From the NCBI GenBank assembly GCA_021828045.1, contig JAKATI010000003.1, positions 1-60,265 on the forward strand: 60,265 nt of DNA, given 5' to 3'. How positions within the stretch are numbered: the first letter of the stretch is position 1; each line of letters begins with the position of its first letter. The notes below the pieces were generated by a model, which saw nothing but the letters and a program-made list of their open reading frames with translations, had not been told where the DNA came from and did no database searches. This document shows positions 1 to 60,265 of the stretch, one piece after another. Both the position numbers and the translations under genes were made by a program. The stretch comes from Pseudomonadota bacterium (lineage in GTDB: Bacteria > Pseudomonadota > Gammaproteobacteria > JAKAQQ01).

Positions 1-1106
1 TCATCATCAACCGTGAAAAAATCCTTGGCCCAGTCACTGCTGTCCTAGGAGTGGTCGAACGCAAACAGACCATGCCGATTCTTTCCAATATATTGATAAA
101 TATAGATAAAAATAACCTTTCTGTGATATCCTCTGACCTTGAGGTCGAGCTCATTGCCACAGAAAAGTTGGAAAACAACGGTGATTTACACATTACAGTT
201 CCTGGTCGGAAGTTCGCCGACATCGTTCGCTCCCTTCCCGCAAATCAGGAGATTCATCTAGAGATTGATGCGGATCGATTGAAACTCAAAGCTGGTCGTG
301 CTCGTTTTACCGTTCTTACCCAGCCGGCTGAGGATTTCCCGCTGATTGAGAAACCTCAGTCACCGATTTTTATAGAGGTTCCTCAAGTCAGCCTGCATGA
401 GCTGATCCGGAAGACCCATTTCGCGATGGCTCAGAACGATGTCCGATACTATCTCAATGGCCTGAGGTTCGAGTATTCCAATCAGATCCTACGTGCGGTC
501 GCGACTGATGGACACCGCCTGTCTGTCGGTACAATCTCTTTAAACGCCCGATCTGGGACCGATAATGAGGGGGAGAAGGCGGCAATTGTGCCTAGAAAGG
601 GTATTCTCGAACTAGAGCGCCTTATGGGAAACAGCGAACAAGCGCTCCGCATGGCCTTCGCACCTAACCACCTTTGCGTGCAATGTGGGAATCTTTCCCT
701 CACGACAAAACTGATTGAGGGCCGCTATCCGGACTACTCGAGTGTGATTCCCAAAGAGAGCCGGCATCATATTGTGGTTGATCGAAACCGCATGAAAGAA
801 GCCCTGTCTCGTGCTGCGATCTTAGCGAATGAAAAGATCCGGGGGGTCCGTCTGGGCTTTGAACCGAAAACACTACGTATGATTGGACATAACGCTGAAC
901 AGGAAGAGGCCGAGGATGTGGTCGAAACAAACTATGAGGGAGAGGCTTTCGAAGTAGGATTCAATGTTTCCTACCTCCTCGATGTCTTGAACGCGGTGAC
1001 AGAATCCGAGATCGAAATCCTCATCAATGATCCGAATAGCAGCTGTCGGATTGATCCGAAAGGAAACACCAGCTTTCAATATGTGATTATGCCGATGCGA
1101 CTGTAG
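1..1106 (+). CDS. dnaN: DNA polymerase III beta sliding clamp, 5' end cut by window edge
   Basis: The frame is open from nt 3 (IINREKILGPVTAVLGVVERKQTMPILSNIL...), which is the conserved DnaN N-terminal block. The tracked start at 51 is an internal GTG. recF and gyrB follow directly. Confidence 0.95.
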   Translation, partial: IINREKILGPVTAVLGVVERKQTMPILSNILINIDKNNLSVISSDLEVELIATEKLENNGDLHITVPGRKFADIVRSLPANQEIHLEIDADRLKLKAGRARFTVLTQPAEDFPLIEKPQSPIFIEVPQVSLHELIRKTHFAMAQNDVRYYLNGLRFEYSNQILRAVATDGHRLSVGTISLNARSGTDNEGEKAAIVPRKGILELERLMGNSEQALRMAFAPNHLCVQCGNLSLTTKLIEGRYPDYSSVIPKESRHHIVVDRNRMKEALSRAAILANEKIRGVRLGFEPKTLRMIGHNAEQEEAEDVVETNYEGEAFEVGFNVSYLLDVLNAVTESEIEILINDPNSSCRIDPKGNTSFQYVIMPMRL

Positions 1107-2174
1107 ATGCCTATTGATGGACTCAGACTACAGAGTTTCCGATGTTTTGATCGGGAGGATATCGCTCTGGATGGACCGGCCATACTCAAGGGACCCAACG
1201 GATCTGGAAAGACATCCATCCTAGAGGCCATATACCTTCTAGCCCGTGGCCGCTCCTTCAGGACATCCCGGCTTTCCAATCTGATCCGAGCTGGTGAAAA
1301 GGTCTTCGGGGTTGAGTCAAATATCCTCATTCAATCAGAATCCTGGTCTGTCAAGGCTATTTTTGAAAATGGACTCAAAACGTTTATCAATGATCGTGAT
1401 TCAACAGCCCGGGAAGTAGGGCGCCTTTTCCCGCTGACGCTGATGGATTCAGATGTCACGCAAATCATTCTCGGAGGGCCAGAACGACGCCGTCGCCTTC
1501 TTGATTGGCTAATGTTCCACGTGGAACCAGAAACTTGGAAAGTGTGGAAGCTCTACCGACGGGCTCTCCTACAATGGCAGTGGGCGCTGCGTTCCGGAAT
1601 GAGCGCCGATGTCTGGTTTGGACGGATGATGGAACTTGCTCCTGTGATCGAAGAATCCAGAATACGGCTCATGGCTAGCTGTCTTCCGTTTTGGGATCAT
1701 GCGGCCTCGCTACTCTTTCCAGGACAGACTTTTAGTTTTGATTACAACAATGGTAAAGAGGCGGTTGCCAGGGCCAGTTTGAGTGAGGGATCTCAAGAGT
1801 TTTTGCCAGACGGATCAACGGTCGTTTCTAGGAGTCCCGGCCTGCAGAGAGCAGATGTTGAAATCCGGTCCGGGCAAAAGCCTGTTCGTCAGTTTTTTTC
1901 ACGTGGACAAGCCAAGCTACTGGCACTGGCGCTTGTCTGGGGTGGATCACGATTTTTGTCACTGAAGCTTGAAACCTGCCCAGTCCTTCTTTTGGATGAT
2001 TTTTCGTCCGAGCTGGACGAGGACGCTCAGTTTCGACTTTTGGGATTGGTGAGGGAGGAAGAAATACAGGTCATCATGACTTCATCAAGTCTTTCGCATG
2101 TGTCTATCGAACAATGGCCGCATGGCCTGTTCCACGTGGAACAGGGGCATGTCCAGATGGTGTGCCCATGTTAG
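1107..2174 (+). CDS. recF: DNA replication/repair protein RecF
   Basis: 355 aa with a Walker A motif GPNGSGKTSILEAIYLL near the N terminus. The ATG immediately follows the dnaN stop, in the canonical dnaN-recF-gyrB position. Confidence 0.95.
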   Translation: MPIDGLRLQSFRCFDREDIALDGPAILKGPNGSGKTSILEAIYLLARGRSFRTSRLSNLIRAGEKVFGVESNILIQSESWSVKAIFENGLKTFINDRDSTAREVGRLFPLTLMDSDVTQIILGGPERRRRLLDWLMFHVEPETWKVWKLYRRALLQWQWALRSGMSADVWFGRMMELAPVIEESRIRLMASCLPFWDHAASLLFPGQTFSFDYNNGKEAVARASLSEGSQEFLPDGSTVVSRSPGLQRADVEIRSGQKPVRQFFSRGQAKLLALALVWGGSRFLSLKLETCPVLLLDDFSSELDEDAQFRLLGLVREEEIQVIMTSSSLSHVSIEQWPHGLFHVEQGHVQMVCPC

Positions 2175-2180
2175 AATTAA

Positions 2181-4604
<2,424 letters not shown>

Positions 4605-4668
4605 CCCGATCAATGCCTGCTGCTCCGCTCATTCGATCGGACCGGCAGGTCGTGTATCTGAAGAGATC

Positions 4669-5430
4669 TCAGGAGCGAATGCGGGCTAGCTCACCCTCTA
4701 TCCATTCGCTCACCTGGCGGTTGAGTTCCTCTGGTGTAAGGCCACGTCCGTCAATTGCCGGTCCGATATGGACCTGGATGGTGCCTGGATGTTTGAGCAG
4801 ACTCCTTCTCGGCCAGAAGTCTCCCGCGTTGTGTGCAATCGGAATTACGGGCTGTCCACTCTCGTTTGCCAGAAGAGCACCACTCACTCCATAGCGTCGG
4901 CGTTCGCCAGGCGAGAGTCGGGTTCCTTCTGGGAAAAAGTTGAGAGTCCGGCCCTGCTCCAACTGGTCTCGACCTCTCCGCAGGACTTGGTTTACGGCAC
5001 GACGTCCGGCGCTCCGGTTGATGGCAATGGGTTTGAGAGCGGCGATGGCCCAACCAACGATCGGGATCCAGAGTAATTCACGCTTGAGTACCCAAGTGGG
5101 TTTCTCAGGAAGGAGAAATGAAAGGAAAGTCTCCCATGTGGATTCGTGACGCCAGAACAGGATCCCTCCGATCTTCGGAAGATGGGACAGTCCCGTGACT
5201 TGGTAGTTCAGCCCGCAAAACCAGGAAAGGGCCTTGAGTTCTACGGAGGCGCAAGCACGACCGACGGCAAAACGGAATCGTTCAAGGGGAGGGAGGCCGA
5301 GTGTCAGCGCCATAGGGATAGCGAAAAGAGTGATGCTGAGCCCCATGAATAGGGTAAAGAGGGCAGAGCGAGCTAACAGAACAATATCCATGGAAAAGCT
5401 ATTCGCTTGTCGGGAGTGGGATTTGATCAC
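4669..5430 (-). CDS. Lysophospholipid (1-acyl-sn-glycerol-3-phosphate) acyltransferase family protein
   Basis: 253 aa with an N-terminal TM segment, an HX4(D/E) acyltransferase motif (RHESTWE) and an FPEGTR block. It occupies the same position as the acyltransferase after gyrB in Pseudomonas. Its start overlaps the gmhB stop (ATGA). Confidence 0.8.
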   Translation of the reverse strand: MIKSHSRQANSFSMDIVLLARSALFTLFMGLSITLFAIPMALTLGLPPLERFRFAVGRACASVELKALSWFCGLNYQVTGLSHLPKIGGILFWRHESTWETFLSFLLPEKPTWVLKRELLWIPIVGWAIAALKPIAINRSAGRRAVNQVLRRGRDQLEQGRTLNFFPEGTRLSPGERRRYGVSGALLANESGQPVIPIAHNAGDFWPRRSLLKHPGTIQVHIGPAIDGRGLTPEELNRQVSEWIEGELARIRS

Positions 5431-6011
5431 CCGGTGTTCTCCATGAGGGAACGGACAAAGTCAGCAAGGTCGATGTGGATTTCTAATGGGTAGTTGAGCG
5501 GGTCGCCTTCGAGATCTCTCTTTGTTTGTTGACCCTTACCAGTTAGTACGAGAATCGGGTGGGCGCCGACTGCTCTGGCGGCCTCAAGGTCGCGCCGGGC
5601 ATCTCCCACTGCCCGGATCCCCGCTAGTGGAACCTTGAATTGCTCAGAGAATTCATGAAACAGGTCCGTATTAGGCTTCCGGCAGGCGCAACCTTCCCAA
5701 GGAGCGTGAGGGCAGTGGTAAATGGCTTCGAGATGGCCACCTTTTCTTTCGATGCATCTCTGCATACGATCATGAATTGTATTGAGAGTCCGGTCAGTCA
5801 TCAGCCCGCGACCGATGGCGGATTGGTTTGTGATGACGACTACTCGATATCCGTGCCGGGTCAGTTCGGAGATTGCCTCAAGGCTGCCGGGGATCGGTTG
5901 CCAAGCATCCGGGCTCAAGATATGACCTGGCGAGTCAAAATTGATGACCCCATCCCGGTCAAGGATGATCCATCGGGGCGGTTTTTCGTTTGCAACAAAG
6001 CGACGAGTCAC
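5427..6011 (-). CDS. gmhB: D-glycero-D-manno-heptose 1,7-bisphosphate phosphatase (HAD family)
   Basis: 194 aa. Has the HAD motif I (ILDRDGVIN), the Zn-finger-like insert CPHAPWEGCACRKP typical of GmhB, and GDARRD as motif IV. Confidence 0.85.
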   Translation of the reverse strand: MTRRFVANEKPPRWIILDRDGVINFDSPGHILSPDAWQPIPGSLEAISELTRHGYRVVVITNQSAIGRGLMTDRTLNTIHDRMQRCIERKGGHLEAIYHCPHAPWEGCACRKPNTDLFHEFSEQFKVPLAGIRAVGDARRDLEAARAVGAHPILVLTGKGQQTKRDLEGDPLNYPLEIHIDLADFVRSLMENTG

Positions 6012-8161
6012 GGAGCGTGTGGCGGCTGGAGACGGCTGAAATCAGCTACAGTGCTCAGAAGTCGATTGGCGCGCTTGAGCAGGTCGAGACGTTTCTCCTT
6101 GAGCTTCGGGTCCGGGGAGAGAACCAGCACTTCGTCAAAAAAACGGGCCAAGGGATTCTGCAGAGTACACAGGTGGATCAGAATCTCGTGGTAGCGGTGA
6201 GTGGATGCTGCCTCGGCAACAATCGGCTCAAGGTCACAGATCTGATTGATGAGATAGGCCTCGGTCCTTTCGCCGGAAACAGTGGGTGCACGACCAACCA
6301 CTGCGGTGTCCGTTTCTTCGCGATGCCTGAGCAGGTGAGTGACTCGCTTCGCGATCTGGATAAGAGTGGTGAGGTCGGGTTGGTCCTTGAGGCGGTTCAG
6401 CGCATCCAGTCGAAGCCGGGTCGAGCCGATCGTTGTGGGTTGAGCCGCGAGAACTGCCTCATAATGATCGGCCCGACCACCTCCGTCGAGGTAAAGTCCA
6501 CGGAAGCGTTCCATGAGAAAGGAGTACAGTTCCCCAGCTTGAATCTCCGGATTTCCCAGCCCTTCGGGGTAAGTCTCAAGGGCGGAACGGAAAAGAGAAG
6601 TCAGGGCCGTATCCAGTAGGAATCGACATGTTCCAGGTGTGCACCCAGCCCAGTCTTCTGCAGGATCCATGAGACGGACTAGCCCCAGTGCGGCCCGCCG
6701 GAGGGCATAAGGATCACGTTGCCCAGTCGGCTTTTCCCCAATCAGGAAATAACCGGCCAAAAGATCAATGCGAAGCGCCATGGACAAGAGCCGGCCGAAA
6801 GCGGTTTGAGGTAGTTTGCTGTTGGCAGTCTCCGGGAGATAAGCCTCGGCCAAGGCCTCACAAAGTGCGGGTGGACTACCGTGAGCTGATGCGTAAACCG
6901 CTCCTGCGATTCCGGCCAGTCTAGGAAACTCTCCGACCAGACGGGATGTGAGATCGGCCAAGACGAGAGATCCGGCCTCTTGTGCCAGTTCGGTATCGAT
7001 CCCAAAATCTCCCGCCCAGCGCGATAGCCATTTCATGATCCGTTTGCGCCGTTGACCCAGGTGCCCCAATTTCTTTGCGAAAATGATTTCGTCGAGGTCG
7101 GGTAGCCGCTCTGCGGGTGCCTGTTTTAGATCCTCTTGGTAGAAAAAGTGTGCGTCCGCAAGCCGTGGGGAAACTACCCTTTCCTCTCCACGACCAACCC
7201 GTTGGGGATCAATGCTTTCCAGGTTTACGACAGCAACAAAACCGGGCTTCCAGTGCCCTGCGGCGTCGGAGAGCGGAAAGACACGTTGTTGCCCGAGGAG
7301 TACCTCGGCCAGAACCGCCTCGGGAAGAGCCAGGAAACGTTCCGGGAAAGAGCCCGTCAGTGCGCTTGGCCATTCCACCATGTTGGCAACTTCTGTCAAG
7401 GTTGCCTCATTCCGTACGGGTTGCCAGTCCGGGTGCCATGCATGTGCTGCCGTTTCGATGAGTGCCCAAATCCGCTCGCGAAGACCAGGATCATCCGAAC
7501 CCTGGAGAAGGACGCATCCAGATGCAAGTACAGCCTCATAATCGTTGCTGCTCATGACAGGTAATGGATCAGGATGGTGTACCGGGTGCCCGCGGGTCAG
7601 GGGGGTAGCATCAAGTCCGTAGACACGACCGGGAACAGGAAAGTTGCCATGCAGGAAGAGAATGGACTGGATGGGCCGGACAAAGGGTGGAACTCGAGAG
7701 TGCCAGCGCATCTCGCGATCCCGTGGTAGATCTGTGAGAACTTTTTCGACTAATGGTGCGAGAACCTCCTCAAGGTGGGTATCTGGCCGCTTTTTGCGGA
7801 AAACCACATAGCCTTCCTCACGACCGAGTTCCTCCCAGCCGACGCCTTGTTTCCGGGCAAATCCCAGCGCAGCAGCTGTGGGCTGGCCCTTGATATCAAA
7901 AGCCCGCTCGAGGCTGGGTCCCCGATGCACGACTGTTTGTCCGGGACTTATTCCCCGAACGCGGGAGATACGGACAGCCAAGCGACGGGGTGTATGCCAG
8001 GACTCAAGACAGGCATCCGGTTCGATCCAATCACATTCCCCGAGGGCAGAAAACAGTCGAGAGGCAAATTCCCGAGATAAGGGTGCAGCGAGACGCGCTG
8101 GCAACTCCAGGGTTCCTATCTCAATCAAGAGATCTTGAGGAGGAGAGGAATGTCCGCTCAT
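6008..8161 (-). CDS. glyS: Glycine--tRNA ligase beta subunit
   Basis: 717 aa with the typical N terminus [13 protein letters not shown]. It is coupled to glyQ by a 4-nt overlap at 8158-8161. Confidence 0.95.
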
Positions 8162-9018
8162 TCAGACCGGGTTCGGTAATCTTGGGCAACAGCCTGCGCC
8201 AGCTTTCGGATCCTCAGCACATATCGTTGGCGTTCTCCAACGGAGATGGCACGTCGCGCATCAAGAAGGTTGAAGAGATGCGAAGCCTCGATGACACGCT
8301 CGTAAGCCGGCCGAGGCAAACCGGTCGAGAGTAGTTCTTGAACCTCCCCCTCGATTTTTTGGAAACGGTGGGCCAGCTCAGATGGGTCGGCCTGCTCGAA
8401 GTTGTAATGAGACATCTCAATCTCGTTGTCGCGGAAGAGATCGCCATAACGGAAAATCCGGCCCTCAGTCCCAGCTCCCCAAGGAAGGCCGTACATTTCG
8501 TCCGTCTGAGACAGCGACATCAGGAGACGTTCGAGCCCGTATGTGATTTCCCCCATCACAGGCTCGCAGCTAAAGCCGCCCATCTGCTGGAAATAGGTGA
8601 ACTGTGCAACCTCCATGCCATTCAGCCAGACTTCCCAGCCAAGCCCCCAAGCGCCCAGAGTCGGAGACTCCCAATTGTCCTCGACAAAACGGATCTCGTC
8701 CACACGCCGGTTGATGCCAATGGCTTCCAAGGAAGCCAGGAACTGGTCTTGGAAATGATCAGGTACAGGCTTCTGGACCACTTGGTATTGGAAATAATGC
8801 TGTCCCCGGTTGGGATTTTCCCCGTAGCGCCCGTCTTGAGGTCGGCGGCAAGGTTGGAGGAAGGCTGCTGCCCAAGGTCTTGAGTCAAGTGCTCTTAAAA
8901 AGGTAGCCGGATGGAAGGTGGCGGCTCCCATCGGCAGGTCGAGGGGAGGAAGCCAGAGGCAGCCCTCTGCCGTCCAGAACCGGTTGAGGGTAAAAACCAC
9001 GTTTTGGAAGTCAGTCAT
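8158..9018 (-). CDS. glyQ: Glycine--tRNA ligase alpha subunit
   Basis: The tracked ORF (to 9138) is over-extended. The ATG at 9018 gives [20 protein letters not shown]..., the conserved GlyQ N terminus, for 286 aa. Confidence 0.95.
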
Positions 9019-9074
9019 GCACCGGTCCGAGGCTAGGCGGTGCAAAGTATACCCTGATCCAGTCTGGGTTCTTC

Positions 9075-9091
9075 TGCACCGATCCGGTGCG
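9075..9091. promoter_or_regulatory. Candidate NtrC enhancer site (TGCACC-N5-GGTGCG)
   Basis: A near-perfect dyad matching the NtrC consensus TGCACC-N5-GGTGCA, about 65 nt upstream of the sigma54 element. Extra half-sites are TGCACC at 9018-9023 and GGTGCA at 9039-9044. Confidence 0.5.
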
Positions 9092-9153
9092 GATTTAGCG
9101 GTTTCAGGTCGAGGACCACGAGCCCGAGTCGGGCCCACTCATGGAGGTTGGGC

Positions 9154-9169
9154 TGGCATGGAATTTGCA
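9154..9169 (+). promoter_or_regulatory. sigma54 (-24/-12) promoter of glnA
   Basis: TGGCATggaatTTGCA, with GG (9155-9156) and GC (9167-9168) spaced as in the consensus TGGCAC-N5-TTGCA. It lies about 40 nt upstream of the glnA ATG at 9209. Confidence 0.65.
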
Positions 9170-9208
9170 CTGATAGAGGCAACCCCCCCGATGCCCGAGG
9201 TACCTGAT

Positions 9209-10618
9209 ATGCAATCCCATGAGGTCTTAGATTGGCTGGCTCAGAAACAGGTGCGCTACGTTGACCTTCGCTTCACGGATACCCGCGGGAAGGAACAGCA
9301 CGTCACCCTTCCGATTACTGCTGTCAGTGAGTCGCTTTTCGCGGAGGGCAAGATGTTTGATGGTTCCTCGATCGTAGGCTGGCGGGGAATCCAAGACTCC
9401 GACATGATCCTTATGCCCGAACTAGGCAGCCTCGTCCTTGATCCCTTCCGAAGTGAGGTTACCGCGCTCCTGCGCGCCGATGTCTACGATCCGGCAAGCC
9501 AAAAACCTTATGTCCGTGATCCCCGCTCGCTTGCGAAGCGGGCCGAGAACTATCTACGGTCAACTGGTATTGCGGATTCGCTCTTGGTGGGACCCGAGAA
9601 CGAATTTTTCATTTTTGACAGTGCGCGCTGGGATCACCGACTGAACGGGGCGTTTTATGAAATTGACTCTTGGGAGGGGTCATGGAATTCGGGGACCCAA
9701 AGGGAGGGGGGGAACCCGGGTCACCGTCCCGTGGCGAAGGGGGGGTACTTTCCCGTTCCTCCCGTGGATTCCCTACAGGATCTACGCTCTGAAATTTGCA
9801 CCACACTCACGGAACTCGGTCTCAGGGTCGAAGTTCACCATCATGAAGTTGCGACTGCGGGCCAGTGCGAGATCGGAGTGGGTTTCGATCATCTGGTTCG
9901 CAAGGCCGACGAGGTCCAGCTTCTCAAGTATGTGGTGCAAAACGTGGCAGCCCGCCACCAGAAAACAGCAACCTTTATGCCAAAACCATTGGTTGGCGAC
10001 AACGGGAACGGTATGCATGTTCATACTTCACTCGTCAAGGGTACGGAAAATCTCTTTGCGGGCAAGGGTTATGGCGGGCTGTCGGATCTGGCGCTCTTCT
10101 TCATCGGTGGCGTTATCCATCATGCCCGTGCTTTAAACGCGCTGACCAATCCCTCGACGAATAGTTACCGCAGGCTTGTGCCCGGTTTCGAGGCTCCCGT
10201 CAAGCTGGCTTATTCGGCCCGCAACCGATCCGCCGCAATCCGTGTTCCGTTCACACAAAGTCCCAAAGGCCGCCGTATCGAAATCCGCTTTCCAGACAGT
10301 ACCGCCAACCCGTACCTGGCCTTTTCGGCCTTACTCATGGCGGGAATTGACGGTATCCAGAAAAAAATGCACCCTGGAGAACCGAGGGATGTGGACCTGT
10401 ATGAATTGACACCCGAGGAAGACCGGAAAATTCCGCAGGTCGCGTATTCGCTCGAATCCGCTTTGGAGGCCTTGTCTGCAGACAGGGGATTTCTGATTGC
10501 GGGAGGGGTTTTTACTGACGATCTCTTGGATGCCTATGTCCAGATCAAGGAGCACGAACTGGCTGCTGTCCGTACGTGTGTCCATCCGGTTGAGTTCGAA
10601 CTCTACTATTCACTTTGA
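9209..10618 (+). CDS. glnA: Glutamine synthetase type I
   Basis: The tracked ORF (from 8918) is over-extended across the promoter region. The ATG at 9209 gives [35 protein letters not shown], colinear with enterobacterial GlnA, for 469 aa. An adenylylation-loop-like NLYELTPEE-type region ([11 protein letters not shown]) is present. Confidence 0.97.
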
Positions 10619-10640
10619 TTGAGCCGAAACCGCTACCCCG

Positions 10641-10667
10641 GGTCGACTGGCAGTTCGGCAGTCGATC
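10641..10667 (+). terminator. Hairpin downstream of glnA (weak terminator candidate)
   Basis: ggTCGACTG-gcagttcgg-CAGTCGAtc forms a 7-9 bp stem 23 nt after the glnA stop. There is no U tract, so this is only a candidate. Confidence 0.25.
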
Positions 10668-10706
10668 CGCTAGGATGGGGGTCATTTACTGACGAGGAGC
10701 CCGCTC

Positions 10707-11327
10707 GTGGGGTCAGGTGTTGTAGAACTCGTCGCCGGCTATCATCGATTTCGTGACCGATATTTTGTTTCTGACCGCACCCTCTATGAGGGTCTTGCGC
10801 AAATGGGACAATCGCCGTTGGCCCTTGTTGTTGGCTGTTGCGATTCCCGTGTAGACCCGGCAATTCTGACCGATTGCAGGCCTGGAGACCTTTTCGTGAT
10901 CCGTAACGTCGCCAATTTGGTACCCCCTTGTGAGTCCGGCGGTCTCTACCATGGCACGAGTGCAGCCCTTGAGTTTGGAATCTGTGATCTCGAAATTCCT
11001 GAACTGATCGTTCTCGGACATGCCCAGTGTGGGGGCATCCGGGCGATGATCGAAGGTGTGAAGCGTTCGAGTTCTTTCATTTCTAGCTGGATGCAGATGG
11101 CAGGCGATGTATGCACCCGTGCCCGAGAAGTAGCGAATGGACGGCCTTTCATCCGGACTTGCGAACAAGAAGCGATCCGGCTGTCCCTCAACAACTTGAT
11201 GACCTTTCCCTGGATTCGGGATCGGGTCGAAAAGGGGATGCTCACTCTGCATGGCTGGTATTTCGATCTTGAGGCTGGTGAGCTGCTCCGCTATGAACCG
11301 CAAACCGGATTGTTCAAAAGCCTCTGA
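10707..11327 (+). CDS. Beta-class carbonic anhydrase
   Basis: 206 aa with a GTG start. Zn-ligand motifs are CCDSRV and HAQCGG, and FVIRNVANLVPP is conserved. Confidence 0.85.
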   Translation: MGSGVVELVAGYHRFRDRYFVSDRTLYEGLAQMGQSPLALVVGCCDSRVDPAILTDCRPGDLFVIRNVANLVPPCESGGLYHGTSAALEFGICDLEIPELIVLGHAQCGGIRAMIEGVKRSSSFISSWMQMAGDVCTRAREVANGRPFIRTCEQEAIRLSLNNLMTFPWIRDRVEKGMLTLHGWYFDLEAGELLRYEPQTGLFKSL

Positions 11328-12153
11328 TCCAACCCCGGGCAGAGGGAGCATCTCCCGTTCGTCTCGACGCTCGTGCTCCAGCCGAGGTATCCGGAGATGC
11401 CGCGCCTGATCCTGAATGGGTGTCTGGATCCGATCCAGGCATAGATCTCCGGATGCTTGGTTGGTCCTTGTGTTGGGGAAGCTGCTCCCAGAGCTGAAAG
11501 GCGAAAAGAACGCTGTTGGAAGTGACGGGCACTCCCGCTCTTCTCAGCGCATCGGCTGTCCAGGTATTGCAGGTATGAAAGGCGTCGTAAGAAAGTTTGG
11601 AAGCAAAAAACTCGCTCTGGGGAACAGGTCCGTGGGCAATGGGTTCAAGATGGCCTGCTGAGTTTTTTTTCAGGGTTTGTTCAAGATATTGCCGTAATCT
11701 CGCAATGCCATGCTGATCGATGCGGACCGGACGAAGATGAATGGACGGGCCGAGGCACACGGTTGGCTTGCGCCGACAGGACTGTACAAGAAGGACGCTG
11801 GGAGAGGGAAATAGCGCGGAAAGCGCTGTCCAGATTCCCGGGTGGGCCGCCATGTAGAAATCCCGGTCTCCCCAGCCAAATACGAGATAATCCGGTTCAG
11901 GGGACAAAGAGAGAAGGGACAACAGGTTGTGTCCGGTTGTGGCCTTGGGAAGCACTAACCCCGTGTGCCAACCCGCCCGAAGCACCCAAACGAGCGCGCG
12001 AGGGAGCCTGAGTCCCGTTATTGATCTTCTGGTGGGAGCAAGGGGCACTCGCGGATTGACGGTCATCGCTGCGCACCCAGCGTTTCCGAATAGCAGAAAA
12101 AAGACAACCACTACATCAGCTAGGGGGCGAAATCCAAGTATGCGGGTACTCAC
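11314..12153 (-). CDS. DUF2459 / TIGR02117-family lipoprotein (function unknown)
   Basis: 279 aa with a GTG start and a lipobox (LLFGNAGC). Conserved blocks are WHTGLVLP, FGWGDRDFY and YDAFHTCNTWTADALRRAG. Its 3' end overlaps the convergent carbonic anhydrase gene by 14 nt. Confidence 0.6.
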   Translation of the reverse strand: MSTRILGFRPLADVVVVFFLLFGNAGCAAMTVNPRVPLAPTRRSITGLRLPRALVWVLRAGWHTGLVLPKATTGHNLLSLLSLSPEPDYLVFGWGDRDFYMAAHPGIWTALSALFPSPSVLLVQSCRRKPTVCLGPSIHLRPVRIDQHGIARLRQYLEQTLKKNSAGHLEPIAHGPVPQSEFFASKLSYDAFHTCNTWTADALRRAGVPVTSNSVLFAFQLWEQLPQHKDQPSIRRSMPGSDPDTHSGSGAASPDTSAGARASRRTGDAPSARGWIRGF

Positions 12154-12240
12154 GATTTCGAAAGATTATCATTCTTTCACGCTCCGAATCCATATCCGGG
12201 CCCTCTTGTCTCATCTTAAGAACCGGTTTATGCTTGAAGC

Positions 12241-12846
12241 ATGAAAAAGCGGCTTTTTGTTGGAGTTCTTTGCTTTGGTTTAGGCCTCGGCGCTATGGCG
12301 GGAGCTTCTGCGCAACCTGTCTACACTTGGGTTGGAAGGAATGGCGTTCGCCATTATTCTGATGTCCCTCGACCGGGTTCGAAACAGGTGGTTCTGGGTG
12401 GAGGACTGTCCATTTTTTCCGTCCAGCACGCAGGGCTAGGAGCGACAACTGGTAGAGAAGGAGGTGTAGTTCGCCCAGCTGCGATCCGTAACCAATATCA
12501 CTTGGAAATCCTGAGTCCAACCAACCAGCAATCGCTCTTCAACATTGGAGGTGTGCTGACCGCATCCGTGATGCTTTCACCCCCGCTGGTGGGCGGCGAC
12601 GCCTTGCGCTACCTTTTGGATGGCAAGCCAGAAGGGAGAGCAACCCAAGCAACGAGCCGGATTCTGCATCAGGTTTGGCGGGGAACCCATGTTCTTACCG
12701 TCGAGATCGTCTCTCCGCAGGGCACGATTCTTTCAAGTCGATCGGTCACTTTCTACGTGCATCAGCACTCGATTCTTGCGCCGCGGCCACTGGGTGCCGT
12801 CCAGCAGGTAAAACCCGCCGGACCGATCGGGGCGATCCCGCACTAG
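12241..12846 (+). CDS. Secreted DUF4124-domain protein
   Basis: 201 aa with a signal peptide (MKKRLFVGVLCFGLGLGAMAGASA). The mature N terminus, QPVYTWVGRNGVRHYSDVP, is typical of DUF4124. The position just upstream of ntrB is common in gamma- and betaproteobacteria. Confidence 0.55.
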   Translation: MKKRLFVGVLCFGLGLGAMAGASAQPVYTWVGRNGVRHYSDVPRPGSKQVVLGGGLSIFSVQHAGLGATTGREGGVVRPAAIRNQYHLEILSPTNQQSLFNIGGVLTASVMLSPPLVGGDALRYLLDGKPEGRATQATSRILHQVWRGTHVLTVEIVSPQGTILSSRSVTFYVHQHSILAPRPLGAVQQVKPAGPIGAIPH

Positions 12847-12871
12847 CACTGCCTCGCACTATAATGGTGCA

Positions 12872-13936
12872 GTGGATGAGTCAGGGTCCCTAAACCGACA
12901 GCCATCAGATACGACCAGCCTTCTGGATGGCTTGGCCACGGCGGTTATTCGCGTCAATTCCAACCTTGTTCTCCTCTATGCCAACGCGGCGGCAACTGAC
13001 CTGTTCGAGTTGCCCCAATCCGCAGTGGGCCGGCCCTTGGCCGATATGGTAACTGCCTTTGCGCCCTTGATCCCCCTCCTGCCCGGCCAGCTTGCTGTCG
13101 GTGAGATCCGGAGCTATCGTGAGCTTGAGCTTGCGGTGGGCGGAAGGACGGTTACGCTTGACTGCATTGTCTCTCCTTTTCCACCTTCGGAACTCATTCT
13201 CGAACTCTATCCCCTGGATCGCCATCTACTGATCAGCCGCGAGGATGCCCTGACTCAGCGTTATCAGGCAGGTCGTGCTCTTCTCCTCCAGCTGGCCCAT
13301 GAGATCCGCAACCCGTTGGGCGGGGTTCGAGGTGCAGCACAACTGCTTGAGGCAGAGCTTGAGGATCCATCGCTTCGTGACTATACGCGGATCATCCGAA
13401 ATGAGGTTGACCGGCTCGGTGGACTGGTCGAAACGCTCCTGGGACCTCTGACACCGCCGAGGCGTTCTCCGCTCAATATCCATGAGTCCACCGAGCATGT
13501 CTTGCACATGATCGAGACGGAGCGGGTGCCGCGATTGCGGCTGGCTCGTGATTATGACCCCAGTCTGCCCGAACTGTTCCTGGATCGTGATCTTTTGGTC
13601 CAAGCCCTCCTCAACCTGGTCCGTAACGCCCGGGAAGCCATGCAGGATAGCGGAACAATCCGGATCCGGACCCGGATCGAACGACAGTACACAATCCAGG
13701 GACGACGTCACCCACTGGCCATACGTCTGGATGTCGAAGACGAGGGGCCCGGAGTGCCGCCTGAGCTCGGCGAGCGGTTGTTTCTTCCCTTGGTGAGTGG
13801 TCGTCCGGGGGGAACCGGGCTCGGATTGGCGATTGCCCAGGATCTCATCCAGCGGCAGGGAGGACTCATCGAATGGAAGAGCCGGCCCGGGGAGACCGTT
13901 TTCTCGGTCCTCTTGCCCATCGAAGGAAGCCCGTGA
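12872..13936 (+). CDS. ntrB: Nitrogen regulation sensor histidine kinase NtrB/NR(II)
   Basis: 354 aa with an N-terminal PAS-like region (LLDGLATAVIRVNSNLVLLYANAAATDLF), the H box HEIRNPLGG, and N/G boxes (LLNLVRNAREA, GTGLGLAIA). Confidence 0.9.
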   Translation: MDESGSLNRQPSDTTSLLDGLATAVIRVNSNLVLLYANAAATDLFELPQSAVGRPLADMVTAFAPLIPLLPGQLAVGEIRSYRELELAVGGRTVTLDCIVSPFPPSELILELYPLDRHLLISREDALTQRYQAGRALLLQLAHEIRNPLGGVRGAAQLLEAELEDPSLRDYTRIIRNEVDRLGGLVETLLGPLTPPRRSPLNIHESTEHVLHMIETERVPRLRLARDYDPSLPELFLDRDLLVQALLNLVRNAREAMQDSGTIRIRTRIERQYTIQGRRHPLAIRLDVEDEGPGVPPELGERLFLPLVSGRPGGTGLGLAIAQDLIQRQGGLIEWKSRPGETVFSVLLPIEGSP

Positions 13937-15309
13937 CTGCTCGCAGCTGGATCTGGGTCGTGGATGACGATGCCTCGACGCGTTGGGTCTTCGAAAAAGC
14001 CCTCGCGAAGTCAGGCTACGACGTGAAGGGATTCCCCCGTCTCAACGAGTGTGAGGAAGCTCTGAAGCATGGGGAGCCCTCAGCGCTGATTCTGGATATC
14101 CGTCTACCGGACGGCGATGGGCTGGATTTCCTGTCCTTCTGGTCCAAGCGATTCCCACGGCGCCCGGTTATCGTCGTGACTGCCCATGCAGATTTTCAGA
14201 ACGCAATCCAGGCCTATGAGAATGGAGCCTTCGAATACCTGCCGAAACCAGTCGATTTGCGTGAACTCATCGCTGTTCTCGAACGTGGGCTCTCACACCC
14301 GGGTCCGGATGAGAAAAGCCGAAAACACGGACCGTCGTCGTTGCTGATCGGCGCGGCACCCGCCATGCAGAGGGTTTTCCGCCAAATCGGCCGGTTGGCC
14401 AGAAGCGATGTCACGGTTCTCATCAGCGGGGAATCCGGGACAGGAAAGGAACTTGTCGCTCGCGCGCTCCATGCCCACGGCCCCCGGACGAAAGGACCAT
14501 TTATTGCCATCAATGCAGCGGCGATTCCAGCGGAACTCCTTGAAACCGAGCTATTTGGACATGAACGAGGGGCTTTCACGGGTGCCGTCACGGGGCGTGC
14601 CGGCCGTTTCGAACAGGCCCAGGGGGGGACCCTTTTTCTCGACGAGATAGGTGACATGCCCCTGTCGCTTCAAACTCGTCTCCTTCGGGTCATTGCCGAA
14701 CATGAATTTTTCCGGGTCGGCGGCGAGAAAACCGTGGCGACGGACGCTCGACTGGTTGCGGCGACTCACCAGGATCTTGCGACCTTGGTGCAAGCGGGCC
14801 GTTTCCGTGAAGATCTTTACCACCGGCTCAATGTGGTTGAAATCCGCCTTCCTCCTCTGCGGAAGCGGCTTGACGATCTACCTCTTCTCCTTGAGCACTT
14901 CCTTCGGGAGGCAAGTGCCGAGTTCGGGCTCCCCCCTCCTCGGCTCACTGCTGAAGCCGTGGATGAACTGAAGCACTGGCCCTGGCGCGGAAACATCCGG
15001 GAACTCGTCAACTTCTGCCGGAAAATCGTGCTGGAGCCCCCGGGTCCATTCGTACAAGTTCGAGATCTTGAAAGTTTCCGTTCGGATTCACACTCCGGGA
15101 ACATGCAGGAGTGGTGTGAAGTCTTGGGCCAGTGGTGCCATACCGCTTCTCCGGCTGACTATGCCCAGGCACTTGAGAAGGCGGAACGGATTCTCATTGA
15201 GGTTGCTTTGGAACGTACGGGAGGCCATCGCCAGGAGGCAGCACGACTCTTGGGAATGGGACGAAACACCTTGACAAGGAAACGTGCCCGATGGAAGGAA
15301 AACCAGTGA
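13933..15309 (+). CDS. ntrC: Nitrogen regulation response regulator NtrC (sigma54 activator)
   Basis: The GTG at 13933 overlaps the ntrB stop (GTGA), so the tracked start at 13873 lies inside ntrB. Contains a receiver domain (WVVDDDASTRW...DIRLPDGDG), an AAA+ domain (GESGTGKE, GAFTGA) and a C-terminal HTH (AARLLGMGRNTLTRK). Confidence 0.93.
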   Translation: MTARSWIWVVDDDASTRWVFEKALAKSGYDVKGFPRLNECEEALKHGEPSALILDIRLPDGDGLDFLSFWSKRFPRRPVIVVTAHADFQNAIQAYENGAFEYLPKPVDLRELIAVLERGLSHPGPDEKSRKHGPSSLLIGAAPAMQRVFRQIGRLARSDVTVLISGESGTGKELVARALHAHGPRTKGPFIAINAAAIPAELLETELFGHERGAFTGAVTGRAGRFEQAQGGTLFLDEIGDMPLSLQTRLLRVIAEHEFFRVGGEKTVATDARLVAATHQDLATLVQAGRFREDLYHRLNVVEIRLPPLRKRLDDLPLLLEHFLREASAEFGLPPPRLTAEAVDELKHWPWRGNIRELVNFCRKIVLEPPGPFVQVRDLESFRSDSHSGNMQEWCEVLGQWCHTASPADYAQALEKAERILIEVALERTGGHRQEAARLLGMGRNTLTRKRARWKENQ

Positions 15310-16049
15310 TTGTCGCGAACACAGTTGGCCATGGTCCCCGTGTCACGGTCTGGGTGCATGGATGGCTCCGCTCGTCTCCCATGTTCGGATCCCTCATTCC
15401 CTTCCTGGATCCACAGGCTGACCGTTGGATTTTCGTGGATTTGCCAGGCTATGGTGCAAACCGCAAAAACCATGGCGAGTTCACTGTCGAGGGTGCGGTG
15501 AGGGAACTCGCTCATTTCTCGGATGAGGCTGGATTGAGCCAGGCACGTTGGGTTGGGCATTCCATGGGAGGACTCTTGATACAGCACCTTGCGTTGAGGG
15601 TCCCCGAACGGGTGGGTTCCCTCGTTGGGATTGCTCCTGTACCGATGGGCGGATTAGCTCTCAACGATCGCGCCCGGGAAGTCTATCGGGAGGCCTGTAC
15701 ATCAGAGGAAGCCCGGTATCGGGTGCTTGTGCGGCTCGCAGGACCGGCGACCTCATCCGAAACCATCCGGACCTGGGTGGGGCAAAGTTTCTCCGAAACA
15801 CGTGAGGACGCACTTCTCTCCTATCTCGATTCGTGGTCCGTCGAGCGGCAAGAGGTTCTCCCCCAAGGCCTCCGCTCGATTCCGTTCGTCCTGGTTGCGG
15901 GAGGAGCCGATCCGGCCATCACAAAAAACAGGATCACCGGGTCGATTGCTCCCCTCTATCGCCATTTTGAGCTTCACATCCTTGACGGAATCGGACATCT
16001 GCCTGTGGAAGAGGATGCCTCACGAGTCGCACGGGCACTCGTCCAATAA
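15291..16049 (+). CDS. Alpha/beta-fold hydrolase
   Basis: 252 aa with an HGW oxyanion region, the nucleophile elbow GHSMGG and a C-terminal GHLP histidine. An alternative GTG start at 15306 overlaps the ntrC stop. Confidence 0.7.
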   Translation: MEGKPVIVANTVGHGPRVTVWVHGWLRSSPMFGSLIPFLDPQADRWIFVDLPGYGANRKNHGEFTVEGAVRELAHFSDEAGLSQARWVGHSMGGLLIQHLALRVPERVGSLVGIAPVPMGGLALNDRAREVYREACTSEEARYRVLVRLAGPATSSETIRTWVGQSFSETREDALLSYLDSWSVERQEVLPQGLRSIPFVLVAGGADPAITKNRITGSIAPLYRHFELHILDGIGHLPVEEDASRVARALVQ

Positions 16050-16101
16050 TCGGCGAAAACGAAGGGTCAGGTCTTCTTTCAGGATGAAATCAGAAGGAAC
16101 T

Positions 16102-19100
16102 TTAGTAAATCTCGGTCCAGTAAATCTCGTCAGGGTTTGCCCGGTAAATTCCAAAATTGAGCGTACCGGAGGGAGGCTGGTTGTCCTGCCCCGTGCCGTT
16201 CCAGTCATACTCGAGCCAGCTCGGAATTGTTGCGGTAGTGAGAATAAGGGCGCCTGTCACATTGGGGGCCTTGAACCAAAGATTGAAATTGCCACCTTGA
16301 GGCGGCTCACTGAAGTCCTCACCCGTTTTACTGCTGCCACACGATAACCCACTCTGATTCCCTGTTTCCCACACACAGGTGTCTGACGGGGTCACAGGTC
16401 CACCCGGCGTGGGTTCCGAGAGGGCAAGGGTGACACCCGTCGTACAGCTGTCCTCGGTGGCTGGAACCCATCCCGTCGAGGAGCCAAGATAGTATTCCGT
16501 TGTCATGGGATCGTTCAGGTCCAGTTCCTCGGAGCCATAGGCATTGGGAATCACCAGTCGGCCCTGGCGAATAGTTGAAGCGTCACCCGTTGCAAAACCG
16601 ATTGTGAAGGTGAATGGATTCTGGGGATAGGCGATTCCGTCTGTATCCGTAACCGGGAAACTGACGGTAATATCCGACTGGAAAGGGTTGGCTACGGGTG
16701 CGGGTTTTGTGCCATTATCCGGTTGGGTGTAGGACAAAGGGCCCGAGAAGGTGGTGGTTACCGATCCGGGTGCCGTATTTGTGGTGGTGGTGGGCGAATA
16801 ACCCGCAACCGTGCTGTCCACCGTGACGCCCAAAGTGGAGGGGGCATTGGGATCCGAGTAGCTGGGTGTGATCGCGGGAAGTTTCCACCAGTCGGCGCCG
16901 GTCCCAAAATTGGAATAATTCTGGGTTGTTGTACCCTGTGCATTGACCGCGGTAATTGTCACCACGGGGGGGGTGGCATAGTTGAGAGGTTGACCCAAGT
17001 AGGTGAAGTTTGCCCCACAGCTCGAATCGAAGCTTGGCGAATTCACGCTGACATCGAAATGGTCAGGGGTAAAACGACCCACATAACTGCTGTTGGGTAG
17101 GGATCCCGTGTAATAACTATAACCCGTTGCATCCACACCGGGAGTGTTGAGATAGTTGGTCGCGGTGGCCTCGAAAGTGACGCTACCCACTTCGCTATAT
17201 TCCAGGTCGTTTACGGTACCACTCCCTCCAGTGACGTCCAAGGAACCGTTGCTGATACTTCCCAGAACTCCTTGAGAGGGCAAAAAAGGTGAGACTGCCG
17301 ATACCGAGACGGGCCATGAGAAATGGGCGAGAACCAGATTGGCTGCATTGTCTACTGCAATCCCCGAACCAGTGGGGGCTGTGCAGTTGGGGGCATTGCA
17401 AGTATCCGTGGATGACCAGGCATAGGCAGTCACCACAGCCGTGAAATTCTTGCCGGCCGCCGTGAAAATGGGATCAGTCGGGGACTGCGAACCGGGATTC
17501 CCTTGCACGGTGATGAGAAGGTCGTATGGAATCACGGTCACTGGAAGGCTACCGCAGGTCTGGCCGTTCCCCATGCACCAATTCAGAAGGTACTTTCCGA
17601 CATCGGTCGTATCTAGCGTGAAGTCCGCCACGCCGTTTGTGAAAGCCAGATGGATGTTGAAGTGTCTGGGTTGACTGGTGGGAAGGGGGGATACGGTCTG
17701 TTGTGTATTCCCCGTCACGCCCGGTAACGCGGCACCGGGAGGCTGATCGGGGTCAAGCGTTAGCCATACAGTCATCTTCTGGTGTTTATTGTTTAATCCC
17801 GTATTGACATTGCAGCCGTTATAGCTGGTCACCGTCATGTTTTGGGGACGACCCGCGATCGGGATGGCGATCTCGCCGGGGGCATTGGCCACCACCAGCG
17901 AGCCTCCACGAAAGGTGATGGGTGATGAGGTGTTCGTGATGCCTGTACCAAAATCCTGAACCGTGACCGATACCGTTTCGGCCGTCGGATCGGACAGGTT
18001 GAGGACGATTTCACCACCATCCGCTGGGACAAACTGGTAGGTCCACTGGGGATAACCGGAAACAGGGTTGGGACCGATAAACGTGAGAGTGCCATTGGCC
18101 TGGTTGGGAGTGAGGTTGGCGTTCCCCGAGTTGGAACTCACGGTAATGATGATCCGTCCCGTGTAGCCCGGAATGACATTGCCGGCTGCATCTTCAGCAA
18201 CGATGGTGACCGGTACCGAGAGGGAGGCACAGGTGCTTCCCGAGGCAGGTGACGTGATACCGAAATGATCCAGCAGGCTCGGTTCAAAAAGGATTGCCGT
18301 ATCGTTGAGTGCTGCGAGATTGTTGGTATTTTGGATGTTGGTGATGTAGGGGTAGTTATAGTAGTTGCCAGTGGTATTGATCACCCAGCCAATGGCCGGC
18401 AAGTTTCCGTTGGTATCGAGGGGAGGGTCGCTTGTATTGTCCTGGTACTGGAATTCGAAGGTTCCGTTGGCATAGAGAATGGCTTGCACACTGAAGGCGG
18501 GTGGGGGGGGGTAGCCGGATTGAGGAACATTCAGCCAGGTGACCACAAAATACTGGAGGCCAGACGACGTCGTTCCGGTTCCATAAAAGACGCCACAGTT
18601 GGGGGCTGCACAAAGGGTATTTTCGGGGACGCCATTGTAAAGAGAGGGGTCCCCCGGATCAAAATCCACGCTATAAGGGATAATTGTTGTGGTCGGCGTA
18701 CTGATTGTATTGCCGGTTGTAGTGGGGATCTGGATAAAGGGCCCGCCGTACCCGCACGCACTGTTATTGAATTGAAGCCGGCCGTTGGCATCAACCTGCA
18801 CCTGGGTATAGGCGGTGCCCCCATAATCAAAAGTGAAGCCCAAGGGAATCTGCCAGGTGATGTCATCATCGGGAGTGGCTCCATCATAGGTGCCTGCCGT
18901 GCAGGCCTGGCCCGACGACCAGGAACCGCCTGTGGGCCCGGTGACGATGAGCGTTTGTCCCGCTGTACTGATCCAGCCGAAAGAGGTCGGAACTGCCGTG
19001 TAACTCACTGTCCCCTGCGCGCCGGTCATCCCAACGAGCATCAACAGGATAACGCCCGCCAGGATACGGCAACCTCCGACACGAGGAAATAAGTTGGAGA

Positions 19101-19122
19101 GATCAGAAAGCTTGCGGTGCAT
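16102..19122 (-). CDS. mshQ: MshQ-like large pilus-associated surface protein
   Basis: 1006 aa from the ATG at 19122. The tracked start at 19437 adds an Arg/Pro-rich read-through that overlaps mshP. Has an N-terminal signal/TM segment (CRILAGVILLMLVGMTGAQG) followed by a Thr/Ser/Gly/Asn-rich protein. It is the last gene after mshO-mshP, as in the Vibrio MSHA locus. The assignment rests on position and size. Confidence 0.6.
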   Translation of the reverse strand: MHRKLSDLSNLFPRVGGCRILAGVILLMLVGMTGAQGTVSYTAVPTSFGWISTAGQTLIVTGPTGGSWSSGQACTAGTYDGATPDDDITWQIPLGFTFDYGGTAYTQVQVDANGRLQFNNSACGYGGPFIQIPTTTGNTISTPTTTIIPYSVDFDPGDPSLYNGVPENTLCAAPNCGVFYGTGTTSSGLQYFVVTWLNVPQSGYPPPPAFSVQAILYANGTFEFQYQDNTSDPPLDTNGNLPAIGWVINTTGNYYNYPYITNIQNTNNLAALNDTAILFEPSLLDHFGITSPASGSTCASLSVPVTIVAEDAAGNVIPGYTGRIIITVSSNSGNANLTPNQANGTLTFIGPNPVSGYPQWTYQFVPADGGEIVLNLSDPTAETVSVTVQDFGTGITNTSSPITFRGGSLVVANAPGEIAIPIAGRPQNMTVTSYNGCNVNTGLNNKHQKMTVWLTLDPDQPPGAALPGVTGNTQQTVSPLPTSQPRHFNIHLAFTNGVADFTLDTTDVGKYLLNWCMGNGQTCGSLPVTVIPYDLLITVQGNPGSQSPTDPIFTAAGKNFTAVVTAYAWSSTDTCNAPNCTAPTGSGIAVDNAANLVLAHFSWPVSVSAVSPFLPSQGVLGSISNGSLDVTGGSGTVNDLEYSEVGSVTFEATATNYLNTPGVDATGYSYYTGSLPNSSYVGRFTPDHFDVSVNSPSFDSSCGANFTYLGQPLNYATPPVVTITAVNAQGTTTQNYSNFGTGADWWKLPAITPSYSDPNAPSTLGVTVDSTVAGYSPTTTTNTAPGSVTTTFSGPLSYTQPDNGTKPAPVANPFQSDITVSFPVTDTDGIAYPQNPFTFTIGFATGDASTIRQGRLVIPNAYGSEELDLNDPMTTEYYLGSSTGWVPATEDSCTTGVTLALSEPTPGGPVTPSDTCVWETGNQSGLSCGSSKTGEDFSEPPQGGNFNLWFKAPNVTGALILTTATIPSWLEYDWNGTGQDNQPPSGTLNFGIYRANPDEIYWTEIY

Positions 19123-19558
19123 CGGTAGCTGTGACCTGGATGGTGCGCTGGACAAAGTCGGGGGTCTGCCCAAACGTGCCGTTCGAGGCATCCGCCTGGA
19201 TGACATAGACGTTAAAGGTGGTGCCGTGCTCCGTATGGGCCGTGGAAGAACAGCTGACGGTGACGGAAAAGCCGGATAGCCCGTTGGCCGTGAACGGAAG
19301 AGTCGTGGTCGCGGGGCAGCTGTGGTTTGTGACCGCTTCGTAGGCACCCCAGCCGGCACCGCTTTGGGCGGCTGCAAACGCACGTGCCTCGAGCAGGACA
19401 AGTGTGGGAGCGGTCTGCCCCGCCCCGGAAATCTCAATCACGAGGGCAGCCAGGGCGCCCAGAACGACGATGATAAAGAGAGCAATCAGGATCGAAAATC
19501 CCGACTCGGAAGGGGTCTTCCGTGACACAAATTGCGGGCATGGATGTTCAGGGTGCAT
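19103..19558 (-). CDS. mshP: MshP-like minor pilin-like protein
   Basis: 151 aa with a pilin-like hydrophobic N terminus after a Gly (SESG/FSILIALFIIVVLGALAAL), but no Glu5. It sits between mshO and mshQ. Confidence 0.5.
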   Translation of the reverse strand: MHPEHPCPQFVSRKTPSESGFSILIALFIIVVLGALAALVIEISGAGQTAPTLVLLEARAFAAAQSGAGWGAYEAVTNHSCPATTTLPFTANGLSGFSVTVSCSSTAHTEHGTTFNVYVIQADASNGTFGQTPDFVQRTIQVTATDAPQAF

Positions 19559-20417
19559 TGAAGACCTGGACCTCGCGCAGGAGGGTCACGCTCTCCTCAT
19601 GGCTGGTCAATGTGAGAGAAAGGGTGACGAGACCGGCTCGTTCAGCGGTTCCGGGTGTGTAGGTGAACGAGCAGGCACTGACCAGGTTGGCACCGAGTTC
19701 ACCAGCGGTTGCGCTGACAGGCTGGGTGGAGGAGATGGCGTATCCGCTATCACGCCGGAGGGTTCCCAAGGATGGATCGCAGAACCAGGAGACCGGACCA
19801 CTCACGACGTAGACCCGGTCGTAAGGGGAGCGGTACTTGAACTGGAAAGCCGGACTGATTGAAACGTGGTCTTCGCTGGTGCCGGCGGTGAAGGTCAAGG
19901 TTGTCCCCGGTGGCGTGATGACGTTCGGGGGCCCTGCGGTATTGTCATAGGCATCGGCCCCGCTCTGGCCGGTGTTGTAGATCACAAGCGAGTCCGTACT
20001 AGTGGTGAGTGGCAGGGTCAGCCGAGTGAAATGGCCGAGGATGTTGAACCCGCTGGAGGGCGCATTGAAGGTGAGGATATCGGTCGGTGAGGTGACTGTA
20101 CCGCCCGGCCCGTCCCGATAACGGGCCCCATCGGCCGTGAGGAGCAGCTCGAGGGCATCCACGCCCGCGCTCTGGGTGGTCCGAATGCTGTTCGGAAGGG
20201 CAGCACGAATGTCGCGTGTCATCTCCGTGAGCGCAGAGCTGGCTTCCTCGACCAGAGCCACCCGTCTCCCGGTCTCGAAAAAAGCACGAACCGGGCCTGC
20301 GATGACGAGCCAGAGCACGGTCGAAAGAATGCCCAGGATCACAATCACCAGAACCAGTTCGATCAGGCTGAAGCCTTGGCTGGTGGGGGATGGAGGGTGT
20401 GGAACGCGCCGCTGCAT
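19548..20417 (-). CDS. mshO: MshO-like minor pilin (prepilin-type N terminus)
   Basis: The ATG at 20417 gives MQRRVPHPPSPTSQG/FSLIELVLVIVILGIL, a class III signal peptide with Glu5. It begins 7 nt after the mshD stop. The tracked start at 20483 overlaps mshD. Confidence 0.55.
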   Translation of the reverse strand: MQRRVPHPPSPTSQGFSLIELVLVIVILGILSTVLWLVIAGPVRAFFETGRRVALVEEASSALTEMTRDIRAALPNSIRTTQSAGVDALELLLTADGARYRDGPGGTVTSPTDILTFNAPSSGFNILGHFTRLTLPLTTSTDSLVIYNTGQSGADAYDNTAGPPNVITPPGTTLTFTAGTSEDHVSISPAFQFKYRSPYDRVYVVSGPVSWFCDPSLGTLRRDSGYAISSTQPVSATAGELGANLVSACSFTYTPGTAERAGLVTLSLTLTSHEESVTLLREVQVFNAP

Positions 20418-20424
20418 TGCATGC

Positions 20425-20868
20425 CTAGAGCGGAAATCGGAAGGCGGAGAGGGTAATGTTCGCGAGACTGGCCCGGGCGACATTGACGGTGATCAGTTTG
20501 GCGGAGGCACCGTCGAATGTTTCGTCGCTGACCGTGACCCGTACGGTATAGTCGCCGAGCCCGGCGATCGGTTGCCCAAACTGGTTTTCGGCGCCCACGT
20601 TCACGAGACCGTTGTAATCGTCTATGTCGTTGTAGTCGGCTTGGGTGCAGGGGGACGGGCAGGGCTGGTCCGTGTACGACTTGCCCTGGATTTCCTCAAG
20701 GTAGGCCTGACCGATGGCTACTGCTTGGGTAACGGCCAAGGGATCTGCGCTCGCGCCCACGCTCTGGTCGAGCGCGAGCAGGACCGCGGTCAGGGCGATC
20801 GCGATGACGACGATCGTGATGACGAGCTCGATCAAGCTGAACCCACGGGATCGATGGAGAGAGACCAT
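20425..20868 (-). CDS. mshD: MshD-like minor pilin
   Basis: 147 aa with the leader MVSLHRSRG/FSLIELVITIVVIAIAL. Its start overlaps the mshC stop (TGATG). Confidence 0.6.
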   Translation of the reverse strand: MVSLHRSRGFSLIELVITIVVIAIALTAVLLALDQSVGASADPLAVTQAVAIGQAYLEEIQGKSYTDQPCPSPCTQADYNDIDDYNGLVNVGAENQFGQPIAGLGDYTVRVTVSDETFDGASAKLITVNVARASLANITLSAFRFPL

Positions 20869-21311
20869 CAGGGGGAGTGAGTCACGAGTCCGGTGCCGGA
20901 CTCGATCGTGAGGATCCCGCTGAAACCACCGCCCGTGATGGTCACGGTTTCCTGGGCAGCGCTCATACCGGAACTATTGAACAGGATTTCCTGTGTCAAT
21001 GGACTGGTCGACTGGCTGATCCCGGAAGGGAGGATTCCCGTGTAGGCTTGGCCCGATGCGGGATTGACGACCGGTTGACTGAAGGAACCGGTCGTGCAGG
21101 CTGGAGCCTGATCCAAGGCGTAGCCGGTGCCAGAAAGCGAAACGCTGACGGGACACTCGCTCGCGATGGCCTCACGACGGGCAAAACCCAGCGCGGCATC
21201 CAGGGAATCAAAGTAGCCGTGGGCATCAAAGACCGTGAGGTCGAACAGTCGAGGCAGGATGAAAAGCGAGAGAATGGATACAAGAAGGAGGACCAGGACC
21301 AGTTCGATCAA
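20868..21311 (-). CDS. mshC: MshC-like minor pilin with a problematic start (possible frameshift in the leader)
   Basis: The open frame reads ...PFRG/VTLIELVLVLLLVSIL, but the only in-frame start is the TTG encoding the L of TLIELV at 21311. See the corresponding finding. Confidence 0.5.
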   Translation of the reverse strand: MIELVLVLLLVSILSLFILPRLFDLTVFDAHGYFDSLDAALGFARREAIASECPVSVSLSGTGYALDQAPACTTGSFSQPVVNPASGQAYTGILPSGISQSTSPLTQEILFNSSGMSAAQETVTITGGGFSGILTIESGTGLVTHSP

Positions 21312-21414
21312 GGTGACACCCCGGAAGGGGGAGGGGGTACTCGGGCCCCCCTTCCCATGGCAGAAGAACTGCCGGGGTCGGGCTCCCGTGACGGGTTCCT
21401 CGGTGAGAGTCCGG

Positions 21415-21822
21415 TCAGGGCGCAGCGTTGGTGGCGATCACTTCCGCACTGGTTGTGTTCCCGGTCGAGACCTGATCCACCGTGCAGGCTGAAGCCGTAC
21501 CGATCGCCGTCCCGATTGTGCCCGTTACCGTGTATTGGGTACTATCGAGCGGCTGCTGGAGAATGCCGGCCGGTGCACCCCCAAGAACAGTCGCGCAGGA
21601 GGCTCCAGCAGTTGAAACCGCGCTCGGGTTCCCGGCCACCGCAGCCGCATAGTTGATTGCGCTGGCGGACTCGATCGCACCCACAACCCCCTGGAGGGCG
21701 GCGGTGTCCGCTTGAGTACTCAGGTTGACGAACTTGGGAATGGCAACTGCGGCGAGTATCCCCAGAATGACAATGACCATGACGAGCTCGATGAGCGTGA
21801 ATCCAGTCTGACCCTTTTTCAT
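21415..21822 (-). CDS. mshA: Major type IV pilin, MshA-like
   Basis: 135 aa with a canonical prepilin leader MKKGQTG/FTLIELVMVIVILGILAAVAIPKF. The C-terminal half is Ala/Gly/Thr-rich with a Cys pair. It has its own promoter upstream. Confidence 0.8.
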   Translation of the reverse strand: MKKGQTGFTLIELVMVIVILGILAAVAIPKFVNLSTQADTAALQGVVGAIESASAINYAAAVAGNPSAVSTAGASCATVLGGAPAGILQQPLDSTQYTVTGTIGTAIGTASACTVDQVSTGNTTSAEVIATNAAP

Positions 21823-21924
21823 GATGCAACCTCTCTTGTCAGCATGCGCTACAGACGAAAACCGATGGCTGGGAACTTCTCACGTTTTAAAAAAGCCGAA
21901 GCCATCTACATTGAAATTGTGGGT

Positions 21925-21953
21925 ATTATAGGGAAGGGACGGGGTGGTGTCCA
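21925..21953 (-). promoter_or_regulatory. sigma70 promoter of the mshA structural operon
   Basis: The minus strand reads TGGACA-17 nt-TATAAT (-35 at 21953-21948, -10 at 21930-21925). It lies just downstream of the GNAT stop and about 100 nt upstream of the mshA ATG. Confidence 0.55.
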
Positions 21954-21972
21954 GCCACTTATCGCTAGAAGA

Positions 21973-22518
21973 CTACCGTTCGCGAAGCCCGGAACTTCCG
22001 TGGGTGTTCGGGTGGGGGGCAAGATCCAGGCAGAAAATGAGCTGGTCGTCTCCCGGACGGTAAAAGTCGGGCAAACGGGCAATTTCCGTAAAGCCGCAGC
22101 GACGGTAGAACGAGTGGGTTGGCTGGTACAGGGGGCGGGCCGATGTTTCGACATAAAGCTTCCGGGCTGCTACCGAAGACTGCAGGCGGGTGAGAACCGT
22201 TGCGAGGAGATGTTTCCCAACTCCGTGGCCTTGGGCCTCCGGAGCCACCACGATCCAGTAAAGATCATGGCTACCCGTGGTTCCTGGGATGGGACCGTGG
22301 CACGCGTAACCGATCGGGAAGCCCCTTGGACGTTCTGCTACCTCGAAAAAGTAGCCGGAAATTTGCGCTCCCTGTGCCAGATGGGATTCCATGAGTTCTT
22401 GAGCCACTGCCACCTCGGGCTCGTCGAAATAACCGGTGGCACGGACGATATCGATGAGCGGCCGAATATCCGTTCGCTCAAGCGAAGGGCGAATCAGGGC
22501 AGAATCAGTCGCCGGCAT
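21973..22518 (-). CDS. GNAT-family N-acetyltransferase
   Basis: 181 aa from the ATG at 22518, since the tracked ORF (to 23010) runs out-of-frame across the preceding gene. Has the acetyl-CoA motif QGHGVGK and a conserved YRRCGF block. Overlaps the upstream ATP-grasp gene by 14 nt. Confidence 0.8.
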   Translation of the reverse strand: MPATDSALIRPSLERTDIRPLIDIVRATGYFDEPEVAVAQELMESHLAQGAQISGYFFEVAERPRGFPIGYACHGPIPGTTGSHDLYWIVVAPEAQGHGVGKHLLATVLTRLQSSVAARKLYVETSARPLYQPTHSFYRRCGFTEIARLPDFYRPGDDQLIFCLDLAPHPNTHGSSGLRER

Positions 22519-23515
22519 ACGCTCTCCCGGGTGGGGAAAACCCGAGACCCCGCTTTGCTGCTTGGTCGAGGATTCCCTCGATGAGATCCCGGTATCCAAT
22601 TCCCGCCACCCGTGCTGCCTGAGCAAAACCGGCTTCCGGATCAAGGGTGGGATTCGGGTTGAGGTCGATGATCCAAGGTTGCCCTTGGCGATCCACCCGA
22701 AAATCGATGCGGGCATATCCCGCGAGACCCAGACGCTCGAAAAGGCTCCTGGCGAGCTCGCAAAGGGTCTGGAGGATTGCACCGTCGGGGCCATCCCCCT
22801 TTGGGAAGACGCGCACCGTGCCGTGAGCCGCTGGGCTTTCTGGGTCCCATTTGGCCTCATAATCAACGATCTGGGGGCGGCCCTCTGGCCAGTTCCGAAA
22901 CGCGATCTCCGCGGGTGGCAGAAGCCGGATATGCCCCCCGACCGTCTCGAGCAGGGACAGGTTGAACTCGCGGCCTGGAATGAATGCCTCGGCAAAAAAT
23001 GGAGTGCCATAACGTCGGCTTTGGGTCTCGATCTGTTGAGTGGCTGCTGGCCATGAGGTCACCCGGGCGTCCGGGCCGAGACCCAGTGAAGCGTGCTGGA
23101 AACGGGCCTTGACGATGAACGTTGCCTCCGGATCTATGGGGCTGACCGGAGGTGTGGGCAGTCCCAAGGAACGGAGCTCGCGTTTGAGGGCCAGTTTGTC
23201 ATCAGCCAAGGCGATGACGGTGGTGGGATTGCCAGTGTACGGCAGGGAAAGACTTTCGAGTAGCGCCGGGATGGCACAGGCCAGCCGGTCCTGGCCATTC
23301 AGACTTTCAACGAGGTTGAAGACAAGATCGGGGGGAGACTTCAGAAGCTGGATTCGAAGCTTTTCGAGATCGAGATCAGCATGGGCGACCTCGCAGGACC
23401 AATCCGGGCCGGAAAGCAGCCCTGCCAAGTTATGGGCGACCCGCTCGGTCTCGGCTTCATCGGCAGTCGGGTTGGGCCCTTGGATTGCACCGTGGAGAAT
23501 GAGCAGGCGATGCAT
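22505..23515 (-). CDS. D-alanine--D-alanine ligase-like ATP-grasp enzyme (paralog 2)
   Basis: 336 aa. The N-terminal Ddl-type domain (DLVFNLVESLNGQDRLACAIPALLESLSLPYTG) is followed by an ATP-grasp fold (FIVKARFQHASLG, EAFIPGREFNLSLL, RIDFRVD...PWIIDLNPNP). Confidence 0.8.
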   Translation of the reverse strand: MHRLLILHGAIQGPNPTADEAETERVAHNLAGLLSGPDWSCEVAHADLDLEKLRIQLLKSPPDLVFNLVESLNGQDRLACAIPALLESLSLPYTGNPTTVIALADDKLALKRELRSLGLPTPPVSPIDPEATFIVKARFQHASLGLGPDARVTSWPAATQQIETQSRRYGTPFFAEAFIPGREFNLSLLETVGGHIRLLPPAEIAFRNWPEGRPQIVDYEAKWDPESPAAHGTVRVFPKGDGPDGAILQTLCELARSLFERLGLAGYARIDFRVDRQGQPWIIDLNPNPTLDPEAGFAQAARVAGIGYRDLIEGILDQAAKRGLGFSPPGRAYAGD

Positions 23516-23518
23516 GGG

Positions 23519-24517
23519 TTAGGGATGACCGGAAGCATCGGCCGCCGAGCGGGACAGGGCAGATTCCAGGATGGCTCCGATGAGCTTCGGATAGGACCAT
23601 CCTTGGGCCCGGGCCAGGATGACGAGGTCCGAACGCAGGGGATGCAGCCCTGCGAGCGGGTTGATTTCAAGGAAAAGAGGTTGGCTCTCCGCGTCGAGAC
23701 GAATGTCGACCCGGCTGGCATCGTCGCATTCGAGAAGTCGGTGGACGGACAGGGCCAGTTCAGCAACAGCAGGCTCCCGGCTGGTGGGGACAGGCCGGTA
23801 ATTGATGCGTATGTCGTATTCCTCCTTGGCCAGATACCCATAGGCCGCCTGGTCCTCCGGCGTTCTGGCGAGGATTTCAAGAATGCCCAGCACCCGGGCT
23901 CTCTGACCGCTGCCGAGGATGCCGACCGTGAACTCGCGGCCCGGAAGGTAGGGCTCGATCAGGAGAGGGCCCGAAAAGCGTGTCCGGAGCAACCGGATCC
24001 GTTGCTCGAGCCCGGCTTGGTCATCGACCCGGGAACCTGAGTCGATTCCCATTCCGGACCCCTCAGCGGCCGGTTTCACAAAGCGTGGGTAGTCGAGCGG
24101 AGGGATAGTCTCGGCTGGTTCACCACTCTTCAGGACGAAAAACGGGGCTGTCGGCAGCCCGGCGTCCCGTACGATGTGCTTGGCATGCCCCTTGTGGAGA
24201 GCCAGAGCCAGGGTGAGGGGTCCGGAAAAGGTGTAGGGGATCCCGTAGGCATCAAGCAAGGCCGGTACTTGTGACTCGCGGGCGGATCCCCGAAGGCCTT
24301 CCGCAATGTTGAACACGAGGTCGTATCGCTCACCACGAGCCAAAGCTTCCACCAAGGTGGGGAGCGATCCGACCGCAACCGGTTCGTGCCCGAAGTCCTT
24401 CAGGGCCTGACCGATGGCGGCCGGAGTTTCCGGACGATCAAACTCGGCGGTCTCCTCCTCGGTTAACCCGGCCGAGAGGTAAGACTCCCTGAGGTCATAG
24501 GTCAATCCGATGCGCAT
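23519..24517 (-). CDS. D-alanine--D-alanine ligase-like ATP-grasp enzyme (paralog 1)
   Basis: 332 aa beginning MRIGLTYDLRESYL. Blocks are DLVFNIAEGLRGSARESQVPALLDAYGIPYTFSG, FVKPAAEGSGMGI, EPYLPGREFTVGILG and RVDIRLD...PLFLEINPLAG. Confidence 0.8.
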   Translation of the reverse strand: MRIGLTYDLRESYLSAGLTEEETAEFDRPETPAAIGQALKDFGHEPVAVGSLPTLVEALARGERYDLVFNIAEGLRGSARESQVPALLDAYGIPYTFSGPLTLALALHKGHAKHIVRDAGLPTAPFFVLKSGEPAETIPPLDYPRFVKPAAEGSGMGIDSGSRVDDQAGLEQRIRLLRTRFSGPLLIEPYLPGREFTVGILGSGQRARVLGILEILARTPEDQAAYGYLAKEEYDIRINYRPVPTSREPAVAELALSVHRLLECDDASRVDIRLDAESQPLFLEINPLAGLHPLRSDLVILARAQGWSYPKLIGAILESALSRSAADASGHP

Positions 24518-25854
24518 GGAGCCGGCCCGGGCTCACCCTCGGGATCCGGGTAACGGTACGTTCCTCCAGCGTAGTTTCGAAGGAGCAGGTCATCCCCATT
24601 GCGCCCAATGACGGGATCCGGGAAGAGAGGGATCTTGCCGCCGCCACCGGGTGCGTCAATGACGTAAGTCGGAACGGCGTACCCTGTGGTGTGGCCCCGG
24701 AGTCCTTGAATGATTTCAAGCCCCTTGGCAACCGTTGTCCGGAAGTGTGCGGACCCCGAGATCGGATCGCACTGATAGAGGTAGTAGGGCTTCACGCGGA
24801 TGCGAAGGAGCCCTTGCATGAGCCGCTTCTGGGTCTCGATATTGTCGTTCACCCCCTTGAGCAGTACCGTCTGGCTGCCAAGTGGGATCCCGGCATCCGC
24901 CAGTCGTCCACATGCCTCAGCCACTTCCGGAGTCAGTTCGTCTGGGTGGATGAAGTGGATGCTCATCCAGAGAGGGTGGTATTTCTTGAGCAGGCGGGTC
25001 AGGCGGGGGGTGATACGTTGCGGGAGGACGGCGGGATTTTTTGTTCCAATGCGAAGGAATTCGACATGGGGGATTCTTCGCAGTCGGCCAAGTAGCCAGT
25101 CCAGCCGCTCATCATCAAGGCTCAGAGGATCTCCACCCGACAAGAGTACGTCCCGGATGCTGGGGGTGGACTCGATATAGGCCAGAGCCGCCTCCAGCTG
25201 ATGCTTCTTGAGGCTCCCCTCTCCGCTTGCGCCCACGAGGCGCGCCCGGGTGCAATAGCGGCAATAGACAGCACACAAGCCGGTCACGAGGAAGAGGACC
25301 CGGTCCGGATAGCGGTGGACCAGCCCCGGAACGGGACTGGTCGCATCCTCGCCCAACGGATCCTGGGCTTCACCAGGGGTGGCCTGGTATTCGGCGAGAA
25401 CCGGGATGACGGTCCGCCGCAACGCTTGGGTACTCTCGTCGGGATCGAGAAGGGAGGCATAGTAGGGGGTAATGCCGAACGGCAAGGATCCGACATGGCG
25501 TTCGATGGCAGCCCGTTCCTCGGCGGAGAGGCGGAGGATTCGGTCGAGGTCCGTCGTGGTCTTGATCCGGTGCCGTTGCTGCCAGCGCCAGTCGTTCCAG
25601 TCGCTTTTCGGGGTTGCGGGATAGAAACGTTCGCGAAAGCGTTCGGACCGCTCGCTGGTTACGAAACGGGGTCGGTAGGTTTTGGTAGCGGGGCGACGGG
25701 GTGGGGCGGTAGCGGGCTGGTGCGGAAGGATCGGGGAGAAGGGGATCCGGACTTCGTAGGGGGTATCAAAGGCGAGACCGGAGGCGGAGGAGGACGCTTG
25801 GACTGGAAGTGGTCCGGGAGGTTCGGCGTCTTCAGGAAGCGGGCTGTCTTGCAT
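24502..25854 (-). CDS. kamA: Lysine 2,3-aminomutase (KamA-family radical SAM/PLP enzyme) with a Pro-rich N-terminal extension
   Basis: 450 aa from the ATG at 25854, with a GGAG 7 nt upstream. It is colinear with clostridial and Bacillus KamA: WNDWRWQ, ITPYYASL, DPLGEDATSPVPGLVHRYPDRVLFLVT, the radical SAM motif CAVYCRYC, and DVLLSGGDPL, PYYLYQCD, VIDAPGGGGK. The tracked start at 26013 is a read-through. Confidence 0.9.
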   Translation of the reverse strand: MQDSPLPEDAEPPGPLPVQASSSASGLAFDTPYEVRIPFSPILPHQPATAPPRRPATKTYRPRFVTSERSERFRERFYPATPKSDWNDWRWQQRHRIKTTTDLDRILRLSAEERAAIERHVGSLPFGITPYYASLLDPDESTQALRRTVIPVLAEYQATPGEAQDPLGEDATSPVPGLVHRYPDRVLFLVTGLCAVYCRYCTRARLVGASGEGSLKKHQLEAALAYIESTPSIRDVLLSGGDPLSLDDERLDWLLGRLRRIPHVEFLRIGTKNPAVLPQRITPRLTRLLKKYHPLWMSIHFIHPDELTPEVAEACGRLADAGIPLGSQTVLLKGVNDNIETQKRLMQGLLRIRVKPYYLYQCDPISGSAHFRTTVAKGLEIIQGLRGHTTGYAVPTYVIDAPGGGGKIPLFPDPVIGRNGDDLLLRNYAGGTYRYPDPEGEPGPAPCASD

Positions 25855-25944
25855 CGTATGGCTCCAGTGGGATTGCTTGGGCAAGCGCTTGGCCCCGGGC
25901 ACATCCGGGGTGGTGATGGCCGACGGGACAGTCGGCGCGCATGG

Positions 25945-25971
25945 TATATATCCTTTTGACTCCAGTTGCAA
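25945..25971 (-). promoter_or_regulatory. Weak candidate promoter for the kamA module
   Basis: The minus strand reads TTGCAA-15 nt-TATATA about 90 nt upstream of the kamA ATG. The spacing is suboptimal, so this is only a candidate. Confidence 0.25.
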
Positions 25972-26043
25972 GTCCCCGTTCCCCTCCCCCCGTCCGACAG
26001 GCGAAAGAACCACGCCCCGGCGCGCCCGAAAAAGGACGGATAA

Positions 26044-26066
26044 GCGCGCCAGGGTCAGCCGCGCGC
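26044..26066 (-). terminator. GC-only hairpin after mshF (terminator candidate)
   Basis: Minus-strand RNA reads GCGCGC-ggcugacccug-GCGCGC followed by UUAUCCGUCCUUUUU. It is one of several mutually exclusive GCGCGC pairings at 26019-26081. Confidence 0.25.
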
Positions 26067-26067
26067 A

Positions 26068-26610
26068 TTACCGCGCGCGCCAGCGGTAGGGGTTGAGCTG
26101 GACCAGACGGACGCCAGCCAGCCCGGAGAGACGATGGCGTTTGCCGCGGTAGACCAGCTCGACGCGGAACCGGATGCGTTTGGGGCCGGTCAGGGGGGTT
26201 TCGAAATGACGACGGAAGCGGACGAGGTAGACCAGCGTCCGGGTTCGCCGGTCAAAGTACCAGGAACCGGGGGGAATCCGATGTCGACGGGGATGGGTGA
26301 AGCTTCCGACATAGTTGGCCGGAGGGGTGGCGAGGAATCGAATCGGATTGGTCCCTTGGAGGCGGGCGATGGCGGAAAGCCCTGCTCCACGGGCGACCCG
26401 TCCGGCAATCGTGATGCCGAGCGCGCTTTCGAGTGCCCCTTGAACCTCGAGCACGGCGGTCCTCTCGGCCGTGATCCGAAGGGGCCAAATCCGGTCTATT
26501 GCGACCGTGATGAAGATCCCGATCAGGATGACGACCAAAGTGAGCTCAAGGAGGCCGACGCTCAGGGGTCGTCGTGGCAGACGGTCGGCGGCCAGTCTAG
26601 GGGTAGTCAC
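26068..26610 (-). CDS. mshF: MshF-like pilus biogenesis protein (pseudopilin-like N terminus)
   Basis: 180 aa with a single N-terminal hydrophobic helix after a Gly (PLSVG/LLELTLVVILIGIFITV). It follows mshG as in the MSHA locus. The assignment is positional. Confidence 0.45.
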   Translation of the reverse strand: MTTPRLAADRLPRRPLSVGLLELTLVVILIGIFITVAIDRIWPLRITAERTAVLEVQGALESALGITIAGRVARGAGLSAIARLQGTNPIRFLATPPANYVGSFTHPRRHRIPPGSWYFDRRTRTLVYLVRFRRHFETPLTGPKRIRFRVELVYRGKRHRLSGLAGVRLVQLNPYRWRAR

Positions 26611-26631
26611 GGGGAGGAGAGCGCTGGGGGG

Positions 26632-27855
26632 TCAATGCTGGACGACCTGGATCAGGTCCCACATCGGCAGGAAGACGCCCAGAGCGAGGATGAGAACCAT
26701 GAGGCCCAGAGCCACAATCAGGATCGGTTCAATCAGGGCCCCCATGTTCCGAACGTCGTAGTCCACCTCGTCCTCGTAATAGGTCGCGACCTCGTCCAGC
26801 ATATCGTCGGCTGCACCGGTTTCATCCCCGACGCGGAGCATTTGGACGACGAGGGGCGTGAAGAGGCCTACGGTCTCCGCAGTCGTGCTCAACGATTCGC
26901 CACGTTCCACACCGGTCCGCATGGCCAGGATCCGTTCCCCGAGGTATTCATTGCCGACCGATTGGGCAATGAGGCCCATGGCCTGGACCATGGGGACCCC
27001 AGCGCGGTAGCTCATGGCAAAGGCCCGCGCAAAGCGGGCCAGTCCTCCGCGGAGGATCAATGGCCCGAAGATCGGCAGGCGGAGTTTCAGGGTATCCCAC
27101 CAGTAGTGACCCTTTTCCGTCCGGACGTAGATCCGTAAGGCAAAGGTTGTGAGGACGATCAGGGCAAGGACCAGGAACCAGTAATGGGAAGCAAAGTTCG
27201 AGACCGCGAGGATGATCCGTGTGGGCAGGGGCAGTTCGCCATGGAACTGGGCGTAGACCCGAGCAAAGGCGGGGATCACCTTGACCGTAATCACCGCGAT
27301 GGCGATGGCGATGGCGATGATCACAATGGCCGGGTAGCGGAGCGCGGTCTTGAGCTGGTTGCGGGTATTTTTGTCCCGCTGGAGATATTCATACAGGCGC
27401 AGGAAGGACTCCTCGAGCTTTCCGCTGGCCTCGCCCACGCGCACGATGCTGACGTAGAGCGGAGGGAATACCTCGGGGCAACGCTGCATGGAACTGGCGA
27501 GATCACGGCCCTCTTCAAGGGAGGCGAGCAGGGTCGCGAGGGCCTTGCGTAAGGCTGGAGTACGGGTGGAATCCATGAGGCTTTTGAGTCCATGGTTGAT
27601 CGGTACTCCAGCACGGGTGAGGGCGTGCATCTGGCGGCTGAACAGAAGGAGTTCATCAATCCGGACCCGACGGCCAGGCCACAGACGCTTCGTGGCCGTG
27701 AGCCAATCCGGTTCGACCGGTCGTGGCCGGATCTCGACGGGAGTGATGCCGACCGTGAGCAACTGGTTGGCTACCGCCTCAGGACCCTCTGCTTCCCGGA
27801 ATCCGGTGACGAGTGCACCACGCCGGTCGCGACCGCGGAAAGCATACTCGACCAT
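26632..27855 (-). CDS. mshG: Type IV pilus platform protein (GspF/PilC family), MshG
   Basis: 407 aa with two GspF-type repeats and three TM regions. Its start abuts the mshE stop. Confidence 0.9.
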   Translation of the reverse strand: MVEYAFRGRDRRGALVTGFREAEGPEAVANQLLTVGITPVEIRPRPVEPDWLTATKRLWPGRRVRIDELLLFSRQMHALTRAGVPINHGLKSLMDSTRTPALRKALATLLASLEEGRDLASSMQRCPEVFPPLYVSIVRVGEASGKLEESFLRLYEYLQRDKNTRNQLKTALRYPAIVIIAIAIAIAVITVKVIPAFARVYAQFHGELPLPTRIILAVSNFASHYWFLVLALIVLTTFALRIYVRTEKGHYWWDTLKLRLPIFGPLILRGGLARFARAFAMSYRAGVPMVQAMGLIAQSVGNEYLGERILAMRTGVERGESLSTTAETVGLFTPLVVQMLRVGDETGAADDMLDEVATYYEDEVDYDVRNMGALIEPILIVALGLMVLILALGVFLPMWDLIQVVQH

Positions 27856-29592
27856 TCAGGGCAGGCTTCCCTGAAGCGGGTTGACTTCGCCGAAGAGGCG
27901 CAGGACTTCGCTCAGGCTGGTCAGGCCGTCTTCGGCGTAACCCAGGGCGCGGCGGACGAGGCTCACGTAACCATCCTGGTGGCGGGCTGTTTGGGCAATG
28001 TCCGAGGACACCTCGCGCCTCAGGGCGTCGGCCAGCGGGATATCGATCTCGAGCAGTTCGAATACGCCAATCCGGCCCCGGAAACCACTGTTATTGCAGA
28101 ACGGGCAGCCTCGTCCTCTCCGCCACTCGTGGGTACTCTCGGAAAGCCCCTGTGAACCCAGCCAGGCTGTTTCCTGTGGGGTGGGCTTATGGATCTCGGT
28201 GCAGTCGGTGCAGAGTCGGCGGATCAGGCGCTGGGAAATCACGGCATTCAGGGTGGCTGCAATGAGGTAACCGCGGGCGCCCATGTTGAGTAGTCGGTCC
28301 AACCCCGTGGGCGCGTCATTGGTATGCAGTGTGGACAAGACAAGATGCCCCATGAGGGCGGCCCGGAGCGCCACCTCCATGGTTTCTTGGTCGCGAATCT
28401 CGCCCACCATGATGACATCGGGGTCCTGTCGCAGCGTGGTTCTCAGGATCCGGGCAAAATCGAGTCCGATCCGCGGGTTGACCTGGATCTGGCTGATTCG
28501 GGGTAATCGATACTCGACGGGATCCTCGACCGTGATGATTTTGACGGCTGGGTGATTGATTGCGTTCAGGATCGAATACAGGGTCGTTGACTTGCCACCA
28601 CCGGTTGGTCCCGTGACGAGTAACATGCCAGTCGGTCGTGCGATCAGTACCTGCAGGCGCGGGAGAAGGTCGGCGGGAAGCCCCAGCTGGTCGAGACTGA
28701 TGAGATCGTGAGCCGGGTCAAGCAGTCGCATGACAACACTTTCGCCGTAGGAAGTGGGCAAGGTGGCGAGTCGGATATCGAGAGTCCGGTCCTTGACCTT
28801 GAGGCTGAAGCGCCCGTCCTGCGGCAACCGGCGCTCCGAGATATCGAGCCCGGCCATGAGTTTGAGACGAGTGATGATGGCCTGACTCACCCGCCGGCCT
28901 TCAACCAGCTGTTCATGGAGAATGCCGTCGATCCGCTGTCGAACCCGGAGCTGGTTTTCCTCCGGTTCGAGATGGATATCGGAGGTACGGGCCTGGACGG
29001 CATCCTCGAACAGGGATTTCAAAAGCCGGACGACCGGCTGATCTCCCAGCATTTCGCTTTGTCCGAGCTGCTCGATGTCGAAATTGCTGCCTTCCCTGAG
29101 CTCGGCCCCGATTTCCTCCGCAAGGAGCGAAATCTCTTCCGTGCGGCGGTAGACGACATCAATGGCACGGATGAGGTCCCCTTCCGGGACAAGGCTCAAC
29201 TGCAGCGGTTTTTTGAGGATCCGTGAGAGTTCGTCATAGGCGAAGATGTCGGTCGGATCGACCATACCGATGAGCAGATGGTCCGAGCGGTCCTCGAGTA
29301 CGATGGCCCGATAGCGCCGGGCATAGCTTTCCGGAAGCAGGCGGACGGTCTCGGGCTGGAAACGGTACCGCTTGAGGTCGACGAGCGGGATCCGGAGTTG
29401 GCGTGAAAGGAAGTCAAGCAGGATCTCTTCGTTGATGAAGCCGAGCTCGATCAAGATCCGCCCTAGCTTGTGGCCGGTTTTCTTCTGTTCGAGAAGGGCC
29501 GTTTTCAGTGCATTTTCCGAAATGATTTTTTCGCGCATCAGGAGATCGCCGATGCGGATTCGTTCTGGTGGTTTAGCGAGTGGGCGGTTCAT
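27856..29592 (-). CDS. mshE: Type IV pilus assembly ATPase (GspE/PilB family) with an MshEN-type N-terminal domain, MshE
   Basis: 578 aa from the ATG at 29592; the tracked start at 29787 lies inside mshN. Has Walker A VTGPTGGGKSTT, Asp/His boxes, the tetracysteine motif CTDC...CPFC, and tandem 24-residue MshEN-like motifs at the N terminus. Confidence 0.92.
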   Translation of the reverse strand: MNRPLAKPPERIRIGDLLMREKIISENALKTALLEQKKTGHKLGRILIELGFINEEILLDFLSRQLRIPLVDLKRYRFQPETVRLLPESYARRYRAIVLEDRSDHLLIGMVDPTDIFAYDELSRILKKPLQLSLVPEGDLIRAIDVVYRRTEEISLLAEEIGAELREGSNFDIEQLGQSEMLGDQPVVRLLKSLFEDAVQARTSDIHLEPEENQLRVRQRIDGILHEQLVEGRRVSQAIITRLKLMAGLDISERRLPQDGRFSLKVKDRTLDIRLATLPTSYGESVVMRLLDPAHDLISLDQLGLPADLLPRLQVLIARPTGMLLVTGPTGGGKSTTLYSILNAINHPAVKIITVEDPVEYRLPRISQIQVNPRIGLDFARILRTTLRQDPDVIMVGEIRDQETMEVALRAALMGHLVLSTLHTNDAPTGLDRLLNMGARGYLIAATLNAVISQRLIRRLCTDCTEIHKPTPQETAWLGSQGLSESTHEWRRGRGCPFCNNSGFRGRIGVFELLEIDIPLADALRREVSSDIAQTARHQDGYVSLVRRALGYAEDGLTSLSEVLRLFGEVNPLQGSLP

Positions 29593-30646
29593 GAGTCGGG
29601 AGGGGTTTTTCGAGAAATCTGATTCTACGCTCGAGATAGAGGGTGAGTGTGGGCGGAAGCCCGCCCAGAGCGAGGGCCCGCTGGTCGGCTGTGAGAGCGG
29701 AGCGGTTCCGTCCCGACTGTTCCAGGGCAATCCCCCGGCCGGCCCAGGCCCAGGCAGCAAGGGGATGTTTTGCGATGACTTCATCATAAAGGTGCGCGGC
29801 GATGGGCCAGTGGCCGGTCAACTGGGCCAGGGCAGCGGCCAGTTTGAGGTAATGCAAATGGGCGATCGGGTGGGTTGGGGAATGGCGCCGGATTTCGTGC
29901 CAGGCGAGGGCCGTATTGCCGGTCCGGGCCAGCAGGTTGATTTGCGCGTCAAGGGCAGTGCGGCTGATCCCGGGGAGATGGATCCCTGTCAAAAGGAGCG
30001 CCTGGGCTGCCGGGAGGTCTCCGAGTCGTATGTCGAGCCCCGCCAAAGCCAGACGGATGGCAGAGTTCCGCGGTTCGAGGGACAGTGCCTTCCGGAAGCG
30101 GCGGATGGCATGGTGTTCATGCCCGTGATTCAGGTCGCGCCGGGCTTCGAGAAGGTCCAGTTGCATTGCCTCGGACGGTGTGGCGGGAGGGGCGGAATGG
30201 ATGTCCAGGGATTGGGCGATGGACACGGGCGGAGGAGGATGAAAAGCGGCCCGGGCTTGAGGTTTTGTTTGGGCAGACTGGGATAAGGGCCGCCGGGGGT
30301 GGCTTCCAATCGCAGGGGATTGTGGCAGGGGTTGGGCGATTGCGGCACTTGGGGGGGGGCGGCCGCCGAAAGCACGGGTTTGGTGGGCCTGGGTTCCGGC
30401 ACGGATCGTTGTGCCAGCGGGTCGGGGGAGGGGACGGGTTGAGTGGGTGTTTCCTCCCCAGGTCAGGAGAAACCAGCTCGTGCCGAGTGCAAGAAGGACA
30501 AAGAGGATACTGGAGAGAATTGCCGCAGGCCGGTGTGGTCGGATGTGAGTCTTGGATTCCGGAACGACCTGAATGCCAGAGAGTGCTCCCGGTGCCCGGG
30601 GTTCCCGTTTGGCCAGGTCCCGGAGAACGTCATTGATGAGACTCAT
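29573..30646 (-). CDS. mshN: MshN-like TPR protein
   Basis: 357 aa with the N terminus MSLINDVLRDLAKRE followed by a TM segment, a Pro/Ala-rich linker and a C-terminal TPR-like region. It sits between mshM and mshE. Confidence 0.6.
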   Translation of the reverse strand: MSLINDVLRDLAKREPRAPGALSGIQVVPESKTHIRPHRPAAILSSILFVLLALGTSWFLLTWGGNTHSTRPLPRPAGTTIRAGTQAHQTRAFGGRPPPSAAIAQPLPQSPAIGSHPRRPLSQSAQTKPQARAAFHPPPPVSIAQSLDIHSAPPATPSEAMQLDLLEARRDLNHGHEHHAIRRFRKALSLEPRNSAIRLALAGLDIRLGDLPAAQALLLTGIHLPGISRTALDAQINLLARTGNTALAWHEIRRHSPTHPIAHLHYLKLAAALAQLTGHWPIAAHLYDEVIAKHPLAAWAWAGRGIALEQSGRNRSALTADQRALALGGLPPTLTLYLERRIRFLEKPLPTHEPPTR

Positions 30647-31494
30647 GTCCGGCTCCAGATCCGGCTCGGCCAGGATCGTTGTGTCCGGAGGACTTCACTG
30701 TCTGCGGCAGCGCGGATGATATGGGACCTCTGGATCCGGGTACTTCCATCACCAAAGGCGGCGAGCAAGGCCTTGTGGGCCCCCAGGTTCACGAGACGGG
30801 GGACTCCCCGGCTAACACGGGCCAGCTCCCGCACCGCCCGGGGTGTGAAAAGACCGGGATCGCGTGAACCTGCGACTGACAGGCGGTGATGGACGTACCC
30901 TGCGACGACATCCGGAGCCATGGGTTCCAGTTTGTAGCTGAAGCTGATCCGCTGTGCGAGCTGCCGGAGGATCGGACGGGAAAGGCGGACATCAAGTTCA
31001 GGTTGCCCGAAAAGGATGATGTGGAGGAGCTTGGCCTTCTCGGTTTCCAGATTGGACCAGAGACGGACAGCCTCAAGGGCGGGAGAAGACAACTCCTGGG
31101 CTTCGTCGATCAGGACCACAACTCGCCCCCGATTGCGGGCCAGTTCGAGCAAGCGCCCCTGGATCGCTTCCGTGAGGAGACCGGCGCCCATGATCGGACC
31201 GAGCGGGATCCCCAGTTCTCGTGCCAGGGCACGCCGGATCTCGTTCGGCGTGAGATGGGGATTCGGCAGGTAGGCGGTTGTGAAGTGGTCCCGGAGCTGG
31301 TTGAGCAGAGTCCGGCAGAGCAGCGTTTTCCCGAGCCCGACCTCACCGGTGATCTTGAGGAATCCTTCGCCACTCTCAAGGGCCAGGAGAACGACGTTCA
31401 GGGCTTCCTGGTGACTGCCGAACGCGTAAAAAAAATCGGTGTCCGGCGTGAGATTGAACGGATATTCCCTGAACCCGAAGAAGTCGAGGTACAT
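30643..31494 (-). CDS. mshM: ExeA-like AAA ATPase, MshM
   Basis: 283 aa beginning YLDFFGFREYPFNLTPDTDFFY, with Walker A GEVGLGKT and Walker B VVVLIDEAQ. Confidence 0.85.
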   Translation of the reverse strand: MYLDFFGFREYPFNLTPDTDFFYAFGSHQEALNVVLLALESGEGFLKITGEVGLGKTLLCRTLLNQLRDHFTTAYLPNPHLTPNEIRRALARELGIPLGPIMGAGLLTEAIQGRLLELARNRGRVVVLIDEAQELSSPALEAVRLWSNLETEKAKLLHIILFGQPELDVRLSRPILRQLAQRISFSYKLEPMAPDVVAGYVHHRLSVAGSRDPGLFTPRAVRELARVSRGVPRLVNLGAHKALLAAFGDGSTRIQRSHIIRAAADSEVLRTQRSWPSRIWSRT

Positions 31495-31503
31495 ACTACG
31501 GGG

Positions 31504-33252
31504 CTAGTGGACGCCCCAGCCCCGACGAAACTGGCCTTGGCGCCCGAAAGCGCGGGCTTCGCGTCGGGCATAGTGTGACCAAGCCGTTCGATTGCCCACA
31601 ACGATCGGGCGCAGGAGGATGACCAGTTCTGTTTTTACCGTTTGCTGCAAACGCTGCTTGAAAAGGTTACCGAGAAGGGGAATCTGGCCGAGGATGGGAG
31701 TTTCGTAGTTTTCGTTCTGGATTTCATTTTTCATGAGGCCACCGATGACGATCACCTGGCCCGAGTGGGCTCGTACGACCGTATCGGATTCCCGAACCTG
31801 ACTGAAAGCCAGTGGCAGGGTGCTCGACTGGCCGGAGACTGTAAACGAGGTGATCTGGGAGGTGACCTTGCTCACGGTGGGGTGGATTTCAAGGATGACT
31901 GTGCCCCGGGAGGTGATTTCGGGTGTGACATCGAGTGAGATGCCCGAAAAAAACGGGGTCAGGTTGACGTTGTTGGCGGAACTCACGGCGGTTCCCACGA
32001 AGGTGTTGCTGTTCACTCCTGTGACAAAATACTGGTCGTTGCCGACCTTGATGACCGCCTGCTGGTTGTTGAGGGTGGCAACCCGCGGGCTTGAGAGGAC
32101 ATGGACTTGTCCTTGTTGCTGCAGCAATTCGATGAAACCGGTGAAGTCGCCCAGGTTGAGAGCCAAGGCGAAAGTCCCACCGAAGGCGGTGGTTGGGAAG
32201 CTCGAGAGGGGAGCCGTGTTGGGTGCCAGGGTCAGCGACTGGCCGGCCAGTGTGGAAGTGCCCTGGTTGAACAGGTTTTGCCCACCGATCTGTCCGCCCA
32301 GGATGGAATTCCCCGTCCCGGGCTGGCCAAGGGCGGCCCAGTTGATTCCGCTCTGGAAACCCTTGTTGAGAGTGACTTCGAGGATCTTGGCCTCAATCAC
32401 CACTTCCCGGTCCAGGCTGCCCTGGATCTGGTGGAGATAATCCGCGGTCAGATGGATTTCCGCGGGTGTGCCACGGACCAGAACGACTCCGGAGGTCGGG
32501 CTTACAATCACCTCATGACCGGGCGTTTGGGAGACGATGGACGAAAGGGCTTTCTGGATGTGTTTCCAGAACGCGGACTTGAATTTGGTCTCGATGCTGG
32601 TGCTGGCCTGTTGTCCGGACGGTAGATAAAGCTGCTCGTTCTGATTGTTCGCCATGTTTCCGTACATCCCTTCCCCGTACATGCCGCCATAGGCACCATA
32701 GCCCCCGTACCCATTGTTCTGGGGCACATTGGTCGTTTCCCCGGAGGTAATGAGTGTGCGGGTGACCCCCTTGCGGCTCACGTCCAGGTAGTTGACGTGA
32801 AAGATCCGTGTAACCAGTCCTTTCGGCAGGACGAGGTAACCGCTCGGGATGCGGTGATAGCGGAAGCCATACGTTGCCCGCACGATGGCGAACACTTCGG
32901 GGACTGTCACCCGCTTGAGCTCAAGGGTGATCCGTCCGGTCACCTTGGGTGCTACGACGACGTTGTAGGGGGTTCCCTTCACGAGTCCCAGGAAGAAGGC
33001 CCGTGCCGGTTCGTCGTGGACCGAAAGGTTGAAGCGTTCCTCGGTAACTCGTCCGACACCGGTCTTGACGGGCGGCAGGAAAGTCGCAGTCAGGCTGGTG
33101 GGAGGGGGCGCCGGATGGGACGGGATCACCGGGGTCACCCGGCCGGCTTGTCGCAGCAGGGATGCCGGGCTCGAATGGGGGCGGGTTGTAGCGCAACCGG
33201 TCAGGAAAGCTGCGCAGGCGAGGGCCGACAGCAGGCGGGAATGTCGATTCAT
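31504..33252 (-). CDS. mshL: Secretin (GspD/PilQ family) lipoprotein, MshL
   Basis: 582 aa with a lipobox (AAFLTGC) and a C-terminal secretin domain (VLSSPRVATLNNQQAVIKVG...IPLLGNLFK...ELVILLRP). Confidence 0.9.
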   Translation of the reverse strand: MNRHSRLLSALACAAFLTGCATTRPHSSPASLLRQAGRVTPVIPSHPAPPPTSLTATFLPPVKTGVGRVTEERFNLSVHDEPARAFFLGLVKGTPYNVVVAPKVTGRITLELKRVTVPEVFAIVRATYGFRYHRIPSGYLVLPKGLVTRIFHVNYLDVSRKGVTRTLITSGETTNVPQNNGYGGYGAYGGMYGEGMYGNMANNQNEQLYLPSGQQASTSIETKFKSAFWKHIQKALSSIVSQTPGHEVIVSPTSGVVLVRGTPAEIHLTADYLHQIQGSLDREVVIEAKILEVTLNKGFQSGINWAALGQPGTGNSILGGQIGGQNLFNQGTSTLAGQSLTLAPNTAPLSSFPTTAFGGTFALALNLGDFTGFIELLQQQGQVHVLSSPRVATLNNQQAVIKVGNDQYFVTGVNSNTFVGTAVSSANNVNLTPFFSGISLDVTPEITSRGTVILEIHPTVSKVTSQITSFTVSGQSSTLPLAFSQVRESDTVVRAHSGQVIVIGGLMKNEIQNENYETPILGQIPLLGNLFKQRLQQTVKTELVILLRPIVVGNRTAWSHYARREARAFGRQGQFRRGWGVH

Positions 33253-33620
33253 CGCGGTGATCTCGAGGAAGAGCGGAGAAGGGCAGGGTAGAGGGCAAGG
33301 ATCAGGATGCCTCCGGTACCGAGGCGGAGAATAACCCGACTGGGCTCGATCCGGAGAACGATTGCATCACCGAGGTGGTCCCCGGGCTCAAGCCTCTGGC
33401 CATTGATTGTGGCAATCCTCCGGTCCGGTGCGATCAGGATAGAGGTTAGCCGGTAGGGGACGGAGGTTTTTCGTCTGGAGGCCACGGTGAAGAAAGGAGG
33501 ACGCATCGGATCGGGGATCCGACTGGCGCTGGCGGGTGGCGCAGCCAAGATTTCCGGAGTGCCGACCAGGAACAGAAGCGTGAAGAAGAGAAGCTTACGA
33601 GCGGAGGAGTGCACGATCAA
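33249..33620 (-). CDS. mshK: MshK-like pilus biogenesis protein
   Basis: 123 aa with a signal peptide and a C-terminal block IATINGQRLEPGDHLGDAIVLRIEPSRVIL typical of MshK/PilP-like proteins. The position is immediately upstream of mshL. Confidence 0.5.
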   Translation of the reverse strand: MIVHSSARKLLFFTLLFLVGTPEILAAPPASASRIPDPMRPPFFTVASRRKTSVPYRLTSILIAPDRRIATINGQRLEPGDHLGDAIVLRIEPSRVILRLGTGGILILALYPALLRSSSRSPR

Positions 33621-34251
33621 GGCTCAGTGTGTGGACAACGAGGGTCGCCCGGTTTTCGGGATAGTGGGTCGCCTTGAGATTGAAGCGATCCCAGTAGAAA
33701 TGCCATGACAATCGGTTGAGCGCGCGGAGATAGCCCAAGGTCTCGCGAAAATTCCCTGCGAAGACCAGTTCAAGCGGATGACTGAACAAATTCACACCAT
33801 TCGCCTGGGCCCGAGGATCATTGAGCAGTGCACGGGGGGGGAGATTTTCCGCACGGATGAGGACAAGTCCCCGTTGTCTGGCCAGAATGGCCTCAAGCAG
33901 CCGGCTCATCGCCCGGGGGCTGACCAGACCTACCGTCCTGGCATGTAGGTCCCGGTCCACGGCGCGTATTCTGATCAAGGTTTCCGTGATCTTTTGGCGG
34001 ATGGCTTGGTTGGGATGAAGGACCGCCGTCACGGCCAACCGTCTTGCTGCCTGGCCCAAGGCATGGATTCGATTGGCCGTGACAGCGGTCCGGTGCCGTT
34101 CGTGGCTCATGGCGAGGCTTACCGGCGTGAGCAGGATCACTTGGCCCAAGTAATACAGGATGGCGGCACCGGTGAGGAGTACGAGCACACGCTCCCGGAG
34201 ACTCAACTGGTCGATCCGGTGCGCGAGTTTTCTTGCAGTTTCGCGGATCAC
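33595..34251 (-). CDS. mshJ: MshJ-like (PilO-like) pilus biogenesis protein
   Basis: 218 aa with an N-terminal coiled region followed by a single TM segment (RERVLVLLTGAAILYYL). The assignment is positional. Confidence 0.55.
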   Translation of the reverse strand: MIRETARKLAHRIDQLSLRERVLVLLTGAAILYYLGQVILLTPVSLAMSHERHRTAVTANRIHALGQAARRLAVTAVLHPNQAIRQKITETLIRIRAVDRDLHARTVGLVSPRAMSRLLEAILARQRGLVLIRAENLPPRALLNDPRAQANGVNLFSHPLELVFAGNFRETLGYLRALNRLSWHFYWDRFNLKATHYPENRATLVVHTLSLDRALLRS

Positions 34252-34859
34252 GGCGATTTTCGCTTCCCAACGGTCTGGGTGGTGGAGGCGCGGAAATCAA
34301 GGTAAGGCGCGTCGTGCGAGGCTCTCCGGATCTGGAGGCTTTCGAAGCTGAGGGTGAGATGGGTCTTCAGCAGTCGGGCAAAGTAGCGAGGGACCAAGGT
34401 CGCGGCAAGCGCGTGGCCTTGGAGGGTCAGAGACTGTCCCCCCTCGCGAATGTCGATCCCGTCAAACCAGAGCCCCGGCGGGACAGCCTTGGACAGAGTG
34501 ATGAGCTCTCCAGAAAATCCCCTGAGGTTGCCGTATCGGGGCTCCTTGAGCAGGGTCAAGGCGGTCTCCTTTTCCCTGAGCAGGACCTTCAGGTGGTCGA
34601 GACGGCCTACCAGAAGGGGGCTCTTCCGGTGCAAATGGGCAATCTCGGTGAGGGTCGCAAGGTGACGGGTCAGTGCGACCTCTTCTCTGCGTAACCGCGA
34701 TAAGTTGGATTGGGCGGAAACGAGGAGGATTTGTTCATAGCCATAAACGAGCAGGATGCCGGTGACGAGCATGAGAAGGATCTTGCCGATAGACCGTCCT
34801 CCGAGCGGGACCTGCTGCTTGTGGAACAGGGGCTGGTAAAGATTGATTTCCTGTGCCAT
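34248..34859 (-). CDS. PilN-like fimbrial assembly protein (C-terminal half of Vibrio MshI)
   Basis: 203 aa from the ATG at 34859; the tracked start at 35294 is out-of-frame read-through of mshI. The sequence MAQEINLYQPLF plus a TM segment is the typical PilN/MshI signature. Confidence 0.55.
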   Translation of the reverse strand: MAQEINLYQPLFHKQQVPLGGRSIGKILLMLVTGILLVYGYEQILLVSAQSNLSRLRREEVALTRHLATLTEIAHLHRKSPLLVGRLDHLKVLLREKETALTLLKEPRYGNLRGFSGELITLSKAVPPGLWFDGIDIREGGQSLTLQGHALAATLVPRYFARLLKTHLTLSFESLQIRRASHDAPYLDFRASTTQTVGKRKSP

Positions 34860-34861
34860 CT

Positions 34862-35785
34862 TCAGGACTCCGGGTCGAGTCTCAGAGCGGCGCCGATCGC
34901 AAGAAGGCCACGGGCCTGTTCTTCGATTGCCAAAGGACGGGCACAATCGAGGTATTGGTTGAGATCGCAGTGCCGGACAGCGAGACCGGTATATTCCTTG
35001 AGTGATTCTGACAGATTGCCGGGGGGGGCCAGGGTAGGCAGGATCAGAACGGTCTGGGCCAGGGCAAGGTGGAAATGGCGGTCGCAGTAATCCATCGAAC
35101 GCTGGATTTCGAGTGCCAGCTGTTCCGCAGTGGCAGGAACCAGTTGGAGGGTCTCTACCCCAAAATCGAGGCGGCGGGCCAGATAGAGGGTATGCTGGCG
35201 GGTGACCACCACCAACCCTCTTTGGGTCTCGAGGTGTAGGGTGACCAATCCCTGCTGGTCTTCCGGAGCCAGTGCCGATAGATTCCGGATACACATCTCG
35301 GGGATGTCGATGACTGTGAGGATTGCGCCCGTTTCGGCGACGCTGTCGACTAGGCTGCGGATGGCCTCGGCCCGAGCAGCGATGCAGTACAGGCTGGCCC
35401 GTCCTCCTGCAGCTTGGCTATCGGCTGGCAGCTCAAAAAGGTCGATCAGGGCGTCATCGACATGGAAGTCGATCAGGTCTTTGATCTTCCAGCGAAGGGC
35501 GCTGCGCAACTCCTGGGGCGGGACATCCGGCGCGTCGACCAAGAGGATCTTGTAAGCCTCCCAAGGGGTCACCAGGGAAAGGCGCTCCCGAGCATGGATA
35601 CCCGCCTGGATGAGATGGGAAAAGTTGCGGGTGGCTGCTCCATCGGCCGGGATCTCGCGGTAGTGTTCGAGACGGGGGCGTGATCCGCGGGTACGGTTGA
35701 TTCGGGCCAGAACCAGGGTTTCGCCGAAAGGCACGACCCCCGTCAGGCTTGAAAGAGTGGGGGAGGTTTTACGAAGGTTCCACAT
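34862..35785 (-). CDS. mshI: PilM-like (actin-like ATPase fold) pilus assembly protein, MshI
   Basis: 307 aa and the first gene of the assembly operon. PilM-like architecture. Its stop lies 2 nt before the PilN-like gene. Confidence 0.65.
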   Translation of the reverse strand: MWNLRKTSPTLSSLTGVVPFGETLVLARINRTRGSRPRLEHYREIPADGAATRNFSHLIQAGIHARERLSLVTPWEAYKILLVDAPDVPPQELRSALRWKIKDLIDFHVDDALIDLFELPADSQAAGGRASLYCIAARAEAIRSLVDSVAETGAILTVIDIPEMCIRNLSALAPEDQQGLVTLHLETQRGLVVVTRQHTLYLARRLDFGVETLQLVPATAEQLALEIQRSMDYCDRHFHLALAQTVLILPTLAPPGNLSESLKEYTGLAVRHCDLNQYLDCARPLAIEEQARGLLAIGAALRLDPES

Positions 35786-35901
35786 GGTGTTCGGATTTGC
35801 TTGGGTTTCCCTGTAGTTTTCGGATTGGGCCCATGATCCAGCCCCCAGCTTGTCACAGCTTAAGAGAACCCGGAGAGATTGTAAACATTCAAGGACCGAT
35901 T

Positions 35902-35910
35902 GGGGGGGGG
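35902..35910. repeat. G9 homopolymer in the pyrD-mshI intergenic region
   Basis: Read directly from the sequence: t-ggggggggg-c at 35901-35911 (C9 on the msh coding strand), about 120 nt upstream of the mshI start. Confidence 0.9.
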
Positions 35911-35918
35911 CGGTTCCA

Positions 35919-35937
35919 GCCCGGGTATAGCCCGGGC
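35919..35937 (-). terminator. GC hairpin after pyrD
   Basis: GCCCGGG-tatag-CCCGGGC forms a perfect 7-bp stem 25 nt downstream of the pyrD stop. There is no U tract. Confidence 0.3.
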
Positions 35938-35961
35938 ACGATTTGTGGGATCCATGGGCTG

Positions 35962-36900
35962 TCAGCTTCGCTTGAGTGATCCGATGAGCCCAGGGAGTGG
36001 GATGTGGATTTCGTCGAGGTATGCGAGCAGCCCGTCAGAGATCTCGTTTGTCAGGAGCGGATTGTAGAACAGGCCGGTACCGAGGCCGACCAGGGAGGCT
36101 CCTGCGATCAGGAAATCGATTGCATCTTCGGTGGTGGTAATGCCGCCTTGACCGATGATGGGAATGCCCAGGGGACCCGCGATTTCAGCCACTTCGGCGA
36201 CCTTGAGCAGCGCAATGGGCTTGATCGCAGGGCCGGACAGCCCCCCTTGGCCGTAGCTCGGAAGCGGGGTGCGATGGACGCGATCGATAGCAAGGCCCGT
36301 TACGGTATTGATCACAGCCAGTGCGTCCGCACCGGCCTCGATGCAGCGACGCGCATTGGTTCGGATATCGGTTTGGTTGGGGGAAAGTTTGGCGATCAGT
36401 GGTTTGTGCGTCATGGATCGGCAGGCTGCGATGACCCGTGCCGACATGTCGGGGTCGTTACCGAACTGGACCCCGCCTTCTTTCACGTTCGGGCACGAGA
36501 TATTGATCTCGAGAGCGTCGATCGGGGAATCATCGAAGCGGCGGGAAACCTCAGCATATTCCTCGATTGTTGAGCCGGACACGTTGGCGATGTAGCGGGT
36601 CTCCGAAAAATCAAGATGGGGTAAAATCGTCCGGACGACCGCATCGACCCCCGGATTTTGAAGCCCGATTGCATTGAGGTAGCCGGAAGTGGTTTCCCAT
36701 AGGCGATGTGGAGGGTTGCCGAGACGCGGCAGGAGGGTTGTCCCCTTGAGGAAGACTGCTCCCACCCGGGCCAGGGAAAAGCCCTCGATCCGGGTATATT
36801 CCTCGCCGAATCCCACACATCCGGAAAGCAGGACGATCGGACTATTCAGCAGGAGCCCGCAGAAGGTACACTGAAGCGGAGAGGCCGATTCATTCAGCAT
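35962..36900 (-). CDS. pyrD: Dihydroorotate dehydrogenase, class 1 (1B-type catalytic subunit)
   Basis: 312 aa from the ATG at 36900, which overlaps the gpsA stop by 11 nt. Has the class 1 active-site block LEINISCPNVKEGGVQFG and the FMN-binding GGITTTEDAIDFLIAGAS. No pyrK-like partner is adjacent. Confidence 0.85.
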   Translation of the reverse strand: MLNESASPLQCTFCGLLLNSPIVLLSGCVGFGEEYTRIEGFSLARVGAVFLKGTTLLPRLGNPPHRLWETTSGYLNAIGLQNPGVDAVVRTILPHLDFSETRYIANVSGSTIEEYAEVSRRFDDSPIDALEINISCPNVKEGGVQFGNDPDMSARVIAACRSMTHKPLIAKLSPNQTDIRTNARRCIEAGADALAVINTVTGLAIDRVHRTPLPSYGQGGLSGPAIKPIALLKVAEVAEIAGPLGIPIIGQGGITTTEDAIDFLIAGASLVGLGTGLFYNPLLTNEISDGLLAYLDEIHIPLPGLIGSLKRS

Positions 36901-37921
36901 GCACGGCTCCCCGTACCGGGAACTCGTCCGTCCGGTCCCGCTCGAGCAGCCCGGCCAGTGTCCGCAACGGATCTGCACCCTGGTACAACACGGAATGAAG
37001 GGCTTGGGTGATGGGCATGGACACCCCGCTCCTCACACGCCTCTGCTCAAGGGCGGCAAGTGTCCGGACACCCTCGGTCACCTGTCCAATTTTCCGGTGG
37101 GCCTCCTCGACCGAATAACCTTTTGCGAGGAGGCGGCCCAGGCGCCGGTTGCGGGACTGGTCGTCCGTGGCCGTGAGAAAGAGATCGCCCACGCCGGAAA
37201 GCCCCATAAAGGTTTCGGCTTTCGCTCCCAGCCATGTTCCGAGGCGCATGAGCTCGGCCAAGCCGCGGGTCACGAGGGCCGAGCGGGCGTTGGCCCCCAT
37301 GCCGAGCCCGTCCGAGAGTCCTGCCCCGATTGAGATTACGTTTTTCCCGGCGCCCCCGAGAGCCACTCCGATGAGATCGCTCCCGAGGTAGATCCGGAAA
37401 ACCGGGTGATGCAGCATCGTGGCAAAGAAATGGCCGGTGGCCGTCTCTTCGGAAGCCAGAGTCACTGCAGTCGGCAGCTCACGAATGACTTCACCTGCAA
37501 AACTGGGCCCGGAAAGCAGGGCCAGTGGCTGGTGAGGCAAGCACTCGCGTCCCACTTCGTGCGGCAGGAGTGTCGTCTCCTGTTCCATGCCCTTGGTTGC
37601 GATGAGGAGTGGACAGGCCGGGTGGAGCCCCGCCAAGACGGCTTGCCCTAGGACGTTGCGCAAGGCCTCACTGGGGACGGCCACGATGAGGCCCCGGATC
37701 CCGGTGACCGCCGAAGGGAGATCGGCAGTCAGGATCAGGGTCTCGGGCAAGGTTCCTTCGGGCAGGTAACGAGTATTGCACCGACTAGCAGCCATGACCG
37801 AGATTGCCTCCCGATCACGCCCCCAGAGGCTCACCTGGTGGCCATTCCGGCCGAGGCGTACTGCCAGTGCGGTTCCCCAAGATCCAGCACCGAGAACCGC
37901 CAGGCGGGATTTTGGGTTCAC
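36890..37921 (-). CDS. gpsA: NAD(P)H-dependent glycerol-3-phosphate dehydrogenase
   Basis: The GTG at 37921 lies 7 nt after the secB stop and gives VNPKSRLAVLGAGSWGTALA (Rossmann GxGxxG), for 343 aa. The tracked ATG at 37984 would overlap secB by 56 nt. Confidence 0.93.
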   Translation of the reverse strand: MNPKSRLAVLGAGSWGTALAVRLGRNGHQVSLWGRDREAISVMAASRCNTRYLPEGTLPETLILTADLPSAVTGIRGLIVAVPSEALRNVLGQAVLAGLHPACPLLIATKGMEQETTLLPHEVGRECLPHQPLALLSGPSFAGEVIRELPTAVTLASEETATGHFFATMLHHPVFRIYLGSDLIGVALGGAGKNVISIGAGLSDGLGMGANARSALVTRGLAELMRLGTWLGAKAETFMGLSGVGDLFLTATDDQSRNRRLGRLLAKGYSVEEAHRKIGQVTEGVRTLAALEQRRVRSGVSMPITQALHSVLYQGADPLRTLAGLLERDRTDEFPVRGAVHAE

Positions 37922-37928
37922 GCAGGTG

Positions 37929-38414
37929 TTAGCTGGCGGGGCCGCTGTTGCTGGGGGTGGTTTGGTGTTGCTGATAGAGCGCATCGAAGTCCATGGGCTG
38001 GAGAATCACCGGCGGGAAACCGCCCCGGCTGACGAGGCTGCCCAACAGTTCGCGCGCATACGGATACAGCAGGGATGGCGCGTGGGCGCCCAGAAGGGGT
38101 CCTTTTTCCGTTTCACTGAAACCCCGGGAACGAAACACCCCGGCCTGGTGAATTTCCGCGAGAAAGACCACACGTTCTTGCCAGCGAGCTTCCAAGGTGA
38201 TCGAAAGAACCACTTCATTGAGATCTGGATTGTCCCGGATGCCGTTCACAAGGGTCTGGAGGGTGATCTTGAGTTCGGGAGCGAGGTTGGGAGTGCCCAG
38301 GATCGCTGGTGATGCCGGCGATTCAAACGAGCAATCTTTAAGGTAGATTGCCTCGATTGTGAAAGATCGCCCGGCTGGACTCTGGGTTTCGGGGAGGATG
38401 ATGGGATCGGTCAT
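37929..38414 (-). CDS. secB: Protein-export chaperone SecB
   Basis: 161 aa containing FTIEAIYLKDCSFESP and FLAEIHQAGVF, and sitting in the conserved grxC-secB-gpsA order. Confidence 0.93.
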   Translation of the reverse strand: MTDPIILPETQSPAGRSFTIEAIYLKDCSFESPASPAILGTPNLAPELKITLQTLVNGIRDNPDLNEVVLSITLEARWQERVVFLAEIHQAGVFRSRGFSETEKGPLLGAHAPSLLYPYARELLGSLVSRGGFPPVILQPMDFDALYQQHQTTPSNSGPAS

Positions 38415-38698
38415 TTCGGGGTCTGCTCCGGTTGGCTGGGATGGGGAGCGCCAGCCAGTTCGAAGAGCTTGCCGGACCGTTCAATGGCGCTCAGTTCCTC
38501 ATATCCTCCGATCGGGCGGGTTCCGAAGAAGATCTGGGGGACGGTCCGCTGGCCAGTCATTTCAACCAAGCGGGATCGCATTTCCGGATCTGCCGAAACG
38601 TCGATTTCCCGATAGGGCAGCTGGTGTCGGTCGAAGAGTGCCTTCGCCATCCGGCAGTAACCGCACTGGGGAGTTGTATAAAGGAGGATCTCATTCAT
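38411..38698 (-). CDS. grxC: Glutaredoxin 3
   Basis: 95 aa from the ATG at 38698, which overlaps the rhodanese stop (ATGA). Has the active site CGYC plus TVPQIF and GGYEEL. Confidence 0.9.
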   Translation of the reverse strand: MNEILLYTTPQCGYCRMAKALFDRHQLPYREIDVSADPEMRSRLVEMTGQRTVPQIFFGTRPIGGYEELSAIERSGKLFELAGAPHPSQPEQTPK

Positions 38699-39150
38699 CC
38701 GTTCTTGCCCTCTCGTCCCCGGATGACCGGGAAATGGTCCCTTTGCCATTGTGCCAGACCATTCTTAAGGATGGCCAGAGGAACTGCAGCTTGGCCGGCA
38801 AGCTGCTTGGCCACTTTTGTGGATCGTTCGCCATTTTGGCAACACAGGATGACGAGACTGGATTTGCCGGCCAATTCCTGGACACGGGAAGAAGCGTCTT
38901 TTTCGTCAGTCCGGATGGCATTTGCAATGTGCCCGGTTTCAAAGGACTGTCGGTCTCGCAGGTCGAGGATGGATGCCCCGCGGTTCGCGGACAGGGCCAC
39001 GCCTTGGGAGTCGAGTTCCTGGTATCGCCGGCGTTTCTTTTCAATTGTGTCGGCAACGAGGAGGGCCAAGATGATCAGGAAGGCCCCGACCAGGAGGTAA
39101 TGGTGATGCGTAAAAGTAGTGAAATGCCGGATCAGGAGGGGAATGGACAC
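38695..39150 (-). CDS. Membrane-anchored rhodanese-domain protein (YibN-like)
   Basis: 151 aa with an N-terminal TM segment, a rhodanese fold with active-site loop CCQNGERS, and the conserved yibN-grxC-secB-gpsA context. Confidence 0.8.
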   Translation of the reverse strand: MSIPLLIRHFTTFTHHHYLLVGAFLIILALLVADTIEKKRRRYQELDSQGVALSANRGASILDLRDRQSFETGHIANAIRTDEKDASSRVQELAGKSSLVILCCQNGERSTKVAKQLAGQAAVPLAILKNGLAQWQRDHFPVIRGREGKNG

Positions 39151-39199
39151 GCCCGTCTGCCGATGGGAGATTTATGAGCGAAAATTATAGCCTATTCGT

Positions 39200-40411
39200 G
39201 TGCGGAGGCCAGATTTGAGACCCCCTCGGTTCCCTGCCCTTCCGGGAAGGGCACTTGTCCACGAATGGTGGATTCCATCCAGCTTTGTCCTGCTCTCCAG
39301 TGTGGCGGCAGTGGCATGGGCCGGGGGACGACCGCCCCTCTCGCCATCGACCCGCTTGGTCCAGCTCCAGCATGAAATGCGGAACATATCCCAAGCCCTG
39401 GCCCGTTCGAAAGCCCGGGCAGCACGAGCCCGCCTTGCCTTGCGTCATACCGTGCAGCGGATCCGGGAGAATCGGGTCAGACTCGCGGGGATCAGTCGGC
39501 GGATTGCTGAGGAAGACAAGCGAAAAGTGCTTCTGGATCGACGTGAGCAGATCTTGCAGGTCCGGTTGCGCGAGAGTCATAAGCAACTGCTCCATCTCAT
39601 GCAGGTTCGCTTTATGCTCGGATCGAGGCAGCGGTTACGGTTTTTGCTGGAAAGCGGGTCGGTCGACCGGCTCGATCGGCTGTTGGGGGAATGGAGATGG
39701 CTCGATCAGGCGGCTACGGTCAGTCTCAAGCAGGCCGAGCGTCTCGAGCAGCAGCTGACCCGCTCACGCTTGTCCGTCTCCCGGCTGCTGGACCTCCTGC
39801 ATGACAGCCGTGCGGCGCAAGGTCGGTCGATGGTCATTCTCGGGGCGGATCGGGCCCGTCGCGCCGCACTTCTCTATGCCCTCTCGAACCGGGTGGGTGT
39901 AGGCGAACTCCGCCTGCATGCAGTTCGGCGCCACTATCGCGAACTGTCCACTTTGCTCGCGCGGTTGCCCCCCCGCGCGGCACTCCCACAGGTCGGATCC
40001 GGTGCGCTCGAGCGAATTCCTTTTGAACATCTGCGCGGTCGTCTCCCGTGGCCGGTTCGCGGAACGATCGTCCGTGGTTTCGGTTCCGTCGAGGCGGGTG
40101 GCCTGCTTCTGAGCCACGGCCTCTGGATTGCCACACGGCCAGACGCTCCAGTCAGGGCAGTTGCTCATGGACAGGTAGTTTTTTCGGGCTGGTTGCCGCA
40201 CTTCGGCCTGCTGCTCATTGTTGCCCAAGGGCAGGGTTACTACACGGTTTATGCGCGCAATGTCCTGTTGTACGAGCAGGTGGGGGATTGGGTCAATGCC
40301 GGGGACCTCCTCGGTCGTCTGGGCCCCGGTCATGCTGCCGAGCTGTATTTCCAGATTCGTCGGGGGGCCCAACCCATTGATCCGGCTCCTTGGTTGACCG
40401 CGGGCGGATAA
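39200..40411 (+). CDS. envC: Murein hydrolase activator EnvC-like protein (coiled coil + LytM/M23 domain)
   Basis: 403 aa with a GTG start whose exact position is uncertain. A long coiled-coil region is followed by a C-terminal M23 fold (GLWIATRPDAPVRAVAHGQVVFSGWLPHFGLLLIVAQG...YFQIRRG). It is divergent from the rhodanese cluster, as in E. coli. Confidence 0.8.
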   Translation: MRRPDLRPPRFPALPGRALVHEWWIPSSFVLLSSVAAVAWAGGRPPLSPSTRLVQLQHEMRNISQALARSKARAARARLALRHTVQRIRENRVRLAGISRRIAEEDKRKVLLDRREQILQVRLRESHKQLLHLMQVRFMLGSRQRLRFLLESGSVDRLDRLLGEWRWLDQAATVSLKQAERLEQQLTRSRLSVSRLLDLLHDSRAAQGRSMVILGADRARRAALLYALSNRVGVGELRLHAVRRHYRELSTLLARLPPRAALPQVGSGALERIPFEHLRGRLPWPVRGTIVRGFGSVEAGGLLLSHGLWIATRPDAPVRAVAHGQVVFSGWLPHFGLLLIVAQGQGYYTVYARNVLLYEQVGDWVNAGDLLGRLGPGHAAELYFQIRRGAQPIDPAPWLTAGG

Positions 40412-40488
40412 CTCCAAGCTTCTCTTCTTTGTGCGGAGAATCGCACCCGGATCCCTGGTGATTCGTATCGGAGGCGTGTCTGGGGAAC

Positions 40489-41079
40489 CTACGAGTTCCG
40501 CATGCAAAGAGGGCTCGTACGGGGGAAGTGTGCCTTCAGGAACTCCATTTGGTCGGCCAGAATCCGGCGTCCCTTGAGGTAGATGTACTCGGCGTGGTTG
40601 GGGGCAAAGGGGATGGCCAGCAGGCTGAGCCCGGCTTCCTCCGGGGTGCGTCCGGCCTTGCGGTTGTTGCATCGCTTGCAGGCGGTGACCGAGTTGGTCC
40701 ATTCGTCCCGGCCGCCGCGCGACAGTGGCGTCACATGATCCCGGGAAAGCTGGTTCGCCGGGAAGGAATCCCCACAGTAGAGACAGAGTTGGGCGTCCCG
40801 TCTGAACAGGGCACGATTGCTCAAGGGAGGAATGTAGTCGCGGAAAACACGGTCGTAGAGTGCACCATCGGCACGTGTCGCCAAGATGGCATGGATCGTG
40901 ATGCGGCTCTGCTTTCCGGTCACGGCATTGGTGCCGCCATGGATGTGATAGAGCATCCGTCCGAAGGTTGCACATACCTCGCTCAGGCAGTGCAGCTTGA
41001 CGGCTTCCTGGTAGCCGATCCACTCGAGCGGCACTCCCGCCGGGTCGGTGCGGAGCACCTGCTGGTTCAGGGAGTACAT
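40489..41079 (-). CDS. HNH endonuclease family protein
   Basis: 196 aa from the ATG at 41079. The HNH/Cys-box region is CLYCG...DHVTPLSRGGRDEWTNSVTACKRCNNRK. Confidence 0.8.
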   Translation of the reverse strand: MYSLNQQVLRTDPAGVPLEWIGYQEAVKLHCLSEVCATFGRMLYHIHGGTNAVTGKQSRITIHAILATRADGALYDRVFRDYIPPLSNRALFRRDAQLCLYCGDSFPANQLSRDHVTPLSRGGRDEWTNSVTACKRCNNRKAGRTPEEAGLSLLAIPFAPNHAEYIYLKGRRILADQMEFLKAHFPRTSPLCMRNS

Positions 41080-41183
41080 GTGAAGGATTGTACACGCTTT
41101 CCTGCAGCCGAAAAGTCCCCCTTCCACGCCTTTTTGCCGCCATCCGTTACAATCACACCGTTCCTCCACCGAAGGGTTGCGAC

Positions 41184-42302
41184 ATGCGATTGTTTGTTCC
41201 CTCACTGACCGCTTCGGGGGATAAGCGTGTTGCGGTCGTCCCGCAGATGATCGAGCGATTCGAAGCCTTGGGTTTTTCGGTCGGAGTGGAACGCGGGGCT
41301 GGCCTGGGAGCTGGTTTTCCCGATGAGGCTTATGGAACCCATTTGGTGGGTGCGGAAGCCATGGCTGGAGCAGATCTTGTACTCACGCTTGGAGGTCTTC
41401 CGGGGGTGGAGCGGCTGACGCCGGAAACCCGCCTGCTGGGGTTGCTTCGACCTTGGGCGCAGACCGAGCTCGGGGACCGCTTGGCCGCACTCGGTTCGAC
41501 CGCTTGGGCCCTTGAATACCTGCCGCGGATCTCCCGGGCCCAGTCCATGGATGCACTCTCCTCGCAGGCCACCTGTGCGGGGTACCGGGGTGCCATTCTT
41601 GCAGCGGAAGCCTCTGGACACGTGTTTCCTCTCCTCACGACGGCCGCGGGCACGCTGCGTCCGGCCGAAGTTCTGGTCTTGGGTGCGGGTGTCGCCGGGC
41701 TCCAGGCCATTGCCACGGCACGCCGTCTGGGTGCCCGGGTTGCGGGTTACGATATCCGCCCCGAAGCCCGGGAGCAGATCCTCTCGCTCGGCGCACGAGC
41801 GGTTGAATCCGCGCTCACGGCCGGGGGGCAAGGTGGATACGGACGAGAACTCACGGCGGATGAACAGCAGCGGGAAAAAGAACTTCTGGCACGCGAGATC
41901 CGGGCCGCGAACGTGATCATAGCCGCTGCGTTTGTTCCGGGACGCCCCGCTCCCTGCTTGATCCGATCTGAAGATGTGGAGGGACTCGCACCCGGTAGTG
42001 TCATCGTGGATCTGGCCGCAGACGAAGGGGGCAACTGCGCCTTGAGTCGACCGGGTGAAATCGTGTCACGGGCAGGGGTCCGCATCCTGGCGCCACGATT
42101 GCCTGCTGCGGATCTGGCTTGGCACGCGAGTGAAATGTATTGCCGGAATCTCTGGCACTTCCTGAAGCCTGCGGTGGCCAATGGACAGTGGGCAGTGGAC
42201 TGGACGGATCCGGTCTACCGCGAGACGCTCTGGACCCACGCGGGTCGCATCCGACCGGCCGGTGAAGCCCCAATCACGATTTCTGAGGATCCGCTGACAT
42301 GA
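41184..42302 (+). CDS. pntAA: NAD(P) transhydrogenase subunit alpha part 1
   Basis: 372 aa from the ATG at 41184; the tracked start at 41088 overlaps the HNH gene. Has an AlaDH/PNT fold with VLVLGAGVAGLQAIATARRLGA. Confidence 0.93.
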   Translation: MRLFVPSLTASGDKRVAVVPQMIERFEALGFSVGVERGAGLGAGFPDEAYGTHLVGAEAMAGADLVLTLGGLPGVERLTPETRLLGLLRPWAQTELGDRLAALGSTAWALEYLPRISRAQSMDALSSQATCAGYRGAILAAEASGHVFPLLTTAAGTLRPAEVLVLGAGVAGLQAIATARRLGARVAGYDIRPEAREQILSLGARAVESALTAGGQGGYGRELTADEQQREKELLAREIRAANVIIAAAFVPGRPAPCLIRSEDVEGLAPGSVIVDLAADEGGNCALSRPGEIVSRAGVRILAPRLPAADLAWHASEMYCRNLWHFLKPAVANGQWAVDWTDPVYRETLWTHAGRIRPAGEAPITISEDPLT

Positions 42303-42589
42303 ACGATGCCTTTGTGTTGTTGCTTGCGGCCTTTACCGGATACGAGATCATTTCCCGGGTCCCGGCACTCCTCCATACCCCACTCATGTCCGGAACGAAT
42401 TTCATCCATGGGATCATTCTCGTGGGATCGCTTCTTGTTTTTTTCACGGCACAGGGGTTCACGGCCCAGATCCTGGCTTGGGTTGGCATCGTTCTGGCTT
42501 CGGCCAATGTGGTCGGCGGTTTCGTGACGACGGAGCGGATGTTGGCCCTATTCCGGACTGGACGCCAGGTGGAGGCACGTGATGATTGA
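42299..42589 (+). CDS. pntAB: NAD(P) transhydrogenase subunit alpha part 2 (membrane)
   Basis: 96 aa with three TM helices, and SGTNFIHGIILVG conserved. It overlaps both neighbours. Confidence 0.9.
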   Translation: MNDAFVLLLAAFTGYEIISRVPALLHTPLMSGTNFIHGIILVGSLLVFFTAQGFTAQILAWVGIVLASANVVGGFVTTERMLALFRTGRQVEARDD

Positions 42590-43955
42590 GGGGGGGCTTG
42601 TTTCGGATCTGATTGCCTGTGCACTCCTGATCGGTGGGGTCAAGGCCATGAGCCATCCTCGCCATGCTCGTCGCGGCATTTTCATTGCCGGTGTGGGGAT
42701 GCTGGTTGCCATTCTTGGCAATGCGGTCTTCGGCCCAACCGTGACCGGTGTGCGATCCGCGCTCGCGTTGGTGGCAATTGCCTTGGGTGGAGGGCTTGCC
42801 TGGTATGAGAGCCGGCGTGTGGCCATGACCGCCATGCCCCAGATGGTGGCCCTGTTCAATGGATTGGGTGGTGGTGCTGCAGCGCTCATCGTGCTGACCC
42901 GCCTCTTCGAGCCGGGGCGGCCTGCTGGTCTATTCCTCGTTTTTGGATGTTTGGCCCTTGCGATTGGCGGTCTGTCTTTCGGAGGTAGCGGTGTCGCACT
43001 GATCAAGCTGGCTGGCCGGTGGGGCAAACCTCTGCGTTTCCGGTTCCAGAACGGGGTACATGCTCTTCTCGTCCTGGTGATCCTGGGACTCGGTACCGGT
43101 CTTTTTCTTCATGTCGGTTCCCGAAGCGGACTTGTGGTTCTGCTCGCGGTCCTGAGTGTGCTCTTGGGTGTGGGTGCTGCAGCTCCCATCGGAGGCGCCG
43201 ACATGCCAGTGGTCATCTCGCTCTACAATGCCCTGACCGGAGTTGCGGTTGGGGTTGACGGACTCATGCTCGGGAATCCGGCCCTGATCGTCGCAGGAAC
43301 CGTGGTTGGTGCCTCGGGCATCCTGCTCACCCGCCTCATGGCCCGTGCCATGAACCGTTCCTTGGGACAGGTCCTGTTCGCCCATTTCGGTGAGGTTGCC
43401 GGAACCGACGGTTCCGGCAGTGGAACCTTCAAGGAGATGGATCTCGCGGACGCGGCGGTGGCGCTGGCCTATGCCCGTCGGGTCCGGGTTGTTCCTGGTT
43501 ACGGGCTCGCCACCGCCCAAGCCCAGCACAAACTGGCCGAGCTGACGGAGCTTCTTCGCCAGCGCAATGTGGAGGTCCGTTTTGCGATTCATCCCGTGGC
43601 AGGGCGCATGCCCGGGCACATGAACGTTCTTCTTGCGGAATCCGGCGTCCCTTACGATCTTGTCCAAGATCTCGAAGAGGCCAATCCGGAGTTTCCCCAA
43701 ATCGACGTCGCGCTTGTGATCGGGGCCAACGATGTGGTGAATCCCGGTGCCCGCAACAACCCGGCAAGCCCGCTATATGGGATGCCGGTTCTCGATGTCG
43801 ATCGTGCCCGCCGGACGCTTGTCATCAAGCGGGGACGGGGAACCGGATTTGCGGGGGTTGAAAATCCACTGTTTTCGGCGGAGTCGACTTATCTGCTCTA
43901 TGGTGATGCCCGGGCGGTTCTTGGGCAACTGGTCGGCGCCGTCAAGTCACTCTAA
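42582..43955 (+). CDS. pntB: NAD(P) transhydrogenase subunit beta
   Basis: 457 aa from the ATG at 42582 (a GTG at 42579 is also possible). A membrane domain is followed by the dIII NADP(H) domain (VPGYGLATAQAQH, HPVAGRMPGHMNVLLAE, GANDVVNP). Confidence 0.95.
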   Translation: MIEGGLVSDLIACALLIGGVKAMSHPRHARRGIFIAGVGMLVAILGNAVFGPTVTGVRSALALVAIALGGGLAWYESRRVAMTAMPQMVALFNGLGGGAAALIVLTRLFEPGRPAGLFLVFGCLALAIGGLSFGGSGVALIKLAGRWGKPLRFRFQNGVHALLVLVILGLGTGLFLHVGSRSGLVVLLAVLSVLLGVGAAAPIGGADMPVVISLYNALTGVAVGVDGLMLGNPALIVAGTVVGASGILLTRLMARAMNRSLGQVLFAHFGEVAGTDGSGSGTFKEMDLADAAVALAYARRVRVVPGYGLATAQAQHKLAELTELLRQRNVEVRFAIHPVAGRMPGHMNVLLAESGVPYDLVQDLEEANPEFPQIDVALVIGANDVVNPGARNNPASPLYGMPVLDVDRARRTLVIKRGRGTGFAGVENPLFSAESTYLLYGDARAVLGQLVGAVKSL

Positions 43956-44370
43956 CGTCATTCCATCGTCCGAAGGCGTGTGGAATATGCCGGGCTTTGG
44001 GGTGTTGTCGCAGCCAACGACGGCGCTGTATCGGCCTGAGTCTACGCCAGTGTCTGAGGAGTGCCCTGCGCCGATCCGGAGGCAATTTCCGGAAGCGTTG
44101 GTAGGCATGCCGGATCCGATTGCGCAGGGCCCGCGGCAAACGATGCCAACGGCGCCAGTTCCGGAGGATGCGCTGCCGTTCGCGGGGATTCATGCGCATC
44201 CAGCGCCGAGCCCGCTTGAGAAGGAGCCGCTGGCGACCCGGCGGCAAATGGTTCCAACGTTGAGCCCAGGGAGAAAGCAAAGGGCGCAAGGGAGGCGGAA
44301 TCCGGGCTGGGGGCGGGGGTGCGGCCCACCCGATCGCGGGGAGGCCGACCATGAGTGCATAAAAGACCAT
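43942..44370 (-). CDS. DUF3106-domain protein (secreted, Arg/Trp-rich repeats)
   Basis: 142 aa from the ATG at 44370. Has a signal-like N terminus followed by repeated RW..L.P.ER motifs (WNHLPPGRQRLLLKRARRWMRMNPRERQRILRNWRRW...). Confidence 0.6.
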   Translation of the reverse strand: MVFYALMVGLPAIGWAAPPPPARIPPPLRPLLSPWAQRWNHLPPGRQRLLLKRARRWMRMNPRERQRILRNWRRWHRLPRALRNRIRHAYQRFRKLPPDRRRALLRHWRRLRPIQRRRWLRQHPKARHIPHAFGRWNDVRVT

Positions 44371-44416
44371 GGCCCGTCCGGTTCCACGACAGCCTGTTTT
44401 CTGGTTCACGAACGGG

Positions 44417-44785
44417 TCAGCCCAATCGGGCTTTCTCGTGAGAGGCGAGCCAGCGGTAGAAGGACAGATGTTCATACAGCCGGGCATCCCCGTGACCCAG
44501 GAGGCGGGAAGGGGCGTTCACAATTTCCGGGTGCGCCGGCCCCAATTGCGGGCCTGGAGTCGGAAGCGGGAGCACGAAAAAGAGCCCGATGGCTGCCGCA
44601 GCAAGAGTGGCACTGGAGAAAATCCAGAGCCAGCGCCGAAATCGAGATCGAGATCTGTGGTGTCCCAGAGCTTGATTGCGGGCCCGTGCCAGCGCCATCC
44701 AGGTTTCCTGAGGAACAGTCCCCTCCCATGCCTCGTAGTGAAGGCGAAGCTTTTGGAGCCAGGCCTCGTGAACAGGTTCCATCAT
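44417..44785 (-). CDS. DUF3619-like single-pass membrane protein (putative anti-sigma partner)
   Basis: 122 aa with one TM segment (WLWIFSSATLAAAAIGLFFVL). Its start overlaps the sigma gene stop. The sigma/DUF3619/DUF3106 triad is a recurrent beta-proteobacterial arrangement. Confidence 0.45.
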   Translation of the reverse strand: MMEPVHEAWLQKLRLHYEAWEGTVPQETWMALARARNQALGHHRSRSRFRRWLWIFSSATLAAAAIGLFFVLPLPTPGPQLGPAHPEIVNAPSRLLGHGDARLYEHLSFYRWLASHEKARLG

Positions 44786-45402
44786 GATGGATCCTCCATC
44801 TGCTGACGCAAGGCATGCAAAGCGCGCGACAGGTGGGTTTTGATGCTGCCTTCGGAGCAGCCCATGACCCGAGCCGTGGTCCGGATATCCCAGCCCTCGA
44901 GTAGACGCAAGATGAAGGCCTCGCGCTGCCGGCGCGGGAGGGATTCGATGATTTGGGACAACCGCTCGAGATTACGCGCGCGCTCAAAGGCCACCTCGGG
45001 CTGGTTCCGTTCCGCTCCGGGCAGGTTGGCCAGGAGATCAGCCTCTTCCTCGGCTTGGTCACCCGATGGGCGGAAGACCGCCATCACCGGTCGGCGATGA
45101 CGAGCCCGGTGGAAATCCTGGATCTGGTTGTGGAGAATGCGAAAGAAAAGGGGCGGCCATTCGGATGCGGGTCTCTGCGCATAGTAACGCGTCAGCTTGA
45201 ACATGGACTCCTGGACGGCATCCAAGGCGTCATCCCGCTGGCCGAGGGCAAACGAGGCGATGCGCAGGGCCTTGCGCTCGACGTCCAGAAGGAAGCGTTC
45301 GAGTTCGGCCCGTCGCTCCAGAGGTTTTCCATCCCGCCGAACGGCCATGCGAGGCCCGAATGAGAGCGCCGACTCGTCTATCATCCTCGCAAATGCTGCC
45401 AT
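44782..45402 (-). CDS. ECF-type RNA polymerase sigma factor
   Basis: 206 aa with region 2 (DALDAVQESMFKLTRYY...FRILHNQIQDFHR) and region 4 (LPRRQREAFILRLLEGWDIRTTARVMGCSEGSIKTHLSRA). Confidence 0.9.
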   Translation of the reverse strand: MAAFARMIDESALSFGPRMAVRRDGKPLERRAELERFLLDVERKALRIASFALGQRDDALDAVQESMFKLTRYYAQRPASEWPPLFFRILHNQIQDFHRARHRRPVMAVFRPSGDQAEEEADLLANLPGAERNQPEVAFERARNLERLSQIIESLPRRQREAFILRLLEGWDIRTTARVMGCSEGSIKTHLSRALHALRQQMEDPS

Positions 45403-45440
45403 CGTCGACTGGGACCGATTTTTTGCTGTGGCCTACTGGG

Positions 45441-45469
45441 TTAACGCAACCGGTGGGGGGGCGTTGACA
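45441..45469 (-). promoter_or_regulatory. Speculative ECF-type autoregulated promoter (AAC-N16-CGT)
   Basis: The minus strand reads TGTCAAC-16 nt-CGTTAA about 35-60 nt upstream of the sigma start and overlaps the priA start codon. This is a pattern match only. Confidence 0.2.
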
Positions 45470-47682
45470 TGGAGAAACCCCTGACTCAGGTCGTCAAGGT
45501 TGCCGTTTTTTGCCCGAATTTGAATCTCTTGGATTATCTTTGGCCCCCCCCCGAAACCGATTTGGGGGATCCCTCTGTCGGGATGCGCGTCCGTGTGCCC
45601 CTCGGACCGCGCAGTGCGGCTGGAATCGTGATGGAGATTCTGCCAATGAGCCGGCTTCCCACGAAACGACTGCGGCCCGTCCTGGAGGTTCTGGACCATG
45701 AACTCACGCCGGATCTTTGTGAGTTCATCTTCTGGGCCAGCCGTTATTACCAGATTGCTCCCGGTCTTGCCTTCCAAAGCGTGCTGCCTCCTGCTCTCAA
45801 GAGCCCCCATCACACCGGCCACAAGTCCAGGATTGTCTGGCGAACGGGCGGACCCGTTCCGGAGATCCGGTTGCGTCGCCTGGGAGCCACGAGCCGGCAT
45901 CTGCTTGATCGGCTTATGGGATCACCGGATGGCTGTGAGGATCGTTCGTTCCCGGTACCGTCACGTCGCCTGCTTCGTGCACTCCACCGTCGCGGCCTCG
46001 TGCTCCGGGTTGAGAGGGACGAGACTCCCATCGAAATGGGAAGGCAGAACGTTTCGACCGCAAAAATCCCGGAAACCCTGTCGGAGGATGCTCTTAATCC
46101 CGACCAAAGGGCAGCCGTTGCGGCCTTGTCCGATGATCCGGAACGTTTTCGCTGCGTGCTTCTCGAGGGGATCACCGGCAGTGGCAAGACTCGGGTCTAT
46201 CTTGAAGTGGTCCGTCGGTGTCTGGAACGGGGCCGATCGAGCCTCATTCTGGTTCCTGAAATCGCGCTCACCCCCCAGCTGACCCAGGAGGCGGCACGGA
46301 TCCTTGGCATCCCACCTCTGGTCTACCATTCGGAACGTTCCACTGCCGAGCGCGACCGCACCTGGCAGATCGCCCGGACCCCACAACCGTACTGTGTGGT
46401 GGGGACCCGATCGGCGTTGTTTTTGCCTCTGACCAATCTGGGCCTCATCGTGATCGACGAGGAGCATGACACCTCGTTCAAGCAACAGGAGGGATTCCGC
46501 TACTCCGCACGCGACCTTGCCGTCTGGCGGGCCCGGCAGCTCGATGTTCCGGTCATCCTCGGATCTGCGACCCCAAGCCTCGAGACCTTGGCCAACGTCG
46601 AGAGTGGCCGGTACCAGGTCATCCGGTTGCCGGAGCGTGCCGGCACAGGGCAGGTTCCGGAATCGATACTGGTGGACATCCGGGGCCAGCCCCTCATCGG
46701 AGGTCTGGCAGCGAGCACACTGGCCCGGATGGCGGAACACCTCAGGGCTGGCGGGCAGGTTCTGGTTTATCTCGACCGCCGGGGGTATGCCCGCCACCTG
46801 GTTTGTCCCGCTTGTGGATGGATCGCCGAATGTTCGGAGTGTGCCGCTCCCTTCACGGTACACCGCTCGCCGGGTCAACTCCTCTGTCACCGCTGTGGCA
46901 GGCACGAACGCCTGCCGGGGGTTTGCCCCCACTGCGGGGGGAGTCTCACGCCGCGTGGTACCGGGACCGAACGGATCGAGGATGTTTTGAGCGAACGATT
47001 CCCGGATGTGGGAATTGCCCGCCTGGACCGGGACCAGGTAACCCGGAGGGAGGCACTCGAGACAATCCTGTCCTCGGTCCGGGAACGCCGGGCACGGATC
47101 CTGGTGGGGACGCAGATGGTGACCAAGGGGCACGATTTCCACGGAGTAACCCTGGTCATTGTCGTGGATGCTGACCAGGGCCTCTTTAGTGCCGATTTCC
47201 GGGCACCCGAACGGCTTGGGCAGAGGCTCGTGCAGGTCGCCGGCCGGGCCGGACGTGGAACACATCCCGGATCCGTGTTGTTGCAGACACGCCATCCGGA
47301 ACACCCTCTTTTCCAAGACCTGCTTGCTGGTTCCTATGCAGTTTTTGCCCGCCGCCTACTTGAGGAACGGCGAGCCGCCGGCTGGCCACCTTACGGCCAC
47401 TTGGTTCTGGCCACGGCTGAATCGTCGGACCGGGAGCGGGCGCGGGGATTCCTCGAGGCGGCAGGGCACAGGTTGGCAGCTCAAGCGGTGGAGGGAGGCT
47501 GGGTCGTTTGGGGACCGGCACCCGCCTTGCGGGCCAAACAGGCGGGTCGCTGGCGTTTCCAGCTCCTCATCCGGGGAGAGGATCGGACGACCCTGCAACG
47601 GGCCTGTGGTCAGCTCCTCGAGCCCAGGGTACCGGCTGCCCTGCGCTTTCATCTTGATGTCGATCCCTATGACCTTGGCTGA
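45469..47682 (+). CDS. priA: Primosomal protein N' (replication restart helicase PriA)
   Basis: 737 aa with Walker A GITGSGKT, the DEEH box (VIDEEHD), and Cys-rich Zn motifs (CPACGWIAECSECAAP...CHRCG...CPHCGG). Confidence 0.95.
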   Translation: MEKPLTQVVKVAVFCPNLNLLDYLWPPPETDLGDPSVGMRVRVPLGPRSAAGIVMEILPMSRLPTKRLRPVLEVLDHELTPDLCEFIFWASRYYQIAPGLAFQSVLPPALKSPHHTGHKSRIVWRTGGPVPEIRLRRLGATSRHLLDRLMGSPDGCEDRSFPVPSRRLLRALHRRGLVLRVERDETPIEMGRQNVSTAKIPETLSEDALNPDQRAAVAALSDDPERFRCVLLEGITGSGKTRVYLEVVRRCLERGRSSLILVPEIALTPQLTQEAARILGIPPLVYHSERSTAERDRTWQIARTPQPYCVVGTRSALFLPLTNLGLIVIDEEHDTSFKQQEGFRYSARDLAVWRARQLDVPVILGSATPSLETLANVESGRYQVIRLPERAGTGQVPESILVDIRGQPLIGGLAASTLARMAEHLRAGGQVLVYLDRRGYARHLVCPACGWIAECSECAAPFTVHRSPGQLLCHRCGRHERLPGVCPHCGGSLTPRGTGTERIEDVLSERFPDVGIARLDRDQVTRREALETILSSVRERRARILVGTQMVTKGHDFHGVTLVIVVDADQGLFSADFRAPERLGQRLVQVAGRAGRGTHPGSVLLQTRHPEHPLFQDLLAGSYAVFARRLLEERRAAGWPPYGHLVLATAESSDRERARGFLEAAGHRLAAQAVEGGWVVWGPAPALRAKQAGRWRFQLLIRGEDRTTLQRACGQLLEPRVPAALRFHLDVDPYDLG

Positions 47683-47741
47683 ACCGGCCGACCGCGGGGA
47701 GCTTTGGTTACAATGCTTTCCATTCCGATCGAGTTTGAAAT

Positions 47742-49481
47742 GTGAAAAATACCCTTGATGCCTGGTGCCGTGAGGCCTTTGCGTCACTGGGCTGGGAGGC
47801 CCCACCCGAGTCCCTGATCGAGCGGCCTCGCGAGTCCAGTCACGGAGACTATTCCTGTCACGTCTCACTTCGGCTCGGCAAACGTTTCGGACGTCCCCCC
47901 CTGGAGGTGGCTCAAACCCTGGCGGATCATCTCCCTGCCCATCCAGCAATCGGACGCATCGAGGTCGCCCCTCCCGGCTTCATCAATTTTTACCTTGACC
48001 ACTCGGAACTCGTCCGGGAGCTGGCCCGCGCACTCGACGCGTCCCTGCCTTATGGCCACAGTGCTCCCGGGCAGGGACGGATCTTGGTTGAGTTCGTATC
48101 AGCCAACCCCAACGGCCCCCTCCACATTGGCCATGGTCGGGGTGCGGCTTATGGAGACTCCCTCGCCAACCTGCTTGAGGCGGTGGGTTACACGGTCGAG
48201 AGGGAATACTACGTCAACGATGCTGGGCGCCAGATGTCGATCCTTGCTCTGAGCGTCTGGTTACGCTACCTCGAGCACCGGGAGTGCCCGGCACAAGCGT
48301 TTCCGCATGCCGGTTACCGGGGTGATTACGTTCTGGAGTTGGCTCGGGAACTGGCGGCGGTTGCTGGCGATCGTTATGAGGAGACCGAGTGTTCCTTGCA
48401 GGAACTGCCTCCGGATGGGACGGAACCCGAGCATGCGGCAGACCAGCACATCGACGCCCGGGTAGCCGCGATGAGGAAGGTGCTCGGACCGACGCGTTAT
48501 GCTGCACTCCACGATTTTGCGCTTGGCCGCATGCGCGAGCGGATCCAAAAAGACCTCAATGACTTCGGGGTGCGCCATGATCGCTGGTTTTCTGAGCAAT
48601 CCCTCTATGATTCTGGCCGGGTCAAAGAGACGGTGGCCAGCCTCGAGCGGTGCGGGGAAACGTATCGGTCCGAAGGGGCACTCTGGTTCCGTGCCAGTGC
48701 CCATGGGGACGAAAAAGACCGCGTTCTCGTGCGGGCGAACGGAGAATATACCTACTTCTCTCCCGATCTGGCGTACCACCGGGACAAGCTGGAGCGGGGA
48801 TACCAGCGGATCATCGATGTGCTGGGTGCGGATCATCACGGTTACGCACCGCGTATCCGGGCCGGAATCGAAGCCCTCGGTGAGGATCCCTCTCGCCTCG
48901 AAGTTGTCCTCATCCAGTTTGCCGTCCTCCTCCGGGGGGGACGGAAGGTTCAGATGTCAACCCGTTCGGGATCCTTCATTGCGCTTTCCGACCTCGTAGC
49001 CGAGGTCGGGCGGGATGCCGCCCGCTTCTTTTACGTGCTCCGCTCGGAGGCCCAGCACCTCGATTTCGATCTGGATCTTGCCAAGCGGCAGTCCCAGGAG
49101 AATCCGGTGTACTACGTCCAGTATGCACACGCTCGTGTGGCGAGCCTATGGCGGGAATGCGAGGAGCGGGGGCTTGCCTACGATCCGGAAGACCGGCAGT
49201 CTTTCCCGAGGCTTGTCCATCCCTTGGAACGCACGCTTCTCGTGCATCTCATCCGCTATCCGGAAACGCTCGAACAGGCTGGCTTGGCACGCGCGCCCCA
49301 CCTTCTGGCCCAGTATCTGCGTGAGCTGGCGGCTGCTTTTCACGGGTATTACAACGGAGTCCCCCTCCTCGTCGACGATGTGTCGTTGCGCAATGCCCGT
49401 CTCAGCCTGTGCCATGCCACACGGCGGGTGCTGGCGGATGGTCTGTCCATCCTGGGTGTGTCAGCACCTTCGAGGATGTAG
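47742..49481 (+). CDS. argS: Arginine--tRNA ligase
   Basis: 579 aa with a GTG start. Has the class I HIGH motif (PNGPLHIGHGR), an MSTR(S) KMSKS-like loop (QMSTRSG) and a C-terminal DALR anticodon-binding domain. Confidence 0.95.
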   Translation: MKNTLDAWCREAFASLGWEAPPESLIERPRESSHGDYSCHVSLRLGKRFGRPPLEVAQTLADHLPAHPAIGRIEVAPPGFINFYLDHSELVRELARALDASLPYGHSAPGQGRILVEFVSANPNGPLHIGHGRGAAYGDSLANLLEAVGYTVEREYYVNDAGRQMSILALSVWLRYLEHRECPAQAFPHAGYRGDYVLELARELAAVAGDRYEETECSLQELPPDGTEPEHAADQHIDARVAAMRKVLGPTRYAALHDFALGRMRERIQKDLNDFGVRHDRWFSEQSLYDSGRVKETVASLERCGETYRSEGALWFRASAHGDEKDRVLVRANGEYTYFSPDLAYHRDKLERGYQRIIDVLGADHHGYAPRIRAGIEALGEDPSRLEVVLIQFAVLLRGGRKVQMSTRSGSFIALSDLVAEVGRDAARFFYVLRSEAQHLDFDLDLAKRQSQENPVYYVQYAHARVASLWRECEERGLAYDPEDRQSFPRLVHPLERTLLVHLIRYPETLEQAGLARAPHLLAQYLRELAAAFHGYYNGVPLLVDDVSLRNARLSLCHATRRVLADGLSILGVSAPSRM

Positions 49482-49485
49482 AGTG

Positions 49486-50109
49486 ATGGTGTCACGCCGA
49501 CAGCCTCCAAGCCGACAGCAGAGAACCCGGCACGGTTTGCGGGAACGCAAGCCAAAGGGCTTCCGCCCCTGGGGCTGGGTGAGCCTGGTTCTGTTCCTGA
49601 TCATCGTCGCACTCCTTGTCGTGCCCGTTATCCGGCATTCCCTCCGAACTGCGGAACGGCTTGAGCACCGGACGACCTTACCCAGAGTGGCCCGTGCGCA
49701 CCCCGAGCCCACTCCGGCGACCGTGACGCGAGCCGAAAAGACCTTTTCCTTTTATACGCAGCTCAAAAAGCGTTTCGAGATCGTTCTGCCGGAAGAAGAA
49801 CGCAGTGCTCGCACGGATCATGGGCGACATCCCATCGTCCATCCCGGGCGTTACCTGATCCAGGTTGGATCCTTTCGCCACTGGCAGAGAGCCAACCAGC
49901 TCAAGGCCAAGCTTGCCTTGTGGGGGATTGTGGCGCAGATCAATCCGGTCCGGATCAGCAACGGTGAACGCTGGGACCGTGTCCAGATCGGTCCCATCGA
50001 GCGCCTGAACCACCTCAATACCCTGAGGCGGCTCCTCTCCCGGCACCGCGTGACGATGCTCCTGATCCGTCTCAATCCGCCTGGCCGTGGTGCGGGCCCC
50101 CCTTCCTGA
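49486..50109 (+). CDS. SPOR-domain membrane protein (FtsN/DedD-like)
   Basis: 207 aa from the ATG at 49486; the tracked ORF from 49015 is out-of-frame overlap with argS. Has a basic N terminus, one TM segment (WVSLVLFLIIVALLVVPV) and a C-terminal SPOR fold (YLIQVGSFRHWQRANQLKAKLAL...). Confidence 0.75.
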   Translation: MVSRRQPPSRQQRTRHGLRERKPKGFRPWGWVSLVLFLIIVALLVVPVIRHSLRTAERLEHRTTLPRVARAHPEPTPATVTRAEKTFSFYTQLKKRFEIVLPEEERSARTDHGRHPIVHPGRYLIQVGSFRHWQRANQLKAKLALWGIVAQINPVRISNGERWDRVQIGPIERLNHLNTLRRLLSRHRVTMLLIRLNPPGRGAGPPS

Positions 50110-50459
50110 AACTCATATCCTCGGCGTTTCCTCACTCGGTTCCGGGACTTGAATGGCGTGCAGCCAGTCCCACCAATACTGGACAAACCCTTCCCCTTCT
50201 CGAGGCCCGCATGGAAGATTCGGGATTCTGCCAGCCCGGTTCTTGGTTGAAACCCTAGGGCTCGCAGTCATCCCGGCGCGGGCTCTTCCGATTATGGATC
50301 AGGGGGGGGCAGGCAGTCGATGTCGTGGGGCGTAACCTCGAAGCCTGCCAGGATCATTCAGGTCCCCTGCTTGAATTTTTCTCTGGCAGGAACCGGGTAC
50401 TCGCCAGACTTGGGGGGAAGAAGCGCCCCCAGGACAAGTCGAAAAAGCCCAGCAATATA

Positions 50460-50488
50460 TTGACAGGGGAAAACCTGCATCCTACAAT
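50460..50488 (+). promoter_or_regulatory. Near-consensus sigma70 promoter of the hyf-like operon
   Basis: TTGACA (50460-50465), a 17-nt spacer, then TACAAT (50483-50488), preceded by an A/T-rich stretch (agcaatatat). It lies about 90 nt upstream of the first gene. Confidence 0.6.
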
Positions 50489-50576
50489 GGGACGACGGTG
50501 ATGGAGTTCGCCGAAAAAACGCCATCAGGCTAATAACTCCTGCGTGAATCCAAGCATTTGAGGATGCCTTCGGGGC

Positions 50577-51533
50577 ATGCGTGGGGTCATGACAGGCGAC
50601 GCCGTCTTCCAGCAGGTTTGCCAGGTATTGGCCGTGCTGTGCCTGGCACCTCTTCTCCAAGGATTCATCGTGACCTGCCGCGAGAAAATCGCCCGCGGGA
50701 AGGGACCGTCAGTTCTTCAACCCTACCTGGATCTTTACAAGTTGTTCCACAAGGAACAGCTGGTTCCGGAAACCGCCTCTTTCGTCTTCTGGATTGCCCC
50801 AATCGTGGCTTTCACAGCCATGCTCACTGTCCCTCTCCTGATTCCGGTGCTCACCAACTATCCCTTGCCCCTTTCGGACATGGGCGACATTCTGGGGGGC
50901 GGGCTTATCCTGGCTCTGGCCGGCTTCTTCATCGGGCTCGCGGGCTTGGACTGTGGCCATCCGTACGGGGGGCTGGGCTCGAGTCGAGAAGTGATGCTTG
51001 GGATTCTCGCCGAGCCCACGCTGATCGTGGTGTTCATCGGCATCACCCTGCTTGACCGGTCCATGCTGCCCTTTGTCGTGAACCATCTGCTCGTGGCTGA
51101 GCCGTCTGTCTACTGGAGTCCAGGCCACCTCCTCCTGGTTGCCGCCTTTTTCATCCTGCTGACCGTTGAGACCGAGCACCTGCCCATTCATTCAGACACC
51201 CATCATGAGATCTACATGATTGGGGAAGCCCGCCTCCTCGAATATTCGGGTCCTCTCTTGGGGCTTCTCAAATGGTCCTCCTGGATGAAGCGGGCCATCC
51301 TCTACACCATCTTCGTCAATGTCCTGACCCTGCCTTGGGGTCTTTCGGTTCGGGGTTCGATCCCAGGGTTGCTTGTGGCGACTGGCATTCTGCTTGTGAA
51401 ATGGGCACTCGTTGCCCTGTTGCTCGTGATGATCGATTCCCTCCAGTCCCGGTTGCGCTTCTACCGCTACCAGGAGCCCCTGGCCCTCTCGTTCCTCCTT
51501 GCGATCCTGGCTGTGATCGCCCACCAGCTTTAG
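50577..51533 (+). CDS. HyfC/HycD-like (NuoH-like) membrane subunit
   Basis: 318 aa (an alternative ATG is at 50589). It is colinear with formate hydrogenlyase subunit 4: APLLQGFIVTCREKIARGKGPSVLQPYLDLYKLFHKE, followed by multiple TM helices. Confidence 0.85.
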   Translation: MRGVMTGDAVFQQVCQVLAVLCLAPLLQGFIVTCREKIARGKGPSVLQPYLDLYKLFHKEQLVPETASFVFWIAPIVAFTAMLTVPLLIPVLTNYPLPLSDMGDILGGGLILALAGFFIGLAGLDCGHPYGGLGSSREVMLGILAEPTLIVVFIGITLLDRSMLPFVVNHLLVAEPSVYWSPGHLLLVAAFFILLTVETEHLPIHSDTHHEIYMIGEARLLEYSGPLLGLLKWSSWMKRAILYTIFVNVLTLPWGLSVRGSIPGLLVATGILLVKWALVALLLVMIDSLQSRLRFYRYQEPLALSFLLAILAVIAHQL

Positions 51534-51534
51534 G

Positions 51535-52221
51535 ATGCCGATGCCAACCCCCTCCCTCACCAGCCTGACCCACGCGATCGTGGACCTCATCGCCATGTGT
51601 GCACTGCTTCTCTCCTTCGTGATGCTGGGTTCGCACTGGATCCGGAACCATATCCTTGCGTTCGCAGCCCAATCCTGGGTGCTGGCAGCGCTGTCCGCCG
51701 TCATCGGTTTTTCCGGACACTATCCAGCACTGCTGGTCATTGCAGTGCTGACCCTGCTCCTCCGCGGTCTGATCCTTCCCCATCTCCTGGTCCGTATCCT
51801 GGACCGGGCCCATCTCGACCGGGAGTTCGCCCCGGTGCTCCAGCCGGCCATGAGTGTCGTCATGGGTGCATTGTGCGTCCTTTTGGCCTACGGGGCGGCC
51901 CTCCGTCTGGGCCAGGCGGTGACTGGGCAGAGCCCCGTCGTCCGGATCGGGTTGACCAGTCTTCTCGCGGTTGTGCTAATCGGGTTCCTGATGCTGGTCC
52001 TGCGACGGGAAGCGGTGAGCCATCTCCTCGGGCTGCTCGTGATCGAAAATGGCATTTTCCTGGGGTCGCTGGTCCTCATGCCGGGACTCCCACTGCTCCT
52101 CGAGTTTGTGGTGTTGTTCGATCTCCTGCTTATCGTGGTTGCTCTCGGCATGTTCGTTCGCCACCTCCGGGCCGAAATCGGCTCGACCGACAGCCGGTCC
52201 CTGGACCGGCTCGTGGGATGA
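51535..52221 (+). CDS. HyfE-like (NuoK-related) membrane subunit
   Basis: 228 aa and polytopic. The size and position after the NuoH-like gene match hydrogenase-4 component E. It starts 1 nt after the upstream stop. Confidence 0.8.
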   Translation: MPMPTPSLTSLTHAIVDLIAMCALLLSFVMLGSHWIRNHILAFAAQSWVLAALSAVIGFSGHYPALLVIAVLTLLLRGLILPHLLVRILDRAHLDREFAPVLQPAMSVVMGALCVLLAYGAALRLGQAVTGQSPVVRIGLTSLLAVVLIGFLMLVLRREAVSHLLGLLVIENGIFLGSLVLMPGLPLLLEFVVLFDLLLIVVALGMFVRHLRAEIGSTDSRSLDRLVG

Positions 52222-52225
52222 GCCC

Positions 52226-53683
52226 ATGATTTGGGCCCCACTCGGGATCCTGTTCGCGGTCACGGCCCTGGCCTCGGCCCTCTGCTGGACCGTGCGCCTG
52301 TCCCGCATTGCCGAGATCGTCAACCTTGCCGCAGCCGCGATCGATTGTCTTCTCGTGGGCTGGCTGCTGGCGGTGACGCCGTCAGGGGGCGTGCGGGGTT
52401 TGGGTGACTACTTCCGTCTCGGTCCGTTGGGCCTGTGGGTGATGTTGTGCACCGCGCTCGTCTATTTTCTGGCCTCGCTGCACGCGATCGGATACATGCG
52501 TCGGATGCGTGGGGAGAAGGAGCGGCTGAACCGCTTCTACGGGATGTTCGCGATCTTTGCGCTGACTCTCTTTTTGGCGCCAATCGAGAATAACCCGGGG
52601 CTCTTCTGGATCTCGATCGAGCTCACCACCATTGCCAGTGCTTTCCTGGTTGCATTCCAGCGGTCCGCTGAGACCATCGAGGCTGCTTGGAAGTATGTCG
52701 TTATCGCATCGGCCGGCCTTTCACTGGCACTGCTCGGGACGATTCTTTTCTACTGGGCAGGCATCTTTACGATGGGTCCCTCCTATAACATGACCTGGAG
52801 CCGCTTCGCTGCCGTCGCTCCCCTTGCCAATCCAGGCCTGGTCTTTTTCGCCTTCCTGCTCATACTGGCCGGCTATGGAACCAAGGTCGGCCTTGTGCCC
52901 ATGCATACCTGGCTCCCGGACGCACACAGCGAGGGCCCAGCCCCGGTCTCGGCGATGCTGTCGGGGGCGCTCCTGAACTGCGCGATGCTCGGCATTGTGC
53001 GTTTTCTCGCAATCCTGAAGAGTACGCCTGAACACGCGATGGCCCAAACCGTCCTTGTCGTGATAGGTGCCTTGAGCCTACTCGTCGCGGCCCTGTTCAT
53101 CGTCCGCCAGCGGCTGGTCAAACGCCTGGCCGCCTATTCGAGCATTGAGCACATGGGAATCATGGCCATGGGGTTCGGGTTCGGCGGGGCCTTGGGCGTG
53201 ATAGGCGCGCTTTACCAGATGCTCAACCACTCGGTGACGAAATCGGCGGTCTTTTTTGGGGCCGGGACCACGATGCATGCGTACCAGAGCAGGCGAATCG
53301 CGGGCATCCGGCGTGTGCTGGATGCCTTCCCATTTGCAGGACTCCTCTGGCTTGTGTCGGCTCTCGCCATTACAGGAGCCCCACCCTTCGGAATCTTCTG
53401 GGGCGAGATCGTCCTGCTCCAAGGCGGCATGGCGAGCGAAAACCGCTGGGCCGTGGTTTGGACGGTCGTCCTCCTGGTCGTGGTCTTCATTGGTTTCTTG
53501 GGCCACTTCCGGAGAATGTATTTCGGCCAGCCACCGACTCGGCCGCCCGAGAGCGCGTTTCATTGGACCGAATTGGTTGCGCTCGCGCTGGCCGTGGCAG
53601 CCGCCCTGGGGCTCGGCCTCTGGTGGCCCTCTTCCGTTTGGGCCTATCTCCGCGCGATCGCGCACCATCTGGGATCCGCCTGA
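52226..53683 (+). CDS. HyfF/HyfD-like (NuoN/M-type antiporter-like) membrane subunit
   Basis: 485 aa from the ATG at 52226; the tracked start at 52049 runs through hyfE out of frame. Has the Mrp/NuoM-type core (LVPMHTWLPDAHSEGPAPVSAMLSG). Confidence 0.85.
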   Translation: MIWAPLGILFAVTALASALCWTVRLSRIAEIVNLAAAAIDCLLVGWLLAVTPSGGVRGLGDYFRLGPLGLWVMLCTALVYFLASLHAIGYMRRMRGEKERLNRFYGMFAIFALTLFLAPIENNPGLFWISIELTTIASAFLVAFQRSAETIEAAWKYVVIASAGLSLALLGTILFYWAGIFTMGPSYNMTWSRFAAVAPLANPGLVFFAFLLILAGYGTKVGLVPMHTWLPDAHSEGPAPVSAMLSGALLNCAMLGIVRFLAILKSTPEHAMAQTVLVVIGALSLLVAALFIVRQRLVKRLAAYSSIEHMGIMAMGFGFGGALGVIGALYQMLNHSVTKSAVFFGAGTTMHAYQSRRIAGIRRVLDAFPFAGLLWLVSALAITGAPPFGIFWGEIVLLQGGMASENRWAVVWTVVLLVVVFIGFLGHFRRMYFGQPPTRPPESAFHWTELVALALAVAAALGLGLWWPSSVWAYLRAIAHHLGSA

Positions 53684-55191
53684 TGCGGCCCTGCACGAGC
53701 CAAGTCATCGGGGCCAGGGAGCTTCAGAAGGTGCTCGGCGAGCTTCTGCCCGCCGCCACCCGTTCGGACCCACACCGCCGGCTCCGCATGGCCTACGCGC
53801 GCAAGGCGGGTGAAACTGATCTCGAAGTCCTCTACTACCTGAGCCTGGGGAAAGGTTGCCCCGATCTCCTCTTGCGCGTTACCCCCGGTCAGCATGCCCT
53901 GCCGAGCCTGGCGAATCAATTCCCTGCGCTCTCGTGGTACGAGCGCGAAATGCATGACCTCTTCGGCATCGAATTTGCCGGACACCCCGAACTGCAACCG
54001 CTCATCCTTCACGAGGGAGTGACCACATCTCGGCCGCCCCTGATCGGGCAGGTAGGGGCCCCGATCCATTACCGCACATCCCCCCCCACGGTCCCGACGA
54101 TGAACGCGACCGAGATCCAATGCCTCCCGTTCGGTCCCGTTCGTGCGGATATCGTCGAGTCGGCCCAGTTTCTCTTTTACTACATCGGCGAGGGGATTCT
54201 CCACTTTCACCAACGGCTCTTCTACAAGCATCGCGGCATGGAACAGCGTTTCGAAGGCGCCTCACCCATGACGGGGGTCATCCTGGCCGAAAGGGTGTCC
54301 GCCACCGATACGGTGGCGCATGCCCTGGCATTCTGTCAGGCCTGCGAAATGGCGTTGGGTCTCTTGCCCCCTCCCCGTGCGCTCTGCATCAGGGCCATCC
54401 TCGCGGAACTAGAGCGTCTGGTGAACCATCTCCATTATTTTGCGGAACTGGCACGGATGACGACCCTTCGCGTAGCGGCCGCCCAAGGATCCTGGCTCGA
54501 AGAGCAGGTTCGGCAGATCAACGGGGCCTTGACCGGAAGTCGTTTTCTGCGCGGCCTCTTGGGAGTGGGGGGGCTTCGGCATGACCTCGAACTTTCCGGT
54601 CTGGCCGACCGTCTGACCACCCTCGAGTCCGGGGTTTTGGATTTTCTCGGCAAGCTGGAGGATACCCGGAGTTATCTCGACCGGCTGATTGGTACCGGCC
54701 GGCTCTCAACTGATGTGGCCATGGACCAGGGGGCAACCGGCCCAGTCGAGCGAGCAAGTGCGCTTGACCGGGACCTCCGGCGAGACCGACCCTACGGCTC
54801 TTATCGAACGCTTCGGTTTACGGTTCCCCAGGAGTCTTCGGGCGATGCCTTGGCCCGGGCCCGGGTTCGCCGCGCCGAAGTGACCGAGTCCCTTGCCCTG
54901 ATTCGCGAGTCGTTGGCGCGTCTCGAGTCGGGCCCGGTCTCCACGGTCCGGCCGGATGAAGCACCGGATCCTGCGGGAGAAGGTTTGGGGGCGGTCGAGG
55001 GTACCCGGGGCGGGCTTTACTACGCGGTCCATTTCGATCCAGACCGGAAGCGTTTGCTGCGCGTCAAGATCAAGGAACCCTCATTTTCGAACTGGCGTGT
55101 TTTCCCGTTCACCGTGATGGATACCAATCTCATGGACTACGCCATCAACGAGGCCAGTTTCGGTCTCTCGATCGCTGGCGCCGACCGTTAG
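53683..55191 (+). CDS. HycE/HyfG-like NuoC-NuoD fusion subunit lacking all four NiFe cysteine ligands
   Basis: 502 aa from the ATG at 53683 (TGATG overlap). Has a NuoC-like N-terminal region (SWYEREMHDLFGIEFAGHP) and a NuoD/large-subunit core. The L1 motif position reads ERVSATDTVAH instead of RxCGxCxxxH. The C terminus reads FGLSIAGADR instead of D-P-C-x-x-C-x-D-R. Confidence 0.85.
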   Translation: MRPCTSQVIGARELQKVLGELLPAATRSDPHRRLRMAYARKAGETDLEVLYYLSLGKGCPDLLLRVTPGQHALPSLANQFPALSWYEREMHDLFGIEFAGHPELQPLILHEGVTTSRPPLIGQVGAPIHYRTSPPTVPTMNATEIQCLPFGPVRADIVESAQFLFYYIGEGILHFHQRLFYKHRGMEQRFEGASPMTGVILAERVSATDTVAHALAFCQACEMALGLLPPPRALCIRAILAELERLVNHLHYFAELARMTTLRVAAAQGSWLEEQVRQINGALTGSRFLRGLLGVGGLRHDLELSGLADRLTTLESGVLDFLGKLEDTRSYLDRLIGTGRLSTDVAMDQGATGPVERASALDRDLRRDRPYGSYRTLRFTVPQESSGDALARARVRRAEVTESLALIRESLARLESGPVSTVRPDEAPDPAGEGLGAVEGTRGGLYYAVHFDPDRKRLLRVKIKEPSFSNWRVFPFTVMDTNLMDYAINEASFGLSIAGADR

Positions 55192-55201
55192 GGGGAATAC
55201 G

Positions 55202-56005
55202 ATGACCAACTGGGCTTGGTTTGGATTGCGTCGGGGGAGACTGACCACCGGCTGGCCGGAGGAGACTGGCCCGCATGGCCAGGAAGGTGTCCTTGGCATG
55301 CCGCAGCTCCACCCCGAGCGCTGCGCACCGGCGTGCAGGGACTGCATTTCGGTCTGTCCGTCCACCGCGATCACCAGAGCACCAGGAGAACCGGTGATGC
55401 TCGACTATGGACGTTGTGTGGTCTGTCAGCGCTGCGTTGAGGTATGCCCGACCGGGGCCATCGAAAAAACCACTGATTGGGCCTTTGGTGTCCGCACGCG
55501 GGGGGTGCTCCATGCGGGTGGTGGGAGGACGGGTTCCGGGAATGCCGGGTCTCCCCCATCCTCCCCCATACCCCGTAGATTTCGGCGGAGCCTGCATATC
55601 CGCCATGTCGATTCCGGATCCTGCAATGGCTGTGAATCCGAGCTCGAGGCACTCCTCAATCCCTTCTACAACCTCCACCGCTTGGGCATTTTCTTCACCG
55701 CCTCTCCCCGTTCCGCCGATTTATTGCTCGTGACGGGCCCCGTCACGATGGCCATGAAGGAACCACTCCTCGAAACCTATCGGGCGATGCCTGAACCCCG
55801 GTTTGTCATGGCAACGGGAACCTGCGCAACTGGTGGCGGGATTGCCGGTGGTGGATATAGCTGTCACCAGGGACTGGAGGGGGTTCTTCCAGTTGACCTC
55901 TGGCTACCGGGTTGCCCCCCCAACCCCGCAGCCATCATGGACGCTCTCTTGATCCTCTTGGGAAGAAGACCCGAACGAGCTTCCCTGCCGGGGAGTGCCC
56001 GATGA
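55202..56005 (+). CDS. Fusion of a 2x[4Fe-4S] ferredoxin (HycF/NuoI-like) with a NuoB/HycG-like small subunit
   Basis: 267 aa. The N-terminal part has CAPACRDCISVCP and CVVCQRCVEVCP. The C-terminal part has the four N2-type Cys (DSGSCNGCESE, GTCATGGG, PGCPP). Confidence 0.85.
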   Translation: MTNWAWFGLRRGRLTTGWPEETGPHGQEGVLGMPQLHPERCAPACRDCISVCPSTAITRAPGEPVMLDYGRCVVCQRCVEVCPTGAIEKTTDWAFGVRTRGVLHAGGGRTGSGNAGSPPSSPIPRRFRRSLHIRHVDSGSCNGCESELEALLNPFYNLHRLGIFFTASPRSADLLLVTGPVTMAMKEPLLETYRAMPEPRFVMATGTCATGGGIAGGGYSCHQGLEGVLPVDLWLPGCPPNPAAIMDALLILLGRRPERASLPGSAR

Positions 56006-57987
56006 ATCCACTCGAGGGTTTCCTCACCGCTTCCCTTCTGTGGATCGGTGCCCTGTTCGCGGATGCTCTCGGGCAGCCACGCTGGGCCCGTGGGCTCCTG
56101 TTTCTGGGGATCCTGATGGCTACGGCAGCAACCATCGAGGCCTTGCCTGGCAGCTCGGGGACAGGAGTCGTCGAGACCTTGGGCAGACTGCCTCTTGATT
56201 GGCGAATGGATGCAATGGCGCTCTGGCTTGCTCTACCGGCTTGGCTGCCCGCCGGCTTCGCTGTCTTGCTCGGTCATCGCGGGGGACGGAGAGGCTGGTT
56301 TTCCGGTTTTTCCCTGTGCCTGCTCGGAGCGCTAGGGGTTCTCGGCTTCCAGGATGGTCCGGCGTTTCTGGTGGCATGGGAAGTGCTGGGTTTTGGGGCT
56401 GCGATGATGTTGCTTTCAGAACGTAGTGATAGCGAAGGCGGTCGTGCCACCTTCTTCATGTTGGCTCTCCTTGAAAGCGGAGCCCTGGCCCTGCTCCTCG
56501 CCATCCTCATGCTGGGTCCGGGATGGCGCTTTTCCGGCTATGTCACAGCTTGGGCTGGCTGGGGCGGGGTTGCCGGTTTTCTTCTGGCACTCCTCTGGCT
56601 TGCTGGTTGCGGAGCAAAACTGGGACTCCTGCCCTACTACGAATGGTATCCGGATGCCTATGGCGTGGGCTCGGGCGCAAGCGGGGCACTGTTCTCGGGC
56701 CTCCTCCTCAACGTTGCCTACTTTGTCCTGAGCCGGGCTTTGGTCCAGTGGCTCGGAGTGCCCCCGTGGCTCAGCGACCTTGGGATCGTGGTTCTGGCCG
56801 CGGGTATCCTGACGGCGGTCCTGGCGGGCCTTTATGCTTTCCAGCAGAACGACTGGTTGCGTCTGCTGGCCTTCTCCTCGGCTGAAAACGCCGGTATCGC
56901 GGTCGCGGCTCTCGGGGCAGCCCTCATCTTCCGTGGTGCGGGTCATAACCACCTGGCCGCACTAGCCTGGATCGTGGGTCTGGTTCAGCTCATGGGGCAC
57001 GCGCTGGCCAAGGGAACTCTCTTCTTCACGGCCCAGGCAGTGGCTGGGGACGGTACCGGATCGACACCCCTCCGGCCGGAAGGCTTACTCCACCGTGCGC
57101 CTGGAACGGTTGGAGTAGGCGCGCTTTGGGCCGTGCTCAGTCTCGCTGCGTTGCCTCCAACGGCCGGGTTCGTGAGTGAGTGGTATCTCTTCCAGTGCCT
57201 GTTTCACGATTTTGTTCTGGCCACGGCCGTCACCCGGATCGCACTTGCCCTGGCAGGCGCAGGACTCGCGCTCACAGCCGCGATTGCGTTCGCCACTTTC
57301 GTCAAACTGTTCGGCGTGGGATTGCTCGGCAAACCCCGTGCCGCTCCCCGGGAGCCGGTTCCACCCGGATTCCGGATTGCGATCCTGGTCTGTGGTCTTT
57401 CGGTTCCCGCTTTTGCCGTGAGTCTGGTCGGGTGGCTGCCCTCGCTCGGCCAGATTGCCCGTCCGATCTTTGGATTTGCTCCTCGCCTCGTGCAGGGTTG
57501 GCTGCTGGTCCCGCTGAGCCCTGGATTTGCCTTCATCTCCCCAGTCCTCTTGGTCCTTGTTTGGCCGCTTCTTGCACTGGTTCCCCTCTCTCTTCTCCTG
57601 GTGCGCATCCGTCGTTTCAAGGTCCGCAGGACACACCTCTGGTGCGGCGGGGATCCGCTGGCAGCCCAATCTGGCGCCACGACGGCTTTCGCCTTTTCGA
57701 ACGCGCTGCGTGTCTTTTACAGCTTCGTTTACCGACCTCGAAATATGGTCCAGCGGACCTTCGGCGGACAACCCTATTTTGTGAAGGAACTCCGTTTTGA
57801 CTACAGCCATACCCCAGTCTTCGGGCAGCTCCTGTTCAAGCCGCTCTCCAAGGCCGTGCGTTCCCTGGCCCACCAGCTGCGTTTTCTGCAGAATGGGCAG
57901 ATGAGCGCCTATCTGGCCTATCTTGGGTTTGTCCTCTTCCTCATACTTATTTTTCTGATGGTCGGAAGCCCGATCGGATTCCGCTAG
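56002..57987 (+). CDS. HyfB-like (NuoL-type antiporter-like) membrane subunit
   Basis: 661 aa from the ATG at 56002 (ATGA overlap with the upstream gene). It is polytopic with a NuoL/Mrp-type core (KLGLLPYYEWYPDAYGVGSGASGALFSG). Confidence 0.85.
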   Translation: MNPLEGFLTASLLWIGALFADALGQPRWARGLLFLGILMATAATIEALPGSSGTGVVETLGRLPLDWRMDAMALWLALPAWLPAGFAVLLGHRGGRRGWFSGFSLCLLGALGVLGFQDGPAFLVAWEVLGFGAAMMLLSERSDSEGGRATFFMLALLESGALALLLAILMLGPGWRFSGYVTAWAGWGGVAGFLLALLWLAGCGAKLGLLPYYEWYPDAYGVGSGASGALFSGLLLNVAYFVLSRALVQWLGVPPWLSDLGIVVLAAGILTAVLAGLYAFQQNDWLRLLAFSSAENAGIAVAALGAALIFRGAGHNHLAALAWIVGLVQLMGHALAKGTLFFTAQAVAGDGTGSTPLRPEGLLHRAPGTVGVGALWAVLSLAALPPTAGFVSEWYLFQCLFHDFVLATAVTRIALALAGAGLALTAAIAFATFVKLFGVGLLGKPRAAPREPVPPGFRIAILVCGLSVPAFAVSLVGWLPSLGQIARPIFGFAPRLVQGWLLVPLSPGFAFISPVLLVLVWPLLALVPLSLLLVRIRRFKVRRTHLWCGGDPLAAQSGATTAFAFSNALRVFYSFVYRPRNMVQRTFGGQPYFVKELRFDYSHTPVFGQLLFKPLSKAVRSLAHQLRFLQNGQMSAYLAYLGFVLFLILIFLMVGSPIGFR

Positions 57988-58905
57988 GGAAGCTGACAAC
58001 ATACGTTGCAGCCACAACAGAAAATCGCACCGCAACACGTCAAGAAGCCTGGCCCCGGATCGCATTTTGATCTACAGCAACTACTACCGGCAAGCACGAT
58101 TGCATCCTGATTTGCTTCTGCCGCGAGCGTGAATAGCGATTTTGTGGGAGAAGGGGTTGAGGAGAGGACGCCCGCAGAAGGGGGCTTCCCCTCTCCCTTC
58201 TTGGAGTTCAAACACGGGTCCGGGACTGGAATTTTTCCGCCAAAGAAGCGGAGCAACTGGGTCCTCGGCTCTCGACTGGCCTTGACCAATAGCGCCAGCT
58301 GTCCAGCAAGGGTCCTGACCGTCATCTCAGCCTGGTGCCCACTCAGAATCGCGATTTTGGGATTGTCGCGGCTGCCACCTTTGTCCCACTTTCCTTGAAA
58401 TCTGGATCAAAATCCACACCGCACGCTGGTCCTCGCGCGAGGTATAGCCGTAAGATCATATTGCAAGCGAACCGGGAAATGCGCCGGTTGCCTGACGGTC
58501 AGGGTCACCGGGTGTCGGACCATTGCAATTTGAAATGAGGCCGGGATGATCGAATAACCGCCGATCGAAAGATGAAGATGAACCCTGTAGTAACAGTGGT
58601 TGAGACAGTGACCAAGACTTGCGGTGGCCCAGCTGGGATTTGCCGCACCCCCAATCACCAGAAATGCCATTAATAACTCTGACATAAATCTTTCATATGT
58701 AGTCTCCCTCTTGGCTTCTTGAAGCATCTGCCTCAACGCTATCCAGATGCTATCCACCGTTACCCAACCCAGTCAAGGAGGGCAGAAACAGCTTGCAGGG
58801 TGATCCATACAACGCAGGGGGACACATGGGAAACCGAAATGGAGCCATCTTCGACTCTCAACGCTACTTTCCCACCCCTGTGATGCAAATGGCAGTTTTT
58901 ACTGA

Positions 58906-58947
58906 TGGGCCCAGCAGGACTCGAACCTGCGACCAATCGATTATGAG
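58906..58947 (-). pseudogene. 3' fragment of a tRNA with anticodon CAU (Met/Ile2 type), running from the anticodon loop to the discriminator base
   Basis: The minus strand reads CTCATAA-TCGAT-TGGTC-GCAGG-TTCGAGT-CCTGC-TGGGCCC-A, a perfect T arm and 3' acceptor strand. It is colinear with the 3' half of the E. coli ileX-type tRNA as I recall it. No matching 5' acceptor strand (GGGCCCA), D arm or 5' anticodon stem lies upstream, and no CCA is encoded. Confidence 0.6.
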
Positions 58948-59378
58948 GGGCGCCCAGATGCTTTTCGCTGAGAGCATTTTTGGTGATTTGCCAAGAGATT
59001 TCGTTGTTTGGGGGTGCACGCAATTTGCCATCATCCCTGCATTTTGCCTTCGCACTATGGCAAGGGAATGGCGTAAGTGGATCGACTACTCGTTCACAGT
59101 CTCACCTCACGGCATCCGCTCGAAGTGCTTGGAAAGCATACTAGGATCTGTTGAACTTGCAGGACCCGTCAACCAACTATGCCACTTGACTTATGCAACG
59201 GCAATTGCTTCGAGGTACTGTGACTTCATCCTCTCAAAGTTCGGAGTCTCCGGGAAACCCGGGGTGGTTCGTATATTATAGAAATGCATAGAATGGTATC
59301 TGATGCTCTCACGATTAAACTCGCTCCTGTCAAAAAGGAAGCTTTCCGTTTTTTCTCTTTTGGTTATTTGGAGCACAC

Positions 59379-59543
59379 ATGAAGACTATTACTCGTGTCA
59401 ACCAACTACATGGAAATGTGAAAACCCTCCACAAAGATTTTTTTTCCAAAAATAAGAGGCGTGCTGGATTTGCGCATGACCGTATCAGGAAAGGAAAATG
59501 CTTTGTCGTTAAGGAAACTCTGATCAATCTTGGTTTGATGTGA
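59379..59543 (+). CDS. Hypothetical small basic protein (54 aa) in AT-rich DNA
   Basis: Too short for the ORF track. An ATG is preceded by GGAG at 5-nt spacing, and the ORF reads MKTITRVNQLHGNVKTLHKDFFSKNKRRAGFAHDRIRKGKCFVVKETLINLGLM. I recognise no family. Confidence 0.15.
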   Translation: MKTITRVNQLHGNVKTLHKDFFSKNKRRAGFAHDRIRKGKCFVVKETLINLGLM

Positions 59544-59600
59544 TCCACTTGAAATCAGGTGCCATGTTGGCCCTGCCGGGTCGTTTGATTCCTGTGTTTC

Positions 59601-60265
59601 GGCTCCCGAACCTCTTGTTTCTGACAAGAGGGCCGATGGCAGGCGGGCTACGCCCCTTGCAGCCGCAACAACCTTCTCCTCACCATGAAGAGATTGGCGA
59701 GCGCACAGGTCACGAACAGCCGATGGGCATTCTTGCGAAGCCCGCGATAGCGGGTCTTCATGAAGCCGAAGAGCCGCTGGATCACCAGAAACGGGGGTTC
59801 GCCCGTGGCGCGCACTCTCGATTTGGGGGTGTTCTTCGCTTTCTGTTCCGCGGTGAGCGGATGGTTGCGGGTCGCCTTCTCGTGCGTCCAGTCTTGGGCC
59901 TGCGGCGCCTGGGCGCGAATCACCTCGGTCTGGCCGGCATAGGCGCTATCGCCTCACACCCGGGTCTCGGCTCCGTGCAGCAGATCGGGCAGGATCTGCG
60001 AGTCGTGCACGTTCGCCGCAGTGGCGACCACCGAGTGAATGAGCTTCACCTTGCTGTCGATCCCCAGATGGGCCTTCCTCCCGAAAGACCACGGATTCCC
60101 TTTCTTCGTCTGGTGCATCTCGGGATCGCGCGACTGACTCTGGTTCTTCGTCGAAGATGGCGCGTTGAGAATCGTGGCATCGACGATGGTGCCCCGACCA
60201 ACTGTCAGCCCCAAGGCCGCGAGATGGGCGTTGACCTTCACAAAGATCTGTTCGCCGAGGCTCGC
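59601..60265 (-). mobile_element. IS5-family insertion sequence (partial; left boundary approximate)
   Basis: Base composition switches sharply from AT-rich to GC-rich near 59590-59600. An 8-bp-stem palindrome CCTCTTGT-ttctg-ACAAGAGG (59611-59631) lies just past the transposase stop. The terminal inverted repeat cannot be defined without the other end. Confidence 0.55.
59648..60265 (-). pseudogene. IS5-family DDE transposase, interrupted by an in-frame TGA and truncated by the window edge
   Basis: The two tracked ORFs (59954-60241 and 59648-59923) are in the same frame, and the frame is open to nt 60265. Joined they read ...[17 protein letters not shown]...[66 protein letters not shown]...KSRVRATGEPPFLVIQRLFGFMKTRYRGLRKNAHRLFVTCALANLFM, a typical IS5/InsH-like layout. 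The stop lies at 59954-59956. Confidence 0.85.

Follow-up and report, generated by a model that had tools for sequence, protein, structure and literature searches.

An uncharacterised operon in many bacterial phyla combines a lysine 2,3-aminomutase with two ATP-grasp ligases and an acetyltransferase

Several described systems bring together some of the activities considered here. N-epsilon-acetyl-beta-lysine is made by ablA/ablB in methanogens, with kamA-yodP of Bacillus subtilis as the related pair. In other cases a GNAT acetyltransferase is coupled to an ATP-grasp ligase and yields a small N-acetylated peptide: N-acetylglutaminylglutamine amide from the GNAT/ATP-grasp enzyme Ngg (Ngg/AsnO), and N-acetylaspartylglutamate from NAT8L with RIMKLA/B. 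Microviridin-type clusters hold two ATP-grasp ligases and a GNAT, while the EpmA/EpmB system of elongation factor P uses beta-lysine from a KamA-family aminomutase to form an ATP-dependent amide bond. The locus described here has features of each, but in an unfamiliar combination: our search found no literature linking KamA to ATP-grasp ligases and, in line with the first-pass annotation of this DNA, no characterised pathway with these genes.

The window – the whole 60,265-nucleotide stretch that was analysed – contains four tightly packed genes in the order KamA-AG1-AG2-GNAT (Table 1). Coordinates re-derived in the window give a 16-nt overlap between KamA and AG1, a 3-nt gap between AG1 and AG2, and a 14-nt overlap between AG2 and GNAT, exactly as first annotated; Pfam and NCBIfam are likewise concordant with the families proposed for all four genes (LAM_C plus Radical_SAM; two Dala_Dala_lig_C proteins; Acetyltransf_1). 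The motifs CAVYCRYC in KamA and QGHGVGK in GNAT, the GGAG ahead of kamA, and a promoter about 20 nt past the GNAT stop were all recovered. The promoter, upstream of a pilin gene, begins 20 nt past that stop; it marks the boundary of the module and lies outside it. The GNAT start is an ATG internal to a longer open reading frame.

Table 1. Features of the module and its boundaries (window positions)
Feature	Position	Strand	Details
KamA-family lysine 2,3-aminomutase	24502-25854	-	450 aa, ATG start; LAM_C + Radical_SAM
KamA N-terminal extension, aa 1-77	25624-25854	-	Pro-rich, varies among homologues
KamA N-terminal motif E-D-A-E-P-P-G, aa 8-14	25813-25833	-	conserved among homologues
Shine-Dalgarno-like GGAG	25862-25865	-	7 nt upstream of kamA ATG at 25854
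AG1, Ddl-fold ATP-grasp carboxylate-amine ligase	23519-24517	-	332 aa; PF07478
AG2, second Ddl-fold ATP-grasp ligase, AG1 paralogue	22505-23515	-	336 aa; PF07478
GNAT acetyltransferase, 2R7H family	21973-22518	-	181 aa; PF00583, PF13508
Sigma70-like promoter of downstream pilin gene	21925-21953	-	TGGACA-17-TATAAT, 11/12 matches

A critical issue is whether the linkage of these genes extends beyond this lineage. The full order on one strand recurs in 55 of 80 loci seeded with AG1 and in 19 of 33 seeded with GNAT, in at least 10 phyla: carriers belong to the Desulfobacterota, Bacteroidota, Planctomycetota, Alpha- and Gammaproteobacteria, Acidobacteriota, Nitrospinota, Myxococcota, Spirochaetota, WOR-3 and Krumholzibacteriota. 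Because it is repeated in independently seeded loci from many phyla, the arrangement is more than chance. Loci with no GNAT detected also occur, eight with KamA-AG1 alone and eleven with KamA-AG1-AG2. Outside the four genes no neighbour recurs in over 12 of the 80 loci, and the neighbourhood survey found no dedicated transporter or regulator conserved beside the module, a result that sits awkwardly with a small soluble amide as product.

The KamA of the window falls within the KamA family (TIGR00238; it scores 357.6 bits in the NCBIfam profile search, where the cut-off is 199.2), and its top equivalog is the AblA model, at 473.6 bits under a cut-off of 525.4. In alignment with the clostridial enzyme 2A5H (E = 4.8e-136) residues C125/C129/C132, R134, D293, D330 and K337 are conserved, and with them the radical-SAM cysteines, the PLP-binding lysine and the pair of aspartates that holds the epsilon-amine of lysine. 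KamA retains every lysine-binding and cofactor residue of 2A5H, and beta-lysine is therefore the expected product; judged from its sequence, KamA should be the supplier of beta-lysine. The resemblance to ablA/ablB and kamA-yodP – an aminomutase with all its lysine-binding residues near a GNAT, and AblA as best NCBIfam match – is nonetheless partial: two ATP-grasp ligases, the most conserved partners, lie between KamA and GNAT, and the final ~55 residues of the AblA model have no counterpart in KamA, which carries an N-terminal extension. EpmA/EpmB differs too: among the KamA-family models that of EpmB gives the lowest score (250 bits versus a cut-off of 369), the ligase of that system is a LysRS paralogue rather than an ATP-grasp enzyme, and its target gene, efp, is linked to the module in just 1 of ~120 loci.

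The Pro-rich extension without an alternative start, claimed at first pass, is real: clostridial LAM has no such segment, residue 9 of 2A5H pairing with KamA residue 78, and none of the first 77 codons is an in-frame ATG, GTG or TTG. What had been missed is its informative part, a short conserved EExEPP[S/G] motif. Most module-linked KamA homologues carry an extension (median ORF length 444 aa) that varies in sequence and length, and the family consensus at the extreme N-terminus reads hydrophobic-x-E-[ED]-x-E-P-P-[SG]. Of 70 homologues 58 have xPP and 53 have EPP, with S or G next in 49; a regular expression for the motif matches 44 of these 70 ORFs as against 3 of 664 background ORFs, and the EPP columns are more than 70% conserved in a cross-phylum alignment. 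The acidic motif sits on a variable linker, 34-89 residues long, and is kept in loci with only KamA-AG1; it is absent from Rhizomicrobium-type loci, where KamA-AG1 is nonetheless retained. The motif is a newly noticed and unexplained feature, and a simple soluble-metabolite pathway leaves it so.

AG1 and AG2, rightly called paralogous Ddl-like ATP-grasp enzymes in the earlier annotation, share 31% identity (E = 4e-25). The AF2 model of AG1 (pLDDT 92) matches DdlB with a TM of 0.77-0.83, and DdlB residues K97, K144, E180, E187, K215, R255, D257, E270 and N272 are kept in AG1 and AG2 (80 and 61 family members, respectively); with the ATP/Mg residues of D-Ala-D-Ala ligase intact, both ligases are probably catalytically active. 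Yet by sequence they appear distinct from true Ddl. AG1 and AG2 reach 151 and 87 bits with Ddl models, far under the cut-off of 243, and H63, Y216 and L282 of DdlB are replaced by E, E and D in AG1 and by E, W and G in AG2. The more acidic change is that of AG1, in whose family E63 and D282 are invariant and E216 is found in most members; a pocket with extra acidic residues would fit a diamino substrate. Every ligase homologue is annotated in databases as 'D-alanine--D-alanine ligase', but the module lies outside cell-wall clusters, and one locus (L105) has a canonical Ddl that shares 42% identity with DdlB and lies in a dcw cluster, alongside an AG2-like gene. The closest solved structures are Ddl and then L-amino-acid ligase, both small-molecule ligases. 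KamA directly precedes AG1 in 74 of 80 loci, and we propose that AG1 is the constant partner of KamA and that AG2 works together with GNAT.

GNAT is related to PDB 2R7H (E = 8e-34), a 'putative D-alanine N-acetyltransferase' whose function is putative and named by annotation – the name appears to have been guessed from neighbouring 'Ddl' genes – and loci seeded with the 2R7H sequence hold the four-gene module. This membership escaped the first reading of the locus; an AblB-type identity is rejected, there being no AblB-type model among the profile matches. Weak similarities extend to spermidine acetyltransferase, nourseothricin acetyltransferase (E = 0.018) and RimI. At 50% identity the family (E <= 1e-10) falls into 1174 clusters, and roughly 30% (~45) of its top 150 representatives are AG2-GNAT fusions; among the loci, 16 of 123 encode AG2 and GNAT as a single fused chain. 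In this the module recalls Ngg/AsnO and NAT8L with RIMKLA/B, but its ATP-grasp enzymes are of the Ddl clade and not the RimK/cyanophycin-synthetase clade, its domain order is ligase then GNAT, it has a dedicated aminomutase to supply the beta-amino acid, and it lacks a linked amidotransferase. The likeness to microviridin-type clusters is similarly limited: the ligases are Ddl-type, KamA is suited to free lysine, and the neighbourhood survey found no conserved precursor-peptide gene. Of the 123 loci, 20 have a GNAT-HDAC (deacetylase) gene together with the module, and fusions of HDAC with GNAT exist; a deacetylase fused to an acetyltransferase would be odd if the acetyl group were a final cap.

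Gene content, order, conservation, intact catalytic residues and domain fusions are observed directly. An ATP-dependent ligation product of beta-lysine, as predicted at first pass, is probable because of the strict cross-phylum conservation, the AG2-GNAT fusions and the minimal KamA-AG1 pairs. For such a pathway we infer which substrates besides lysine are used, in what order the steps run, and what the product is and does in the cell. KamA would convert L-lysine to beta-lysine; AG1 would use ATP to form a first amide bond involving beta-lysine; and the AG2 and GNAT unit, often a single polypeptide, would form a second amide bond and attach an N-acetyl group. The acetyl group could cap the finished product and neutralise charge, or it could protect an amine transiently and so steer which amine is ligated, and the GNAT-HDAC-type deacetylase, where encoded, may remove or recycle it. 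Acetylation as an amine-blocking step ahead of amide ligation has been discussed (PMC2922099).

Other readings differ in what the ligases act upon. They might place beta-lysine, or a short chain, on protein carboxylates, with GNAT and HDAC acetylating and deacetylating the protein-bound amine; the target could be KamA's own acidic EExEPP tail, as a tethered carrier (cf. LysW/LysX), or another cellular protein. The position of the motif on its linker, its retention beside AG1 alone, the weakly RimI-like GNAT and a GNAT-HDAC pairing reminiscent of protein acetylation switches such as AcuA/AcuC all speak for this, but known Ddl-clade members use free amino acids, no target gene (efp included) is conserved beside the module, and Rhizomicrobium-type loci dispense with the motif; we consider it unlikely. 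We are more doubtful still of a bioactive oligomer of beta-lysine, secreted or cell-associated and resembling the beta-lysine chain of streptothricin, from which GNAT would protect the producer and which HDAC would activate. Pro-drug logic suits such a pair of enzymes, as the acidic AG1 pocket and the weak nourseothricin acetyltransferase match suit the oligomer; against this, the neighbourhood survey found no conserved exporter, resistance or other tailoring gene, the operon is compact, housekeeping-like and spread over many phyla, and one ligase would suffice for a homopolymer.

Little credence can be given to cell-envelope chemistry, whether as genuine Ddl activity or as a beta-lysine dipeptide for a peptidoglycan precursor: the fold of AG1, the intact catalytic set and the database names would agree with it, whereas the scores below cut-off, the three substituted DdlB positions, the separate Ddl of L105 and the lack of linked mur or dcw genes in the neighbourhood survey would not. 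That the ligases are unrelated passengers of a plain N-epsilon-acetyl-beta-lysine osmolyte route is highly improbable. AblA is indeed the top model for KamA and a GNAT gene is present, but the ligases are superfluous to that route, as had been recognised, the tightest linkage of KamA is to AG1 and persists where no GNAT is detected, and GNAT fuses with AG2, not KamA, and has no AblB-type match. A further suggestion from the first-pass annotation, that the module modifies the MshA pilin or something else on the surface of the msh pilus, we find hardly credible. It stems from position: in the window and in three close relatives (L001-L003; AG1 identity 66-91%) the module is bounded on one side by a 180-aa gene, itself after a pilus platform gene, and on the other by the promoter of the pilin. 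The phrase 'slot of mshB' describes this local synteny accurately, but the arrangement is lineage-specific, and the GC hairpins noted after the 180-aa gene (annotated as mshF) are present but give only weak terminator-like matches. The remaining 110 loci checked have no msh genes, and in profile searches none of the four proteins matched a secreted or membrane family. With the msh context limited to three closely related genomes, the pilin-modification idea is unsupported, and placement inside the pilus locus looks like incidental synteny.

Record titles place the origins of carrier genomes mostly in groundwater, peat, freshwater sediment and bioreactors rather than saline sites, and an osmolyte role is therefore not favoured. 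Our preferred reading, to which we assign a probability of about 0.5, is that this widespread module is a self-contained cytoplasmic operon whose product would be a small di- or tri-amide of beta-lysine bearing an N-acetyl group, with the role of either compatible solute or polyamine-like cation.

The sequence data argue firmly that the module – a lysine 2,3-aminomutase-family enzyme of 450 residues (KamA), two Ddl-like ATP-grasp ligases (AG1 and AG2) and a 181-residue acetyltransferase (GNAT) – is a dedicated operon for the ligation of beta-lysine, unrelated to both the pilus genes that surround it and the Ddl enzymes of the cell wall; we hold this much more firmly than any particular route through the four enzymes. 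The layout described by the first-pass annotation proved accurate. The four genes lie where it placed them, joined by a 16-nt overlap, a 3-nt gap and a 14-nt overlap; GGAG stands 7 nt 5′ of the kamA ATG (25854); the N-terminal 77 codons of KamA are proline-rich and hold no alternative in-frame start; and the families it assigned agree with the Pfam and NCBIfam profile matches. A strong sigma70-like promoter that serves the pilin gene (TGGACA-17-TATAAT) starts 20 nt past the GNAT stop; no promoter of the module's own was identified. A sigma54 promoter 5′ of kamA was rejected, the site GGCCAAGCGCTTGC having four mismatches to TGGCAC-N5-TTGCW and lying outside the matches with three or fewer. Nor does the module bear an insertion signature: notable direct or inverted repeats do not flank it, and its GC content (0.59-0.64) is that of the flanks. 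A role in anti-phage defence was discarded when PADLOC gave zero matches for all four proteins.

Coordinates of the module genes, of other features of the window, and of accessory genes at module loci in other genomes (L-numbers)
Feature	Location	Strand	Remarks
KamA	24502-25854	-	Radical-SAM enzyme of KamA family by Pfam and NCBIfam
EExEPP[S/G] motif of KamA	25813-25833	-	Window version E-D-A-E-P-P-G, aa 8-14
AG1	23519-24517	-	Dala_Dala_lig_C ATP-grasp by Pfam and NCBIfam
AG2	22505-23515	-	Dala_Dala_lig_C ATP-grasp by Pfam and NCBIfam
GNAT	21973-22518	-	GNAT by Pfam and NCBIfam
Pilus ATPase	27856-29787	-	MshE-type cyclic-di-GMP-binding N-terminal domain (NF053729, 69 bits, cut-off 38)
1111-aa ORF	16102-19437	-	End of pilus locus, MshQ position
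Sigma54 match	9154-9169	+	1 mismatch
Sigma54 match	8605-8620	-	1 mismatch
Sigma54 match	9967-9982	-	1 mismatch
Glutamine synthetase	8918-10618		
Histidine-kinase and NtrC-type regulator genes	12872-15309		
Histone-deacetylase-type protein, ~590 aa	L005:10451-12217		Also in 19 other loci
CxxCxxCC protein, ~170 aa	L048:7217-7783, L058:2041-2565, L078:1667-2170, L087:7490-7960		PF03692
~100-aa ORF just 5′ of KamA	L007:6315-6617		Also in 8 other Desulfobacterota loci
Arginine decarboxylase directly 5′ of AG2-like and GNAT genes	L105:1544-3762, L114, L115:5450-9890, L106:4178-10408		Nitrospinota and one 'Deltaproteobacteria' MAG

Evidence that the four genes form a unit came from comparison of genomes. 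A scan seeded with AG1 returned at least 348 relatives, and among the best 80 loci – some of the incomplete ones being truncated contigs – KamA-AG1-AG2-GNAT lie on one strand in 55, KamA-AG1-AG2 in 11, KamA-AG1 in eight, AG1-AG2-GNAT in five and AG1-AG2 in one. In an independent scan, seeded with the sequence of the structural-genomics entry 2R7H, all four genes were present at 19 of 33 loci. Judged by record titles, carriers belong to the Desulfobacterota, Bacteroidota, Planctomycetota, Alpha- and Gammaproteobacteria, Acidobacteriota, Nitrospinota, Myxococcota, Spirochaetota, WOR-3 and Krumholzibacteriota, with Inmirania thermothiophila (L120) and Desulfopila sp. IMCC35006 (L018, a five-gene version) among those in culture; AG1-like proteins form more than 8,000 clusters at 90% identity, a lower bound. 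A distant AG2-like gene (32-33% identity) is present in the cultured myxobacteria Nannocystis exedens DSM 71 and N. punicea (L133, L134). When all flanking ORFs were clustered, no neighbour beyond the four genes was conserved in more than 12 of the 80 loci; the module is thus self-contained.

Within it two sub-units emerge: KamA with AG1, and AG2 with GNAT. The tightest partner of KamA is AG1, not GNAT; the two stay paired where the other genes are missing (L014, L043, L056, L071) and where gene order is permuted (L093, L115). AG2 and GNAT are a single ORF in 16 of 123 loci, spread over several phyla, and are fused in about 45 of the top 150 GNAT-family representatives, an architecture confirmed by Pfam for P0121, P0136, P0164 and P0229.

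KamA aligns with the clostridial lysine 2,3-aminomutase 2A5H (E = 4.8e-136), its CAVYCRYC falling on C125/C129/C132, the radical-SAM CxxxCxxC cluster motif. The alignment shows that KamA keeps the carboxylate-binding R134, the PLP lysine K337, and D293 and D330, which bind the epsilon-amine. In glutamate 2,3-aminomutase the equivalents of the two aspartates are K and N. The substrate should be L-lysine, and not glutamate or arginine, since the residues that hold the lysine epsilon-ammonium are conserved and the model scores concur. At 473.6 bits KamA falls under the 525.4 cut-off of the AblA equivalog TIGR03820, in part because the match covers model positions 4-362 of 417 and KamA lacks the ~55 C-terminal ones; it passes only the subfamily model TIGR00238 (357.6 bits, cut-off 199.2). 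The glutamate and arginine models both score below AblA (418 and 389 bits) and, both lysine-specific aspartates being present, these identities were rejected.

The ligases are paralogues (31% identity) whose significant solved relatives are only Ddl/Van ligases, followed by an L-amino-acid ligase, and the AlphaFold model of AG1 (pLDDT 92) superposes on DdlB with a TM score of 0.77-0.83. When 80 AG1 and 61 AG2 family members were aligned to E. coli DdlB (a reference identical to 1IOV), the residues for ATP/Mg and for the acyl-phosphate, K97, K144, E180, E187, K215, R255, D257, E270 and N272, were kept in both families, whereas the pocket H63/Y216/S281/L282 read E/E/S/D in AG1 and E/W/A/G in AG2, residues that are invariant or nearly so within each family. 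Position E15 is uncertain, the N-terminal alignment being ambiguous. Against a cut-off of 243 the Ddl family model NF002378 gives AG1 150.9 and AG2 87.1 bits, and the Ddl equivalog models all score far lower still. Clustering of flanking ORFs found no mur or dcw genes as conserved neighbours of the module, and L105 carries on one contig both a canonical Ddl, beside ftsQAZ, and an AG2-like gene. The two proteins share with Ddl its fold and catalytic residues and differ from it in family score, pocket residues and dcw/mur context; to judge from these features both are active ligases whose specificities are new, and neither is a cell-wall Ddl. The added acidic residues of AG1 would suit a positively charged substrate, for instance beta-lysine. 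All AG1 homologues that bear names in public databases are called 'D-alanine--D-alanine ligase', a label that is almost certainly wrong for the family and could mislead surveys of cell-wall genes and of vancomycin resistance.

GNAT belongs with the 2R7H family (E = 8e-34), which comprises 1174 clusters at 50% identity (E <= 1e-10); further matches, to RimI, AAC(6′)-like, spermidine and nourseothricin acetyltransferases, are weak. Alongside the module in 20 of the 123 loci is a protein of ~590 residues that combines a weak GNAT match with a strong histone-deacetylase-type domain, and in some representatives (P0185, P0199) a protein of this type is fused to the module GNAT. Acetylation as a step that blocks an amine ahead of ligation has been discussed (PMC2922099).

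The module is flanked by an MshE-type pilus locus comprising an MshE-domain ATPase, a GspF/PilC-like platform protein, five prepilin-like genes and a DUF6701 protein, and from its position in the slot of mshB the first-pass annotation raised the possibility of pilin or surface modification. The msh arrangement is confined to L001-L003, the closest relatives, and is absent from the other 110 loci; the idea is therefore unsupported. As regards the pilus itself, the ATPase carries a cyclic-di-GMP-binding domain of MshE type, and control by c-di-GMP is for this reason probable. The 1111-residue ORF matches DUF6701 only and zero NCBIfam models; with its listed TTG start it shares over 300 nt with the gene before it, which makes a start further downstream probable. 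Elsewhere in the window, three near-consensus sigma54 matches surround the glutamine synthetase gene and, with the histidine-kinase and NtrC-type regulator genes, suggest a classical glnA-ntrBC region whose promoter resembles glnAp2.

Among known systems the closest functional precedents are ablAB, the GNAT/ATP-grasp protein Ngg of the N-acetylglutaminylglutamine amide pathway, and NAT8L with RIMKLA/B. The ablA/ablB pathway pairs its aminomutase with an AblB-type acetyltransferase; here the partner is of the 2R7H family with weak RimI- and AAC(6′)-like matches. KamA likewise differs from EpmB of the EpmA/EpmB system (250 bits, cut-off 369), and a link to EF-P was set aside since an efp-like gene occurs in just one of about 120 loci. 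Ngg-type synthases join acetyltransferase and ATP-grasp as one unit, as do the AG2-GNAT fusions, but their ATP-grasp is of the RimK/cyanophycin-synthetase type with GNAT at the N-terminus, whereas that of the module is of the Ddl clade and the domain order reversed: the resemblance is one of analogy, not of family membership. Microviridin-type RiPP clusters have a precursor-peptide gene adjoining their ligases; no conserved small ORF was found near the module, the best candidate being restricted to 8-9 Desulfobacterota loci and devoid of a Pfam match. In the literature covered – most subscription journals fall outside it, so that an earlier description may exist – no paper was found that places ATP-grasp or Ddl-like ligases in a shared pathway with KamA or beta-lysine.

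The most interesting rival is that the chemistry is directed at a protein or tethered to a carrier. The N-terminal extension of these KamA proteins is variable, in length as well as in sequence; the exception is a single short motif at the extreme N-terminus, whose consensus in module-linked homologues (L001-L080) is hydrophobic-x-E-[E/D]-x-E-P-P-[S/G]. Among 70 KamA homologues xPP is found in 58 and EPP in 53, and the regular expression for the motif matches 44 of the 70 ORFs versus 3 of 664 background ORFs. Carried on a variable linker of 34-89 residues, EExEPP[S/G] is kept in loci that have only KamA and AG1; it is degenerate in Rhizomicrobium-type loci and missing from the clostridial enzyme. 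It could serve in docking or as a carrier, or else mark a proline stall site that depends on EF-P. That the acidic tail is a tethered arm for beta-lysine intermediates built or handed over by the ligases – LysW/LysX-like logic within an aminomutase, or a new protein beta-lysylation system – strikes us as a long shot; if true, it would be a new route by which the product of a radical-SAM enzyme is channelled into ATP-grasp chemistry.

A polyamine connection is raised by the pyruvoyl-dependent arginine decarboxylase that adjoins AG2-GNAT genes in L105, L106, L114 and L115, a hint that agmatine or a polyamine might be a co-substrate. These decarboxylases are 73-99% identical and the linkage therefore probably goes back to one lineage, or to one block of genes that was transferred, so that it counts for little. 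L106 adds an agmatinase, a deoxyhypusine-synthase-like gene and a third, RimK-like, ATP-grasp; in L115 the order is NadE-PvlArgDC-AG2-GNAT-KamA-AG1. A putative metal-binding CxxCxxCC protein lies between KamA and AG1, mostly in Planctomycetota, and sigma54-type regulators stand upstream of the module in some Desulfobacterota, where the ~100-residue ORF without Pfam match is often preceded by a gene for a sigma54-dependent NtrC-type regulator.

We favour a pathway to an acetylated beta-lysine amide, to which we assign a probability of about 0.5. KamA would convert L-lysine to beta-lysine, AG1 would form a first amide bond, and AG2 together with GNAT would contribute a second such bond and N-acetylation; the acetyl group would serve as a charge cap or as a protecting group, to be taken off by the histone-deacetylase-type enzyme where that is present. 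To our knowledge few cellular fates are recorded for beta-lysine – the osmolyte N-epsilon-acetyl-beta-lysine, the modification of EF-P, lysine fermentation and a few antibiotics – and the operon would add another. Its carriers span at least ten phyla, dominant groups of anoxic sediments, groundwater and peat. Identification of the product, which could be a new compatible solute or polyamine surrogate, would give the 2R7H structure a function and define two new specificities within the Ddl clade.

Follow-up and report, generated by a model that had tools for sequence, protein, structure and literature searches.

A fluoride riboswitch precedes a six-gene Ehr-type operon whose large subunit lacks both NiFe and canonical quinone ligands

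The window, the whole 60,265-nt stretch of DNA analysed here, carries at positions 50577-57987 six closely spaced genes, all on the forward strand and in the order H-E-F-CD-IB-B. Together with a near-consensus promoter and a fluoride riboswitch, they form a single operon for a complex of the Ehr (energy-converting hydrogenase related) type. Families were assigned by Pfam and NCBIfam profile searches, in which all NCBIfam matches of the six genes score below the curated cut-offs. The features are as follows.

50460-50488, + strand: predicted sigma-70-type promoter, TTGACA (50460-50465), 17-nt spacer, TACAAT (50483-50488)
50488-50549, + strand: fluoride riboswitch aptamer (crcB motif, RF01734), 47.6 bits, E-value 4.2e-10, full model 1-64
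50537-50587, + strand: candidate expression platform, predicted from the minimum-free-energy fold
50577-51533, + strand: G1, NuoH/HyfC/HycD-like membrane subunit, 318 aa, Pfam NADHdh 1.2e-29
51535-52221, + strand: G2, HyfE-like small membrane subunit, 228 aa, NCBIfam hydrogenase 4 membrane subunit 5.1e-14
52226-53683, + strand: G3, HyfF/NuoN-M-like antiporter-like subunit, 485 aa, Proton_antipo_M 1.8e-51, HyfF 2.5e-107
53683-55191, + strand: G4, fused NuoC-NuoD/HycE-like 'large subunit', 502 aa, Complex1_30kDa and Complex1_49kDa
55202-56005, + strand: G5, fused NuoI-like (2x[4Fe-4S]) and NuoB/HycG-like ([4Fe-4S]) subunit, 267 aa, Fer4 families, Oxidored_q6 1.1e-28
56002-57987, + strand: G6, HyfB/NuoL-like antiporter-like subunit, 661 aa, HyfB 2e-82, Proton_antipo_M 2e-23

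Coordinates and Pfam/NCBIfam assignments agree with the initial annotation, which had placed a group-4-hydrogenase-like operon with these kinds of subunits here. Each of the six reading frames is open throughout, and stop and start codons overlap. The start of G6 was corrected to 56002 by a translation check, in agreement with public gene calls, and overlaps the G5 stop as ATGA. G1 has an alternative ATG at 50589, and gene callers start G2 at 51541 (226 aa). No match to G2 was found in the Pfam search; its alignment with the NCBIfam hydrogenase 4 membrane subunit model is full-length, with a score below the cut-off. G4 additionally matches NiFeSe_Hases, weakly.

The promoter has 11 of 12 consensus matches and is the top site in 50100-58600; TTGAC-like -35 and TAnAAT-like -10 elements align in several orthologous leaders. 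It would start the transcript a few bases ahead of the riboswitch core. The aptamer lies directly 3' of the promoter and 28 nt ahead of the G1 ATG. It is the only Rfam match at gathering threshold (34 bits for RF01734) in the 60-kb window, and its core, GGUGAUGGAGUUCGCC...CGCC-AUCA-GGCU-AAUAACUCCU, is invariant in the aligned orthologous leaders. The riboswitch had been overlooked in the initial annotation. The 3' pseudoknot strand with its flank, ACUCCUGCGUG (50537-50547), can form base pairs with CAUGCGUGGGGU (50576-50587), a segment that includes the G1 ATG at 50577; the helix of this putative platform has z = -1.05 against shuffled sequence, which is not significant alone. GGAG-like boxes complementary to ACUCC precede the start codon in orthologous leaders, and no terminator-like site is present between the aptamer and the G1 ATG.

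Judged by its residues, the coupling architecture of group 4 hydrogenases and complex I is fully kept, with a NuoH-like subunit, a HyfE-like subunit and two antiporter-like subunits bearing Glu and Lys. G1 retains the charged residues common to NuoH, HycD and HyfC (E. coli NuoH D63, K66, K70, R148, E157, E228, K274, R291 and R293), and the membrane acidic residues E171, E190 and D196 of G2 are also present in E. coli HyfE. In G3, the TM5 Glu/Asp, TM7 Lys and TM12 Glu are kept, with Asn instead of Lys in TM8, like E. coli HyfF; G6 keeps the TM5 Glu, TM7 Lys and TM12 Glu and has Asn/Ser in TM8. The ferredoxin-type Cys of G5 (8/8, Cx3-5Cx2Cx3CP and CxxCxxCxxxCP) and its NuoB-type Cys (4/4, CxxC...C...CP; their retention had been recognized before) are kept in 15 of 15 orthologues, all 12 being maintained across about 50% sequence divergence. 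G5 is predicted to hold a chain of three [4Fe-4S] clusters.

E. coli HycE (7z0s_E, 5e-42) is the top PDB hit for G4, with ERVSATDTVAH of G4 standing opposite DRVCGICGFAH. MAFFT alignments with E. coli HycE, HyfG and NuoCD put Ser206, Asp209, Ser496 and Gly499 of G4 (codons at 54298, 54307, 55168 and 55177) at the positions of Cys1, Cys2, Cys3 and Cys4. The alignments thus bear out the ligand replacements of the initial annotation, Ser/Asp at the N-terminal motif and Ser/Gly at the C terminus, down to the codons; G4 has GPVRADIVESAQF at the site of GPLHVTSDEPGHF. The canonical quinone ligands of complex I, whose site signature had also been described as absent, are gone too: every one of the 121 family members has V/L/F opposite H224 and G/A opposite Y273 of E. 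coli NuoCD. The NiFe Cys are replaced in 121/121 members as well, the EPGH motif is lost in the family, and G4 ends in ...ADR, as in NuoD, without a cleavable extension. Across the 121 homologues, 136 positions of G4 are at least 97% conserved. The family pocket has invariant Arg154 (His in both HycE and NuoD), Ser206, Asp/Gly209 and Ser/Thr496, unlike both hydrogenases and complex I. An AlphaFold2 model of G4 (pLDDT 85.3, pTM 0.89; last five C-terminal residues below 50) is closest in fold to HycE (7z0s_E, TM 0.88/0.83), with E. coli NuoCD next (about 0.82). As read from these residues, the pocket occupied by NiFe in hydrogenases and by the quinone head group in complex I is rebuilt with Ser/Asp/Ser/Gly and the invariant Arg154. 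Since the NiFe ligands are replaced and the pocket is rebuilt, the complex should be neither a [NiFe] hydrogenase nor a canonical quinone reductase.

Sequencing error as a cause of the ligand losses was ruled out by an identical G4 protein on 16 contigs from several assemblies, by a mine-drainage DNA run covering the operon about 28x with 0 differences, and by the 121 homologues. Values of dN/dS of 0.05-0.23 over all six genes (0.05 for G1 against the orthologue in locus L002) indicate purifying selection, as strong on the peripheral as on the membrane subunits. The sequence occurs in mine-drainage, tailings and sediment metagenomes, and the homologues come from acidophiles.

The riboswitch is directly upstream of the operon in 16/16 orthologous loci, that is, in the window and in all 15 others having upstream DNA. 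These loci are labelled Acidithiobacillus, Thiomonas, Acidiferrobacter, Ectothiorhodospiraceae, Ferrimicrobium and Acidobacteriaceae, among others, and gene order and riboswitch are kept across different phylum labels. The window operon belongs to clade c1, which unites with a sister Cys-less clade, c2, in 98.5% of bootstraps. The riboswitch is present in 8 of 11 c2 loci and missing from all six Ehr or hydrogenase loci that are more distant; none of the 27 related riboswitch-linked or paralogous loci examined has NiFe Cys at the ligand positions. Clade c2 is also found in Salinisphaera and Nitrococcus, organisms not known as acidophiles. Genes for crcB and DUF190 are found before or after the operon in eight loci (L006, L008, L010, L011, L044, L046, L056 and L129), neither being found in the 60-kb window itself, and extra enolase and MutS-domain genes lie near the operon in L044, L128 and L129.

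A tblastn search of the window with E. coli HypA/B/C/D, HycI/H/A/B, HyfA/J and FocB gave a sole match, to the ferredoxin domain inside G5. Each window ORF of at least 560 aa has another identity, and formate dehydrogenase is therefore absent from the window. The earlier statement that no hyp, hycI, formate dehydrogenase or HycB-like gene is nearby thus holds for the window. The operon includes no NuoEFG or other dehydrogenase module, and no conserved electron donor or acceptor gene was found in the operon or in the flanks compared among loci.

The Ehr class was reportedly defined by Marreiros et al. in 2013. Assignment of the window complex to this class, orphan in function, is upheld by the ligand loss, the kept Fe-S and antiporter residues and the orthology to Acidithiobacillus clusters (about 50% identity, identical gene order). 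Since NiFe and canonical quinone ligands are absent, labelling the complex hydrogenase-4 or formate hydrogenlyase is unjustified, as had been argued from the single sequence. Like Ehr complexes, the operon encodes six group-4-hydrogenase-homologous subunits, antiporter-like ones among them, and a large subunit without L1 and L2 Cys motifs; the hyfBCEFGI cluster of A. ferrooxidans was classified by HydDB as non-hydrogenase (PMC7735108). Ehr complexes have been described in Sulfobacillus (PMC4378227), comammox Nitrospira (PMC10284858), Margulisbacteria and relatives (PMC6349859) and Methylacidiphilum (PMC6688271), and these descriptions do not mention fluoride. The class is already described, acidophiles included, so the bare observation is less novel. 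What differs is that EPGH, kept in Nitrospirota and Methanomassiliicoccales Ehr, is lost in c1 (sister c2), and that, unlike in those, a fluoride riboswitch precedes the window's clade.

Among characterized systems, E. coli hydrogenase 3/formate hydrogenlyase (HycBCDEFG, 7z0s) is closest to G4, and hydrogenase 4 (HyfABCDEFGHI) provides the top-scoring models for the membrane subunits (HyfB, HyfC, HyfE and HyfF). The window complex has the CxxC-type small-subunit cluster motif in common with both, whereas NuoB has tandem CC. Unlike them, it lacks the NiFe ligands, the C-terminal processing extension and the HycB/HyfA, FdhF, HycI and Hyp genes; HycF/HyfH and HycG/HyfI are fused in G5, and the E. 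coli gene order is B-C-D-E-F-G-H-I. Complex I (NuoB, CD, H, I, K/J, L/M/N) shares the modular architecture and fold, the antiporter-like Glu/Lys and the NuoH charged residues, but has the NuoEFG module and the H224 and Y273 positions replaced here. The Pyrococcus membrane-bound sulfane reductase MBS/Mbx (6u8y) and Mbh (6cfw) are group-4-related complexes with Mrp-like modules; their chains match significantly (about 6e-23 to 7e-24), much more weakly than HycE, and they comprise 13-14 subunits of differing sets against six here. MBS, itself derived from hydrogenase, is the precedent for an altered catalytic site in such a complex; the comparison here is at the level of chains and subunit sets.

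The full-length RF01734 match in the 5' leader is what connects the operon with the fluoride riboswitch regulon (Weinberg 2010, PMC2864571; Baker 2012, as cited in PMC11139923), with which crcB, enolase, MutS-domain proteins and 'formate hydrogen lyase' are associated elsewhere (PMC2864571; PMC11139923). The literature takes the last of these as real formate hydrogenlyase and a sign of a fermentation shift; here the large subunits have no NiFe Cys, and at least these targets are, by their ligand positions, non-hydrogenase Ehr complexes.

We suggest, with somewhat better than even confidence, that the product of the operon is an Fe-S-containing complex that is induced by fluoride, translocates ions and supports the homeostasis of pH and proton-motive force. 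Rising cytoplasmic fluoride would turn expression on; its binding probably locks ACUCC into the pseudoknot and so frees the start region from the aptamer 3' strand. At acid pH, HF would diffuse into the cell and dissociate, and the released protons together with the CrcB fluoride export cycle would impose a continuous proton load. A soluble low-potential donor, most probably ferredoxin, the donor in Ech and Mbh, would give electrons at the NuoI-like domain; these would pass to an acceptor at the rebuilt pocket, and the energy would be used for proton expulsion (or cation exchange), supporting cytoplasmic pH and proton-motive force under fluoride stress. Accumulation of HF as a weak acid lowers both, and the commonest fluoride-riboswitch-associated genes include Na+/H+ antiporters and 'formate hydrogen lyase' (PMC11139923; PMC2864571). 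The Fe-S clusters, however many are kept, could be purely structural. The presence of c2 in Salinisphaera and Nitrococcus means that an acid-specific rationale is not the whole story. In A. ferrooxidans proteomes no Hyf-like subunit was detected, in cultures on H2 without fluoride (PMC7735108).

A redox-independent, Mrp-like cation/proton antiporter, with the peripheral arm and its clusters as structural or regulatory relics, would fit the kept antiporter-like and NuoH/HyfE channel residues, the failure to find a donor or acceptor partner in operon or flanks and a pocket without both known chemistries. We consider it unlikely: 12/12 Fe-S Cys are kept across the divergence noted above, purifying selection is equally strong on peripheral and membrane subunits, and the 136 near-invariant G4 positions argue for a working peripheral arm.

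In the cyanobacterial NDH-1MS/CupA and DAB complexes, CO2 hydration is driven by antiporter-like subunits. By analogy, the rebuilt pocket might bind F-/HF while the antiporter-like module drives energy-coupled fluoride removal. Strict riboswitch coupling (16/16 and 8/11 loci), the frequent adjacency of crcB and the family-invariant pocket residues, unlike those of hydrogenases and complex I, are in its favour. It seems quite improbable all the same, as an anion site is without support, the mechanism has no need of three conserved Fe-S clusters, and CrcB and CLC-F are already sufficient as exporters in other organisms (PMC11139923).

Similarly little credence goes to two further proposals, that the complex runs in reverse, reducing ferredoxin or another low-potential carrier uphill at the expense of the large pH gradient natural to acidophiles, or that it stands in, insensitive to fluoride, for a respiratory enzyme that fluoride inhibits. 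No respiratory enzyme of the complex's own family is known to be targeted by fluoride, and without a NuoEFG/dehydrogenase module the operon cannot replace complex I, even though the riboswitch regulon includes duplicated fluoride-inhibition targets, e.g. enolase (PMC11139923), of which extra genes occur in some of the loci. Reverse running was proposed for the A. ferrooxidans cluster by Valdes et al. 2008 (PMC2621215), but an inward proton flow would acidify the cytoplasm further when the cell is under fluoride stress.

That the complex is a true H2-evolving [NiFe] hydrogenase of group 4, or a formate hydrogenlyase, is highly improbable. Such an identity is suggested by HycE as the top sequence and fold match, by the public names 'formate hydrogenlyase subunit 5' and 'Ni,Fe-hydrogenase III large subunit', and by reviews naming formate hydrogen lyase as a riboswitch target (PMC11139923; PMC2864571). 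Against these stand the replacement of all four NiFe Cys throughout the family, the missing extension for endopeptidase processing, the lost EPGH, the failure to find hyp, hycI, hycB or formate dehydrogenase genes in the window, sub-cut-off scores for all NCBIfam hydrogenase models and the HydDB verdict on the A. ferrooxidans homologue (PMC7735108). A functionless, decaying hydrogenase remnant with a coincidental riboswitch, as the lost active site and the undetected A. ferrooxidans subunits (PMC7735108) might suggest, is effectively refuted by the conservation data: six intact frames with overlapping stop/start codons, dN/dS of 0.05-0.23, riboswitch and gene order kept across phylum labels, and a riboswitch E-value of 4e-10.

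The riboswitch would supply the operon with a defined inducer and a physiological context. Its link to the operon is a first testable clue to the role of this orphan complex class in acid-loving bacteria.

Directly after the corresponding six genes, Thiomonas carries crcB, the gene for a fluoride channel, together with DUF190, and Acidiferrobacter carries DUF190; we therefore scanned the window with Rfam. The scan returned a single match at the gathering threshold in the 60-kb window, a fluoride riboswitch (RF01734) that had been overlooked in the initial annotation. The match covers the full length of the model (positions 1–64 of 64) and scores 47.6 bits against a gathering threshold of 34 (E-value 4.2e-10). 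A promoter with 11 of 12 consensus matches precedes the riboswitch, whose 3′ end is situated 28 nt upstream of the ATG of the first gene, G1, on the same strand.

Leader and genes of the operon (positions in the window)
50460–50488: promoter, TTGACA-17-TACAAT
50488–50549, + strand: fluoride riboswitch RF01734
50577–51533, + strand: G1, NuoH/HyfC-like
51535–52221, + strand: G2, HyfE-like
52226–53683, + strand: G3, HyfF-like
53683–55191, + strand: G4, NuoC-NuoD/HycE-like large subunit, 502 aa
55202–56005, + strand: G5, NuoI-like ferredoxin domain fused to a NuoB/HycG-like domain
56002–57987, + strand: G6, HyfB-like (start taken from the translation, in agreement with public gene calls)

An intrinsic terminator was rejected as the expression platform, as no terminator-like site lies between the aptamer and the ATG. 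The two strands of the aptamer pseudoknot are GGAGU (50504–50508) and ACUCC (50537–50541). In the minimum-free-energy fold the 3′ pseudoknot strand of the aptamer and its flank (50537–50547) pair with 50576–50587, a segment that includes the ATG, and the orthologous leaders have GGAG-like boxes ahead of the start. Given the covered ATG, the lack of a terminator and these boxes, a translational ON switch is tentatively plausible; the fold is no better than that of shuffled sequence (z = −1.05), and thus the step releasing the start is one that we infer. Upstream, between a SPOR-domain gene and the promoter, an apparently non-coding stretch of ∼350 nt (50110–50460) gave no Rfam match at the gathering threshold.

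ORF listing and family scans show six genes in one orientation whose junctions are minimal or overlapping, and all six products match Hyf, Hyc or Nuo families, as had been read from the sequence at the outset. Their NCBIfam matches are all far under the curated cut-offs, and named Hyf, Hyc or Nuo subunits have no equivalog among the products. Complexes of the Ehr class (‘energy-converting hydrogenase related’) are related to group 4 hydrogenases, lack the NiFe ligands and have no known function (PMC6349859, PMC10284858, PMC4378227). So far as the definition of Marreiros 2013 is relayed in these three papers, the class is marked by homologous subunits, loss of the NiFe cysteines and Mrp/antiporter-like subunits; the first is matched by the operon, the second by G4 and the third by G3 and G6, and the assignment to this class made in the initial annotation holds. 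The MBS/Mbx sulfane reductase is a 13-subunit, Mrp-containing complex; the six genes of the operon argue against membership in that group, and its subunit 6u8y_L is a weaker PDB sequence match to G4 (6.4e-23).

A scan of genome collections found 12 loci with the gene order H-E-F-CD-IB-B. The closest are MAGs at 86–87% identity; the set also contains three Acidithiobacillus species (∼50% identity), one MAG labelled Ectothiorhodospiraceae and one labelled Eoetvoesiella. Protein look-ups added Thiomonas, Acidiferrobacter, Ferrimicrobium- and Acidobacteriaceae-labelled and other contigs. Among the operon and its orthologues (clade c1), the riboswitch stands directly before the first gene in all 15 loci with upstream DNA, or 16 of 16 with the window included. 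Acidithiobacillus and one MAG have a second, paralogous six-gene cluster of the same order, ∼35% identical (clade c2), which in Acidithiobacillus forms a tandem with the first one and in most cases has a fluoride riboswitch of its own. Members of c2 occur in Acidithiobacillus, Chromatiaceae, Salinisphaera, Nitrococcus, Rhodanobacteraceae and others; the riboswitch was present in 8 of the 11 c2 loci examined, and two of the three riboswitch-less loci lie downstream of a c1 operon, crcB and DUF190 on the same strand. The c2 large subunits are also devoid of the cysteines, with A/S..S/A and S..E at the ligand positions (motifs GPVWGDFNESGLW and GLSVAENDR); indeed, no riboswitch-linked locus examined has NiFe cysteines in the large subunit. 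The riboswitch was not found in any of six more distant loci, namely the Nitrospirota and Methanomassiliicoccales Ehr complexes, in which EPGHF is retained, one Acidobacteriota locus and a Peptococcaceae enzyme that has all four cysteines. A phylogeny of the NuoD-like subunit, proposed as a check with the initial annotation, was built by neighbour joining from 28 full-length large subunits (the more distant homologues L071–L122 were left out). Clades c1 and c2 each received 100%, and their union 98.5%, of 200 bootstraps, apart from the distant Ehr/hydrogenase outgroups and from HycE/HyfG. The riboswitch-linked complexes form a single clade, set apart from true hydrogenases and from the other Ehr complexes.

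All-against-all BLAST clustering of the flanking ORFs of 15 c1 and 12 c2 loci yielded as the only recurrent neighbours crcB, DUF190, enolase, MutS-domain genes, a small repeat protein and a gene similar to cyclopropane-fatty-acyl-phospholipid (CFA) synthase, some of them with fluoride riboswitches of their own. No redox partner, electron donor or acceptor, was recurrent in these flanks.

Genes and clusters beside the operon in related loci (locus number and positions)
L044, 14471–15168; L006, L008, L010 and L011, about 14250–15170; L046, 10180–10500; L056, 14412–15125; L129, 1920–2634: crcB (PF02537) and DUF190 (PF02641)
L044, 15247–19686; L128, 70–1822; L129, 10408–11685: extra enolase, in Thiomonas with two MutS_V-domain genes
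L048, 12277–13590; L049, 12370–13623; L052, 8256–9512; L044, 20151–21521: CFA-synthase-like gene
L008, 15416–21485; L010, 15409 onward; L011, 15331–20755; L003, 12623–19546 (− strand); L048–L069: c2 cluster

The crcB-DUF190 pair has its own fluoride riboswitch in L129 and L012, as does the enolase of L128 (1745–1822, − strand). In the closest relatives (L001–L005) and in the window the pair does not adjoin the operon, and neither gene was found in the window. DUF190, a small uncharacterised protein, seems to accompany CrcB. The enolase and MutS neighbours match the classic fluoride regulon of the literature. The CFA-synthase-like gene, which follows c2 in several Acidithiobacillus loci and is near the Thiomonas operon, may belong to the same membrane response to acid or fluoride; the call was made with Pfam (CMAS) in L044 and by sequence judgement in the others. 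Just downstream of the Ferrimicrobium-labelled operon, a c-di-GMP-II-GAG riboswitch (RF03169, 46.9 bits; L127, 8794–8878) precedes a 244-aa protein without a Pfam match. A genomic-island copy in A. caldus adjoins a beta-carbonic anhydrase (PMC3826726); because the loci examined share no recurring gene for a carbonic anhydrase or a carboxysome, a carbon-concentrating role was dropped.

Among solved structures, G4 has its best relative in E. coli HycE (7z0s_E, E-value 5e-42), whose DRVCGICGFAH is aligned with ERVSATDTVAH of G4. Alignment of G4 and its relatives with hycE, hyfG and nuoCD of E. coli K-12, a comparison that had been suggested along with the ligand replacements, puts Ser206, Asp209, Ser496 and Gly499 at the four NiFe cysteine positions, the same codons as originally named. 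In G4, GPVRADIVESAQF stands in place of GPLHVTSDEPGHF. The quinone site of complex I is lost as well, as had been claimed: the ligands H224 and Y273 of E. coli NuoCD are opposite Val158 and Ala207 (V/L/F and G/A in the family). Among 121 homologues with identity of at least 52%, the four ligand positions are Ser (121 of 121), Asp or Gly, Thr or Ser, and Gly (119 of 121); Arg154, a His in both HycE and NuoCD, is invariant, and 136 of the 502 positions are conserved at a level of at least 97%. The AlphaFold2 model of G4 (pLDDT 85.3, pTM 0.89), confident outside the NuoC-NuoD linker and the five C-terminal residues, has a fold closest to HycE (TM 0.88/0.83) and next to E. coli NuoCD (∼0.82).

Outside this pocket the picture is one of retention. 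As was stated initially, G5 keeps the four NuoB-type cysteines, in the CxxC...C...CP form typical of group 4 small subunits, and they are conserved in 15 of 15 orthologues, as are all eight ferredoxin-type cysteines of the NuoI-like domain; the small subunit, with its proximal [4Fe-4S] cluster, and the 2x[4Fe-4S] ferredoxin-like subunit of group 4 hydrogenases are thus both matched, with 12 cysteines kept, in one fused protein. In both Proton_antipo_M proteins, G3 and G6, the Glu/Asp of TM5, the Lys of TM7 and the Glu of TM12 are conserved; in place of the TM8 Lys these antiporter-like subunits have Asn, the same residue that E. coli HyfF has. G1 retains the charged residues that NuoH, HycD and HyfC share, and G2 the membrane acidic residues of HyfE. 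Because the Fe-S cysteines, the antiporter Glu/Lys and the charged residues of G1 and G2 are conserved, the electron-transfer chain and the ion-translocating machinery look intact, with the change apparently confined to the terminal catalytic pocket. NuoE, NuoF and NuoG, which make up the NADH-oxidising module of complex I, are absent from the six-gene operon, its flanks in the window and the flanks of related loci.

With this Ehr-type composition, its rebuilt pocket, its kept Fe-S ligands and ion-channel residues and its conserved riboswitch, we propose that the operon would be induced by cytoplasmic fluoride, that a soluble low-potential donor would feed electrons into the NuoI-like domain, from where they would pass to an acceptor at the rebuilt pocket, and that outward translocation of protons (or cations) would offset the load of protons that HF entry and HF/F− cycling through CrcB impose. 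Such a pump fits the published description of fluoride stress as a problem of pH and proton-motive force, the listing of antiporters as common fluoride-riboswitch targets (both PMC11139923) and the acid-mine habitat. That the complexes of c1 and c2 are a dedicated fluoride-defence machine and not a general respiratory enzyme is a proposition we consider unlikely.

A redox-independent, Mrp-like antiporter would agree with the residues kept in G3 and G6; with all 12 Fe-S cysteines conserved besides, we regard it as improbable. Direct handling of fluoride at the pocket, the strong form of the fluoride-defence proposition, would have the rebuilt NiFe/quinone pocket bind fluoride or HF, and Fe-S redox or the proton gradient drive active removal of fluoride and its protons; this would be new chemistry for the complex I superfamily, and we hold it to be quite unlikely. 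Reverse operation of the complex, or its use as a substitute for another enzyme, appears quite improbable too. A true hydrogenase is essentially excluded: group 4 [NiFe] enzymes have four cysteine ligands, a HycI-cleaved C-terminal extension and Hyp genes, whereas G4 has none of the cysteines and ends, NuoD-like, at ...ADR with no extension, and tblastn found neither HycI nor HypA-D in the 60-kb window, in line with the initial remark that no hyp or hycI genes are nearby. Decay of the operon is likewise essentially excluded, dN/dS against two orthologous loci being 0.05–0.23 for all six genes.

Nor are the substitutions sequencing errors, an objection raised initially: public gene calls place the identical G4 protein on 16 contigs of several assemblies, and one DNA run covers the full operon ∼28x with 0 differences. 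The operon sequence is present in mine-drainage, sediment and tailings metagenome runs. Metatranscriptomes of the mine-drainage study and Acidithiobacillus RNA-seq, searched for expression of the operon and of the A. ferruginosus locus, gave only stray contig fragments from related organisms.

Several features of the window lie outside the operon. At its start, ORFs of dnaN-like (51–1106) and recF-like (1107–2174) size are followed by gyrB (2205–4604, Pfam), which suggests that the chromosomal replication origin is near; the GC skew stays positive to ∼46 kb and is about zero or negative beyond. A 1111-aa DUF6701 protein (16102–19437, − strand) together with the region 27856–33252 (− strand), containing an MshE-type secretion ATPase (27856–29787) and a secretin (31504–33252), resembles a cluster for an MSHA-type pilus or for type II secretion. 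Past the operon, GC content is 0.53 (58000–60265) against ∼0.62 within it, and ORF fragments at 59648–59923 and 59954–60241 (− strand) match a transposase (DDE_Tnp_1/DUF772) annotated on sister contigs. Contigs that are otherwise the same vary in their downstream DNA: L040 and L041 have AAA_15/HNH genes there, L042 and L043 a transposase. The region looks like a strain-variable insertion site.

The six-gene cluster of A. ferrooxidans was first called a ‘group 4 hydrogenase’ (Valdes 2008, PMC2621215); by HydDB its catalytic subunit is a non-hydrogenase, and the cluster was undetected in proteomes of H2-grown cells (PMC7735108). Separately, papers on the crcB motif listed ‘formate hydrogen lyase’ (FHL) among associated genes (PMC2864571), and it has been counted among the commonest fluoride-riboswitch targets since 2010–2012 (PMC11139923, PMC2864571); a 2024 review read the riboswitch-linked FHL as real, a shift to fermentation (PMC11139923). 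The Ehr-type complex itself is already described, and the added value here is in joining it with these riboswitch observations, a connection that we did not find in the literature searched and that may have been noticed earlier.

With this connection one Ehr branch gains a defined candidate inducer and a testable physiological role, and a functional annotation used in fluoride biology is corrected. If the weaker form of the fluoride-defence proposition, a fluoride-induced primary proton pump, is real, an Ehr complex would for the first time have a physiological function, and the ‘formate hydrogen lyase’ part of the fluoride regulon would have been read wrongly since 2010. The finding also matters for bioleaching, in which acidophiles are inhibited by the fluoride that gangue minerals release.
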